The position numbers and the translations under genes were made by a program. Positions 1 through 44,919 of a stretch of DNA of 44,919 nucleotides are shown one piece after another. The DNA comes from a virus. How positions within the stretch are numbered: the stretch's first letter is position 1; the number at the start of each line of letters is the position of its first letter. The DNA lies in IMG/VR virus record IMGVR_UViG_3300020202_000030, positions 1 through 44,919 of that record; one strand, written 5' to 3'. The notes under the pieces were generated by a model. The model did not search any database and was not told the origin of the DNA. It worked only from the letters and a program-made list of their open reading frames with translations.

Positions 1-127
1 GGATATTTGTGACTGCCGAAGAAATTATATTCTTAGTGAATTAGAGTCCATATTAAGAACAGAGAAAACTCAAACATGACCCAACACCCCCAAAAGAGTA
101 CGGAGGGGAAGAAGAGGAAGAGGCATA
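1..127. repeat. Terminal duplicate, copy 1 (identical to 44793-44919)
   Basis: Read directly: ggatatttgtgactgccg...gaagaggaagaggcata occurs at both window ends, 127/127 identical. Confidence 0.95.
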
Positions 128-219
128 GACATCGATATACAAAAAACTGGGGGAGTGTTAACGGTTTCTTGGCCTATGGGAGAAAGCAGTTTTGTGTATG
201 CGGAAAGAGGAAACCATGA
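76..219 (+). CDS. Hypothetical small basic protein, 47 aa (below ORF-track cutoff)
   Basis: Hand-translated MTQHPQKSTEGKKRKRHRHRYTKNWGSVNGFLAYGRKQFCVCGKRKP. Its ATG overlaps the stop of the gene ending at 44871 (ATGA, seen in the duplicate copy). Its TGA overlaps the ATG at 216. Confidence 0.3.
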   Translation: MTQHPQKSTEGKKRKRHRHRYTKNWGSVNGFLAYGRKQFCVCGKRKP

Positions 220-386
220 CTAAGAATAGTATGGAAAAGAAAGAATTAATAGAAAAATATGAAAAATATTCTTGCGGATGTTCAAAGTCTTTTAGGGTAA
301 ATGGATACAGAATCGATGGATTCAGTTTTCTTTGCTACGATCATGGGCTAGGCTCAATGATTTCACAAAAAAAGAGGAAACAATGA
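216..386 (+). CDS. Hypothetical protein, 56 aa
   Basis: Internal ATG of track ORF 192..386, preceded by AAGAGGAAA. ATGA overlap with the next gene. Confidence 0.4.
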   Translation: MTKNSMEKKELIEKYEKYSCGCSKSFRVNGYRIDGFSFLCYDHGLGSMISQKKRKQ

Positions 387-793
387 ATGACGGTTGGAAG
401 GCAATTTGGGAACAAGAATACAATGACCGTTTTGGCTTTTTAGATAGCATCATAGAAAAGCGTTGTATTCCAGGCGATAAAGGAACCAATTTTGGACATG
501 AGATAAGGGAATTTATAAGGGCAGAGATGAATTGCAGAGACGCCCTCATCTCCTCCCAGGCTGAAGAGATAAAGAAACTTCAAATAAAATGTGCAAATCT
601 AGATAAAATTTTAGGCTCTCTTGATGTCGAGAATCCAAATGCCACAGATGCACTTTTACAGACACTTACTATGCAGAAAGCTGAGATTGAGAGGTTGAGA
701 GGGGCGCTTGAAGTAATAGCTGCTGGCGACTGCATTGATTGTAATGCTGATAAACTCGCCAAATCCGCACTGGAAGGGAAGGGGGAGGGATGA
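383..793 (+). CDS. Hypothetical coiled-coil protein, 136 aa
   Basis: ATG at 383 inside track ORF 332..793, preceded by AAGAGGAAA. Heptad-like E/K/L-rich middle. Confidence 0.55.
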   Translation: MNDGWKAIWEQEYNDRFGFLDSIIEKRCIPGDKGTNFGHEIREFIRAEMNCRDALISSQAEEIKKLQIKCANLDKILGSLDVENPNATDALLQTLTMQKAEIERLRGALEVIAAGDCIDCNADKLAKSALEGKGEG

Positions 794-992
794 GATTAGT
801 TAGACAAGTCGCCATAGAGCGGAGACGGTGCGCACCAATGGGGGTAAACAAGCCACACCGATTGTAGCTTGCATCCTGATTGGACGAAGGCATAACCGGA
901 AGCTGTGCGCTGGACTGGGCATAGTAGCCTGAACGGATCGGAGTCCAACACGCCGGGAAGCAACCGGCACAAGTTTAATAAGGAGGTTTAGA
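794..992 (+). other. G+C-rich untranslated spacer, candidate structured RNA or cis site
   Basis: No credible ORF. About 58% G+C by hand count over 801-970, against clearly AT-richer flanks. 10-bp palindrome GGTGCGCACC at 827-836; hairpin GCCGG-n7-CCGGC at 952-968. Confidence 0.25.
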
Positions 993-1562
993 GTGAGTGA
1001 GCTTCATGAATTAACCGATAAGATCAAATACAATTTACTATCTGGCTCTGTAGAACGCACAAACTCCATTGTGCGGGAATATTTGAAGGGGTGTGTAAAG
1101 AAATGCGAGAAAGTTCATTGGGTTGATATTGGCCCCTGGTATCAAGGAAAGCCTTCTTTGACCGAACTCTTTAATAAAGCCCTCGGCCTCTCACCAAAGA
1201 CGGAGCCGACAGGTTATTGTTCAGCGCACCAAGAACCTAACGATAATTGCCGCACATGTTATCCGCCCAAGCAAGAACCGGATAAGAGTAAGTGGTGCAG
1301 TCATCTAACGTTTGGGGAGAACGGAAGTTGGTGGATTAAGCTTTCTAAGGATGACCAGTGGATTATCGCCAAAGAATATAATTTTTGCCCCATCTGCGCC
1401 GCCCCAAGACCGAAGCAATTGAGTGAGAGGGAGGAGTTGGCGGAGAAGTTTATAGATTTTATCTACAGAAAGATTAACAGGGTTCTTGGTATTACGCAGA
1501 GGAAAGAGTGTGCATTAGAGATGGCCGACATAGCCCTTGAGTTTATGAAGGAGAAGAGATGA
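993..1562 (+). CDS. Hypothetical Cys-rich protein, 189 aa
   Basis: GTG start 6 nt after AAGGAGG. Contains paired CxxC motifs (CRTC, CPIC). Confidence 0.6.
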   Translation: MSELHELTDKIKYNLLSGSVERTNSIVREYLKGCVKKCEKVHWVDIGPWYQGKPSLTELFNKALGLSPKTEPTGYCSAHQEPNDNCRTCYPPKQEPDKSKWCSHLTFGENGSWWIKLSKDDQWIIAKEYNFCPICAAPRPKQLSEREELAEKFIDFIYRKINRVLGITQRKECALEMADIALEFMKEKR

Positions 1563-1828
1563 AGCGGACGGTGGAGAGGATATTATCGAGTTATTGCAAC
1601 TCAACAAACTGTCATTGCCCTGAGATAAAAGCCGCGCTTAAAGAGTTGGTGTTGGGGTGTGTGCCGGACGAGCGTAAAGGTAAGCACTTAGGTCACTCAG
1701 AAGATGATGGCTACTGCTATAACTGTCAGGAAGTTGTGCCAGAAGATGAACGAAGTAGTTTTGGTGATTGGGCTTGGAACTCCTGCCGCACCGAAACAAT
1801 AAAGAGGATTGAGGAACTATTCAAATGA
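1559..1828 (+). CDS. Hypothetical Cys-rich protein, 89 aa
   Basis: ATGA overlap with the upstream gene. Motifs CNSTNCHC and CYNC. Confidence 0.55.
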   Translation: MKRTVERILSSYCNSTNCHCPEIKAALKELVLGCVPDERKGKHLGHSEDDGYCYNCQEVVPEDERSSFGDWAWNSCRTETIKRIEELFK

Positions 1829-2226
1829 GCGAGAGGAGTAATGAGGAGATAGCTAAACACCTATCCGGCAAATTGCTATGTATTAAAGGCCAGTTTAATT
1901 TACTGGAGGTGGTTGAAAAGTTAATCCTTGAAGCCCTAGACCAAAAAGACGCCGAATACCAAGCCAAGATAGCGGCGCTGGAAGAAGAGAATCAGCAGCT
2001 TAAGAATTTCTTTCGTTTGATAGATGAAGAGCGTGCAAAGTTTAAAGTTGCAGATTCAAAGCTAGTTATCTCGCTTCAGGCCAAACTCCACTCTCTCGAA
2101 AAAGTAGTAAGCGCCGCCAGATGGTACAAAGAAGCCTATTTTAATTCAACGGATAGTAATGAGAGGAATAAGACACGGGATAGGTTATGGGATGCGCTTC
2201 GTGAATATGAGGAGGGGAAGAGTTGA
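1825..2226 (+). CDS. Hypothetical coiled-coil protein, 133 aa
   Basis: ATGA overlap with the upstream gene. Long E/K/Q/L-rich helix-like stretch. Confidence 0.55.
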   Translation: MSERSNEEIAKHLSGKLLCIKGQFNLLEVVEKLILEALDQKDAEYQAKIAALEEENQQLKNFFRLIDEERAKFKVADSKLVISLQAKLHSLEKVVSAARWYKEAYFNSTDSNERNKTRDRLWDALREYEEGKS

Positions 2227-2242
2227 AGCTGTCACCACTGAT

Positions 2243-2389
2243 ATGCCTATCATCATCACTATCGCTTCTGTCGCTTTGATGTTTCCTGCTTCTAGGGGCG
2301 AATTAAAGCCAATGGTCCAAGTAATAAATCAGCTACAAGTTATTTATCTGATCTGGGTCATACATTGGGTGACTAGAAAAAATGGATGA
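2243..2389 (+). CDS. Possible small membrane protein, 48 aa
   Basis: Internal ATG of track ORF 2159..2389 (MPIIITIASVALMF...). Hydrophobic at both ends. Overlaps the next start by 8 nt. No clear SD. Confidence 0.25.
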   Translation: MPIIITIASVALMFPASRGELKPMVQVINQLQVIYLIWVIHWVTRKNG

Positions 2390-2606
2390 TACTTACCCAA
2401 TAGGAATAGGCGCGTGTCGGAGAGCTATTGAGAGGGCGCGTAAAGCTCTGAATGTAAATTACACACAAGAAACCGAAGAGATTAACCACGAACAGACTGA
2501 GATTATTAGCTCCTTAAGGAAAGTTATTAGGTTGAAATACGATCAGAAGCATATTCCGTTCGTGGCGTTTGCTTTGGATAGGATGAGGAAGAATGAAGAA
2601 AGGTAA
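2382..2606 (+). CDS. Hypothetical protein, 74 aa
   Basis: Track ORF in the co-directional gene run. Confidence 0.45.
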   Translation: MDDTYPIGIGACRRAIERARKALNVNYTQETEEINHEQTEIISSLRKVIRLKYDQKHIPFVAFALDRMRKNEER

Positions 2607-2784
2607 AGCTTCAGTTCCAGTATATGTTTATCTCGTGCCAAAGAAGAAGTGGCCGAAGAAAGTTAAAACCCACTACGTCGATCAGTATGGGATTGCTTTT
2701 GATGTTGATGCTAAGACAGGCAAACTTGTGGGGTATGAGTTTTTGGATTGTTATGGGGTAGAGATTAATGGCAAGGAAGTTTAA
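2593..2784 (+). CDS. Hypothetical protein, 63 aa
   Basis: Track ORF. Overlaps the upstream gene by 14 nt. Confidence 0.45.
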   Translation: MKKGKASVPVYVYLVPKKKWPKKVKTHYVDQYGIAFDVDAKTGKLVGYEFLDCYGVEINGKEV

Positions 2785-2855
2785 CTGCTCACACGACTAC
2801 TGCAAGCGCGAGGGGAATAATTGGCGCTGCTTGACGTGTAATATGTATCCCGCCC

Positions 2856-3032
2856 TCATTTGGCTTGATCTGTCGCTCGAACGCTTAACTCCTTCAGTCT
2901 CTTAATCTCATCCGTGTAAGTCTTAATAAGTCCTATATAACTAAACTGTTTCCGACACTTAGAGCAGTCGAAATAGGTATGCTCCCTATCATCTTTCATT
3001 AATAGGTTATTCAAGCAATAAGGACAAAGCAT
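2856..3032 (-). CDS. Zinc-ribbon protein, 58 aa
   Basis: Internal ATG of track ORF 2856..3080, preceded by GGAGATAAT. CPYC...CSKC pair. Confidence 0.5.
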   Translation of the reverse strand: MLCPYCLNNLLMKDDREHTYFDCSKCRKQFSYIGLIKTYTDEIKRLKELSVRATDQAK

Positions 3033-3209
3033 ATTATCTCCTTGTAGATGTGTATATGTACTACACATGTTATCGAGCAAAAAAAATTCATTACCACCAG
3101 CTAACTTTCTTCTTTATATGAGGCATGTTTTTATTACAGAAACAAGTGCCGACATATTGGGGAGGATGGCCGAATTTGACGATGTAGATTGGGTGGCCGG
3201 TGGATTGAG

Positions 3210-3440
3210 TCATTTAACCCTCTTCATATAACGAATAGTGTCATCTCGGAGCTTCTCGTTATTAACTAAATGCTCTAAGAATTCATTCAACTGTTCTAAT
3301 TTAGCCCAAGCAGCGAAAGGAATAGCAAGCCACTCTTCCGGTGATTCGCAAGCTTTAAACTCTTTTATAACCTCAAGCGCAATTGCTAGTTCTTTCTTTG
3401 ATCGTTTTGTTTTTAGGAAGTCGGTTATTTTCTTACTCAT
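3210..3440 (-). CDS. Hypothetical protein, 76 aa
   Basis: Track ORF. 8-nt overlap with the upstream gene of the leftward operon. Confidence 0.5.
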   Translation of the reverse strand: MSKKITDFLKTKRSKKELAIALEVIKEFKACESPEEWLAIPFAAWAKLEQLNEFLEHLVNNEKLRDDTIRYMKRVK

Positions 3441-3771
3441 GCTTCACCTGCCACTTCTTAACCATTTCCTCATGCCCTTTAATCGCTTCTTCTAGGGTTG
3501 AGTATCGGTCCATGTCGAGATCATTTCCTTTGCCATCCTCATCAAACACCATAGTTTCAAATATTATTGGCGGTCCAGTAAGTCGCCAGTTATGATCCAA
3601 TCCTAACCACACCGTTGATACTTTGCCGCCCCAGGGTAGGTTAGTTAGAGCGATGCGTTTATAGTTGAAATCTCTAAGCAATTCTTCCCATTCCAGCATA
3701 TTCTTAATTGGCTTACCTTCTTTGTCATAGACTCGAACTATAAGGTTACTTTCTTCACGGTTATTCTTCAT
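3433..3771 (-). CDS. Conserved phage protein of unknown function, 112 aa
   Basis: Track ORF. The STVWLGLDH...IFETMVF...RY-T-EEA--GH pattern is one I recall from many phage hypotheticals. Confidence 0.6.
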   Translation of the reverse strand: MKNNREESNLIVRVYDKEGKPIKNMLEWEELLRDFNYKRIALTNLPWGGKVSTVWLGLDHNWRLTGPPIIFETMVFDEDGKGNDLDMDRYSTLEEAIKGHEEMVKKWQVKHE

Positions 3772-3784
3772 GTTTGCGCCTCAG

Positions 3785-4024
3785 CTATTCCCTATAATCG
3801 TCATAAATTTCAATTTCATCATTCTCCTTAACAATAATAGGTCCCCATTCCTTTACAAAAGACATTAGATCTTCAAGGGTATTGATTTCTATTGTTGCGT
3901 CTTGGTCGTAATCAACATAATTATTCTTTTTAATTTTAAAGCCAAGAGTCTTAAGTTTCTTGGCGTAATCTGCATCTGGAAAATGCATTGAATTGGACAG
4001 CTTAAATTTCATATCGCTCACCAT
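3785..4024 (-). CDS. Hypothetical protein, 79 aa
   Basis: Track ORF in the leftward operon. Confidence 0.5.
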   Translation of the reverse strand: MVSDMKFKLSNSMHFPDADYAKKLKTLGFKIKKNNYVDYDQDATIEINTLEDLMSFVKEWGPIIVKENDEIEIYDDYRE

Positions 4025-4030
4025 TCTCCA

Positions 4031-4321
4031 TTAGTGGGTGTCCTTTGTTCTAAATTGTTCAAGCCAACGCTGTACCTTCTCTGGCGATCCTTGTGAAGCT
4101 GCTGGCAAATAGTTATACATAAAGCCTACAATTTCCCTTAAGTGACGAATGTTGATATGATCCGCTCTGCCAATAGCTCCTTTTAAATCATTCTCAAGCA
4201 CAGCCGTTAAGAATCCACCTGGTTCGATCCCATGAAAGACGTAGAACTCAAAGGCATCGATCATGTGCTCAGGGACACCGTATCTTCTGGCTTCTTCTTG
4301 AAACTTTTCATTGCGTTCCAT
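4031..4321 (-). CDS. Hypothetical protein, 96 aa
   Basis: Internal ATG (MERNEKF...) of track ORF 4031..4399, preceded by AAAGGA. It abuts the stop of the upstream gene at 4324. Confidence 0.5.
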   Translation of the reverse strand: MERNEKFQEEARRYGVPEHMIDAFEFYVFHGIEPGGFLTAVLENDLKGAIGRADHINIRHLREIVGFMYNYLPAASQGSPEKVQRWLEQFRTKDTH

Positions 4322-4323
4322 TG

Positions 4324-4614
4324 TTAGTCCTTTGTGTGGGATTGGGCTTTGGCTATTAACTTTGCTAATTCGCGTCCCTTCGATGATAGTGGAGCGCACA
4401 ATGCATATTCTTTCACAAGCCAGTCGTACATTTCGGGAGCAGCGGCGATTAGGGCGGCGTTGGCTTCGGTTTCCTCATTATCGCGGCCATTAGCATTAAC
4501 TAAAATAGCAATGCCTTGACCATTAGGCGCAAGGATTCTCTTTTCGCCTTCTGGTGTATGCCAAACATCTACTTTCCACGGTCCTGGTGTATGCTTCATT
4601 GGTTTAGTTTTCAT
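4324..4614 (-). CDS. Conserved phage protein of unknown function, 96 aa
   Basis: Track ORF. GPW ... ANAALIAAAPEMY motif, common in phage hypotheticals as far as I recall. Confidence 0.55.
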   Translation of the reverse strand: MKTKPMKHTPGPWKVDVWHTPEGEKRILAPNGQGIAILVNANGRDNEETEANAALIAAAPEMYDWLVKEYALCAPLSSKGRELAKLIAKAQSHTKD

Positions 4615-4638
4615 TGGCGCACCTCCAAAAAGTTATTA

Positions 4639-4902
4639 TTAAGCCTCATCATTTGTTTTTGTCGGATCTGTTTTGTCTTTGTACCATGAAGATCCAAGCG
4701 ATGATGATGCTTTGTCAAGCCATAATTGTGTATCTCTCTCAAGTTGTCCAAGCGGCATTAATGGGTTGGGTGAAATTGGCATGATAATCTTCAGCAATTG
4801 GTTGCGCTTAACCTGTTGTTCTTTAATAGCATCTTCGTACGTCTTTATCGCTATTAAGTAGCCTGCCCAAATACCCACCAATAAAGTTAGAATGTAATAC
4901 AT
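4639..4902 (-). CDS. Small membrane protein, 87 aa
   Basis: Track ORF with an N-terminal hydrophobic helix (YYILTLLVGIWAGYLIAI). Confidence 0.5.
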   Translation of the reverse strand: MYYILTLLVGIWAGYLIAIKTYEDAIKEQQVKRNQLLKIIMPISPNPLMPLGQLERDTQLWLDKASSSLGSSWYKDKTDPTKTNDEA

Positions 4903-5069
4903 TTTAAATGCTCGCAGTTTTTATGCTTTGTTTCATACCAGCAAATTTCAGATTCATTGGCACCGGATATCTTTGCTGATTTAAACTTAGCGGCATAATC
5001 GTTAGCTTTTTCAAAATTTCGGAAGAATTTCACTCTTAGCGCATTATCTACTTTCCATAACTCTTTCAT
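4887..5069 (-). CDS. Hypothetical protein, 60 aa
   Basis: Track ORF, preceded by GGAGGG on the minus strand. Confidence 0.5.
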   Translation of the reverse strand: MKELWKVDNALRVKFFRNFEKANDYAAKFKSAKISGANESEICWYETKHKNCEHLKCITF

Positions 5070-5251
5070 AATCGCACCCTCCTAAGAAGTTGTTAGTTAA
5101 TCGATTGTTGGACGTTCAACCTTATTACTGCTTGAAAAGCCGGTAGAGGGTCGCTGGCCGCCAACTTTACATAGCTATACATCATGAAATTAAATAGATT
5201 AAAGCTATGTTAATCCCGATCCCAACGCCGAGCAAGAAGAAAAGCCAGTCT

Positions 5252-5386
5252 CTAGGCGACATGGTTAATCATCCTGTTTCGGTTCCTATCGAGCAATTGA
5301 AGGGCAGACTTTAACTTAACGTAGGTTTTAATCTGTCCTCTTGAATACGCTGTTACTAGGATTAGATAAGTTTGATCTGGGTTCAT
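5252..5386 (-). CDS. Hypothetical protein, 44 aa (below cutoff)
   Basis: Hand-translated MNPDQTYLILVTAYSRGQIKTYVKLKSALQLLDRNRNRMINHVA. GGAGGACAAATAA lies before the ATG. The start abuts the stop of the upstream ORF. Confidence 0.4.
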   Translation of the reverse strand: MNPDQTYLILVTAYSRGQIKTYVKLKSALQLLDRNRNRMINHVA

Positions 5387-5518
5387 TTATTTGTCCTCCA
5401 TTTTAAAGTTGAATCGCAACTGTCCGCGATCTATTGATAGTGTGATTTGATCAGTCTCCGCTTCATCCATTGCTTCGATGAAGGTTTTTAGTTCCGCTCG
5501 GGTTAGGGTTAGGTTCAT
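5387..5518 (-). CDS. Hypothetical protein, 43 aa (below cutoff)
   Basis: Hand-translated MNLTLTRAELKTFIEAMDEAETDQITLSIDRGQLRFNFKMEDK. GGAGACAAACTAA lies before the ATG. Stop and start are contiguous with both neighbours. Confidence 0.4.
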   Translation of the reverse strand: MNLTLTRAELKTFIEAMDEAETDQITLSIDRGQLRFNFKMEDK

Positions 5519-5686
5519 TTAGTTTGTCTCCTTTACGTTGCATGCTTCATTCCACTTTGACCAATTAAAGCGATCATTAATTCCAGCGCATACTTCACCG
5601 ATTGTTTGAGCTAGATGCTTTCTTGTGCCGTTTTCAGTGACTTTTGCGATTGCTTTGGCTAACTCGTTGAAGTGCTTTCTTGACAT
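5519..5686 (-). CDS. Hypothetical protein, 55 aa (below cutoff)
   Basis: Hand-translated MSRKHFNELAKAIAKVTENGTRKHLAQTIGEVCAGINDRFNWSKWNEACNVKETN. GGAGATAAGACA lies before the ATG. Confidence 0.45.
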   Translation of the reverse strand: MSRKHFNELAKAIAKVTENGTRKHLAQTIGEVCAGINDRFNWSKWNEACNVKETN

Positions 5687-5733
5687 TGTCTTATCTCCTT
5701 ATTTATGGTTTATAGGGCACAATAAATCCGCGC

Positions 5734-5904
5734 TTACTCCAAATTACTAAAAGCTATTGCCTCTTGTTCTCCGCTTAATTCAAAGATACGTGTATTAACA
5801 TGCTTGCGGCTTGTCAGATCATGCTTGCGTATTAATTCGAGCGCATTTTTCGCAATATGCACTTCGATTCGTCCATCATCATATTTGAGTTTAAATGCCT
5901 TCAT
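5734..5904 (-). CDS. Hypothetical protein, 56 aa (below cutoff)
   Basis: Hand-translated MKAFKLKYDDGRIEVHIAKNALELIRKHDLTSRKHVNTRIFELSGEQEAIAFSNLE. AAGGAGATAAGAA lies before the ATG. Confidence 0.45.
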   Translation of the reverse strand: MKAFKLKYDDGRIEVHIAKNALELIRKHDLTSRKHVNTRIFELSGEQEAIAFSNLE

Positions 5905-5952
5905 TTCTTATCTCCTTAATTATTCCTTTATGGTTCACTAGACACAAAAAAA

Positions 5953-6099
5953 CTACTTCGATTGTTTCCTAAAATACTCCGATAATATTTCGTCCAGTAC
6001 ATCACTCACTGGCTTCTTATCATCGGCTGATTTGTACTTTAATCGCTTCATATTCTCTTCACTTATCATCAGTGTTGTCTTCACTTTCTCGCTTGGCAT
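5953..6099 (-). CDS. Ribbon-helix-helix-like regulator, 48 aa; first gene of the leftward operon
   Basis: Hand-translated MPSEKVKTTLMISEENMKRLKYKSADDKKPVSDVLDEILSEYFRKQSK, a beta-strand plus two helices pattern. No SD. TTGACC-17-ATTATT-5-ATG geometry suggests a leaderless mRNA. Confidence 0.45.
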   Translation of the reverse strand: MPSEKVKTTLMISEENMKRLKYKSADDKKPVSDVLDEILSEYFRKQSK

Positions 6100-6167
6100 A
6101 CTAGAATAATACCATATTTAAGGGGATGGTCAAGGACTAAATTAAGATTTTGGCTATCGCTTTACAA

Positions 6168-6181
6168 CACTATATATAGTG
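6168..6181. promoter_or_regulatory. 14-bp perfect palindrome CACTATATATAGTG in the divergent control region
   Basis: Read directly. It lies between the leftward operon start (6099) and the terS start (6220). Confidence 0.35.
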
Positions 6182-6219
6182 GTTAATAATTGACAATATA
6201 CTATTAGTGGAGTAAAAAT

Positions 6220-6714
6220 ATGATTATGATTATGCCAACGGATTCAAGTCCGCTCAATGCTGATCCGCTCACACTGCTAAGTGAGAAGCAAAAACTGTTC
6301 ATTGAAAGTTACATTGTTGATAAAAACGGCACAAAAGCTGCTATTCATGCCGGATATTCCGCTAAGTTTGCTCATATTGAAGCAAGCCGCATGTTAAAGC
6401 GTCCTAACGTAAAGGCCGCTATTGAGGCTATTTTGTTTCAACAAAACAAGGAATATAGGCGTCATTTGATGTCGAAAGAGGACTTCGTTGGCAAAGCGAT
6501 GGATAAATTCGAGTCGAATGCGGTTCCTGAGGCTGTAAAACCAAGATATTTGGAAATTGGTGGTCGCGCTCTAGGTTATATTGGCGCAAGTGCTGATGTT
6601 TCAACAACTAACAACACGCAGATAAATATAACTAACAAATTGGAGATCAACGGACTATCAACCGATCAGATTTTGGAAAAGGTTAAAGGTTTGTTGGATG
6701 ACCAATCGAAGTGA
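6220..6714 (+). CDS. terS: Terminase small subunit (Terminase_2-like)
   Basis: LSEKQKLFIESYIVDKNGTKAAIHAGYSAKFAHIEASRMLKRPNVKAAIEA matches the classic small-terminase HTH signature. Located upstream of terL. Confidence 0.85.
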   Translation: MIMIMPTDSSPLNADPLTLLSEKQKLFIESYIVDKNGTKAAIHAGYSAKFAHIEASRMLKRPNVKAAIEAILFQQNKEYRRHLMSKEDFVGKAMDKFESNAVPEAVKPRYLEIGGRALGYIGASADVSTTNNTQINITNKLEINGLSTDQILEKVKGLLDDQSK

Positions 6715-6787
6715 GCACACAATTGAGCATGGACAAAACTTTACTTTACAACCCTTTACATATCAATCACTTGGCAAAGTAACAATG

Positions 6788-6804
6788 AAAGCTTGTCAAG
6801 CTTT
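6788..6804. promoter_or_regulatory. 17-bp palindrome AAAGCTTG-T-CAAGCTTT in the terS-terL gap
   Basis: Read directly. The 1-nt centre argues for a protein-binding site rather than an RNA hairpin. Confidence 0.3.
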
Positions 6805-6819
6805 GAACGTGAGAAATTA

Positions 6820-6951
6820 ATGGGACAAATATTAGGGACATTAAGGCCGGCCCCACCCCGCGAAGACGGGAGTACCCTCATATATATAAGGCTCGTTCGA
6901 AAGTTTTACAATTTTTTTAAACTCAGTAAAACGTACCAATACTCAGCTTGA
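6820..6951 (+). CDS. Possible 43-aa ORF coupled to terL
   Basis: Hand-translated MGQILGTLRPAPPREDGSTLIYIRLVRKFYNFFKLSKTYQYSA. Its TGA overlaps the TTG start of terL (TTGA). No SD seen. Confidence 0.25.
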   Translation: MGQILGTLRPAPPREDGSTLIYIRLVRKFYNFFKLSKTYQYSA

Positions 6952-8543
6952 CCACAGAAACCCTCCCACAGCCCTCAATGGTCGATGACCTCCGAGCAAG
7001 GGGACTGAGGTATCCCAAGGAGTTGAGAGAGAACGCTATTTATCGATATAAGCTCCTCTCCGCAGCGGTGAATAATAAGAAGGCTCAACAGGATTTACTC
7101 GAGATCAGTCAGTCCGATATTCTGTTTTGGGTTAATGTTTTCGTTCACACCTACAACCCCCGCAAGAATCCTTCAACTATTCCTTTTATTACTTACGAGT
7201 ATGAAGACAAGTTGATCCTAGAGATCCTTGACCGAGTGCTGAAGCAAAAGGATTTACTGATTGATAAGTCTAGAGACATGGGAGTCACTTGGTGCGTCCT
7301 CTTAGTCTTCACTTGGCTTTGGCAGTTCGGGGGTGAGGGATTCGATTTCTTGGTGGGATCACGCAAGGAACAGTACATCGACGTTATGGGAAACATGGAC
7401 ACTTTGCTGGAGAAGATCAGGTTCATCATTAGAAACGAACCTCAATGGATGCGCCCATATGGATGGGATCCAGATAAACACTCGAACTATATGAAACTAG
7501 TTAATCCAGTGTCCAAAGCAACTATCACAGGAGAGGCCACTAATAACAATTTCTCCCGTGGTGGTAGACGAAGAGGAATCTTCTTCGACGAGTTCGCTTT
7601 TTGGGAGTGTGACCAATCCGCCTGGAGAGCAAGTGCTGATAGCTCAAATTGCCGAATAGTGGTATCCACGCCAAATGGAATGAATAACCAATTCGCCAAG
7701 TTGAGATTTAGTAACTCAATTGACGTTCAGTCCCTCCACTGGAGACTCCATCCTGAGAAGGATCAAGCTTGGTATGAGAATGAGTGTAAACGCCGTAATC
7801 ATGACTCGATTGAGATAGCGCGAGAACTCGACATTAATTACGAAGGATCTGAAGAGGGGATTCTCTTCCGCATGGATGATCTCCGAAGAGCCACACAAGC
7901 TCAGCCAATCATGACAATGGATCGCAAAGTAGTCTCAATTGATCCCGCCGGTGAGGGTGATGATGAGGCGGTGATATACGTCTCTAATAACGGAAATGTA
8001 ATTGAGCGCAAGTTCTTCAAAAAGTCTGATCCAGTCCAGTTGGCCGGGGAATGTGCAGTGTTAGTGAGAAAGCATAAGGCTCAAGTGTTGATTGGGGACG
8101 CAATTGGAAACGATGTCCTCTCCTTCGCCAAGAATCTTTTAGGAGCTGATAATTGCAAAGTAGTAGCGATTAAGGGAAGCGAGAAGGCCAGTGATCCAGT
8201 TAAGTTCTACAACAAACGAGCCGAGATTTACCACAACGCCGCCAAGTTAATGGCAAGTGGAAACGTTCAAGTTGACGACGATCACACTCTCATCATGCAG
8301 CTCAATGCCACTAAGTACACGACTAAGGACGGAAGGATCATTTTAATACCGAAGGAAGAGATTAAGAAGTTGGTTGGGGGATCACCCGATAGAGCTGACG
8401 CCTGGTCCCTGATGGTTGAGGGTCTTAAATACACGCATTCAAGGTATGAGGTCGAACAAAGGGAAAGAGTCCGAAGAGTCAGAGAGCCACTAATGGTGGA
8501 GTCAGGAAAGGAATATGGGGACTGGGGCGACATTATTAGCTAA
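6948..8543 (+). CDS. terL: Terminase large subunit
   Basis: 531 aa. P-loop-like KSRDMGVT, Walker-B-like GIFFDEFAFW, and a C-terminal RNaseH-like nuclease motif VVSIDPAGEGDDEAV. The TTG start is taken from the track; the first in-frame ATG is at 6978. Confidence 0.9.
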   Translation: MTTETLPQPSMVDDLRARGLRYPKELRENAIYRYKLLSAAVNNKKAQQDLLEISQSDILFWVNVFVHTYNPRKNPSTIPFITYEYEDKLILEILDRVLKQKDLLIDKSRDMGVTWCVLLVFTWLWQFGGEGFDFLVGSRKEQYIDVMGNMDTLLEKIRFIIRNEPQWMRPYGWDPDKHSNYMKLVNPVSKATITGEATNNNFSRGGRRRGIFFDEFAFWECDQSAWRASADSSNCRIVVSTPNGMNNQFAKLRFSNSIDVQSLHWRLHPEKDQAWYENECKRRNHDSIEIARELDINYEGSEEGILFRMDDLRRATQAQPIMTMDRKVVSIDPAGEGDDEAVIYVSNNGNVIERKFFKKSDPVQLAGECAVLVRKHKAQVLIGDAIGNDVLSFAKNLLGADNCKVVAIKGSEKASDPVKFYNKRAEIYHNAAKLMASGNVQVDDDHTLIMQLNATKYTTKDGRIILIPKEEIKKLVGGSPDRADAWSLMVEGLKYTHSRYEVEQRERVRRVREPLMVESGKEYGDWGDIIS

Positions 8544-8724
8544 AGAGAATTTAAGAAAGCTGAAGTGGGCTGAGGATATTTTATCACTGGTTGAGAAGAC
8601 GGATAAGCCCGAGTGGTTACTTAGGATTAAGACCGAGCACTGTAAAGAGTTGCTTAGACATCACATGTACATGATTAAAGAAATTCAGAAGGGACTGAGC
8701 GATGCCCGTAGAAATGCAGATTAA
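8515..8724 (+). CDS. Hypothetical protein, 69 aa
   Basis: Track ORF bridging the terL end and the portal start. Overlaps both; start uncertain. Confidence 0.35.
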   Translation: MGTGATLLAKENLRKLKWAEDILSLVEKTDKPEWLLRIKTEHCKELLRHHMYMIKEIQKGLSDARRNAD

Positions 8725-10852
8725 GTCTGAAATAACTCCTGAGATTAAGGAGTTTGTTAAGAAGTTAGCTGGAAAAGTAAGGAGAGACGATGATGACAGG
8801 CAAGTTTGGAAAGACAAGCAAGTCGTCGCTCATAACGCACGACTGGGATTACGAAGACGTACAAATCGTCCGTATCCTGGTGCCTCAGAAGTTCCGATCC
8901 CAATTACTGACAAGTTTATTAAAAAACTCAAAGCACTTTACGTATCCGTTGCCACTCAGAATAAAAAGCAAATTAGTGTGCGAATTGAAGAGGGGTATCC
9001 GGTCACAAATGAAACGAGGGAATCCGCCAACAAGATCGAACGTGCGCTGAATAATTTAATTAAGAAGCGTGACTTCCAGTGGACTAAGAAGGTGACTCTC
9101 TTCGTTGATTACTTTCTTGAAAACGGTCACGCCATATTCAAAGTGATTGAGAAGTTCTTCTCTAAGACCGTCAACCGCACTATCAACATGGACAACTTCT
9201 CTGACGAAGAGAAGAAACAGCTTAAGTCAATGAAAGTTGAGGAGCTTCGTCAAATAGTAGCAGCAAGAGAGGAAATGGACCTCGATGATAAAGAGGATAT
9301 TAAAGAGATTGATCGAATCGTTAAGCAATTTAAGTCGGGGAAAAAGGAGATTAAGTTCACTAAGAGGATAGCTTATTCCGAGCCTACGGTGATACCGGAG
9401 AGAGGCTTGAGGATAATTGTGCCTACTTCTGGAACCGAGCTTCAGCGCCTCCCTCGCATCACACATGACATGTGGATGAACTATCAAGAACTCCGAGACA
9501 TGGCGGATAAGAAAGTGTACGAGAAGGATGTAGTTGACTCACTCGACCCCGATGGCGGCACGAACGATGATTCCATTAATAACCTGTCTTGGTCCTTAGC
9601 TGAGGGCGTCACGAATGAAGAAACGAAAACCGGACTCTTCAACGTCAGAGAATGTCAAACCTGGTACGACAGAAAAAAGTGGGTATTCACTTGGATCGAG
9701 CAAGTTGGGCAGAAGGTTAAGTCGAGTAAGGAGGACTTGGATGATGTACTCGTTCTTCAGGCCATAGAGCTTCCTTACGAACATGGTTTGTGGACTTACG
9801 TTAAGCATGACTTTGAGCTGAAGAATACTCGGTGGTATGCGAGTCGAGGAATCCCTGAGCAGATCAGAGGACTCCACCAGACAATTGAGAAGATGTACAA
9901 CGCGAGACTGATTAGAGACGAGTACAACAATGCTCCAATGTGGCGTGTTAGTAAGCAGCTTGGAATGGCTGGGGACGAGATTAGATTGCGGCCTGGTCAA
10001 GTGGTCGAAGCTGAGGCGGGGGAAATTGAGCAGATTAATAAAGGAGTCACGGTTGATGTCTCAAGTGAGCGACTGGAGCAACAGGCAAAGGCTTATGCTG
10101 AGGAATACCTATCAATCGCTGATTTCACTAATCGTTCGGCGGTCAATGCGGGTGGTGTACGGACTGCGACTGAGATTCAAGCGGTTCAGCAGAACACTGG
10201 GAGGCAGTTAGGGATTGATGTTTCGCTGTTCCTGGAGTCTCTATCCGAAGTCGCCAATCAAATGTACCTCATCCTCAAACAATCGGTCGATGTCCCAAAA
10301 GTAATTGGAGGTGTCTTACTAACGCCTGAGGATTTTCTTGTGAAGTGTTCCGTCTCGTGGGTCGGCTCTCTTGAGTCCACCGATGCTGAGCTTCAACAGT
10401 CCAAAGCACTCCAGCGCATTCAAGTATTGCAACAGGTGGGTATGCCCTCTGGCGTGGTAAGTCCAACCAATATCTACTTCGCACTTAGAGACTGGTTGAC
10501 GAAGGACTCTGATGTTGAGAATCCCGATAACTTTGTCACCTCACCTGAGGATGTACTAATGGGCGAGATTGAGGAGCAACAGTCGGAGCTAGTGAGAATG
10601 ATGAACGGATTCGATGTACAGGTGCATCCAGACGACAACGATGGAGTGCATATCCAAGTGATTGAACAGTATCTCCAGTCACCGCAAGGTCAGCAAAGAA
10701 TGCAACAAGATCCAGAGTTCGCGCAAAGGGTAGAAGCCCATGCGAGTCTACATATTCAATCGGAGGCAATGAAGAATGGTGTCAAAACGGGGCAAGGTCA
10801 AAAAGGCCAAGACCGCAGAAGCCAAGTCGCACGCCAAAGCGCCGCTGCCTGA
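8702..10852 (+). CDS. Portal protein
   Basis: 716 aa, immediately after terL and before scaffold and capsid. Size and position are typical of P22-size portals. No motif-level proof. Confidence 0.75.
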   Translation: MPVEMQIKSEITPEIKEFVKKLAGKVRRDDDDRQVWKDKQVVAHNARLGLRRRTNRPYPGASEVPIPITDKFIKKLKALYVSVATQNKKQISVRIEEGYPVTNETRESANKIERALNNLIKKRDFQWTKKVTLFVDYFLENGHAIFKVIEKFFSKTVNRTINMDNFSDEEKKQLKSMKVEELRQIVAAREEMDLDDKEDIKEIDRIVKQFKSGKKEIKFTKRIAYSEPTVIPERGLRIIVPTSGTELQRLPRITHDMWMNYQELRDMADKKVYEKDVVDSLDPDGGTNDDSINNLSWSLAEGVTNEETKTGLFNVRECQTWYDRKKWVFTWIEQVGQKVKSSKEDLDDVLVLQAIELPYEHGLWTYVKHDFELKNTRWYASRGIPEQIRGLHQTIEKMYNARLIRDEYNNAPMWRVSKQLGMAGDEIRLRPGQVVEAEAGEIEQINKGVTVDVSSERLEQQAKAYAEEYLSIADFTNRSAVNAGGVRTATEIQAVQQNTGRQLGIDVSLFLESLSEVANQMYLILKQSVDVPKVIGGVLLTPEDFLVKCSVSWVGSLESTDAELQQSKALQRIQVLQQVGMPSGVVSPTNIYFALRDWLTKDSDVENPDNFVTSPEDVLMGEIEEQQSELVRMMNGFDVQVHPDDNDGVHIQVIEQYLQSPQGQQRMQQDPEFAQRVEAHASLHIQSEAMKNGVKTGQGQKGQDRRSQVARQSAAA

Positions 10853-11201
10853 GCGCACGGAAGCACTTATTCGTAAAAACGGGTTGATGGTTGAAGAGAT
10901 GCTTAACTCGGAAGTTTGGAAAACTATTGGGGAAGTCCTGATAGACGAGGGTATCGCGTCAGTAGCGGGTAGGAAGACAAATGGCCGATGGCATCACGGA
11001 AGCTTCACGAGAGCAAATAACGAGCCTCTTCCATATCTCCAGGGTTATCAACGCGCCTTAATGGACTTCTCCAATCGCTTAATCGATTTCGTGAAAGCCA
11101 AGGATGACTTGGATAAGAAAAAGAAAGAATCGGAGTTAGAGAGGCATCAACCATTTATTAACCCATTCTTAGAGGAAGACGATGACTACTCCGAAAAATA
11201 A
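10776..11201 (+). CDS. Hypothetical head-module protein, 141 aa
   Basis: Track ORF. GGAGG lies 9 nt upstream of the ATG. Overlaps the portal 3' end by 77 nt in another frame. Confidence 0.5.
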   Translation: MVSKRGKVKKAKTAEAKSHAKAPLPERTEALIRKNGLMVEEMLNSEVWKTIGEVLIDEGIASVAGRKTNGRWHHGSFTRANNEPLPYLQGYQRALMDFSNRLIDFVKAKDDLDKKKKESELERHQPFINPFLEEDDDYSEK

Positions 11202-11361
11202 GATCAAGATTCCTGATTCGTTGAAACAGGCAATTATTAAATCAGCAGAGGTAATGACGCAAGGTCGGCAACGCAACATGATGGACGAAGCGGTGAAGAT
11301 GGGTTCCCACGGAGCTGCGATGTTCCATCCAAACCCGGAGAATGTCAATGGGCAGAAGTGA
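11182..11361 (+). CDS. Hypothetical protein, 59 aa (below cutoff)
   Basis: Hand-translated MTTPKNKIKIPDSLKQAIIKSAEVMTQGRQRNMMDEAVKMGSHGAAMFHPNPENVNGQK. GAGGA SD. Confidence 0.4.
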   Translation: MTTPKNKIKIPDSLKQAIIKSAEVMTQGRQRNMMDEAVKMGSHGAAMFHPNPENVNGQK

Positions 11362-11515
11362 TTTCGAGTGGGTGCGGGAAAGATTGAAGCGTGAGAAGAA
11401 GGAGCCTAATCGTTATTCAGATAATCGTCGGAATTATCTTCTGAGTGAAGCTCACAAGTCCGACGGTCCTGGTGCGGTTAAGGAATTAAAGAAAGAGTTC
11501 AAACTTGGTTCCTAA
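11348..11515 (+). CDS. Hypothetical protein, 55 aa (below cutoff)
   Basis: Hand-translated MGRSDFEWVRERLKREKKEPNRYSDNRRNYLLSEAHKSDGPGAVKELKKEFKLGS. Overlaps both neighbours. Confidence 0.4.
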   Translation: MGRSDFEWVRERLKREKKEPNRYSDNRRNYLLSEAHKSDGPGAVKELKKEFKLGS

Positions 11516-11687
11516 AAAACTGATTGAAGAAATTGAGCGTTGGATAGGCGAGAAGAAATTCGGTCACTTACAGATTAATTTCTCTGAGGGCCGGATAGTG
11601 AATGTGAATCGAGTCGAGTCCATCCGCTTAACGATGATTGGTACTTCCATAGGGGAAGCCACTATTACTAAGGTCGAGGAAGTTTAA
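11505..11687 (+). CDS. Small YezD/DUF2292-like protein, 60 aa
   Basis: KKFGHLQINFSEGRIVNVNRVESIRL resembles the fGsv-l-iqdGkv-q-e core of DUF2292 as I remember it. TTG start. Confidence 0.4.
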   Translation: MVPKKLIEEIERWIGEKKFGHLQINFSEGRIVNVNRVESIRLTMIGTSIGEATITKVEEV

Positions 11688-11727
11688 TTTTGAGTTTCTG
11701 GGTATCTAACAACCCTGGGAGGAATAC

Positions 11728-12750
11728 ATGACAGATAAGGTTATCAGCGAGACACCAGAGGTCAAACCGGCTCCAATTGATGTAATTGATCCAAAGTCTC
11801 CTGGAGAAGTAAATGAAGAGTCTACAGCGAGTCGCCGTGAAAGTATCGAGACTGAGGTCATAACGGAGAACAATACGTTCCCGGATGTCGTGACTGAGGA
11901 AGAACCTAAGCCTGAGGTTAAGGAGGAGGTAAAGGAACCTGAAGTTAAGGAGCCTGAGAAATCCTTCGAGGACAAGGTAAAGGAGAAAGTTCAGAAACGC
12001 ATCGATAAGGAAGTAGCCAAACGTAAGACTCTCGAAGAGGAATTAGCCGAAACTCGCGCCGAGCTTGAGAAGCTTAAAACGCATATCAAGCCTGAGGCCA
12101 AGACGGAGGCTGATTCCAAGCGAGAGCCGACAGATGCTGAGGTAAGAGCCGCGCTTAAAAAAGCCATCGAGGACGGTGATGTAGAGTTTCAAGTCCAGAT
12201 TACCGAATACATGGCTGATCGTAAGGCGAAAGCTGAACGAGCCGCTGCACTGAAAGAAGTTGAGGAGTCCCAGAAGAAACAAACTGAGGAAGCCCAGCGC
12301 CTACAGGCTGATTGGAACAGTTTGGTTATGGATTATATCGTCTATGACGACAAGGGAAATATTGATAACTCCCATGAACTCAATCTCAATAACCAAAACG
12401 GTCAACTCTATAAGACCGCACTCGCTTTGTTTAACGACAAAGAATTGCGCGCGACTCACTACAACGACGCCAATAAGGTGCAAGCCTTTAGGCGAGCGGT
12501 AGGGGACGCTTATAGAGAGATTCACCAACATGGACTCTTGAAGAGTGCTCCAAAGAAAGTTGAACCAATAAGCTCTGGGGAGGATGAAGAATCTTCCAAA
12601 ACGAAGATGCGAAAGGTTGCATCTCTTGCTGAGCCTGGTTCAGATTTTGCCGAGGATACCACTCCCGTTAAAACCCTATCTGACACCGAAAAGGTGATTG
12701 ACGAGATTAAGTCTCGGCGCAAGTTCATTGAAGGACGCGCCAGAGCATAG
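11728..12750 (+). CDS. Scaffolding protein
   Basis: 340 aa, extremely E/K-rich and helical, located between portal and major capsid. Confidence 0.65.
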   Translation: MTDKVISETPEVKPAPIDVIDPKSPGEVNEESTASRRESIETEVITENNTFPDVVTEEEPKPEVKEEVKEPEVKEPEKSFEDKVKEKVQKRIDKEVAKRKTLEEELAETRAELEKLKTHIKPEAKTEADSKREPTDAEVRAALKKAIEDGDVEFQVQITEYMADRKAKAERAAALKEVEESQKKQTEEAQRLQADWNSLVMDYIVYDDKGNIDNSHELNLNNQNGQLYKTALALFNDKELRATHYNDANKVQAFRRAVGDAYREIHQHGLLKSAPKKVEPISSGEDEESSKTKMRKVASLAEPGSDFAEDTTPVKTLSDTEKVIDEIKSRRKFIEGRARA

Positions 12751-12778
12751 TTAGTTAGTTCTAAATCTGGAGTATTAA

Positions 12779-13708
12779 ATGGGTCAGCAACTCTGGTCAG
12801 TTAATAGTTTGGGAGGTTTCCTCTCGAATAACCAACTGTCCAAGCAGGTGCGTCATCGTTCGCAGACCATGCAGAAATTCCGTCAGTTCGTTTCGCCGGA
12901 ACCTGCCGCTGGTTCGAACCGTGGAGAGAAGGTCTTTTTCAATAAGATCAGCAATATCTCTACCGCAGGTGGCACGCTTCTTGAGACGGACACGATTCCT
13001 AAACGGAATTTCACAATCACGCAAGGCACTTTGACGATCACGGAATACGGTAACTCCGTTCCGTTCACGCTCAAAGCTCGCACCTTGAGTGATGTGCAGC
13101 TCCCGGACATCGTGAACACTGTGCTTCGTAACGACATGGCGAAGGTCCTCGACTCGGCTGCCGCAACGCAGTTCAAGACGAACGACTACGTTGCCACTAT
13201 TACGAACACGGCAACCACAACGTTTGGATCGGCTGGTGCGGCGCTTGCTACTGCGGGTGCCAACATGTCCGATAAGAACGTTCGCGACATTGTGGACCGG
13301 ATGAAAACTCTCAACATCCCGACTTATGATGGTGAGAACTACATCTGTATCGCTTCTACGAACTCGATCCGAGGTCTTTACGACTTCTTCGAGGCCAAAG
13401 CGGTTCAAACCACGATGGCTCCTCTTTACCAAGGTGAAGTGGGTCAGTATTACAAGACCCGTTTCGTTGAAGAGACGAACTTCCTCTCCAATGCTGATGG
13501 AAGCAACGGTCTCTACGGCGAAGCAGTGTTCTTTGGTGAAGATGCGGTCCGTGAAGGTATCGCGATTCCTGAAGAAATCCGTATTTCGATCCCGACAGAT
13601 TATGGTCGCGATCAAGGTGCGGCATGGTACGCCCTCTTAGGGTTCCAGCAGGTCTGGGACTTCAGTGCGGATGGCGAAACAAGAATCATTGTTGTCGATT
13701 CACTATAA
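12779..13708 (+). CDS. Major capsid protein
   Basis: 309 aa directly after the scaffold. Codon usage differs from its neighbours (CGT/GGT/ACG-rich) and leaves several antisense frames open, as expected for a highly expressed gene. Confidence 0.75.
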   Translation: MGQQLWSVNSLGGFLSNNQLSKQVRHRSQTMQKFRQFVSPEPAAGSNRGEKVFFNKISNISTAGGTLLETDTIPKRNFTITQGTLTITEYGNSVPFTLKARTLSDVQLPDIVNTVLRNDMAKVLDSAAATQFKTNDYVATITNTATTTFGSAGAALATAGANMSDKNVRDIVDRMKTLNIPTYDGENYICIASTNSIRGLYDFFEAKAVQTTMAPLYQGEVGQYYKTRFVEETNFLSNADGSNGLYGEAVFFGEDAVREGIAIPEEIRISIPTDYGRDQGAAWYALLGFQQVWDFSADGETRIIVVDSL

Positions 13709-13725
13709 GGGAGGAGGAATAAATC

Positions 13726-14139
13726 ATGCCTAGTTCAAAAGGCGGTCGCTCTTATTCTGATCCCTCTTATGGGTCAATTAGAGTAAAGACGTTTGGTCCG
13801 TATACAGCAGGTACTCGTGCAACGGCTATTGTTGACAACTGGAAGCCCATGAACCCGATCACGGTTCTGGACTGGAATTTGTCCAATAGCACTCTCGGAA
13901 CTGGCGGTTCTTCTCAGTGGGTTTTGGCGGCTACTTCTAGCGTCGGAACGGCTGCGTTAGGAACTGCGATTTTCGTGGGTACTCACGCTGCTGGTGCGGT
14001 GGTTGACGGCTCGCTCACAGAAACGAACGTTCCTGCGGATGGAGCAATTCATCTGTATTCGGTTCTTTCGACTGCGGCTGGTCTTACCGTGTCGGTGAAT
14101 GTCACTTATCGCGAAAGGTTCGATTCTAGCGATAACTAG
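13726..14139 (+). CDS. Small head-associated protein, possibly decoration, 137 aa
   Basis: GGGAGGAGG SD. S/T/G/A-rich and beta-rich. Sits immediately after the capsid gene. Confidence 0.55.
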   Translation: MPSSKGGRSYSDPSYGSIRVKTFGPYTAGTRATAIVDNWKPMNPITVLDWNLSNSTLGTGGSSQWVLAATSSVGTAALGTAIFVGTHAAGAVVDGSLTETNVPADGAIHLYSVLSTAAGLTVSVNVTYRERFDSSDN

Positions 14140-14211
14140 TAAGTCGGAATTGGGTGGGGCTGGCTCACAAGGCTGGCTCCACTCAAATCCTTAACCTTAA
14201 AGAAAGGTACA

Positions 14212-15501
14212 ATGCCACATTATAGAGAAGTTAAGAACTGCCGCATTTGTGATTCTCCCCGTTTAGTTAAATACCTTGATCTCGGTGAAGTTCCTCTCTG
14301 TAACTCTCTAGTAACTAACGATAAAAGTCATCCAACTTACGCCCCGTTTCCCATTCAAGTCCTCTTCTGTGAAGAGTGCTGCCTATCTCAGTTAAGCATA
14401 GTGGTGAATCCTGAGATTATGTACAACGATTATGTTTATCACTCGTCTGTTTCTAAGACATTTCGGGAACACTGTTACCAGATGGCGATCAGGCTTCAAG
14501 AGTTGTACAAGTCTATTCCTCATCCATTAGTCGTTGATATTGCCGCCAATGATGGATGCTTACTGGATCAGTTTAAGGCGGCTGGATTTAAACGACTACT
14601 GGGGATTGATCCGGCCAAGAATTTGGCAAATGAGCATTGGACTAAGTTTAGGAATTCAATACAGTACGGCGAGCTTTCGGTCATCCCTCAGCACTCATAC
14701 GGCTTCCTTAATGACTTTTGGTCTGAGAAATTGGCCCTTAGTTGTAGAGACGAGGCTACACAAGGCGCATCATTCATCACCGCTACCAATGTAGTGGCGC
14801 ACGTCGATGATCTTAGAGACTTCTTGAGGGGTGTTCACTGGTTCCTAGATGATACGGGCGTATTCGTGGTCGAGGTTCCTTATCTACATGAGTTAATTAA
14901 GAATAATCAGTTCGATACTATTTATCACGAGCATTTGAGCTACTTTCTTCTTAAGCCTCTCAAAAAGATATTCGCCGCTTGTGGCCTCACTATTATTCGA
15001 GTTGAGAAGTATCCCATCCACGGTGGATCGATAAGAGTCTATGCGGATAAGGGTAGTCATCCCGTTCACGAGTCAGTGGCTGAGATGGAAAAGTTTGAGG
15101 AAGAGGAGAGACTATACAAAGTAGATACTTATATAAAGTTTTCTGATCGAGTTAATGAACTCAGAAAAAATCTCTTGGCTCTCTTTGAGATCCTTCATCA
15201 CAACGGCTCCAAGTTAATGGGTTATGGAGCATCAGCGAAGGGAATAAGTCTACTTAATTACTGCGGTATCCCTAGAAACTACTTATCCGCCATCGTCGAT
15301 GACACCCCAGCCAAGCAGGGAAAATACACTCCAGGTAGCTTGATTCCAATTGTCAACTTTTCTCGCTTCCACACCGATGAACCAGACCACATCTTACTAC
15401 TAGCTTGGAACTTTGCTGATGAGTTGATGATGAAGACTCAGTTTCATAAGGATAGAGGGGGATATTACATCATCCCGATTCCCGAGATCAGAGTGATATG
15501 A
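14212..15501 (+). CDS. Sugar C-methyltransferase-like enzyme (zinc-binding N-domain, class I SAM MTase, C-methyltransferase C-domain)
   Basis: The N-terminal CRICDS...CEECCLSQL zinc motif, DIAANDGCLL SAM-binding motif and the HEHLSYF...IHGGSIRVY tail match the TylC3/EryBIII-type NDP-hexose C-methyltransferase architecture. Confidence 0.8.
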   Translation: MPHYREVKNCRICDSPRLVKYLDLGEVPLCNSLVTNDKSHPTYAPFPIQVLFCEECCLSQLSIVVNPEIMYNDYVYHSSVSKTFREHCYQMAIRLQELYKSIPHPLVVDIAANDGCLLDQFKAAGFKRLLGIDPAKNLANEHWTKFRNSIQYGELSVIPQHSYGFLNDFWSEKLALSCRDEATQGASFITATNVVAHVDDLRDFLRGVHWFLDDTGVFVVEVPYLHELIKNNQFDTIYHEHLSYFLLKPLKKIFAACGLTIIRVEKYPIHGGSIRVYADKGSHPVHESVAEMEKFEEEERLYKVDTYIKFSDRVNELRKNLLALFEILHHNGSKLMGYGASAKGISLLNYCGIPRNYLSAIVDDTPAKQGKYTPGSLIPIVNFSRFHTDEPDHILLLAWNFADELMMKTQFHKDRGGYYIIPIPEIRVI

Positions 15502-16484
15502 AAACTTGCTTCATTTCTAGATTAGGAGGAGCTGGGGACGTTCTTCACGCAGCTCACCTGCCTAAGCTAATTAAAGAGCACTATGGAGTCGATAAGATTG
15601 ATTTCGAGACCAATTATCACGGTATGCACATTCTAACTGGCAATCCCTACATCGATAACCTAATCTTCCTCGATATTAATAAGATTACCTATAACCGAAT
15701 GGTTAAGAACCTGGAATGGGCCAGACAGACTTATGACCTAGTGTTCGATTTCGCCAACACGATTGAGAAAGCTTACTGCACGAATGAAAACGACTGGCGC
15801 TACTACACATCCGACCAGTGGCGCAGGGAGAATCTAGGGACTAAGTCTTATTACGATGTGATGATCGATGCGGCGGGACTACCGGAGTCTTACTACGGGA
15901 ACAGAGCGCGGTTATATTTCACAGATGAAGAACACGCTCAGGCACAGGAGTGGATCACAGAGAAGAAGAAGATTTATGACCAAGTAATACTGGTCAATGT
16001 TTCTGGATCAACTCTCCACAAGAAGTTCATACAAGCTGAGCCCGTTTGTCGAAAGATTCTAGATCGGTACCCAAAGAGCCTCATCATCCTCAGCGGTGAC
16101 GAGTATTGTAAAGACCAAGTTTTCGCGCATGAGAGAGTGATTTCCTACGTTGGTAGTAAGGTGAATGGGTTTCGCTCAGTCTCGCTTAAGTGCAAATATG
16201 TTGATCTAACAATCAGCTTAGAATCCGGTCTGGCTCTAGTTGCTCACTCCTGGGACGCCCCCACACTTCATTTACTCACCGCCGCCAGTTGGGATAACCA
16301 CATTAAGTACGCTAAGAACGCTTATTGGCTCCAGGCGTCGGTTCCGTGTTCACCGTGTCACAAGAATCCTAGAGACTATTTTGGGTGTCCTGTAATTGAT
16401 AAACACCCAGCTTGTATATTTTTCGATGAAGAGAAGATTATGGAAAAAGTTGAGGAGGCACTTTGTGTCTCAAAAACCGCTTAA
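15498..16484 (+). CDS. Glycosyltransferase family 9 (heptosyltransferase-like), copy 1
   Basis: N-terminal ISRLGGAGDVLHA, then ESGLALVAHSWDAP, and a C-terminal CSPC...C...C motif, as in WaaC/WaaF-type enzymes. ATGA coupling with the upstream gene. Confidence 0.7.
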   Translation: MKTCFISRLGGAGDVLHAAHLPKLIKEHYGVDKIDFETNYHGMHILTGNPYIDNLIFLDINKITYNRMVKNLEWARQTYDLVFDFANTIEKAYCTNENDWRYYTSDQWRRENLGTKSYYDVMIDAAGLPESYYGNRARLYFTDEEHAQAQEWITEKKKIYDQVILVNVSGSTLHKKFIQAEPVCRKILDRYPKSLIILSGDEYCKDQVFAHERVISYVGSKVNGFRSVSLKCKYVDLTISLESGLALVAHSWDAPTLHLLTAASWDNHIKYAKNAYWLQASVPCSPCHKNPRDYFGCPVIDKHPACIFFDEEKIMEKVEEALCVSKTA

Positions 16485-16683
16485 GATTAGTCACAACATA
16501 AAGCTTGTATCCAAGAATGGGGTTACTTTTCTTTACGTCAATAACCAATACACGATGAGAGACATAGTAAAGAAAGACACACGAGGCGAACGATACTTTA
16601 TTCCGAATTACGCTCCTTATTTAAGCAAGAAGGATCTCTTAAAGATTAAGCGGTGGATTGAAAGGGCTATTAAGGATGCTTAA
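16465..16683 (+). CDS. Hypothetical protein, 72 aa
   Basis: GTG 6 nt after GAGGAGG, inside track ORF 16396..16683. Confidence 0.4.
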   Translation: MSQKPLKISHNIKLVSKNGVTFLYVNNQYTMRDIVKKDTRGERYFIPNYAPYLSKKDLLKIKRWIERAIKDA

Positions 16684-16855
16684 TACAGGTCATTACACAT
16701 GGAAAGTTGTCTCTAAAAACATTTTTAGTGACGAAGATTTAGAAAAATGGCTTCAAGAGATGAGCGAAAAATACATTTTTTATCAATTAAAACTATATGA
16801 AGATAGATCGGTTAGATTGATATGCAGAGAATGGGTGTTGGATGTCAATCGCTAA
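16658..16855 (+). CDS. Hypothetical protein, 59-65 aa
   Basis: Track ORF. Start uncertain: TTG at 16658 or ATG at 16676. Confidence 0.35.
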   Translation: MKGLLRMLNTGHYTWKVVSKNIFSDEDLEKWLQEMSEKYIFYQLKLYEDRSVRLICREWVLDVNR

Positions 16856-17279
16856 ACAACTTCAAGAAGTAGTTCCATTCTTTATCCAAGACTGTCCTCT
16901 ATGCGGTCGCTCGAATCGGATAGTAGTGAAGGGTATCTACCGCAAAGACGATAAGTCGCCGATTGAATTCTATCCAGACATGGGCTACTCATTCTGCAAC
17001 TGTAAAGCGATCTTCTACACACGGCCTGAGAATGTGACTGATCCAGTGAGTTATGAGCCTGATGAGAATGGGATTATCACTTTACCGGACCCATTCTTTG
17101 CTTGGCCTAATCCCTATGACTTCCTTTACTGGAATGTCCGTAAGTACGAGATCATCTGGGACATGCACTCCTTAGTGAATCACCTTAAGGACATGGGTTA
17201 CGAGGTGATCTCATACTGGCGCGATTTTGATTTGGATTCTAAAACTCCCCAACACTTTCACATAAAGGTTAAGCAATGA
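16842..17279 (+). CDS. Zinc-ribbon protein, 145 aa
   Basis: CPLC...CNC resembles the N-terminus (CPNC...CSC) of the methyltransferase at 19534. Confidence 0.5.
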   Translation: MSIAKQLQEVVPFFIQDCPLCGRSNRIVVKGIYRKDDKSPIEFYPDMGYSFCNCKAIFYTRPENVTDPVSYEPDENGIITLPDPFFAWPNPYDFLYWNVRKYEIIWDMHSLVNHLKDMGYEVISYWRDFDLDSKTPQHFHIKVKQ

Positions 17280-17776
17280 GGCCAACAATAGTAGAGGTTA
17301 AGAAACTATTTGGAGACAAGCCAATCATAGGAGCAGAGATAGGGGTCAATACTGGGGCAAATGCAGGGGATATTCTTAGTTACTTACCCAACTTAACGAT
17401 GCTTCATCTAGTTGACGCATGGAAAGCCAATGAGGACTACCAAGATCAAGGTCTACAGGATCAGTGCTTAGCAATGGTGAAGAAGAGATTCGAGACCGAT
17501 AAAAGGTGCCTCATTATGCACATGCCGTCAGTAGAAGCTGCCCGGTTTATACCAGATAACTCACTCGATTTCGTCTACATAGATGCTGAGCATAGATACT
17601 TTGGGATTAGGGCTGACATTGATGCTTGGCTTCCTAAGGTTAAGAAGGGCGGAATCATCGGGGGACATGATTATGATTACCCGATAAGACCAGGAGTGAA
17701 AGAAGCAGTCGATGAGGTGTTTGGAAACCGGGTTAACTTGCATGACTCTCAAAACGATTGGTGGGTGTACCTGTGA
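17276..17776 (+). CDS. Class I SAM-dependent methyltransferase (Methyltransf_24-like)
   Basis: GAEIGVNTGANAG motif I, and FVYIDAEHRY...WLPKVKKGGIIGGHDY typical of this family. ATGA coupling. Confidence 0.7.
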   Translation: MRPTIVEVKKLFGDKPIIGAEIGVNTGANAGDILSYLPNLTMLHLVDAWKANEDYQDQGLQDQCLAMVKKRFETDKRCLIMHMPSVEAARFIPDNSLDFVYIDAEHRYFGIRADIDAWLPKVKKGGIIGGHDYDYPIRPGVKEAVDEVFGNRVNLHDSQNDWWVYL

Positions 17777-18555
17777 AGAAAATATGCGTCATTATTCCGA
17801 TGTTTGGTAAAGCTGAGCTGACTAAGAGGTGTATCCAGTTTGTTAGGGAGAATGCTGGGGTAGATCATCACATATTGGTAGTAGATGATGGATCGCCTGA
17901 GCCTTTCTATGACCCATATACGGAGACTCTAAGACTTGAGAAGAATACCGGCTTCACCAATGCTGTTAATCAAGGCATCCTTCACTGCGGGGACTACTTT
18001 GATTACATCCACTTACTTAATAACGATACTGAGCCTCAGAAAGACTTCCTTAAAATTCTCTACGAAGCTATGGAGGCTCAGCCTGTTATAGGAATAGCTG
18101 CATCGGCCAGAATCTTAGACACTGATAGTCCACACAAAATTGAACTATACGGAGTTGACCTGATCCGTGGCTATCAGCAGTGTACCAATGGGAATGTCCC
18201 TAATGACATCTTCTATACCCACTGGGTTCCTTTGTGTTCGGCTCTCCTTCGGCACGAAATGATTCGCTACATAGGGCTACTTGATCGCCGTATGAAGATA
18301 TGGTGTTCCGATAATGACTACTGTATTAGGGCCAATTTCAATGGCTACAACGTTGCGTTACTAATGAAATCTAAAGTTAAGCACATTCACGCAGCGACTA
18401 CTAAGACGGTAAAAACCATCACACCAGAAGATGACCAGCGCGTATTGATTGAGAAGATGGCAGGTATGCAGTACGCAGACTTGATGAAGAGACTGCCACT
18501 GGATGCAGAACAAAACACTTGGGGGAAAATTGAATTCACGGTGTATCAGAAATGA
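17773..18555 (+). CDS. Glycosyltransferase family 2
   Basis: CVIIPMFG...ILVVDDGSPEP and LLNNDTE motifs. The GTG at 17773 overlaps the upstream stop (GTGA); the track start is 17758. Confidence 0.8.
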   Translation: MKKICVIIPMFGKAELTKRCIQFVRENAGVDHHILVVDDGSPEPFYDPYTETLRLEKNTGFTNAVNQGILHCGDYFDYIHLLNNDTEPQKDFLKILYEAMEAQPVIGIAASARILDTDSPHKIELYGVDLIRGYQQCTNGNVPNDIFYTHWVPLCSALLRHEMIRYIGLLDRRMKIWCSDNDYCIRANFNGYNVALLMKSKVKHIHAATTKTVKTITPEDDQRVLIEKMAGMQYADLMKRLPLDAEQNTWGKIEFTVYQK

Positions 18556-19547
18556 ATAACAGAGTCCTGATAGTTCGTCTTGGCGCTTACGGCGACGTTA
18601 TTATTACGACACCTTTAGTTCGCAAACTCCACGAAGACGCGATGGACATTATATACCTCACTTCCGAACGTGGGATGGAAGTGTTAAAGGGTAGTCCCTA
18701 TATAAAGAAGCTTATCCTGCATCCCAAGGATTCAGTCCCTATTGAGAAGCTTGGCGACCACATCAAGCAGATCGCTAAGAAGCATCAGTGCGAGCGGATA
18801 ATTGATCTTTGTGAATCGATTGAAGTGGCGCTAAGTCTCCATCCGAGATCACCTGAATATAATCTCCCTAAATATGAGCGCAGAGCCAAGTTTGAACGCA
18901 ACTTTTATGAGTACACTTTTGAGTTTGCCAAAGAGGATCACTATGGGGCGTTACTACCGGACCTCTTCTTTGATGATAAGGAGACTAAGGAGGCTCAATC
19001 ATATCTCAAGCCTGGATTCAATCTCCTAGTAGGCATGAGTGGAAGCGGGACAAATAAGACTTATCCTTGGACTGAGGCTCTATGCGGCACCATTATGAAA
19101 GAGTTTGGAGATAAGGTTCACATAATCACAGTAGGGGATGAGAGGTGCCAAATAATTGAGCCAATTGGTCCCACTATCACCAATCTCTCAGGCAAGATAC
19201 CAATGAGAATAGCCATGTGCTTAACGGGACTGGTAGACTGCGTAATCTCTCCTGACACTGGCCTACTGCATGCCGCCGGGTGCTACCAAACTCCTAAGAT
19301 CGGCCTCCTGGGTCACAACACTAAGGAGGTCATCACTAAACACTTCCTTAACGACTACTCAGTTGAGTCCGATGAAAATCTAGCTGAGTGTTCCCCGTGT
19401 TTTCGTCTCATCTACAGCATGAAACTCCAGTGTCCGATTGATCCTAATACTGGGGGTGCGTACTGCATGAGTAAAGGGATTCGGCCTGAGTTAGTTTATG
19501 AGAAATTTAAACAAGTCTATGAGAAGGTGAAAAGTGATAAATCCTAA
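18552..19547 (+). CDS. Glycosyltransferase family 9 (heptosyltransferase-like), copy 2
   Basis: VLIVRLGAYGDVIITTPL, PDTGLLHAAGCYQTP and a CSPC...C...C tail. ATGA coupling. Confidence 0.75.
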   Translation: MNNRVLIVRLGAYGDVIITTPLVRKLHEDAMDIIYLTSERGMEVLKGSPYIKKLILHPKDSVPIEKLGDHIKQIAKKHQCERIIDLCESIEVALSLHPRSPEYNLPKYERRAKFERNFYEYTFEFAKEDHYGALLPDLFFDDKETKEAQSYLKPGFNLLVGMSGSGTNKTYPWTEALCGTIMKEFGDKVHIITVGDERCQIIEPIGPTITNLSGKIPMRIAMCLTGLVDCVISPDTGLLHAAGCYQTPKIGLLGHNTKEVITKHFLNDYSVESDENLAECSPCFRLIYSMKLQCPIDPNTGGAYCMSKGIRPELVYEKFKQVYEKVKSDKS

Positions 19548-20304
19548 GAAAGAGGCTACTCAAATAGTCGATAACAAAGTTGAGATAGCTGTGTGTCCAA
19601 ACTGTGAGTCTGTTACTACTCACATGTACTTTATGCAAGACGCCGCTACCAAGCAGCAGTCTAAGTGGTACTCATGCTCATGTGGGATAGTTTGGCAAGC
19701 TCATTACAAAGGATGCGTGTATGACCAAGCTTATCTCGATAACTTACCCACTGGCAGTAAATATGACACTGCTCTTAAAGCCATCCCCAAAATAATCGCG
19801 CCTCTCGCTGAAGAGATGATGTACGGACGCAAAATGTTAATGATAGGCCATTATCCGTCTCAAATAGAAGAGTTTAAACGTAGGGGATGGGTCACTTTTT
19901 CCATTGATAAGAATACCGCCTACACAACTTCTGAGCGCATGATCGCCGCAGACTTTGAGACATTCCAGTTCGCTGAAGACGAGAAATACTCAATGATTTG
20001 GGCTTATCATGTTATCGAAAGTTTTAACAATCCCTTTGAATCCTTAAAAAAAGCATTCTCTCTTCTTGCTGAAGATGGTATAATTTTCATAGGAACACCT
20101 GATTCGGATTTCCTCTATACCAGAGGCCCAGCAGGGTTCGTCCACTGGAAACGTGATTACAATCACATCCTTTGGAATCGCAAGTCTCTAACATCCTACC
20201 TAGAAAAACTAGGCTTCAATGTGGTTCTGGCACGTAAGAACTATGAGCCTAGATTTCCATTTACTGATGATATCTGGCTCTTAGCCCAAAAACGATTTTA
20301 TTGA
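19534..20304 (+). CDS. Zinc-ribbon-fused SAM-dependent methyltransferase-like protein
   Basis: N-terminal CPNC...CSC, then an MLMIGHYPS ... LAEDGIIFIGTPD pattern of class I MTases. Weaker match than the other two. Confidence 0.6.
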   Translation: MINPKKEATQIVDNKVEIAVCPNCESVTTHMYFMQDAATKQQSKWYSCSCGIVWQAHYKGCVYDQAYLDNLPTGSKYDTALKAIPKIIAPLAEEMMYGRKMLMIGHYPSQIEEFKRRGWVTFSIDKNTAYTTSERMIAADFETFQFAEDEKYSMIWAYHVIESFNNPFESLKKAFSLLAEDGIIFIGTPDSDFLYTRGPAGFVHWKRDYNHILWNRKSLTSYLEKLGFNVVLARKNYEPRFPFTDDIWLLAQKRFY

Positions 20305-20319
20305 GCTAGGAGGTTTCAA

Positions 20320-20769
20320 ATGGCTACCAAAACCGTGACTATAGACACGGGTGAATGGGCCTATCCTGACGTTTACGGTATTACTCACCTTGTAACAAAT
20401 GCCCAAACTTTCACTTTCGAACTCACCGATGGCGGCGCTTCCGCTGTTACTTACCAGCAAGATTTAGCTAAATCAGTTACCACGACTGATGGTCTACGTA
20501 TACACATGCGTCCTCAGGCAAGACCTGCTTCTGGAACAGCTGGAAACGAGCGTCGCACTTGGGGTCCCACGGCTGACGCCCAAGACAACACGACTATTTA
20601 CTCACAAGCTGGTGAGTTTGTAACCGAGTGTCCGGTGACTGGGATTATCCAATACTGGAAGCCAGCTACTATTAATGTCAATAACGTTGATGCTCCGACG
20701 GCTATCACAGCCACGTTTGAAGACCAGTACGGTAACTCGTTCACCTGGACTAACGTAACTATTTCGTAA
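20320..20769 (+). CDS. Small T-rich virion-module protein, 149 aa
   Basis: AGGAGG SD. Beta-rich and Thr-rich. First gene after the transferase block. Confidence 0.6.
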   Translation: MATKTVTIDTGEWAYPDVYGITHLVTNAQTFTFELTDGGASAVTYQQDLAKSVTTTDGLRIHMRPQARPASGTAGNERRTWGPTADAQDNTTIYSQAGEFVTECPVTGIIQYWKPATINVNNVDAPTAITATFEDQYGNSFTWTNVTIS

Positions 20770-21770
20770 TGACCAACGATACGTATAAACGTATTCAGGT
20801 TCGTGCTCAAGCGATGGTGCAAAACACCAGCACATCGACTTCGAATGCGAATGATTTATTGCCCAAGGTTAAGGACTGGTGCCGTTCTCGTTATGACAGG
20901 ATTTTACGTGCTTTTCCTTGGGCTGAGCTGAATCGTTCTTATAGCTTATCTGTTACAGCCTCCACTCGTGATTATGCCTTAAGATACGATCTCGATTCCA
21001 TCATCAAGATATGGGATACAACTAATGGGAAAGAGATAACAGCTCAGGATATAAGAGATCACATTAGATTCACCGCACCAGTCCTTGAAGTCGCTGGTAA
21101 TGTTCTCACGGGGAACCCCGACGAATACATCGAAATAGGTTCCAAATCAGTTTCCGCTCTCCTGTCCACCGCCGATAGAGTCCAAGTCCTATCCTCATCC
21201 GCCTCAGATATCACGCCTAAGGTCATCAGAATAACTGGAGAGGTGAGCGGAATTGCTGTTTCAGAGACTATTACGTTAACTGGGACGACTGCCGCTGATT
21301 CCACCAATACCTTTGATTCAGGTGCTGAGCTTACCATCTCGGCTGGCACCTCCGACGGCACACTATCCGATTTAGCTGGAGTAGTAACGGTCCGTGAGAA
21401 GACAACCACATCGAACGTTCTTTGCAAAATAGCCCCCGAAGAACGCGCTCCTCTCTTCAAATGGATTCGTTTGTCTCCTACTCCAGCGTCAGCAATTACT
21501 GCACAAGTTTGGTACAAGCGGAAATGGAAACCACTCAACGATAACAATGATGTTCCGATTATCCCATGTGCCAATGAAATTGTTGAGGGAGTAGTTGCTG
21601 ATGCTCTTTGGGAGGACGGTCAGGAAGCAGCGGCGCAAGCTCAAGAGTCTAAGTTTTCTAACTTAGTGACTGAGCTTTGGATCAGTCGGCGTCCCAGAAA
21701 CTTAATTAAGCAAGTAGTCCCTGACAACATCGACCAAGACTTCACTAATGACAGGATTTTCTACGGTTAA
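20769..21770 (+). CDS. Putative head-tail adaptor / tail tubular A-like protein
   Basis: 333 aa. TAATG coupling. Function assigned from position only. Confidence 0.5.
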   Translation: MTNDTYKRIQVRAQAMVQNTSTSTSNANDLLPKVKDWCRSRYDRILRAFPWAELNRSYSLSVTASTRDYALRYDLDSIIKIWDTTNGKEITAQDIRDHIRFTAPVLEVAGNVLTGNPDEYIEIGSKSVSALLSTADRVQVLSSSASDITPKVIRITGEVSGIAVSETITLTGTTAADSTNTFDSGAELTISAGTSDGTLSDLAGVVTVREKTTTSNVLCKIAPEERAPLFKWIRLSPTPASAITAQVWYKRKWKPLNDNNDVPIIPCANEIVEGVVADALWEDGQEAAAQAQESKFSNLVTELWISRRPRNLIKQVVPDNIDQDFTNDRIFYG

Positions 21771-23938
21771 TGCCTCTACTTACTGCGAATAGAGTTAAGG
21801 AGCGGGTAGCCGATCTCTCAGGAGGTCAAAACAGTGGTGCTGAGCCGTCAGCTCTACTTCCGAACCAAGCTGAGTTACTTGAAAACTGTATTATCACCAA
21901 AAAAGGTAAGTGTGAGCAGCGAAAAGGACTGACGAGATTAGGGGACAATCCTGACACTCTGATCTCTCTATGGACATTCGACGCATCAGACGCAACCGAT
22001 GATAAGGGGTCAAACGATGGAACAGCAACCGCAATCACCTATGTCGCGGGAAAGTTTGGAAAGTGCGCGTCGTTTAACGGCACAACTTCGTCTATTTCAG
22101 TCCCGGCAAGTTCCACGATTAACGTTAACAGCATGGGGGCTTTTAGAATATCCGCATGGATATATGCGGACTCTGATGGAGAAAACGATGAGGGGAGAAT
22201 CGTTGACAAGTTCTCAGGCTCTAGTACGGGATATCGTCTATTCGTGCATAGTCAGTCGGGCAGCACTGTTAAATTAGACTTTGAAGTTGGTCATGCTACT
22301 ACTAATACGAGAGTAATAACCTCAACCACTCTTACGACAGGTGCTTGGCACAAGGTCGATGCTGTTTATAACTCAGATAAATCAGGGGACATTTACATCA
22401 ATGGAGCGATTGCTACTTACTCAACAGATACCACCGGAGTGGATGCGGTATCGAACGACAGTGCTGTTGCCCTATATATAGGAAACAACTCCGCTGGCAC
22501 AAGGACATTCAATGGTGAGATTGATGATGTCCGTATATATGACGGCTCCTTTACCGCCGATGATGTTGAGATTAAAAAGATTCTTGGCATTACTCATTTC
22601 TCAGTGGGCGGCACCCTCGACACTATTATCCGCGCAAAAGACACTCAGATTCAACGTTTGTCCTCAGACTTTAAAGAATGGACTAACATAACCGGCCTCA
22701 CTTCATTAACCACTGGTCTCACTACCAACTTTGTTCAGGCGAATGATAAGTTATTCGTCCTTAATGGCACTGATAATGTTTTCTCAATTGATTCTGCACT
22801 CTCAGTAACAGATGAGGGCAATACCAACAGTGATCCTCCTAAAACAACTTTCGGGGAATGGGCTTCCAATAACCGGTTATTCCTCTCAGGCTCCCTAACA
22901 GACTCCGAACGTGATGATGTCTGGTTCTCAGACTCTCTAGCGCCGCAGACATTCAATCGCTCTACGAACAAGTTTCAGGTTGCGAAGGGTCGCGGCGGCA
23001 AGGTGAGCTGGCTCAAGATGTTTAAAGAGTTTGAGCTGATTATCTACAAAGATACCAATATTTATGTTCTTAACATGGACGGTAGCACGCCACTGACAGA
23101 TTGGGATATCAAACCACTATCAATCGCTATCGGTTGTCCGGCTGGCCGCACTGTTCAGGATATTGGCAACGATCACATCTTTCTCGCTAATGACGGGGTT
23201 AGGCTTCTTTCGCGCACCACTTTCGATAAGCTTCGTGTTGGTGTCATCTCTGAACCTATTCAGGACATTATGGATGACATTAATCAGGATGCCATTCAGC
23301 ATTCAGTTGGCTACTACGAAAACGGTCTCTATCTCCTCGGTGTTCCAGTAGGCACATCCACTATCCCTAATCGCTGGATGATATGGGACTCAATCGCTGC
23401 TGTGCGTAATGGTGATCCTAACTCAGCTTGGACTACTATCCCTGAGGATACTTGGAACCTTGCTTGCTTAACTTCATTTGGTTTTGGGGACAACGTTAAG
23501 ACCATTGTTGGTGGAGATGCCAGAGCCTTATCACTTTGCTACAAGGTTCTGTCCGGCAATACCGACAATGGAGCCACTGTTAATCAAACTATCATCTCTC
23601 GTGAGCACAACTTTGGTGATCCGTTCATTAAGAAGATATTTGATCCCACTCAAATGGTAGCTCTAACAGGATCAGACGCCACTTACTCTTACCTCATTGA
23701 CGTTGATCGCGCTGGATTCACTCAGTTCAACACGGCTGATCTAGCTGGCTCATTACAGACGCCTTTCACGACTCCAGCGACTACTGGTGGGGCCGAGATT
23801 GAACCAGTTAACACTCGTACTAAGTTCGCAGGTAGGGGCAACTCAGTCAGAGTCAAAGTTACTAACACTACCTACAACGCTCGTCCAACTTTCTTAGAAT
23901 ACACGATTCATGCTCGTCCTTATGAAGGGAGAATGTAA
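21770..23938 (+). CDS. Large tail (nozzle / tubular B-like) protein with an N-proximal LamG/concanavalin-like domain
   Basis: 722 aa. WHKVDAVYN...GEIDDVRIYDGSFTADDV is the LamG_3 signature. The C-terminal two thirds are beta-propeller-like. Confidence 0.65.
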   Translation: MPLLTANRVKERVADLSGGQNSGAEPSALLPNQAELLENCIITKKGKCEQRKGLTRLGDNPDTLISLWTFDASDATDDKGSNDGTATAITYVAGKFGKCASFNGTTSSISVPASSTINVNSMGAFRISAWIYADSDGENDEGRIVDKFSGSSTGYRLFVHSQSGSTVKLDFEVGHATTNTRVITSTTLTTGAWHKVDAVYNSDKSGDIYINGAIATYSTDTTGVDAVSNDSAVALYIGNNSAGTRTFNGEIDDVRIYDGSFTADDVEIKKILGITHFSVGGTLDTIIRAKDTQIQRLSSDFKEWTNITGLTSLTTGLTTNFVQANDKLFVLNGTDNVFSIDSALSVTDEGNTNSDPPKTTFGEWASNNRLFLSGSLTDSERDDVWFSDSLAPQTFNRSTNKFQVAKGRGGKVSWLKMFKEFELIIYKDTNIYVLNMDGSTPLTDWDIKPLSIAIGCPAGRTVQDIGNDHIFLANDGVRLLSRTTFDKLRVGVISEPIQDIMDDINQDAIQHSVGYYENGLYLLGVPVGTSTIPNRWMIWDSIAAVRNGDPNSAWTTIPEDTWNLACLTSFGFGDNVKTIVGGDARALSLCYKVLSGNTDNGATVNQTIISREHNFGDPFIKKIFDPTQMVALTGSDATYSYLIDVDRAGFTQFNTADLAGSLQTPFTTPATTGGAEIEPVNTRTKFAGRGNSVRVKVTNTTYNARPTFLEYTIHARPYEGRM

Positions 23939-24894
23939 TGGGAATTGTTACTTTACCCAGTTTTGGAACTGATCCGGCAACGGTTAACGCCGCGAATCTT
24001 GATGGAAAGGTTGATCCTTTAGCCACAGAGTTTAATGGTGGGATTGATAACGATAATATTGCCTCCGATGCTGCCATAGCGAACTCGAAACTTAACCTTG
24101 CTTCCATCAGTCAGAACATAGCTCACTCTGGAACGATGACTCACTCAGGTGTAGTCACGATGTCTTCAAAGTCATTCGACCAGGCAAAAGGTGCGGACGT
24201 TGCCTCGGCAGCAACGACGACGATCTGGGTTACTGACGGTAATTTCATCCACATCACAGGCACTACTACTATTACGAGCTTCGGTACAGCAGCACAGGCT
24301 GGGGCTGAGCGCACAATCGTATTTGACGGCGCTCTTACTCTTACTCACAATTCGACGAGCTTAATCCTACCGGGTGGTGCAAACATCACTACTGCCGCAG
24401 GGGACAGGGCCATCGTTCGGGCTGAGACTACAGCAAATGCGAGAGTTATTAGTTACATAAAAGCTGATGGTACCGCAGTCGTATCTGTCACAGCGGCGAC
24501 TCAAGCTGAAATGGAATCTGCCTCTAGTACATCTGTCACAGTAACTCCGGGTCGTACCAAATATCACCCTGGCGTCGCTAAAGGCTGGGTGACGTTTAAT
24601 GGCACTGGAACCATCGCAGTCCTTGAGTCCCATAACCTCACTTCTATTACAGACAATGGCACTGGTGATACTACTGTGACATGGGACACTGACTTTTCTA
24701 CTGCCAATTATGCGGTTTCTGTGTGCGGAAAGATTGATACAGCAGATTCCAATTCCAACGTCCCACTCTGCGGTTTAAGAAGAGTCTCATCTAACCCGGC
24801 AGTTGGCACAGTTCGAGTAGTCAGTAACGATGATGCTGGAACCGGAATCGATGTCCAGTACGTCTCAGTCATAGCCTTTGGAGATCAAGCATGA
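23938..24894 (+). CDS. Tail fibre/spike-like protein
   Basis: 318 aa. N-terminal ...LDGKVDPLATEFNGGIDNDNIASDAAIANSKL, typical of phage fibre N-termini. T/G/A-rich remainder. Confidence 0.55.
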   Translation: MGIVTLPSFGTDPATVNAANLDGKVDPLATEFNGGIDNDNIASDAAIANSKLNLASISQNIAHSGTMTHSGVVTMSSKSFDQAKGADVASAATTTIWVTDGNFIHITGTTTITSFGTAAQAGAERTIVFDGALTLTHNSTSLILPGGANITTAAGDRAIVRAETTANARVISYIKADGTAVVSVTAATQAEMESASSTSVTVTPGRTKYHPGVAKGWVTFNGTGTIAVLESHNLTSITDNGTGDTTVTWDTDFSTANYAVSVCGKIDTADSNSNVPLCGLRRVSSNPAVGTVRVVSNDDAGTGIDVQYVSVIAFGDQA

Positions 24895-25211
24895 AGCTAA
24901 TCTATCAGAACGATGAAGGTGGTATTTCAATCGTCACTTTTGCCCCGAACTCTAAACTGAGTCCTGAGGAACAGATAGCCCGTTCAGTTCCCGCTGGTAA
25001 GAGCTTCGAGTGGGTTGAGGAGTCCGACATTCCGGCTGATAGATCGAATAGAGACTGCTGGGTGCTTGAGAATAAAAAAGTCAAAGTGGACTCGACTAAA
25101 TTAGCTCAGAAAGAGGGTAAGAAGCAGGAGATTAAGGATAAGAAGGATTCTATCCTCGCGAAGTTAGGAATCACTGAGCAAGAAGCAAAGGACTTTAAGA
25201 AACTATTTTGA
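24891..25211 (+). CDS. Hypothetical protein, 106 aa
   Basis: Track ORF with ATGA coupling. Confidence 0.5.
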   Translation: MKLIYQNDEGGISIVTFAPNSKLSPEEQIARSVPAGKSFEWVEESDIPADRSNRDCWVLENKKVKVDSTKLAQKEGKKQEIKDKKDSILAKLGITEQEAKDFKKLF

Positions 25212-25492
25212 TTACTGACATTAAGAACGATAACGGTTATGTACTTGGATACGTCGAGTGGCGTCAAGTCGGTCCTTCTGGCTTTGATGTATTTAAGGGG
25301 GAGTACATCTACCTCTGCAATCTTTGGATTCACCCCGATCATCGGGGCAAGGGACTCTTACAAGAGTTAATCGCAAAGATTCTAATGACAGCACCCGAGG
25401 CGAAATACGCCTATTTCGAGAGAGAGAAATATAACAATCGGATGTCGAAGCTCTACAAGCGCGGCTCCGTTGAAAGGGTTGTCAATGTCTAG
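25208..25492 (+). CDS. Mini GNAT-like acetyltransferase, 94 aa
   Basis: LWIHPDHRGKGLLQELIAKIL matches GNAT motif A (R-x-x-G-x-G). Very short for the fold. TTG start. Confidence 0.45.
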   Translation: MITDIKNDNGYVLGYVEWRQVGPSGFDVFKGEYIYLCNLWIHPDHRGKGLLQELIAKILMTAPEAKYAYFEREKYNNRMSKLYKRGSVERVVNV

Positions 25493-26231
25493 CAAGAATT
25501 ATGCAGCACCTACTCCACCGCCTCCACAGAATCCAACAGAAACCTCAGCCCAAGCTATTCAAGCTCAGATTAATGCTTTACCTGAAATTCTCCGTGCTCA
25601 GCAGCAGTATGGGTCGCAGTTTAGTCAGTTACAGTTAGATGAGCTACAAAAGTTTGGTCCTCAGTTTGCTCAAGCGGCGTTAAACCTCCAAAAAGAATTC
25701 GGACCTCAATTTGCTGAGATCGAGCGGTCCTTATCACCTGAACTTGCCGGAGCACAGGACACCTTAAAGAAGTTTCTGCAATCAACGGATGAGGACGAGT
25801 ATAACTCCTTAAAACCGGGGTTGCTTGAGGATGTTCGCGCCGCGCAGTCGCTGAGGGGACTTGGGGCAGTGAGTCCGCTGGGGGCGATTGATGAGTCAGT
25901 CCAACTCCAACGATTGAAGCAATCCCTTAAAGACCGCCGTTTAAACATCGCTCTGTCTACGGCTGGCCGTGTCCCTATCTCCTCATTCCCAACTGTGCAA
26001 GGTCAGACCGGAGTGGGTCAGTTAGTTCAGAACGTATCACCTGAATCCATCTTCGGCGCTCAAGCTGCGAATAATTCTTATAACGCTTCTATATTTGGGA
26101 CGCAGGCAAATTTGTATGCAAACCAAGGAGGCAGTCCATTCGGGTCAATTCTCGGAGGTCTTGCTGGGTCATTGACTGGTAGTTTTGGATCAGTCCTGGG
26201 CAGAAGAATCGGTAGAGGAATATTCTCATGA
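25485..26231 (+). CDS. Internal-virion-like protein, Q-rich with a Gly-zipper C-terminus
   Basis: ATG at 25485 inside track ORF 25470..26231. C-terminal GGSPFGSILGGLAGSLTGSFGSVLG. Confidence 0.5.
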   Translation: MSSKNYAAPTPPPPQNPTETSAQAIQAQINALPEILRAQQQYGSQFSQLQLDELQKFGPQFAQAALNLQKEFGPQFAEIERSLSPELAGAQDTLKKFLQSTDEDEYNSLKPGLLEDVRAAQSLRGLGAVSPLGAIDESVQLQRLKQSLKDRRLNIALSTAGRVPISSFPTVQGQTGVGQLVQNVSPESIFGAQAANNSYNASIFGTQANLYANQGGSPFGSILGGLAGSLTGSFGSVLGRRIGRGIFS

Positions 26232-27250
26232 GTTCATTCAACAAAAGCTTCGAAGAGTCTTTTAAAACTGGTCAAGCTACTGGTAGTCAAGCTGCTTTGG
26301 AAGCTATTAGGGAAAAGATACAAGCAAATGAGGAAGCTCGCCAATCTGGTTTAATCATTGACATTCTAGAGGAGAAGATTGTCAAGAGCGCACTTTCCAA
26401 GGCAAAAAATCCTACAGAAGCCGCAGAAGCCGCAAATGCTGTTTCTTCCTCTCTGGACGCGCTTAGGAAAGCAAAGTTTCCTTTAAAGACAACAATGATG
26501 GTTGCGGAAATGATCGCTCCGGATGCGTTAAGCAAAAATGTCGCCGGTCGAGTTCTTATGGCTGGACGTGACGGAGTAAGACAAGTTGGGGAGTACGGCC
26601 CTAATGACAAAGTTTTTGAAGAGAACTTAACGCCTGAGGAAATTGGGGCAAGAAAGGCTCAGGAACAAAAACTCTTCAAGCCAAAAGAAATTGAGAACTT
26701 ATCAGCATTCGCGGATTCGAGAGATACGATTAAGGAAATTCGAGCTGATCTTGAGTCTCTTGGAATTAAAGATCCATCGAAATTCGGCAACATAGAAGCT
26801 GAAACAATTGATTCTGATTTTGGTCCGATATCTATTCCGGCGCGATTTAATTTGGTTGGTCAATATGCAAAAGATCCCAAATATACAGGTGTAAAACGTA
26901 AGCTCGAACGCTTTTTTAATAACTACAGAAAAGTAATCACTGGAGCACAAGCATCATATCAAGAATTACAAAGCTTACGTCAGGCTGTTGGCGATTTTAC
27001 TGATAGACCAGCAGTATTCTTCGAGAACCTATCAAGCCTTGAAGGTGAAGTAAACCGTATGCTCGAAAACAGGCTCAATGTTTACGAGGCTGTTGGGCGA
27101 GACACTTCAAAGATCAGAGATATGTTTAAACCAAGAGAGACAGCTACTCCAGTAAACAAGGGCAAGATAGCTGAGGGAACGATAATCGAGAATAAGCAAA
27201 CTGGTGAACGGCGGATATATAAGGCAGGTCAATGGCAACCACTGAGGTAG
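26228..27250 (+). CDS. Internal-virion-like helical protein, 340 aa
   Basis: Track ORF with ATGA coupling. Function from position only. Confidence 0.5.
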   Translation: MSSFNKSFEESFKTGQATGSQAALEAIREKIQANEEARQSGLIIDILEEKIVKSALSKAKNPTEAAEAANAVSSSLDALRKAKFPLKTTMMVAEMIAPDALSKNVAGRVLMAGRDGVRQVGEYGPNDKVFEENLTPEEIGARKAQEQKLFKPKEIENLSAFADSRDTIKEIRADLESLGIKDPSKFGNIEAETIDSDFGPISIPARFNLVGQYAKDPKYTGVKRKLERFFNNYRKVITGAQASYQELQSLRQAVGDFTDRPAVFFENLSSLEGEVNRMLENRLNVYEAVGRDTSKIRDMFKPRETATPVNKGKIAEGTIIENKQTGERRIYKAGQWQPLR

Positions 27251-28710
27251 AAACAATTCCGCAAGGTTTTGAGATTGTTTCTGAGCAAAATACTGAAACT
27301 ATTCCTGAAGGATTCTCGGTTGTTGAATCTAAGAAGCCGGAAGAATCTGCCAGAAAAAAACTCCTAAGAACTGTCGGTGATTCTGTGACTAGGGAGTTTT
27401 TAACTCCGTCCAGAATAAGCGTGAATAGTTTTGATATACCTGGCAAAAGTGCATCTCTTGCTCACGATATCTATTCGGTGGCTAAAGAAGAGCTTATGAG
27501 ATCATCGAAGATAAACTCAGCCTTAGAGAAGATTCCAAACAAACCACTTTTATCCAAAGAAATTGTGCCGCAGCAAGTCTTAACTGGTGCCATGCCTGGA
27601 TTGGACATTGCCCAAAGAATATTGGCATCTGTTCCACAAAGAGAGCTTGCTAAGCAAGGAGTGAGTGCTGGTCTTGATGTTGTTGCTGGTGCTGTATCCG
27701 ATGGAATTCTAAATGCTGGAAGCATTGCAACAAGACTTTCTCCAAAATTGGCAGAAAAGTCAGTCAATCAGGCTAAAGAAAGCGTAATTAATGCGTTTAG
27801 AAAGGCTGTCCCAGTCAAACTCCCCAAAAATGCTAACTATAACGATATTAAGAAAACGAATTCCAATATATTCGAGGGAATCAATATACTTTTCCAACGC
27901 AAAGATAAAGTTATGAATTTTGTTAATGCCGATGGAGTGGTTGAAAATCGGTTACCGGAATCATTACTTGAGACTTCGCAAGCTGTGAAGTCAGCCAAAG
28001 ACGCCATATATAAGGAATATTCTGAACTGTCTGGGTCTTCGCAGTCATCAATTTCAGGTGACGAGATATCGGATTATCTACGGGAAGCCCTTAAAGATCC
28101 CGTATTACAAGTGCCTCAGTTTGACGATGTAAGGACTTACCTTGAAGGATTGATTAAAGGGTACAAGCAAAAACAATTTACTTTTGAAACTACAGAGAAG
28201 TTGATATCTGAGCTAGTGAAGAATTCGATGAGTAAAATCAGAGAAACTGGAGTACAGAGAAAAGTTGCTGAGATTGATGGCAATTTAGCATCTTTTCTTA
28301 TTAACAAGATCGATGACTCTGTATCAACTTTTCCAAAAGAATATTCAGGACTTCGTAGTCAATATAAAGTTCTGAGACAACTTGAGACAGATATCACAAG
28401 AGCTGCAAATCGAAATTTATCAGCCAAAGATAGAGCCTCATTCGGTGACTATCTAAATATGTTTGCTCTCTCAGATATGGCTCTCGGAGCCGCTGAGTTT
28501 GTTAGTGGCAAGCCAGGTGGTTTAGGACGAATCGTTAAGGGTGCTGTAGGTGAAGGAGTTTTGAAGAGTGTTAGTTTAAAACGCGATCCAAATAGATCTA
28601 TTAACTTGGCATTCAGAAAGTTCGAAGACGCTCAAAAACGAGCAGTCATCAAGACTGGGTCGGAACAAGTTTACGATTTAGTGAAGAAATTTCTAGCGGG
28701 AAAAGTATGA
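27232..28710 (+). CDS. Internal-virion-like protein, 492 aa
   Basis: Track ORF. Function from position only. No lysozyme or transglycosylase motif recognised. Confidence 0.5.
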   Translation: MATTEVETIPQGFEIVSEQNTETIPEGFSVVESKKPEESARKKLLRTVGDSVTREFLTPSRISVNSFDIPGKSASLAHDIYSVAKEELMRSSKINSALEKIPNKPLLSKEIVPQQVLTGAMPGLDIAQRILASVPQRELAKQGVSAGLDVVAGAVSDGILNAGSIATRLSPKLAEKSVNQAKESVINAFRKAVPVKLPKNANYNDIKKTNSNIFEGINILFQRKDKVMNFVNADGVVENRLPESLLETSQAVKSAKDAIYKEYSELSGSSQSSISGDEISDYLREALKDPVLQVPQFDDVRTYLEGLIKGYKQKQFTFETTEKLISELVKNSMSKIRETGVQRKVAEIDGNLASFLINKIDDSVSTFPKEYSGLRSQYKVLRQLETDITRAANRNLSAKDRASFGDYLNMFALSDMALGAAEFVSGKPGGLGRIVKGAVGEGVLKSVSLKRDPNRSINLAFRKFEDAQKRAVIKTGSEQVYDLVKKFLAGKV

Positions 28711-28713
28711 CGA

Positions 28714-28911
28714 TTAATCTTCAAAATAGTAATGAGTGTTTCCGCCAGAACTCACACGGCTCCCATAAGAACCATCTGAACCGTAATAATGAGTTGTCCC
28801 GCCAGAGTTTACCTCTGTCACGGTTGTTGTGTCATTACTATTCCAATCGTATGTGTAAGCATACACAGGTGTGGCTATGAGTAGAATGCTTAATAAAGGA
28901 AGTATCTTCAT
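28714..28911 (-). CDS. Small secreted repeat peptide, 65 aa, antisense to the late operon
   Basis: Signal-peptide-like MKILPLLSILLIATPVYA. The mature part carries SGG(T/N)THYY twice. Confidence 0.55.
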   Translation of the reverse strand: MKILPLLSILLIATPVYAYTYDWNSNDTTTVTEVNSGGTTHYYGSDGSYGSRVSSGGNTHYYFED

Positions 28912-28959
28912 ATCGTCTCCAAGTTTACATAACTATACACAAGAAGGAGTATCAAGTCA

Positions 28960-29109
28960 ATGCCCTACAAACCCTTCCTAATCGGCCTAATAGCTGGCCT
29001 TCTCCTCGGCAGCGGTATCGCCTGGGCCGCCAGTAGGATCACTTTAGTCAACGGTAGTGGAAACGAAATCGGAATAACAGGGAGTCCTTTATATGTACAA
29101 GGTGTTTAA
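28960..29109 (+). CDS. 49-aa membrane-anchored or secreted peptide, a paralogue of the N-terminus of the next gene
   Basis: Hand-translated MPYKPFLIGLIAGLLLGSGIAWAASRITLVNGSGNEIGITGSPLYVQGV. AAGGAG lies 10 nt upstream. Confidence 0.35.
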   Translation: MPYKPFLIGLIAGLLLGSGIAWAASRITLVNGSGNEIGITGSPLYVQGV

Positions 29110-29749
29110 GTTAGTCGGGGCGTTACTTTTTATTACTTCTTTAGCTTGGGCTGATCGGGCAACACTTCAAAACGGAAGCGGGAATGAGATTGGAACTCAA
29201 TCAAACCCAGTTATCGTTTCATTGGGAACCGCTGGCGACACTACCTTTAATAGCGTAACGGTCTCAGATGCGGCTGGTGTGAAGATCACTGGTGATGGTG
29301 ATGGGGCTATTACGTTTCTTGGTTTGGGGGATGGTAATGATGAGAGCTTAACGATTAACCTAGATGATTTTAACAACATCATCCAATTAACATCCGCTAC
29401 TGGCGCAACTGAGATTATTGGTATCGCTTCATACTCACTTGGTGGTGGTGGTGTGCGTCTCACTGGCGACGGAGATGGTGCTATTACTTTTCAAGGACTC
29501 GGTGATGGCACTGATGAAAATTTGCAAATGAACCTTGACGATACGGCCAACACCGTATCCTTGACATCTTCAACTGGCGTGGTTGATATCCGTTTCGATG
29601 CTGGTGCCGGTGTAGGTCAATTCACTCTCGATGGGGCCACTGGTGGTTGCATTATGCTTCGAGACACAGACGACGCTGGTTGGACTGAGTGTGATGCTTT
29701 GGATGGAACTCTTAGTTGTTCGGTTGATGTGGATGGAGTTTGCGACTAA
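29093..29749 (+). CDS. Signal-peptide protein with an internal D/G-rich duplication, 218 aa
   Basis: MYKVFKLVGALLFITSLAWA, then two copies of about 47 aa: TGDGDGAITF-GLGDG-DE-L--NLDD. Confidence 0.6.
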   Translation: MYKVFKLVGALLFITSLAWADRATLQNGSGNEIGTQSNPVIVSLGTAGDTTFNSVTVSDAAGVKITGDGDGAITFLGLGDGNDESLTINLDDFNNIIQLTSATGATEIIGIASYSLGGGGVRLTGDGDGAITFQGLGDGTDENLQMNLDDTANTVSLTSSTGVVDIRFDAGAGVGQFTLDGATGGCIMLRDTDDAGWTECDALDGTLSCSVDVDGVCD

Positions 29750-29762
29750 TTAAGGAGAATCA

Positions 29763-30083
29763 ATGTCAGGATCAATAGTTAAAACTCGGCCATTAGTCGG
29801 ATTCGCTTTCGAGCAGAAAACTGTGTCTAACTCAGCCCAAACGTTAACACAAGCCACTTACAAACCCTCTACTGGGCCAGCCGCCGAATCAGCCTTCGTT
29901 ACTTGTCATCGTGGGGAGGTTCGTTACCGTTATGACGGCACTGATCCTACAGCTACCGTTGGGCATATCCTCTCAGATGGTGGCTATATTCGGCTTGACG
30001 GAATGCACCAGATCGAAAGTTTTAAAGCCATAAGAGCTGGTTCAGTAGATGCTGAACTTAACGTCACATACGAAAGGGAATAA
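29763..30083 (+). CDS. Small beta-rich protein, 106 aa
   Basis: Track ORF with AAGGAG SD. Confidence 0.55.
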   Translation: MSGSIVKTRPLVGFAFEQKTVSNSAQTLTQATYKPSTGPAAESAFVTCHRGEVRYRYDGTDPTATVGHILSDGGYIRLDGMHQIESFKAIRAGSVDAELNVTYERE

Positions 30084-30091
30084 TCCTAAAA

Positions 30092-30697
30092 ATGGAACAT
30101 GGAACTAACGGTCACGTAGCAGCTAAGCCAAGACAAGTGGTTGCTGGCATTCAGGTGGTGGAATCGGTCTATAAAGTTGAGCGCCCAGTGTATGAGGACG
30201 TAGTAGTACAAGTCCCTAAGTTTGTCGATAAGCAAGTTGAGCTACCCGTGGGATGGGACAAGTTGATCCAAGAATTGACTCAAGATATTGCCAATTCCCT
30301 CATCGATAAGTGTCTAGCGGCGATTGATAAGAGACTCGATGCAGCCATTAATGACCGGATTAAGCAGATTGAGGTTCCGAAGATAATCGAGCGCGAAGTA
30401 GTCAACGTGATTAAGAAAGATATCGAAGTCACCAATGCAGTGATTAAGGACAAACCAGTTACTAACGCTGTGATTAAGGACGTTGAGGTCAAAAACGCCG
30501 TTGTTAAGGACATCACAGTGCTGAACGCAGTGGTCGAGGACGTTCCTATTAAGAACGCTGTGATTGAGGATGTCCACGTTAATCGCGCCATTATCACCGA
30601 AGTCCCAGTAGTGAATGCCAAGATTAAAGATAAAGTAATAGAAGCAATCAGTATTAAATGGGTTAAACCCGATGGGAGTCCAGACAATGAGCGTTAA
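30092..30697 (+). CDS. Protein with eight tandem decapeptide repeats, 201 aa
   Basis: Track ORF. Repeat consensus V-x-N-A-V-I-K-D-x-x. Confidence 0.65.
   Translation: MEHGTNGHVAAKPRQVVAGIQVVESVYKVERPVYEDVVVQVPKFVDKQVELPVGWDKLIQELTQDIANSLIDKCLAAIDKRLDAAINDRIKQIEVPKIIEREVVNVIKKDIEVTNAVIKDKPVTNAVIKDVEVKNAVVKDITVLNAVVEDVPIKNAVIEDVHVNRAIITEVPVVNAKIKDKVIEAISIKWVKPDGSPDNER
30398..30637 (+). repeat. 8 x 30-bp in-frame tandem repeat
   Basis: VVNVIKKDIE VTNAVIKDKP VTNAVIKDVE VKNAVVKDIT VLNAVVEDVP IKNAVIEDVH VNRAIITEVP VVNAKIKDKV (aa 103-182). Confidence 0.85.
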
Positions 30698-31031
30698 TCC
30701 AGGGATTTATACTTACTTCCCATCAACTGAGGTTAAGTTTGCTGTTATATCAGAGTCATCAAGTGGTGATAATGAAGTCGTCCCAGCCGTCAGTGGTCGT
30801 ATGATTCTGGTTCTTAACTACACGGTTATGTCAAATGGAACAGTAAGTATTAAATGGCGTAGTGCAACTACTGACATCAGCGGTCTTTTGCCATTAATTG
30901 CAAACGTTGGAGCGTCACCAGCCTTTTCACCAGTTGGTCACTTCCGCACTGCCGAAGGCGAGGCTTTGAATCTTAATTTATCGGGTGCCGTCGCAGTTGG
31001 CGGTCACTTGGCATACGTTGAGGTTGGTTGA
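30687..31031 (+). CDS. Small beta-rich protein, 114 aa
   Basis: ATG at 30687, 8 nt after GGGAG, inside track ORF 30672..31031. Confidence 0.5.
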   Translation: MSVNPGIYTYFPSTEVKFAVISESSSGDNEVVPAVSGRMILVLNYTVMSNGTVSIKWRSATTDISGLLPLIANVGASPAFSPVGHFRTAEGEALNLNLSGAVAVGGHLAYVEVG

Positions 31032-31279
31032 TGACATTTTCCATAATCGCCATATCTCGCTGCTCAGGCACAAATCACATTACAGTCGGAGGAACTGTAG
31101 CAGGTGAGGCGGTAACTCGGATGTATCAAGCTTCAGATTTTACCTCTGATGAATGGGACAATTTTAAAGGGGTGGAGCTGGCAATACTTAGTCGGCTTAA
31201 ATCCTACTGCAAAGAGAACGGTTTAAACACATTCACGGAAATCAAAAACGGTTTAGAAGGCAAAACTTTTAAGGTTTAA
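31028..31279 (+). CDS. Hypothetical protein, 83 aa
   Basis: Track ORF with ATGA-type overlap. Confidence 0.45.
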   Translation: MMTFSIIAISRCSGTNHITVGGTVAGEAVTRMYQASDFTSDEWDNFKGVELAILSRLKSYCKENGLNTFTEIKNGLEGKTFKV

Positions 31280-31281
31280 TT

Positions 31282-32382
31282 ATGGCACTACAATCTATTC
31301 CTGGCGGTTTATGGATTCCTCATCCTCTTGGTGAAATAAGTGCAAACCCGGCTTTTAGTGCTGTTTTCTTACTCGATGCTGCAAGTGAAAAGGCGGCTGT
31401 TATTTGTCGTATCCCAAAAACCGGAAACATTAGCAAGGTACGCTGGAGAACTAACACAGTTACAACCGGCGCAACGATGGATATTAGGGTTGAAACGGTG
31501 GATGCATCCGGTGACCCCAGCGGGACATTAATTCACGCCAACGCTTCTGGAACCCAAGTTGTCGTGGATACGGATGACAACACTTCTTTCGCAAGCTCTC
31601 TGGCAGCGGCAGTAGCAGTCACAAGAGGCGATTTAGTTGCGATTATTGTGGCTCAACCATCGGCCTCTTCTGGGAGCCTTACTGTTTCAGCATACGCAGC
31701 ACACGCAGGATGGATATCACGATATCCGTACGGAAATTTATTTACCACTTCTTGGGCCAAGCAAACTGTCTTGCCGTGTTTCGGATTGGAATACGATGAT
31801 GGGAGCTATGCTTTTATGCCCCCACTTGCTCCAATAAGCGCGACAAATAACGCTGTTTATAATTCAGGAACCGTAGCAGCAGACGAGCGTGGTTTAAAGT
31901 TTAAGCTTCCATTTCCTACCAGAGTAACAGGTTGTTGGGCTTATATGCTTTCTGCCGCCACTGCGGACTATCAAATTCTGCTTTATGATTCAGACGGCTC
32001 CACCGTAATGACTAACGGCACAATTTCCCATGACGGCGATCATAGGCAGGGAACAACGGGTCAGGGTATTCAGTATTTTATATTTCCTGGCACTATTCAG
32101 CTTACCAAAGATACTTTTTATCGATTAATACTCAAACCGACAACAACTGCTAACGTAACTTTATCGGACTTTGAGGTTGGAGCGGCTGCCGTATTAGACG
32201 CGTTTGCTGGCGGTCAAAACTTTCATTACACAGACCGAGTAGACGCCGGTTCTTGGACGGATACAACCACTAAACGCCCTATGATGGGCTTAATTATTGA
32301 CGCTTTAGATGATGGGGTATCCTCTGGCAGCACATTTCCATCTCAAGGCATCCAACACATTGGAACAGGAGTTTGTACATGA
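31282..32382 (+). CDS. Hypothetical virion-module protein, 366 aa
   Basis: Track ORF. A/T/S/G-rich and beta-rich. Confidence 0.6.
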   Translation: MALQSIPGGLWIPHPLGEISANPAFSAVFLLDAASEKAAVICRIPKTGNISKVRWRTNTVTTGATMDIRVETVDASGDPSGTLIHANASGTQVVVDTDDNTSFASSLAAAVAVTRGDLVAIIVAQPSASSGSLTVSAYAAHAGWISRYPYGNLFTTSWAKQTVLPCFGLEYDDGSYAFMPPLAPISATNNAVYNSGTVAADERGLKFKLPFPTRVTGCWAYMLSAATADYQILLYDSDGSTVMTNGTISHDGDHRQGTTGQGIQYFIFPGTIQLTKDTFYRLILKPTTTANVTLSDFEVGAAAVLDAFAGGQNFHYTDRVDAGSWTDTTTKRPMMGLIIDALDDGVSSGSTFPSQGIQHIGTGVCT

Positions 32383-33047
32383 GAATACCGAGTGGGGTAA
32401 CGGACCAGTACATTTACTTTGTTGCCTTAGATGCAACTGACCTAAAAACGAGGGAAACGGGTCTATCCTCATTCACTGTCTACCGCTCTCGTAACGGTGG
32501 GGCCGCAGCAGCATACACTACGCCCACTATCAATGAAACTGACTCCACCAATATGCCTGGCGTGTACGAACTTCTCTTAGACGAAGACATGACAATTGAC
32601 TCTGGGGACGATTCTCAAGAAGTCTGTCTCCATATTACTCATTCTGGAATGGCTCCGGTAACTCGAACCTTTGAACTTTACAGACCAAAGGCAACCGCAG
32701 GTGAGACGCTAACAGTTTCAAGTGGCACAGGAAATGCCCAAGTTAAAGGGATCGATGCAAACCAAATTACAGCAAGTTCAATAGCCGCAGATGCCATAAC
32801 AGCAGCCAAACTCGCCTCAGATGTTGCAGATGAGATTTGGGCTAAAACTTGCACTGAACCCACAGCAGTTGTCGCAGCAAGTCCAACAGCCATTGCAGCG
32901 CTGTCTTGGTTACTAACTTTGTCACGAAACAAGATTACTCAGACCGCCACAACTCAGCTCCTTAAAGCTGATGATGGCACGACAACAGTGGCGACCTCAA
33001 CTATCTCTGACGACGGCACAACCTTCACTCGTGGAGAATTTGCTTAA
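32379..33047 (+). CDS. Hypothetical virion-module protein, 222 aa
   Basis: The ATG at 32379 overlaps the upstream stop (ATGA), 7 nt after AGGAG. The track start is 32373. Confidence 0.6.
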   Translation: MRIPSGVTDQYIYFVALDATDLKTRETGLSSFTVYRSRNGGAAAAYTTPTINETDSTNMPGVYELLLDEDMTIDSGDDSQEVCLHITHSGMAPVTRTFELYRPKATAGETLTVSSGTGNAQVKGIDANQITASSIAADAITAAKLASDVADEIWAKTCTEPTAVVAASPTAIAALSWLLTLSRNKITQTATTQLLKADDGTTTVATSTISDDGTTFTRGEFA

Positions 33048-33247
33048 TGGCTGATTTGGATTCACGAAGCAAACGAGCCTCAGCTATAGGAATCGATCTC
33101 ACCTTTCTTCACTTACTTCCTAATCCAGACTCCACCATCGATCAAGGGGACAGACAGCATAACGCATTTAAATACTCAGGAATTAATGCAAGCGCACCCG
33201 CTGCCAATACATTTGTGCCACGCCTAACACTTCTTGGAGTAGGTTAA
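33047..33247 (+). CDS. Hypothetical protein, 66 aa
   Basis: Track ORF with TAATG coupling on both sides. Confidence 0.45.
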   Translation: MADLDSRSKRASAIGIDLTFLHLLPNPDSTIDQGDRQHNAFKYSGINASAPAANTFVPRLTLLGVG

Positions 33248-33486
33248 TGCCAAACTGGGATGGTAATGAGAGGAGAAGTCACTTGGATAGCAGAGACCAC
33301 GATACGCTAATAGAGATACGAAACGATGTTAAGCATCTCGTTGCTACCGTGTCTCAGCATACTCAAGACGATTTAGCTTCGTTTCGTAAACATGAGAAAG
33401 ACTTAGATTGGGTTAAGAAGGTCATGTATACGGGATTCGGTGGTGGTTCGGTAGTTATATTCATACTGAAGTTACTTTATCACTAA
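33247..33486 (+). CDS. Holin-like membrane protein, 79 aa
   Basis: Single C-terminal TM segment (VMYTGFGGGSVVIFILKLLY). Sits at the end of the late operon. Confidence 0.4.
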   Translation: MPNWDGNERRSHLDSRDHDTLIEIRNDVKHLVATVSQHTQDDLASFRKHEKDLDWVKKVMYTGFGGGSVVIFILKLLYH

Positions 33487-33495
33487 GGAGGAAAT

Positions 33496-33669
33496 ATGGA
33501 CATTATAGGCTTCATTTCTAACAACTGGGTTTCAATCGTCGCAGCTCTCTGGGCATTTGAGAAATTCTTGGAAGCCGTCTCAGTTTTAACACCCTGGAAG
33601 TGGGATGACAACTTGGGCGTTATCCTGGGAAAGCTCTTAGCTACCTTCGGCGGGAAGAAAACCGTCTAA
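33496..33669 (+). CDS. Holin-like small membrane protein, 57 aa (below cutoff)
   Basis: Hand-translated MDIIGFISNNWVSIVAALWAFEKFLEAVSVLTPWKWDDNLGVILGKLLATFGGKKTV. AAGGAGG SD. Confidence 0.4.
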   Translation: MDIIGFISNNWVSIVAALWAFEKFLEAVSVLTPWKWDDNLGVILGKLLATFGGKKTV

Positions 33670-33861
33670 GGAAAATTCTCTGGGTTCTTCAAAAACTTGA
33701 AGGTGTCCGAATCAAGCATGGCAGATTAATAAGTCCCTCTGGAACCGAGTTTATCGGCTTCTCAGTTACCGTTGGAGGAGTTACACACCCCGATGACATT
33801 AAGCGGTCTTACGATGACATAGAGGCAATCTTAAAGAAAAATAAGATCCCCTATCGTATCC

Positions 33862-34266
33862 ATGAAGAAAGAAAGCCCAGCGGTACGTTCAAATCCTACA
33901 CAATTAACACCTGACCAACTCCAAAGACGGAGAGCCTACCAGCGCAAGTGGCGTGATAAAAACAGACAAAAATGGAATAAACAGTGCAATGAGAGATTAA
34001 GATTACTAAGATTACTAGTTATTAACGGTTACGGCGGCAGATGCGCTTGCTGCAAAGAGACTGAGATTAAATTCCTCGCGATCGATCATAAATATAACGG
34101 AAGGGGGAATCCCGCAAAAAGACATACTAATAAGAAATCCATGTACAAGTGGATATTAAGAAATAACTTTCCTGACGAACTTCAGCTCCTATGCCATAAC
34201 TGCAACCTCTCTAAGGGTTCCTACGGCGCCTGTCCTCACACAGACTTTCAAAAGTCGGCTGCTTAA
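33862..34266 (+). CDS. HNH endonuclease
   Basis: CACC...IDHKYNGRGN...LLCHNCNLSKG, a canonical HNH with flanking Cys pairs. Confidence 0.8.
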   Translation: MKKESPAVRSNPTQLTPDQLQRRRAYQRKWRDKNRQKWNKQCNERLRLLRLLVINGYGGRCACCKETEIKFLAIDHKYNGRGNPAKRHTNKKSMYKWILRNNFPDELQLLCHNCNLSKGSYGACPHTDFQKSAA

Positions 34267-34332
34267 TCAGCCTAATTATAGCCTTTAAGCAAAACGATCC
34301 CTTTCAAATTTAGCTTTACACAACTGCCTAGC

Positions 34333-34370
34333 TTGTATAAACTTGCATATAAATTGTTGCACTTATACAA
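34333..34370. promoter_or_regulatory. Inverted repeat TTGTATAA-n22-TTATACAA abutting the -35 element
   Basis: Read directly: 34333-34340 is the reverse complement of 34363-34370. Confidence 0.35.
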
Positions 34371-34373
34371 ACC

Positions 34374-34402
34374 TTGACAAAACTAACTTTGCCATGTATA
34401 GT
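34374..34402 (+). promoter_or_regulatory. Near-consensus sigma70 promoter TTGACA-17-TATAGT
   Basis: Read directly: -35 at 34374-34379, -10 at 34397-34402, with an exact 17-nt spacer. Lies upstream of the RHH gene at 34442. Confidence 0.55.
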
Positions 34403-34441
34403 CGATTTACTCCTACATTAACGATATTGCCGACGATAATT

Positions 34442-34600
34442 ATGAAAAAAAAGAACTTCACGTTGAGGCTTGATGAGGAAATTATAAAAAGTGCCAAAAT
34501 GAGAGCGATATTAGAAGGCACGAATGTCTCAGCCGTTATAGAAGAATTTTTAATGAACTACGCAAAAAGCATCGAAGTTACAAGAAACAAAAAAGCGTAG
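34442..34600 (+). CDS. Ribbon-helix-helix protein 1 (Arc/CopG-like), 52 aa
   Basis: MKKKNFTLRLDEEIIKSAKMRAILEGTNVSAVIEEFLMNY. Internal ATG of track ORF 34343..34600, chosen because the longer form would start inside the promoter. Confidence 0.5.
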   Translation: MKKKNFTLRLDEEIIKSAKMRAILEGTNVSAVIEEFLMNYAKSIEVTRNKKA

Positions 34601-34625
34601 GTTAAATTTTTTTTGCCTAGTGTGC

Positions 34626-34660
34626 TGTGTACAAGGCATTCTGTGTAGATGTGTACAAGG
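34626..34660. promoter_or_regulatory. Direct repeats TGTGTACAAGG x2 (24-bp period)
   Basis: Read directly at 34626-34636 and 34650-34660, between RHH genes 1 and 2. Each contains the TGTACA palindrome. Confidence 0.4.
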
Positions 34661-34686
34661 TGATACGTTAAGAATAGGAGAATGGA

Positions 34687-34836
34687 ATGATGGCGGTGAA
34701 GAAGTTGACTTTATCAATCAATCGTAAAGTGCTGTGTGATGCTCAAGTAGCTGCTAGGAGAAAAGACGAAAGGTTAACTGAAGTATTAAAAGATTATCTA
34801 AAAAAATATGCTCAGAAGACAGCCAAGAATGGTTAA
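34687..34836 (+). CDS. Ribbon-helix-helix protein 2, 49 aa (below cutoff)
   Basis: Hand-translated MMAVKKLTLSINRKVLCDAQVAARRKDERLTEVLKDYLKKYAQKTAKNG. AGGAG lies 6 nt upstream. Confidence 0.45.
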   Translation: MMAVKKLTLSINRKVLCDAQVAARRKDERLTEVLKDYLKKYAQKTAKNG

Positions 34837-35002
34837 TCTTTTAGTTACGATCACTCGTGACGGTCATCCGCCGGTTCAGTCGATTTATTACTCGATCAGG
34901 ACTTCAATCCTATGGGCAGTTGTAGACTTCATTGAAAACTTGCCACCCGAAGTTCCGCTTAGATACGTTCACATTGAACCTTATTTAGAAAAAGGAGATT
35001 AA
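34829..35002 (+). CDS. Hypothetical protein, 57 aa
   Basis: ATG at 34829 inside track ORF 34808..35002. 8-nt overlap with RHH 2. Confidence 0.35.
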   Translation: MVNLLVTITRDGHPPVQSIYYSIRTSILWAVVDFIENLPPEVPLRYVHIEPYLEKGD

Positions 35003-35004
35003 CC

Positions 35005-35214
35005 TTGGCACCAAGAACAATTGCTGATAGACCGCATCTGTTTGAAGCTAAGCAAGAGGTTAAGCTGAGACTGCCTAATGAAATAACTAAGCAAGTGGAG
35101 TCAGTCATTAAGCGAGGTAACTATCGGTACTTTACTGAGTTTGCGGTTGAGGCGATTAAGGAAAAGTTAAAAAGGGAAATTCGGAACTCGAAGAGGAAGG
35201 GAAAAAATGATTAG
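35005..35214 (+). CDS. Ribbon-helix-helix protein 3, 69 aa
   Basis: EVKLRLPNEITKQVESVIKRGNYRYFTEFAVEAIKEKL. TTG start. Confidence 0.5.
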   Translation: MAPRTIADRPHLFEAKQEVKLRLPNEITKQVESVIKRGNYRYFTEFAVEAIKEKLKREIRNSKRKGKND

Positions 35215-35749
35215 CACAAAACTACAAATTCATACCAGCAATCGTATAGCTGCACATTTAGATTCCCACAATAATTTAGTTGAGAAGTTCGCTAAGTGGA
35301 TATATGACGAAACTGCGGATGGCTCAATAGTCAGTGAAAAAAAATGTGCGGACTTTATTTCAAGGCTTAAAGGTGAGTCTGTAAGACAAAATGACGTAAA
35401 GCGATGGATAAGCAACGCACGAAAATATTCTGAGAAATATTTGAGCCACTTCATCATTCGAGTACCTACTCAAGGATGGCGGATTGCTATCGGTAATGAG
35501 CGCCCAAGGTTTGCAGGTAAGATCGTTCATATTCATGCCGAATGGGGCAATAGAGCCTTTAATGCTTTAGGCGCATTGAAGCCAAATGAAATCGATGAAC
35601 TATATAAAGATTATTTACTCAGAATCAAAAGCAATCTTGATAAGACATCATCACTTAGAAGGAACTTTCATCAGGGGTGGATAGAATACATCAAAAAGGA
35701 AAAGGAGAGAATAAAGGAAAATGAACGCAAGCTCATCGAAAGTAAGTAA
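35207..35749 (+). CDS. Unknown protein, 180 aa
   Basis: Track ORF with 8-nt overlap with RHH 3. No family recognised. Confidence 0.55.
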   Translation: MISTKLQIHTSNRIAAHLDSHNNLVEKFAKWIYDETADGSIVSEKKCADFISRLKGESVRQNDVKRWISNARKYSEKYLSHFIIRVPTQGWRIAIGNERPRFAGKIVHIHAEWGNRAFNALGALKPNEIDELYKDYLLRIKSNLDKTSSLRRNFHQGWIEYIKKEKERIKENERKLIESK

Positions 35750-36212
35750 TCTAAAGAAGTGTGCGGTTTGTAAGCGCGATAAGAAGATATATGAATTTCG
35801 TAAAAGGAAGCCTGCTTTAGGCGGCGGGTATTATTCTACCTGCACTGAATGTAAGAAGAGGCTCAAAGATTCAATGGAATCAAAGAAAATGGCAACGTTG
35901 GTGCCACCGGTAGAAATAGATCCAAAAGATCCTATCAAACTCGACTTCCTTCTTGATCTCGACGGTTGGACGACGGATGAGATTAAAGTGTTTCTTTTGA
36001 CAGTTAAAAAGTATAAATCAGCGCCATACAGAATGAAACTTCCCCATATCTATAAGAAGTTCTTTCCTGGTAGAGGTGTTTCAAATTGCAGTCTTTTATT
36101 AACTGAGTTCAAAGAAGCCGCTAGAAAAGGACTTACTTTTGACCAATATATTAAGGAAGGCCGTAAGTTCCGCCGCGACGGTAAGCGAGTACTAGCGGTG
36201 CCTGGTAAATGA
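35721..36212 (+). CDS. Zinc-ribbon plus SANT/Myb-like protein, 163 aa
   Basis: CAVC...CTEC at the N-terminus. WTTDEIKVFLLTVKKY resembles a SANT/Myb helix. Confidence 0.55.
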   Translation: MNASSSKVSNLKKCAVCKRDKKIYEFRKRKPALGGGYYSTCTECKKRLKDSMESKKMATLVPPVEIDPKDPIKLDFLLDLDGWTTDEIKVFLLTVKKYKSAPYRMKLPHIYKKFFPGRGVSNCSLLLTEFKEAARKGLTFDQYIKEGRKFRRDGKRVLAVPGK

Positions 36213-36382
36213 ATAACCCTCAAAATGAATGGCTTGTAGTTAAAGAAGTCGCCAAACTAGCCGATCTAACAGAAGTGGCAATCCGAAAAGCGATCCAACA
36301 GCGTCGCCTAAACGCCCATTTCATCGGTCGCCAGTGGCTCATACACAAATCGGAGGCCGAGAGATTCGCATACGAACGGTAG
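36209..36382 (+). CDS. xis: Excisionase-family HTH protein, 57 aa (below cutoff)
   Basis: Hand-translated MNNPQNEWLVVKEVAKLADLTEVAIRKAIQQRRLNAHFIGRQWLIHKSEAERFAYER. HTH_17-like. Sits directly upstream of int. Confidence 0.6.
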   Translation: MNNPQNEWLVVKEVAKLADLTEVAIRKAIQQRRLNAHFIGRQWLIHKSEAERFAYER

Positions 36383-36429
36383 TTTTTTGTCTTGTAATTA
36401 TCGCAAACGCAACTTAAATTGGAGGGTCT

Positions 36430-37614
36430 ATGGCTAAGGGAACGGGTATAAGAATCAGGTGTAAGGTTTGTCGGAAGCTTGGTCGGGTGGAGTCTGAATG
36501 TACGGCTCATAGGGAAAGGGTGTATGAGTGGCGTATTAGGACTCCTCATGGGTGGGAATCGGGGACTTGTGACTCATATGAACAGGCAAAGATTGATCGT
36601 TCAGAAGTTTATAAGCAACTACATCAAGGAACTTATCGCAAAGTTGAGCCAATTACATTCAATCAGATGGCTGATCGATGGTTATCGGAACAGCACTCTG
36701 AACTCGAATTTCATGTAAAGGAACAGTACAGAAGAATTATAGCTGCTCACATGCGACCAGTTTTCGGCGAGGTTAAGATGGCTGCAATTACTACTGAGGA
36801 CATCTCAAACCTTAGGAATAAGTACAAAAGCATGTCTATTGCATTTAAAAACCACCTCAATCGAATTTTAGGAAGCATCTTCCGTCTTGCCTTGTACTAT
36901 GGGTTTATTACAAAGAACGTTACTATCATGGCAAGAAAGCCCATGCCGAAAGCTTACGAACGGATTGAGATTCTTACTCCTCCTCAGATTGCTCACTTAC
37001 TGAATGTATGTCGACCGGCTAATCGCCTTTATTACCAAATGGCTATTTACACAGGATTGAGAGCGCAGGAGCTGATTGCTCTGGATTATTCAAAGATTGA
37101 TTATAAGAGAAAAAAAATAATCGTAGACCGCGCTCTAAGAACGTGTAGCACAAAAATTGAACGTGAGACTTATAAATCTAGCTACAGATTTAAAGTTTGT
37201 AAGACTCCTAGTAGCCATAGAGAAGTTCCTATTGGAGATGATCTTCTTGAAGCCATAGGCTATCACAGACTACAAGCATCACCGAATCCACTGAACCTTG
37301 TATTTGCTGGAAGGACTGGACGGCCATTTATTGAAACAAATAAGAGTCTTGAATTTAATGAAGACTGTGCCAAGGCTAGAGAGACGATGCCTGATTTTCC
37401 AGTTTTAACCTTCCATAAACTTAGGCATACCTACTGCTCGATCTTAATGGATCAGGGGGTCGATCTTAAAACGATTCAGGAACTGATGGGCCATGCTGAT
37501 GAGAAACTAATCATGAAAATTTATGCCCACGTAAATAGGTATAAAAAAGACTACGCTGCAATAGCCAAAGGTCTAGAAGATTACCTCCGAGAGAACGCCG
37601 ATAGTGGGTTATAA
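36430..37614 (+). CDS. int: Tyrosine integrase
   Basis: GLRAQELIAL (Arg box) and HKLRHTYCSILMDQGVDLKTIQELMGHADEKLIMKIYAHV (H-x-x-R ... Y). GGAGGG SD. Confidence 0.9.
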   Translation: MAKGTGIRIRCKVCRKLGRVESECTAHRERVYEWRIRTPHGWESGTCDSYEQAKIDRSEVYKQLHQGTYRKVEPITFNQMADRWLSEQHSELEFHVKEQYRRIIAAHMRPVFGEVKMAAITTEDISNLRNKYKSMSIAFKNHLNRILGSIFRLALYYGFITKNVTIMARKPMPKAYERIEILTPPQIAHLLNVCRPANRLYYQMAIYTGLRAQELIALDYSKIDYKRKKIIVDRALRTCSTKIERETYKSSYRFKVCKTPSSHREVPIGDDLLEAIGYHRLQASPNPLNLVFAGRTGRPFIETNKSLEFNEDCAKARETMPDFPVLTFHKLRHTYCSILMDQGVDLKTIQELMGHADEKLIMKIYAHVNRYKKDYAAIAKGLEDYLRENADSGL

Positions 37615-37622
37615 TACTCACC

Positions 37623-37650
37623 ATGCTCACATCATGCTCACATGTATGTC
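37623..37650 (+). repeat. 28-bp direct repeat, copy 1 (ATGCTCACA-nn-ATGCTCACATGTATGTC)
   Basis: Read directly. 26/28 identical to 37918-37945. Confidence 0.85.
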
Positions 37651-37917
37651 AGGAAACAGGCAGATTCAAGCAACACTGAAATACAACTGATTTAATTAAC
37701 AGACAAATGAACTATACAGCTAAAACGCATAACATATTTAAAACAATAGACTTAATGACAGCAAGAAAAAACAGATGACAACAGCGAATACAATTTTTTC
37801 ATGGTGAACAAAGTCAAGTTAGAAGATGCCTTAGCATTTAACGTATATGCCTTATTATGAACATAACTTCAATATTTTCAATAAGTAGTAATTTTAATTA
37901 ATCGTAAAACAATCTGT

Positions 37918-37945
37918 ATGCTCACACTATGCTCACATGTATGTC
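37918..37945 (+). repeat. 28-bp direct repeat, copy 2
   Basis: Read directly, 295 bp downstream of copy 1. Confidence 0.85.
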
Positions 37946-38142
37946 TCACCTATGTCAAATCCACCCGTAATTCCGCCATTTTCCCACCAAGACAACACTA
38001 GACACTAGACAACATCAAACTAATTAAATCTTTACTTTCTCACTTGCATGTGTACACTAATACACATCTACACAGGCAGGTATATGGACCCGATGATGTA
38101 CTGCTACGCTCTGATTACTTGTATTCTTTTAGAGCTGCGGCG

Positions 38143-38164
38143 TAACTTTAAGAAATAACTTTAA
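38143..38164 (+). promoter_or_regulatory. Direct repeats TAACTTTAA x2 (13-bp period), 3' of the repressor gene
   Basis: Read directly at 38143-38151 and 38156-38164. They share the AACTTTA core with the 38639/38680 repeats. Confidence 0.3.
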
Positions 38165-38237
38165 AGACTGATAGGTAGGTGTCAGGGCCGACTGGTGTAG
38201 GTAATAAGTAAAGGGTGGTAAAAAGGGTAATAGAAAG

Positions 38238-38600
38238 CTACTTCCACTCAAGTTTGAGATATAAATTGCGCGGTAAATTGACCGGAACAGATATTATCTG
38301 ACCATCCGGTTCGTTCGTAGTAGGTCTCGCAGCTTCCTTTAAAGGTACGACAGTAGGGAATCCATCCGCAGCTTTTTGAAAGTCCGACGCAATGATCGCC
38401 TGGGAAATTTCGCGCTCTTTCATACCAAGCACGTTTTCTAAACGAAACGCGAACTCAAGTGAGGGGATCTTACCGGATTCAATTTGGGTAAGATAAGAAT
38501 TGTTGCAACCCATTTTTTTCGCCAGCTCAACCTTCGATAATCCTTGAGCCATTCGCGCAGATTTTATCTTCTTAGAAACGTCTTTTAATTCGGTCGTCAT
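38238..38600 (-). CDS. CI-like repressor (XRE-family HTH, no S24 peptidase domain), 120 aa
   Basis: ARMAQGLSKVELAKKMGCNNSYLTQIESGK. Divergent from a Cro-like gene. No SD before the ATG. Confidence 0.8.
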   Translation of the reverse strand: MTTELKDVSKKIKSARMAQGLSKVELAKKMGCNNSYLTQIESGKIPSLEFAFRLENVLGMKEREISQAIIASDFQKAADGFPTVVPLKEAARPTTNEPDGQIISVPVNLPRNLYLKLEWK

Positions 38601-38605
38601 GGTTT

Positions 38606-38619
38606 TAGGGTATACCCTA
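38606..38619. promoter_or_regulatory. 14-bp perfect palindrome TAGGGTATACCCTA, 6 bp from the repressor start
   Basis: Read directly. Overlaps the putative -10 of the leftward promoter. Confidence 0.4.
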
Positions 38620-38638
38620 TCGTAATTTTTGTCAATGA

Positions 38639-38692
38639 AAACTTTACAAAACTATACGCCAAATTTATTTGTTGTCAGGAAACTTTACAAAA
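38639..38692 (+). promoter_or_regulatory. 13-bp direct repeats AAACTTTACAAAA x2 (41-bp period)
   Basis: Read directly at 38639-38651 and 38680-38692. Each is preceded by TTGTCA. Confidence 0.45.
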
Positions 38693-38700
38693 AGTACAAT
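38672..38700 (+). promoter_or_regulatory. Rightward promoter candidate TTGTCA-17-TACAAT
   Basis: Read directly, about 55 nt upstream of the Cro-like ATG. Confidence 0.45.
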
Positions 38701-38756
38701 TACTTTACTTTAAGTGAATTTCGCTGACATTAAGTCAATCTATTCAAGAGGAATCA

Positions 38757-38999
38757 ATGCCTAAATTAACTCATAAAAAGAAGAGATTTCTAGGCGATGT
38801 TCTCGCTATCCGACGCACTGCTCTAGGATTCTCCATCAACAGCCTCGCTAAGGAACTCAACTGTAGCCGGATGACCGTTCATAACTGGGAAATTGGTAAG
38901 TATGAACCCGCGCCGCAATGGATCGTTAAACTTTCAAAGGTATTAAGAATGAAACCCGAAAAGTTCATTTTGGGAGCTAGTGATGGAAAAGCAAAATAA
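38757..38999 (+). CDS. Cro-like XRE-family HTH regulator, 80 aa
   Basis: LGFSINSLAKELNCSRMTVHNWEIGK. AGAGGA SD. Confidence 0.7.
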   Translation: MPKLTHKKKRFLGDVLAIRRTALGFSINSLAKELNCSRMTVHNWEIGKYEPAPQWIVKLSKVLRMKPEKFILGASDGKAK

Positions 39000-39183
39000 C
39001 GTATCTGAACTCTTAACAACTGAGGAAGTGGCTGAGCTTCTACGAGTCAAGGTGCGCTGGGTCTATACCCAGTCACGTTTAGGCAAAATCCCACATATGA
39101 AGCTCGGCAATCACATCCGTTTCCAAAAGGATGTAGTCCTTAAACACTACGGCTATATAAACGGAAACGGCACTCAGCATTGA
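38980..39183 (+). CDS. Excisionase-family (HTH_17) DNA-binding protein, 67 aa
   Basis: LLTTEEVAELLRVKVRWVYTQSRLGKIPHMKLGNHIRF. Confidence 0.6.
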   Translation: MMEKQNNVSELLTTEEVAELLRVKVRWVYTQSRLGKIPHMKLGNHIRFQKDVVLKHYGYINGNGTQH

Positions 39184-39281
39184 TCTGCCCAAACTGTAAT
39201 AAACCTCTAAATGTTCAATCCAACGGTTATGACAGCTATGAAGCTATCTGTCTTAGCTGCGGTTACTATACGGAAGATTAA
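39180..39281 (+). CDS. Possible 33-aa zinc ribbon
   Basis: Hand-translated LICPNCNKPLNVQSNGYDSYEAICLSCGYYTED. The TTG start overlaps the upstream stop, and its TAA overlaps the next ATG. Confidence 0.25.
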   Translation: MICPNCNKPLNVQSNGYDSYEAICLSCGYYTED

Positions 39282-40063
39282 TGGCCTGGATTGAATCACA
39301 CCAAAGCTTAGAGAATCACCCAAAACTCACCAGATTGTGCGCTTTAACTGGGTGGAATCAGGCTGAGGCAATCGGAAAACTGCATCAATTATGGTGGTGG
39401 GCATTGGTTTATGCAGAGGATGGGGATTTGAGCAAATATACCGAAAGTCAGATTTTAGGCAGACTGGATAATGTGATACCACCAAACACACTTTTTAACC
39501 ACTTCATGACAGCAGGGTGGATTGATGAGGACCGTAAATTACATGATTGGTTCGACTTCGCTGGTAGGTACCTCACTGCAAGGTACCATACAAACAACCC
39601 TAATAAATTGAATAAGATACGGAAAAAATATAAGTCTGCCTTAAGGAGGACTAAAGGTCCCCTAAAGTCACTCTACCATACCATACCTAACCATACCAAA
39701 CCAACCATAGGTATTGGTATTGTGCGCCAAGCGCGTCCAGAAAACGCAGAAGATGTAAAAAACTATTTCATTAACATCGGATCAACCGCCGAAGAAGGTC
39801 AACAATTTTGGGACTACCAAACAGCAAAAGGTTGGAAGATCGGCCGAGAATCGATGAAAGATTGGAAGGCCGCGTGCAGGTATTGGGTAAAAAATGGATT
39901 TAAAAAACCAGCAACAACTCAAGACGGTCGATATCTCACAAAAACTCAGCAACATAATTTAGCTGCGTTAGACAAGTGGAAGGAAAAAACCAGTAATGAA
40001 GCAAGAAACGATGACCAAAGTAATTTACTACCTGACAGCAGCGTTCCCGGACCTGAAAATTGA
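39281..40063 (+). CDS. Putative replication initiator / replisome organiser
   Basis: N-terminal W-x-x-H-x-x-L-x-x-HPK...LWWWALVYAEDGDL resembles phage replisome-organiser N-domains. Position after the switch. Internal iteron-like repeats. Confidence 0.5.
   Translation: MAWIESHQSLENHPKLTRLCALTGWNQAEAIGKLHQLWWWALVYAEDGDLSKYTESQILGRLDNVIPPNTLFNHFMTAGWIDEDRKLHDWFDFAGRYLTARYHTNNPNKLNKIRKKYKSALRRTKGPLKSLYHTIPNHTKPTIGIGIVRQARPENAEDVKNYFINIGSTAEEGQQFWDYQTAKGWKIGRESMKDWKAACRYWVKNGFKKPATTQDGRYLTKTQQHNLAALDKWKEKTSNEARNDDQSNLLPDSSVPGPEN
39676..39711 (+). repeat. Iteron-like CCATA(C/G)(C/G) cluster inside the initiator gene
   Basis: Read directly: CCATACC at 39676, 39681 and 39691; CCATAGG at 39705; then TATTGGTATTG. 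Confidence 0.4.
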
Positions 40064-40421
40064 ACCTACTATCTGGCATGAGAGTCTTGGAGATTTGGGA
40101 GATGATGTGGTGATTCAAGCGACGAAGGAAGTGGTAAAGAATCACGCCAGCTCATTCCCTCCGCGTATTGGTGAGATTAGACAAAAAGCGATTGAAATTG
40201 CCAGAAGACCGAAGCCGTTTCCAAAGTTACCGGGAATCCCGGTCAAAGCCGAGGTGGACGGCTTAGTCAACACTCTCACTGGCAAGCGCCCGACAACTAC
40301 CAACTGTTTCTTTTGCTCCTCCGAAAAAGAGGGTGAGTGGGACAAGGAAACGATTAAATACATCACCGATAACTTTCGCCTTTGCCAAACTCACAAGGAG
40401 TGGTCAGCCCAGTGGAAATAA
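39996..40421 (+). CDS. G39P-like helicase loader
   Basis: The AAFPDLKIEPTIWHESLGDLGDDVVIQATKEVVKNHASSFPPRIGEIRQ pattern matches the SPP1 G39P-type loader domain as I recall it. Confidence 0.5.
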   Translation: MKQETMTKVIYYLTAAFPDLKIEPTIWHESLGDLGDDVVIQATKEVVKNHASSFPPRIGEIRQKAIEIARRPKPFPKLPGIPVKAEVDGLVNTLTGKRPTTTNCFFCSSEKEGEWDKETIKYITDNFRLCQTHKEWSAQWK

Positions 40422-41281
40422 TCTACGACAACTCCCAACTTCAAGAGTTTAAAAATTGTCAATATCGCTACTGGCTGCACTATGGACTCGGATACAAAAA
40501 ACGACAGGAGGGAGTGGATGAGCACGATAAGAACTTCGGAACCGCTATTCATGCGGGACTTGAAACGCACTACAAAGGCGGTGACTTGGGGAGTGTTATT
40601 AAAGCGTTTAGTGAGGCTTATCCGACTCAGCTCAGCACCGATGATAACGCCAAAACGCAAGAAAACGGGATCAAAATTCTCCAAGAGTACATCAAGCATT
40701 ACCAAGAGCAAGACAAGAAATTTAAAGTCCTCGCTTGTGAAGAAACCGACACGTTCGAAATCGCGCCAGGAGTCAATTACCGAGTGAAGATTGACCTCAT
40801 TGTCGAGAATACGGAACAAGGCGGCGTTTATGTCATCGATCACAAAACAACGGGGAAATCGTTCGATTATCGCTATTGGAGCCAGTTTGAACCCAATTCG
40901 CAGTTGACCGGATACTCCGCATATGCCCAGAAACGCTTCAAAGAGGCTCATGGTGCGATGATTAACGGCATACGGCTAGGCTACCGCCAGCGGAAGTACT
41001 TGGACTCACCAGCGGGCTTTTATTACGAATTTCAGCGTCAGCTATTCAACCGATCCAAAAACCAAATCGAAGCTTGGAAACGCGATGTCCTTCACTGGGT
41101 CGCTCTACTCACCCTAGCTCGTGAGAACAACCGTTGGGGCAAGAACATGTCCCAATGCACCTACTGTTCCTATCGCCCAATCTGCTTGGCGGAGTGGGAT
41201 CCATTAACCGAATCCGACCGTGACTGTATCGAGATTCAATACGATAAGGTTGATCCGTATGAGTACCTCAAAAAAACATAA
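40382..41281 (+). CDS. PD-(D/E)XK nuclease with a Cas4-type four-Cys cluster
   Basis: One N-terminal Cys (FKNCQYRYW), IDLIVE...VIDHKT catalytic motifs, and a C-terminal CTYCSYRPIC. Start uncertain (TTG at 40382). Confidence 0.75.
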   Translation: MPNSQGVVSPVEIIYDNSQLQEFKNCQYRYWLHYGLGYKKRQEGVDEHDKNFGTAIHAGLETHYKGGDLGSVIKAFSEAYPTQLSTDDNAKTQENGIKILQEYIKHYQEQDKKFKVLACEETDTFEIAPGVNYRVKIDLIVENTEQGGVYVIDHKTTGKSFDYRYWSQFEPNSQLTGYSAYAQKRFKEAHGAMINGIRLGYRQRKYLDSPAGFYYEFQRQLFNRSKNQIEAWKRDVLHWVALLTLARENNRWGKNMSQCTYCSYRPICLAEWDPLTESDRDCIEIQYDKVDPYEYLKKT

Positions 41282-41356
41282 GCATCCGTGGCGGTTGGGC
41301 TACAAAGCGCATCCAAAAGTGAATCGAAAGCGACAAGTTAAACAAAGGGGGGCGAA

Positions 41357-41533
41357 ATGAAACTAGGCGACACAGTAGCGGTAAATTTCCTCATGGAGGT
41401 TGAGGGTATTGAGAAAGATGTGTTCTCAAGAAAACTAAAGGTGAAAGGGATGCTTAAGACCGAAGATGGTACGGTAACATTCATCTCTCTTCCCATCGAA
41501 GCGTGTGAGGTTATCAATGCCATCGCGAGATGA
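41357..41533 (+). CDS. Hypothetical protein, 58 aa (below cutoff)
   Basis: Hand-translated MKLGDTVAVNFLMEVEGIEKDVFSRKLKVKGMLKTEDGTVTFISLPIEACEVINAIAR. AAAGGGGGG SD. Confidence 0.4.
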   Translation: MKLGDTVAVNFLMEVEGIEKDVFSRKLKVKGMLKTEDGTVTFISLPIEACEVINAIAR

Positions 41534-42311
41534 ATTCATGTCGAAGAAACCAACGTTCAAAGCTCAGGTAAACGGTCTCTTTGGTAAGGGAAAAACTCAT
41601 TTCTCAATGACTTTTCCTAAAGTTTTCTACTTAGGGACCGAACCAGGAGGGCTTGATATTCTACAGGTTGAGGGTAATAAAAGTCTACTAAATAATTTAG
41701 TACACTACGATTACTTCCTACCATCAACCGCTCAAGAAATCAAGCAAATGTATCAAGAAAATGTTGGGACTATCTACTTGGCGGCTCGAAAAGCGAAGGA
41801 AATGTATGCCACTGGAGAGGTAGAAACTCTAGTACTTGATAACTTAACTTACTTGTCAGAGAAGTTTTGGAGCTACATTAATCTCTACGACAAAGTGATA
41901 TCAGCTAAGACTGGGAACATTGACACTCAAGCTATGTACGGCAACTTAGCGCGGTGGTTATTTAAATTCATCACAATGGAGATAGTTAATTTCCCCGGCA
42001 ACGTAGTAGTCACTTGTCACTTGAAGAAAGAAAGTGATGAAGCGATGGAGGACAAGATCGATAAATCAGTTGAGATCGTCCCAAACATCCTCGGTGGATT
42101 TAGAAATCAAGCTGAGGGGATTTTTGGGGCCTCACTTTACCTCGATCGTGAAATGAGCGCTGATGGTAAGTCCTCAAAGTTCATCGCTTATTGTCAGGAG
42201 ACTAAGGCGTTTGGGTCTAAGATTCTGGCTAAGAATCGGTATGGCTTACCTGTCAAAGTCGAGAATGTTAGTTACCAGAGTTTACTCGAAGCAATTAAGG
42301 CAACTAAATAA
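41517..42311 (+). CDS. Sak4-like AAA_24 ATPase (RecA-fold recombination protein)
   Basis: Walker A GLFGKGKTHF, then YLGTEPGG. ATG at 41517, 6 nt after GAGG, inside track ORF 41505..42311. Confidence 0.7.
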   Translation: MPSRDEFMSKKPTFKAQVNGLFGKGKTHFSMTFPKVFYLGTEPGGLDILQVEGNKSLLNNLVHYDYFLPSTAQEIKQMYQENVGTIYLAARKAKEMYATGEVETLVLDNLTYLSEKFWSYINLYDKVISAKTGNIDTQAMYGNLARWLFKFITMEIVNFPGNVVVTCHLKKESDEAMEDKIDKSVEIVPNILGGFRNQAEGIFGASLYLDREMSADGKSSKFIAYCQETKAFGSKILAKNRYGLPVKVENVSYQSLLEAIKATK

Positions 42312-42326
42312 CAAAAGGAGATATAA

Positions 42327-42938
42327 ATGTCACAAGGCTTCAACGTGTACGATCCAATTGAGATAGATAATTTAGACGAAGTTAAGCAAATTAAGAATAT
42401 AATTCCACCCACTTCAGACGTGCGCTTAGCTATATCACGAGTTAAGCCGGAGAAGAATAAGGATGGTGATACTGCTTACCTCGCTGTGTCATTCAAAATA
42501 GTTGACGGCATCCTTACTCCCATCCTCGACAACAAAGGTGAACCAACCGGAGAAGCTGAGCTTAAGTATAGGGGTGCTCTAGCGACTCAATATCCCCAAC
42601 GATTCATTTACTGGATGAGTCCAGATAAGGTGCAGACCAAAGTTAACTTAGCGAAGAAAGAGAAGTCTAAGGAGTGGTGGAAAAATAAACAGTATCTCCT
42701 AGAATTCAAGCAACTCCTAGTGGCATGTGGAATCGATCCTAAACTCGATGAGTTTAAGATTGATAACAGGCTCCAAATTGATCAGTTAATATCAGCGCTT
42801 AAGGACAAAGAGTTAATTGGCAACATAACGCAGAAAGAGGATCAAGCTAAGGTGAGTGATCCCGAAACTGGTGAGGTGAGTTGGAAGGGTGTTGGAACGT
42901 ACCAAAACGAAGTTAAGAACTTGAGGAGAGCATCCTAA
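42327..42938 (+). CDS. DUF669-like protein (putative ssDNA-binding partner of Sak4)
   Basis: The N-terminal pattern and the position directly after an AAA_24 gene are typical of DUF669. AAGGAG SD. Confidence 0.5.
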   Translation: MSQGFNVYDPIEIDNLDEVKQIKNIIPPTSDVRLAISRVKPEKNKDGDTAYLAVSFKIVDGILTPILDNKGEPTGEAELKYRGALATQYPQRFIYWMSPDKVQTKVNLAKKEKSKEWWKNKQYLLEFKQLLVACGIDPKLDEFKIDNRLQIDQLISALKDKELIGNITQKEDQAKVSDPETGEVSWKGVGTYQNEVKNLRRAS

Positions 42939-43358
42939 ATGGTCGAAGGGGGGAGTCCTAAGTCAATTAACTTTAGGATTCCCTCACTTCCCCCATCGGT
43001 GAATAACCTCTACTACCACATTAAAGGTCACTTTGGAGAATATCAGTATGTCCTCAAACCGGAAGTTAGACTCTGGAAAACTAAAGCCAAGGAGTTCATT
43101 CCTCTCTTTAAACCAGTGGATCATCCCACAGGACTCCTGTACCTCCATTTCACCGCAGTCGCGAGTTGGTATTATAAAAACGGGTCCATTAAAAGGCGTG
43201 ACGTTGCTAATTTTGACAAGGTCATAGTAGATACCGTGTTTGAGAAACTTGGCATAGGGGATGAGTTTGTTTGGGATCGGCGCTGCACTAAGCGGCACTC
43301 GGAGACTGAGGAGTATGTTGAGGTGGAGCTAGGATACTTCGATCAGGGACTGGCTTAA
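42939..43358 (+). CDS. rusA: RusA-family Holliday junction resolvase
   Basis: IPSLPPSVNNLYY and KRRDVANFDKVIVDTVFEKLGIGDEFV parallel E. coli RusA LPWPPSNNRYY and RRRDLDNLQKAAFDAL...DDAQV. Confidence 0.75.
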   Translation: MVEGGSPKSINFRIPSLPPSVNNLYYHIKGHFGEYQYVLKPEVRLWKTKAKEFIPLFKPVDHPTGLLYLHFTAVASWYYKNGSIKRRDVANFDKVIVDTVFEKLGIGDEFVWDRRCTKRHSETEEYVEVELGYFDQGLA

Positions 43359-43480
43359 TGCGCCCGCTCCATAAGTTAATTATCTTATTACTGGTTTTGG
43401 TCTTACTTTGGCAACTCGATAGTTACTTTTATGATCGAGATTTGGAGAGGGATGCGGAGATTTGTTTGATTGATTATTGA
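43358..43480 (+). CDS. 40-aa membrane peptide (below cutoff)
   Basis: Hand-translated MRPLHKLIILLLVLVLLWQLDSYFYDRDLERDAEICLIDY. TAATG coupling to rusA. Confidence 0.35.
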   Translation: MRPLHKLIILLLVLVLLWQLDSYFYDRDLERDAEICLIDY

Positions 43481-43526
43481 GTTACCCAACAAATCACATC
43501 TTTAAAGAGTTTGTAGGTTAACTGAT

Positions 43527-43748
43527 ATGGGAGGGAGAATGAAGAGATTGATGGTGCTGATGCTTCTTTGGTGTACTCCGGTTTTGGCGTGTGGAAGTTA
43601 TGAGGAGTGCATAGAAAAAGATCGCGACTTGTGGACTTATTCGCATGGAGCAGAATATACGTTAAAAGCCATTGCCTACAAACTCGCCGACATAGAAAAG
43701 GCTATCAAGGAATCGAATAACCCCACACACCAAGAACAGAAGAGGTAG
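43527..43748 (+). CDS. Small lipoprotein-like secreted protein, copy A
   Basis: MKRLMVLMLLWCTPVLAC, a lipobox-like VLAC. An alternative ATG is at 43539. Confidence 0.5.
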   Translation: MGGRMKRLMVLMLLWCTPVLACGSYEECIEKDRDLWTYSHGAEYTLKAIAYKLADIEKAIKESNNPTHQEQKR

Positions 43749-43751
43749 GGG

Positions 43752-43937
43752 ATGAGTGAGTTAGACCTCAGAGAAGCAGTCCGGCGTCAGAATCACTTCA
43801 CGAAATGGTTTAGAGAAGAAGGGAGATTCTTTAGACCTTTGAAGCCATATGACGTTTTCTTAGCTGGTTATTGTGCGGGCGAGGCTGATGAAAAAGAGAG
43901 AAAGAAGAAGCCACACAAACGTAAAGGGGTTAGGTGA
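43752..43937 (+). CDS. Hypothetical basic protein, 61 aa
   Basis: Track ORF lying between the two paralogues. Confidence 0.45.
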   Translation: MSELDLREAVRRQNHFTKWFREEGRFFRPLKPYDVFLAGYCAGEADEKERKKKPHKRKGVR

Positions 43938-44129
43938 GTGGGTAAAATATTTATTTTCTCCATACTTCTTTGGTCTGCGCCTGTTTTGGCTTGTCCCGAT
44001 GGTCAAGAGAAAGCGCAGGATTTGGTTTTAATTCCCATGTTTATTGGCGATCAAATGTACATAATACCGAATTATCTGGATAGCTGTCGTGAGGCCGACC
44101 CCCAACCCCATACCCCAAAGGAGAGGTGA
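43938..44129 (+). CDS. Small lipoprotein-like secreted protein, copy B
   Basis: IFIFSILLWSAPVLAC. GTG start. About 26 of 30 nt identical to copy A across the signal-peptide core. Confidence 0.5.
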   Translation: MGKIFIFSILLWSAPVLACPDGQEKAQDLVLIPMFIGDQMYIIPNYLDSCREADPQPHTPKER

Positions 44130-44130
44130 A

Positions 44131-44298
44131 ATGAGTAAAGATTTTAGACATGAGCTCGAATGCTTAATCAATCGCTACAGCAAAGAGAACGGTTCAAATA
44201 CGCCTGACTTTGTTCTGGCTGATTACCTAAATGACTGTTTGAATGCTTTTGATATGGCAGTAAACCTTAGAGAGAAGTATTTTGGGCGCATCCAATGA
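44131..44298 (+). CDS. Hypothetical protein, 55 aa
   Basis: ATG at 44131 after AAGGAGAGG, inside track ORF 44089..44298. Confidence 0.5.
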   Translation: MSKDFRHELECLINRYSKENGSNTPDFVLADYLNDCLNAFDMAVNLREKYFGRIQ

Positions 44299-44513
44299 CA
44301 AATAACACCGGAATTAGGGAGGAGTTTGAGAAGGCGTTTCAGGAAGAATTTAAGAATAGCATTTATATGATTCACGCTCCTCAAATTGAATGGGCCGCAC
44401 GATGGATGGCTGATTATCTAGCCAATTGTTGTGGTGTAGAAATGGATAGCAATAATAAAGAGGCTTATATAACCGATAAAGAGATTCGCGCACTAGCAAA
44501 GGAACTGGAATGA
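44295..44513 (+). CDS. Hypothetical protein, 72 aa
   Basis: Track ORF with ATGA coupling. Confidence 0.5.
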   Translation: MTNNTGIREEFEKAFQEEFKNSIYMIHAPQIEWAARWMADYLANCCGVEMDSNNKEAYITDKEIRALAKELE

Positions 44514-44683
44514 GAAAAAGACCGTATCACCCATTTTCAGAAATAAATAATCAGAATAAAGAATCTGGTTATTACGAAACAGCGATAAACCCTACCGTTA
44601 TTCAAATGTATTGCAAAAAATGTGACCATTGGTGCGCTAAGAATAATCACATTTGTTTGGAATGGTGTTCAGAGCATAAATGA
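44510..44683 (+). CDS. Cys-rich mini-protein, 57 aa (below cutoff)
   Basis: Hand-translated MRKRPYHPFSEINNQNKESGYYETAINPTVIQMYCKKCDHWCAKNNHICLEWCSEHK. ATGA coupling on both sides. Confidence 0.4.
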   Translation: MRKRPYHPFSEINNQNKESGYYETAINPTVIQMYCKKCDHWCAKNNHICLEWCSEHK

Positions 44684-44871
44684 CTATGGAAAATAACAAT
44701 CTCCTGCACATAATCGAAGCTTGGATAAAAAAATCTCACCATCACGATGGCTGTGTTAGACGTTATCAGCCATACCCGCAGAGAAAGAATCGGGATATTT
44801 GTGACTGCCGAAGAAATTATATTCTTAGTGAATTAGAGTCCATATTAAGAACAGAGAAAACTCAAACATGA
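44680..44871 (+). CDS. Hypothetical His/Cys-containing protein, 63 aa
   Basis: Track ORF. Its 3' part lies in the terminal duplicate. Confidence 0.5.
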   Translation: MTMENNNLLHIIEAWIKKSHHHDGCVRRYQPYPQRKNRDICDCRRNYILSELESILRTEKTQT

Positions 44872-44919
44872 CCCAACACCCCCAAAAGAGTACGGAGGGG
44901 AAGAAGAGGAAGAGGCATA
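44793..44919. repeat. Terminal duplicate, copy 2 (identical to 1-127)
   Basis: Read directly. Confidence 0.95.

Follow-up and report, generated by a model that had tools for sequence, protein, structure and literature searches.

A cassette of sugar-modifying genes in the head gene string of a temperate phage is, on balance, likely to direct late, cytoplasmic glycosylation of the phage's own virion surface proteins, a reading that draws on the enzyme families encoded, their conserved catalytic motifs, synteny and distribution. The DNA analysed (the window, 44,919 nt) carries a complete 44.8-kb genome of a short-tailed, podovirus-like phage with an SU10-type adaptor and diderm hosts, whose temperate traits are an integrase (36430-37614) and an HTH repressor-like gene. 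The cassette (14212-20304, about six kb) consists of co-directional, mostly overlap-coupled genes on the + strand, flanked by the capsid gene and p137 on one side and by p149 and the adaptor gene on the other. It encodes a sugar 3-C-methyltransferase (C1), two GT9 enzymes (C2 and C8), a GT2 enzyme (C7), a Methyltransf_24 protein (C6), a zinc-ribbon methyltransferase (C9), a relic of such a methyltransferase (C5) and two small orphan ORFs (C3 and C4). Start and stop codons overlap by four nt at 15498, 17276 and 18552, and overlaps of 14 nt occur at 16842 and 19534. The coordinates and gene order of the initial annotation stand, as does the placement inside the head-to-tail gene string, with Phage_capsid_4 and SU10_adaptor proteins at its flanks. 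The gaps of 72 nt before the cassette (14140-14211) and 15 nt after it (20305-20319) are exact, although the former holds a strong conserved hairpin that had been overlooked.

Profile searches and structure prediction (Pfam, PDB, AF2 and Foldseek) upheld all the enzyme assignments made previously. C8 (GT9b, 18552..19547) matches Pfam Glyco_transf_9 above the gathering score (1.2e-7) and TIGR02193 (4.3e-9). C2 (GT9a, 15498..16484), for which a Pfam search gave no match, is a paralogue of C8 (25% identity over 298 aa, E 5e-21), and its AF2 model (pLDDT 80) is of GT-B type with best Foldseek matches to the GT9 structure 3tov (2.9e-10), WaaF (4.5e-8) and also WaaC. In an alignment by the GT9 family profile, the GD, K-x-(W/Y)-P and (D/E)(T/S)G motifs coincide with those of 3tov, WaaF and WaaC. 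Across the whole family the catalytic Asp, the phosphate-binding Lys and the nucleotide-sugar motif are invariant or nearly so, and D14, K175, E242-S-G and C284/C287/C297/C306 of C2 are invariant in 31 homologues. Both enzymes carry a C-terminal Cys4 motif, CxPC(H)...C...C, which is nearly invariant among phage GT9 copies (55 of 61). Among characterised enzymes, C2 and C8 come nearest to the LPS heptosyltransferases WaaC and WaaF; scores against curated equivalog models lie far under the cut-off, and tblastn found no homologue of either GT9 in 50,697 GenBank phage records. GT9 enzymes usually take ADP-heptose as donor. The conservation of catalytic residues argues against a domesticated role in which the GT9-like protein would be a head-assembly or structural factor keeping only the glycosyltransferase fold. 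Such a role would fit the obligate linkage to the capsid gene and the capsid-like conservation of GT9a, but the GT9 is fused to, or adjoins, a methyltransferase with intact SAM motifs and is accompanied by sugar-tailoring enzymes, and we regard it as very improbable.

The remaining enzymes are of the kind that makes, transfers or methylates sugars. C1 (14212..15501) is an NDP-hexose 3-C-methyltransferase of the TylC3/TcaB9/MycarC type, with Pfam matches to Methyltransf_13 (1.4e-17), Methyltransf_23 (1.9e-12) and Methyltransf_14 (1.7e-49), an alignment along its whole length with sugar 3-C-methyltransferases of known structure (PDB 4rv9, 3e-70 over residues 5-426; TcaB9, 2e-63) and cysteines visible at positions 10, 13, 53 and 56. 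C7 (17758..18555, alternative start 17773) is a soluble, rhamnosyltransferase-like GT2 enzyme of GT-A type (Pfam Glycos_transf_2, 8e-15) without a hydrophobic segment; its NCBIfam matches to rhamnosyltransferase (2.5e-8) and MftF (2.5e-10) are below cut-off, and its catalytic domain is weakly GtrB-like (PHROG 1.8e-4). C9 (19534..20304) is a class I SAM methyltransferase (Pfam Methyltransf_23, 7.9e-13) fused to an N-terminal zinc ribbon, CPNC...CSC (CxxC...CxC), and C6 (17276..17776) is a class I SAM methyltransferase of the Methyltransf_24 family (Pfam 8.1e-13). C6 is a rare accessory, detected among 11 complete relatives in L098 only. The zinc ribbon noted earlier at 16842 is present in C5 (16842..17279), which we can now describe further as a methyltransferase relic. 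Against an intact zinc-ribbon methyltransferase of the relative L012 (262 aa), which is in turn paralogous to C9 (E 9e-23), it aligns at residues 1-71 and 183-254 only, and the SAM-binding core has therefore been deleted. Most relatives keep this short form, and in L098 its counterpart is fused to a Methyltransf_24 domain (351 aa). By these alignments C5 is probably an internally deleted, non-catalytic paralogue of a C9-type methyltransferase and a partner of C6. C3 (16465..16683) has 72 aa in the gene calls of public assemblies and 95 aa if it starts at the TTG at 16396; for C4 (16676..16855) the called length is 59 aa, or 65 aa with the TTG at 16658 as start. Both remain the small unknowns of the initial annotation: neither reaches the threshold for any Pfam or PHROG family, and tblastn gave no match in related loci.

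The survey of relatives ties these enzymes to the capsid gene. About 25 IMG/VR contigs carry capsid homologues of 65-85% identity, and the cassette occupies the same site in about 20 of these uncultivated relatives, including every sufficiently long one with a capsid identity of at least 65%. Mean identity across 11 relatives is 71% for C2, compared with 76% for the capsid and 74% for the adaptor protein; conservation of C2 at the level of virion core proteins is in keeping with an acceptor that the phage encodes and not with one specific to the host. Tailoring genes are swapped among relatives, a behaviour typical of glycan loci, with a B12-radical-SAM gene replacing C1, an RmlD/epimerase-like gene after C1 or an additional GT2, and they include a CmcI rhamnosyl O-methyltransferase (2.6e-52). 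More distant phages and prophages have a single methyltransferase::GT9 (MT::GT9) fusion, with the capsid gene (37-52% identical) 0.4-4 kb upstream of it; the carriers include prophages of Paraburkholderia and Pseudothauera (both cultured), Polaromonas and others, and their hosts span different phyla. C8 is the orthologue of the GT9 domain in the ancestral fusion and C9 the counterpart of the methyltransferase domain, and the single-copy GT9 genes of distant relatives are nearer to C8 than to C2. Furthermore, an IMG/VR search that used just the GT9 domain as query recovered at least 570 contigs. In 60 of the best 80 GT9 loci a gene of the capsid family lies upstream in the same orientation; 19 lack a capsid gene, and all of these have less than 5 kb of upstream sequence, which is too short to tell. 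No capsid-less locus has 5 kb or more. This link between GT9 and the capsid family across very deep divergence strengthens the virion-linked role proposed at first. Judged from these comparisons, the ancestral core is a fused MT::GT9 gene adjoining the capsid gene, which we propose the window's lineage expanded into a variable multi-enzyme cassette. The cassette is likewise ancestral to the whole clade rather than a recent insertion peculiar to this genome, so that its description as "spliced into" the virion operon was misleading.

The same distribution bears on the idea that the enzymes use up or transform nucleotide sugars of the host (ADP-heptose, dTDP-4-keto-6-deoxyglucose) or make a soluble glycoside, with no phage-specific macromolecular target. 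The substrate of C1 is indeed a nucleotide sugar and not a polymer, but strict synteny with the capsid gene in hundreds of contigs is unexpected for a metabolic auxiliary gene. Additionally, the presence of three glycosyltransferases with an intact acceptor-activating Asp implies transfer to an acceptor, and the genome yielded no genes for aglycone biosynthesis, all of which makes this explanation improbable.

The neighbouring genes suggest what the acceptor could be and how the cassette is expressed. The major capsid protein (12779..13708, +) is of the HK97-fold family (Pfam Phage_capsid_4 8e-7, Phage_capsid 7e-6; PHROG major head protein 7e-14). It is followed by p137 (13726..14139, +), whose AF2 model (pLDDT 81), with nine beta strands and a disordered stretch at residues 1-17, predicts a jelly-roll protein of the virion, of the cement/decoration type, with Foldseek matches to small cyanophage "virion structural proteins", collagen-repeat phage fibre knobs, Pam1 capsid chain H and ExsFA. 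The disordered N-terminal arm is conserved. p137 is a candidate glycan acceptor. Under strict thresholds its family is restricted to GT9-positive loci (22/0/10/24); under relaxed thresholds the co-occurrence weakens, weak p137 homologues being present in GT9-less phages, and identity levels of p137 and the glycosyltransferases do not co-vary. Downstream of the cassette, p149 (20320..20769, +), a small Thr-rich, beta-rich protein without a Pfam or PHROG family, is conserved in position but variable in sequence (mean 50% identity among relatives) and is possibly a second surface protein. The SU10-type head-to-tail adaptor (20769..21770, +; Pfam SU10_adaptor 4.9e-10) marks the downstream boundary of the module.

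Directly 3' of the p137 stop, and thus downstream of both the capsid gene and p137, lies a GC-rich hairpin without a U-tract (14146..14190, +). Folding of 14125-14225 gave a dG of -36 kcal/mol (z -4.6), and none of 200 shuffles was as stable. Nearly all relatives have a hairpin at this site with different stem sequences, followed in some by a T-run. Placed between capsid plus p137 and the cassette, it probably acts as a leaky terminator or stabilises the 3' end of the mRNA. The earlier statement that transcription has to be late, together with the structural genes, was thus a supposition; with a terminator-like conserved hairpin in the gap, the cassette is probably expressed by read-through, at a level below the capsid genes.

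This hairpin could in principle also mark a separate transcription unit, as might be expected if the cassette remodelled the host envelope, adding methylated heptose or deoxyhexose to nascent LPS core, another host glycoconjugate or a surface protein, in the lysogen or late in infection, and thereby masking the receptor and blocking superinfection or re-adsorption. The phage is temperate and the nearest characterised relatives of C2 and C8 make LPS. The initial annotation discounted host LPS since no flippase is encoded, and this argument is weak: the lipid A-core on which GT9 enzymes normally work is at the cytoplasmic face until host MsbA flips it, so that core-modifying transferases need no phage flippase, which counts against the virion reading. 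However, a scan of the 72-nt gap found no promoter-like site above background. Moreover, the cassette keeps one position between capsid and adaptor genes down to a capsid identity of about 37% and in different host phyla, unlike sporadic morons or conversion genes, and the conservation of GT9a resembles that of structural proteins, not host-range determinants. The absence of lysogenic-conversion features noted earlier was borne out. The O-antigen loci of P22-like, Sf and D3 phages (gtrABC, oac, wzy) are likewise glycan-modifying genes of temperate phages, and C7 weakly recalls GtrB. In contrast to those loci, the cassette does not adjoin int/att (the integrase is 16 kb away), sits among late structural genes at a site kept over deep divergence and encodes no Gtr/Wzy/Oac-type membrane proteins by PHROG search and hydrophobic-segment check; the latter found no transmembrane-like segment in any cassette protein, and all look soluble. 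We therefore consider envelope remodelling the main rival reading, but a doubtful one.

A further possibility is that the glycosyl- and methyltransferases act on bases of the phage's DNA, following the example of T4 or of the MT/5mYOX/GT pathways known in metagenomic phages. Glycosylation of 5hmC/5hmU DNA by phage enzymes of GT-A and GT-B type does occur (bioRxiv 10.1101/2023.12.21.572611), and PHROG labels the C6 family "DNA methyltransferase". However, the larger ORFs of the complete 44.8-kb genome include no TET/5mYOX, thymidylate-synthase-like or C5-cytosine methyltransferase partner, the cassette lies in the head module away from replication genes, C1 is a nucleotide-sugar enzyme, and the best GT9 matches are heptosyltransferases, with T4 beta-GT absent among the 50 Foldseek matches listed. 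DNA hypermodification is thus hardly credible.

Returning to virion glycosylation, we infer donor sugars, acceptor, timing and benefit along the following lines. C1 would C-methylate an NDP-4-keto-6-deoxyhexose supplied by the host, the GT2 and both GT9 enzymes would transfer the C-methylated sugar and heptose-type sugars, and the product would be O-methylated by C9 and by C6, which the C5 relic perhaps helps to place. The likeliest acceptor would be p137, an abundant protein of the predicted jelly-roll cement type, and/or the capsid protein or p149. If so, related phages would show different methylated glycans, because the multi-enzyme cassette is variable. Overall, the enzymes, position and virion-linked context of the original interpretation hold, and the flippase argument, the certainty of late transcription and the genome-specific insertion do not.

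Several known systems resemble parts of the cassette. The phage GT9 enzymes share with WaaC and WaaF (CAZy GT9), their best fold and profile matches, the GT-B fold, the N-terminal G-D catalytic motif, the conserved Lys and the (D/E)(T/S)G motif; they differ in the added CxPC(H)...C...C, in frequent fusion to a methyltransferase and in lying in a head module, not a waa locus. BAHT enzymes (TibC, AAH) are heptosyltransferase-like GT-B proteins that O-glycosylate proteins and need a C-lobe Cys4 metal finger for substrate recognition (PMC4358343). The distance from the conserved Lys to the first finger Cys is similar (109 residues in TibC, Lys230 to Cys339; 111 in C8 and 109 in C2), whereas the Cys spacing differs (x2, x10-13, x7-10 in the phage enzymes; x2, x15, x11 in BAHT). 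Membership of the BAHT family was ruled out, as the phage enzymes have no N-terminal beta-barrel domain and no profile sequence match, and TibC ranks 38 in Foldseek (TM 0.42); this weighs against the virion reading. In PBCV-1, A064R is a GT-GT-methyltransferase fusion building the glycan of the major capsid protein, which is methylated and contains rhamnose (PMC7826918). The MT::GT9 fusions of relatives likewise join a glycosyltransferase to a methyltransferase, a sugar O-methyltransferase in PBCV-1, whose enzymes are virus-encoded and cytoplasmic; PBCV-1 is, however, a giant eukaryotic virus, without sequence relationship and with different GT families, genome context and glycan linkage.

The mycobacteriophage precedent invoked earlier is real. 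Virion glycosylation genes are described for Corndog (gp35-38, Cluster O) and Che8 (Cluster F); the enzymes were not found in virions, and the subunits that they reportedly modify are those of the capsid and the tail tube (PMC4351075; Freeman et al. 2023, cited in PMC11600133). In Corndog, an O-methyltransferase and several glycosyltransferase genes lie in the head operon between portal and protease (PMC4351075; PMC11600133), and our cassette similarly embeds methyltransferase and glycosyltransferase genes in the head gene string. It differs in its families (two GT9, a sugar C-methyltransferase and zinc-ribbon methyltransferases), in its temperate podovirus-like phage and diderm hosts, and in its site between the capsid/cement genes and the adaptor. 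Virion glycosylation is thus already familiar from mycobacteriophages and chloroviruses, and the present enzyme set is distinct from both.

Re-examination of the window confirmed every ORF and both flanking gaps that the initial annotation had described for the cassette (14212-20304, + strand), and its glycosyltransferase and methyltransferase assignments were borne out by Pfam, PDB and paralogue or fold matches. The first gene, C1 (14212-15501), has a three-part Pfam architecture (Methyltransf_13, residues 10-71; Methyltransf_23, 102-263; Methyltransf_14, 268-424) with CxxC pairs at 10/13 and 53/56 in the N-terminal Zn-binding domain, and it aligns end-to-end (residues 5-426, 3e-70) with 4rv9, a solved D-mycarose 3-C-methyltransferase, and matches TcaB9 (2.4e-63) and 5t64 (4.8e-61). 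Judged by its sequence, C1 is a full-length NDP-sugar 3-C-methyltransferase of the TylC3/EryBIII/TcaB9/MycarC type. The GT9 genes C2 (GT9a, 15498-16484) and C8 (GT9b, 18552-19547) are paralogous (E 5e-21); C8 scores 31.7 bits against Pfam Glyco_transf_9 (PF01075; gathering cut-off 22), C2 alone has no Pfam match, and a joint family profile matches the GT9 structure 3tov (5.3e-11). The AF2 model of C2 (pLDDT 80, pTM 0.80) displays the two Rossmann-like lobes of the GT-B fold, with 3tov, WaaF (1psw) and WaaC as its top Foldseek matches. C7 (17758-18555) is a soluble GT2 (Pfam) whose rhamnosyltransferase-like similarity lies below threshold, C6 (17276-17776) is a Methyltransf_24 enzyme (Pfam) and C9 (19534-20304) is a Methyltransf_23 enzyme with a zinc ribbon in front (Pfam, sequence); single-sequence PDB searches with these three were uninformative, C9 matching designed repeat proteins only. 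The zinc-ribbon protein C5 (16842-17279) aligns to both ends of an intact 262-aa zinc-ribbon methyltransferase, a paralogue of C9, found at the same position in a related locus (L012), and lacks the SAM-binding core of roughly 110 residues present in that enzyme. The small ORFs C3 (16465-16683) and C4 (16676-16855) are orphans with no Pfam or PHROG family and no homologue in related loci, being found in the window alone among the relatives compared, in which C6 is also rare. No membrane-spanning segment was detected in the cassette proteins, whose maximum 19-residue hydropathy was at most 1.6, a peak confined to C8, in its N-terminal Rossmann strand.

The GT9 proteins carry the residues expected of working enzymes. 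D15, K169 and G237 are invariant in 38/38 diverse family members and correspond to the catalytic Asp of the G-D motif, a Lys that follows the G-S loop and the Gly within the donor-binding motif (D/E)(T/S)G-x-x-H, the residue roles being those described for WaaC and TibC (PMC4358343). In HMMER alignments the three motifs pair with 'GDV', 'KRWP' and 'DSGLMH/DTGLSH' of 3tov, WaaF and WaaC. The invariance of the catalytic motifs suggests that the phage GT9 proteins are most likely active. Furthermore, the fact that three transferases of the cassette have intact catalytic residues argues against a purely metabolic role of the cassette and equally against a non-enzymatic one, both of which are unlikely. 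C2 and C8 score far below the cut-offs of the curated WaaC/WaaF/RfaQ equivalogs (36 vs 185 bits) and are therefore not orthologues of these LPS enzymes.

A C-terminal CxPC(H)...C...C motif is nearly invariant in the phage family (55/61 copies), and we know of no such motif in WaaC or WaaF. In the protein O-heptosyltransferase TibC, substrate recognition depends on a Cys4 iron finger (Cys339/342/358/370; PMC4358343). The spacing from the conserved Lys to the Cys finger, 109 residues in TibC (numbering from PMC4358343), is 111 in C8 and 109 in C2, which is a resemblance only. The TibC finger is inserted in the C-lobe; the region of the phage C-x2-C...C...C motif has low confidence in the AF2 model (residues 285-295). 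We considered membership in the BAHT family (TibC/AAH) on account of this motif and rejected it. BAHT enzymes have an N-terminal beta-barrel before the catalytic domain, whereas C2 and C8 begin at the first Rossmann strand, with the GD motif at residues 13-15, and the N-terminal extension of their distant relatives is a methyltransferase. In addition, the GT9 family profile gave no match to the TibC sequence at E values up to 10, and in the Foldseek search with the C2 model TibC (4rap) appeared only at rank 38 (E 3e-3, TM 0.42), the phage fold being nearer to WaaC and WaaF.

To locate the cassette in relatives, IMG/VR was scanned with the capsid as seed and the contigs were then searched by tblastn. 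All contigs of sufficient length with a capsid protein 65-85% identical to that of the window carried the same cassette in the same slot, between the capsid and p137 genes on one side and the p149 and adaptor genes on the other. The initial annotation had pictured the block as spliced into the virion operon; its placement among the virion genes, on the same strand and with short gaps, stands and is kept in relatives, but a recent insertion is not borne out, since the presence of the cassette at the same place in all long-enough relatives makes it ancestral to the clade. C1, C2, C5, C7, C8 and C9 form the conserved gene set, around which tailoring functions vary. The complete relative L098 has a B12-binding radical-SAM enzyme and no C1 orthologue, as well as an extra 113-aa ORF and a C5-type protein fused to a Methyltransf_24 domain, a fusion which suggests that C5 and C6 act together. 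In another relative (L101) an RmlD/epimerase-like reductase gene follows the C1 orthologue, and elsewhere we found a CmcI-type rhamnosyl O-methyltransferase (2.6e-52), an additional GT2 and another O-methyltransferase-like gene. The context around C1 orthologues is consistent with C-methylation of an NDP-4-keto sugar, and a constant core with swapped tailoring enzymes has the look of glycan-biosynthesis loci under diversifying selection. Mean identity among relatives was 71% for C2, close to the capsid (76%) and adaptor (74%) values, and 47-55% for GT9b, GT2, C1 and C9, a pattern that would fit a C2 recognising a conserved phage acceptor while the other enzymes diversify the glycan.

A second hot spot of variable surface-type proteins lies just 3' of the cassette in some relatives, between p149 (a Thr-rich protein; window 20320-20769) and the adaptor. 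There, a 205-aa protein with the LamG lectin fold is encoded in L100 (13530-14147) and L101 (13393-14013), and a 529-aa Gly/Thr/Ser-rich protein without Pfam family in L019 (17214-18803). Another relative, L099, encodes a 100-aa GNAT acetyltransferase (Acetyltransf_1; 18075-18377) amid its tail genes, which has no counterpart in the window.

More distant phages and prophages, with capsid proteins 37-52% identical, have instead of the multigene block one ORF of 500-580 aa located 0.4-4 kb downstream of the capsid gene, in which a class I SAM methyltransferase (N-terminal ~190 residues) is fused to a GT9 domain (C-terminal ~315 residues). This MT::GT9 protein is nearer to C8 than to C2, and in the window the methyltransferase C9 directly follows C8; thus C2 would be a duplicate that arose later, and C8 with C9 would represent the ancestral fusion. 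Among the carriers are prophages in cultured strains of Paraburkholderia rhynchosiae (WSM 3937; NZ_PNXY01000026.1, about 42-63 kb), Paraburkholderia sp. (C35) and Pseudothauera rhizosphaerae (CC-YHH848). An alignment-based scan seeded with the GT9 domain only found the core gene in at least 570 IMG/VR contigs. Among the best 80 GT9 loci, the capsid family was encoded upstream on the same strand in 60 (median distance 1.5 kb, maximum 5.8 kb); 19 had no capsid upstream, all 19 of them with less than 5 kb of upstream sequence, and none of the 80 combined at least 5 kb of upstream sequence with absence of the capsid. Among 1.84 billion cluster representatives (clusters at 50% identity), the family accounted for 284 clusters at E <=1e-30 and 1149 at E <=1e-10, many members being 450-600 aa long with the GT9 domain C-terminal. 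The conserved core is widespread in uncultivated phages, and the initial annotation, right about the cassette, understated its scope. With C2, C8 and the MT::GT9 protein of Paraburkholderia as tblastn queries, 50,697 GenBank phage records yielded no GT9 homologue, the methyltransferase part alone matching cyanophage genes. GT9 genes located in the head module of a phage were not described in the literature searched. A 942,606-nt contig binned as a Thermoplasmata archaeon (L091; CAVVLX010000006.1) has a partial capsid match and a 529-aa MT::GT9-type ORF at about 10000-14600, and is either a mis-binned bacterial contig or an archaeal provirus of this phage lineage.

An exact 127-nt direct repeat at the termini of the window (1-127 and 44793-44919) indicates a complete genome of ~44.8 kb that was assembled as a circle. 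PHROG and Pfam scans identified the small and large terminase (6220 and 6948; PHROG), an HK97-type major capsid protein (12779-13708; Pfam/PHROG), an SU10-type adaptor (20769-21770; Pfam) and a LamG-domain protein and a tail-fibre protein (Pfam/PHROG); a probable portal, a tyrosine integrase (36430-37614), an HTH repressor-like gene, a PD-(D/E)XK nuclease, an AAA_24 protein and RusA are also encoded, and no tRNA gene was found anywhere in the window. The phage is temperate and podovirus-like. The intergenic region 3' of the integrase (37615-38237) has repeated ATGCTCACA(T/C)...ATGCTCACATGTATGTC motifs at both ends, which look like the arm-type integrase binding sites of an attP. Directly after the adaptor, a 722-aa protein (21770-23938) has both a LamG/ConA-like lectin domain (5e-22) and a region of the PHROG 'amidase' family, an unusual architecture for a slot normally held by a nozzle or head-closure protein.

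The same gene inventory bears on the possibility, raised by a literature match, that the cassette enzymes hypermodify DNA. Pfam and PHROG scans over the complete genome, covering the larger ORFs and part of those below ~100 aa, detected no 5mYOX/TET enzyme, dCMP/dUMP hydroxymethylase or C5-methyltransferase, and C1 is a nucleotide-sugar enzyme; with its partner enzymes not found, this reading was rejected as unlikely.

No close relative of the phage exists among the 50,697 GenBank phage records, and a nucleotide search with a 10-kb region had no match to GenBank phages. Among cultured phages, podophages of Vibrio crassostreae come nearest (capsid proteins 43% identical), and their capsid-to-adaptor interval holds four small ORFs only. 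The closest MAG contigs are short and come from Planctomycetia or Pirellulales bins, with one near contig binned as Woesearchaeota that is probably mis-binned, so that host assignment from these bins is weak. The complete relative L098 (NCBI PJEL010000519.1, 45,259 nt; locus 8572-18030) belongs to a draft genome assembly of a benthic foraminifer (PMC6783311) and presumably derives from a bacterium or phage associated with it.

As for a possible acceptor, the gene between the capsid and the cassette, p137 (13726-14139), is predicted by AF2 to encode a nine-strand jelly roll with a disordered yet highly conserved N-terminal arm. Its fold matches are small cyanophage virion proteins, collagen-repeat phage fibre knobs, chain H of the Pam1 capsid asymmetric unit and the exosporium protein ExsFA. 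The trimeric cement protein of Pam1 grips the capsid E-loops with a long N-terminal loop (PMC9698820), a feature comparable to the predicted arm of p137. At strict thresholds, p137 and GT9 occurred together in 22 cases, with 0 having p137 only, 10 GT9 only and 24 neither (Fisher p 3e-8, phylogeny not corrected for), and tblastn found no p137 homologue in GenBank phage records. However, in relaxed searches some phages without GT9, the Vibrio phage among them, proved to have a weak p137-like protein encoded after the capsid gene, so p137 is the predicted cement protein of the lineage and not a GT9-specific gene, and the case for p137 as acceptor from co-occurrence is weakened. A 7-10-residue C-terminal tail after the last strand is present in GT9-positive p137 copies (...RERFDSSDN in the window clade, ...PGA(N/S/T)VT(A/D) in proteobacterial prophages) and in 0/5 GT9-negative ones, a small sample with uncertain alignment, and we regard it as a lead. 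Identity levels of p137 and the transferases did not co-vary (n=11), and a Thr-rich loop of the capsid protein did not separate GT9-positive from GT9-negative phages.

A GC-rich hairpin (14146-14190; dG -36 kcal/mol, z -4.6) starts ~7 nt after the p137 stop and recurs at this position in nearly all relatives with different stem sequences, followed by a T-run in some of them and by none in the window. It is probably a leaky terminator or an mRNA stabiliser, which would keep expression of capsid and p137 high and leave the cassette, adaptor and tail genes to read-through.

All these data make virion glycosylation a plausible function of the cassette, better supported than before and still unproven. 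The grounds for it are the enzyme families with their intact motifs, the soluble proteins, the fixed head-module position over deep divergence and the modular variation of tailoring genes. The host would supply ADP-heptose and dTDP-4-keto-6-deoxyhexose, the latter being C-methylated by C1; the GT2 and the two GT9s would then attach sugars, in the cytoplasm and no later than assembly, to Ser/Thr residues of a virion surface protein that is abundant, the candidate acceptors being p137 most likely and then the capsid protein or p149. C9 and C6, the latter with C5, could O-methylate the glycan. The same enzymes could in principle remodel the host envelope, which is chemically feasible since lipid A-core is a cytoplasmic substrate of GT9 enzymes and no phage flippase would be needed. 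The strict linkage to the capsid gene, kept in phages whose hosts belong to different phyla, speaks against this, and so does the distance from int/att: Gtr/Oac/Wzy conversion loci lie beside int/att and encode integral-membrane proteins, whereas this cassette is 16 kb from the integrase and without membrane segments. A consensus scan also found no promoter-like site in the 72-nt gap before C1, its promoter and terminator hits being at or below shuffle expectation and uninformative. We consider envelope remodelling improbable. Returning to virion glycosylation, a wider and tentative picture, possible if somewhat doubtful, is that of a widespread, undescribed phage protein O-heptosylation, in which a capsid-linked Cys4 GT9, ancestrally fused to a methyltransferase, puts methyl-heptose on the trimeric cement protein p137, perhaps on its C-terminal tail. 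The lineage of the window would have expanded this core to a hypervariable cassette adding a C-methyl branched deoxysugar, giving lineage-specific capsid 'glyco-serotypes' in environmental podophages of diderm bacteria.

If the module acts in the way that its layout suggests, capsid self-glycosylation would be common in environmental podophages and in prophages of Proteobacteria and other diderm phyla, and would employ enzyme types known so far from LPS core synthesis and branched-sugar antibiotics. This would change how virion surfaces are modelled with respect to stability, adsorption to particles or mucus, grazing and antibody recognition, define a new protein-glycosylating branch of GT9 and offer compact MT::GT9 enzymes for glyco-engineering. 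The function is directly testable, since the prophages are present in cultured Paraburkholderia and Pseudothauera strains. In the literature searched we found no report of phage-encoded virion glycosylation outside mycobacteriophages, diderm-host phages included, other mentions citing the mycobacteriophage work.

In this regard, the interval between portal and protease in mycobacteriophage Corndog holds three glycosyltransferase genes and one for an O-methyltransferase (PMC4351075), and the Corndog enzymes are reported to modify capsid and tail tube (PMC11600133). Additionally, the virus PBCV-1 has a GT-GT-MT fusion, A064R, that serves its capsid glycan (PMC7826918). The cassettes of the mycobacteriophage type place glycosyltransferase and methyltransferase genes inside the operon for virion structure and assembly, as the window does, whereas their enzymes showed no homology to the GT9s of the window in tblastn of the 50,697 GenBank phage records. 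Virus-encoded virion glycosylation is a kind of system already known, and the cassette would be a form of it that draws on enzyme families with no earlier link to phage particles.
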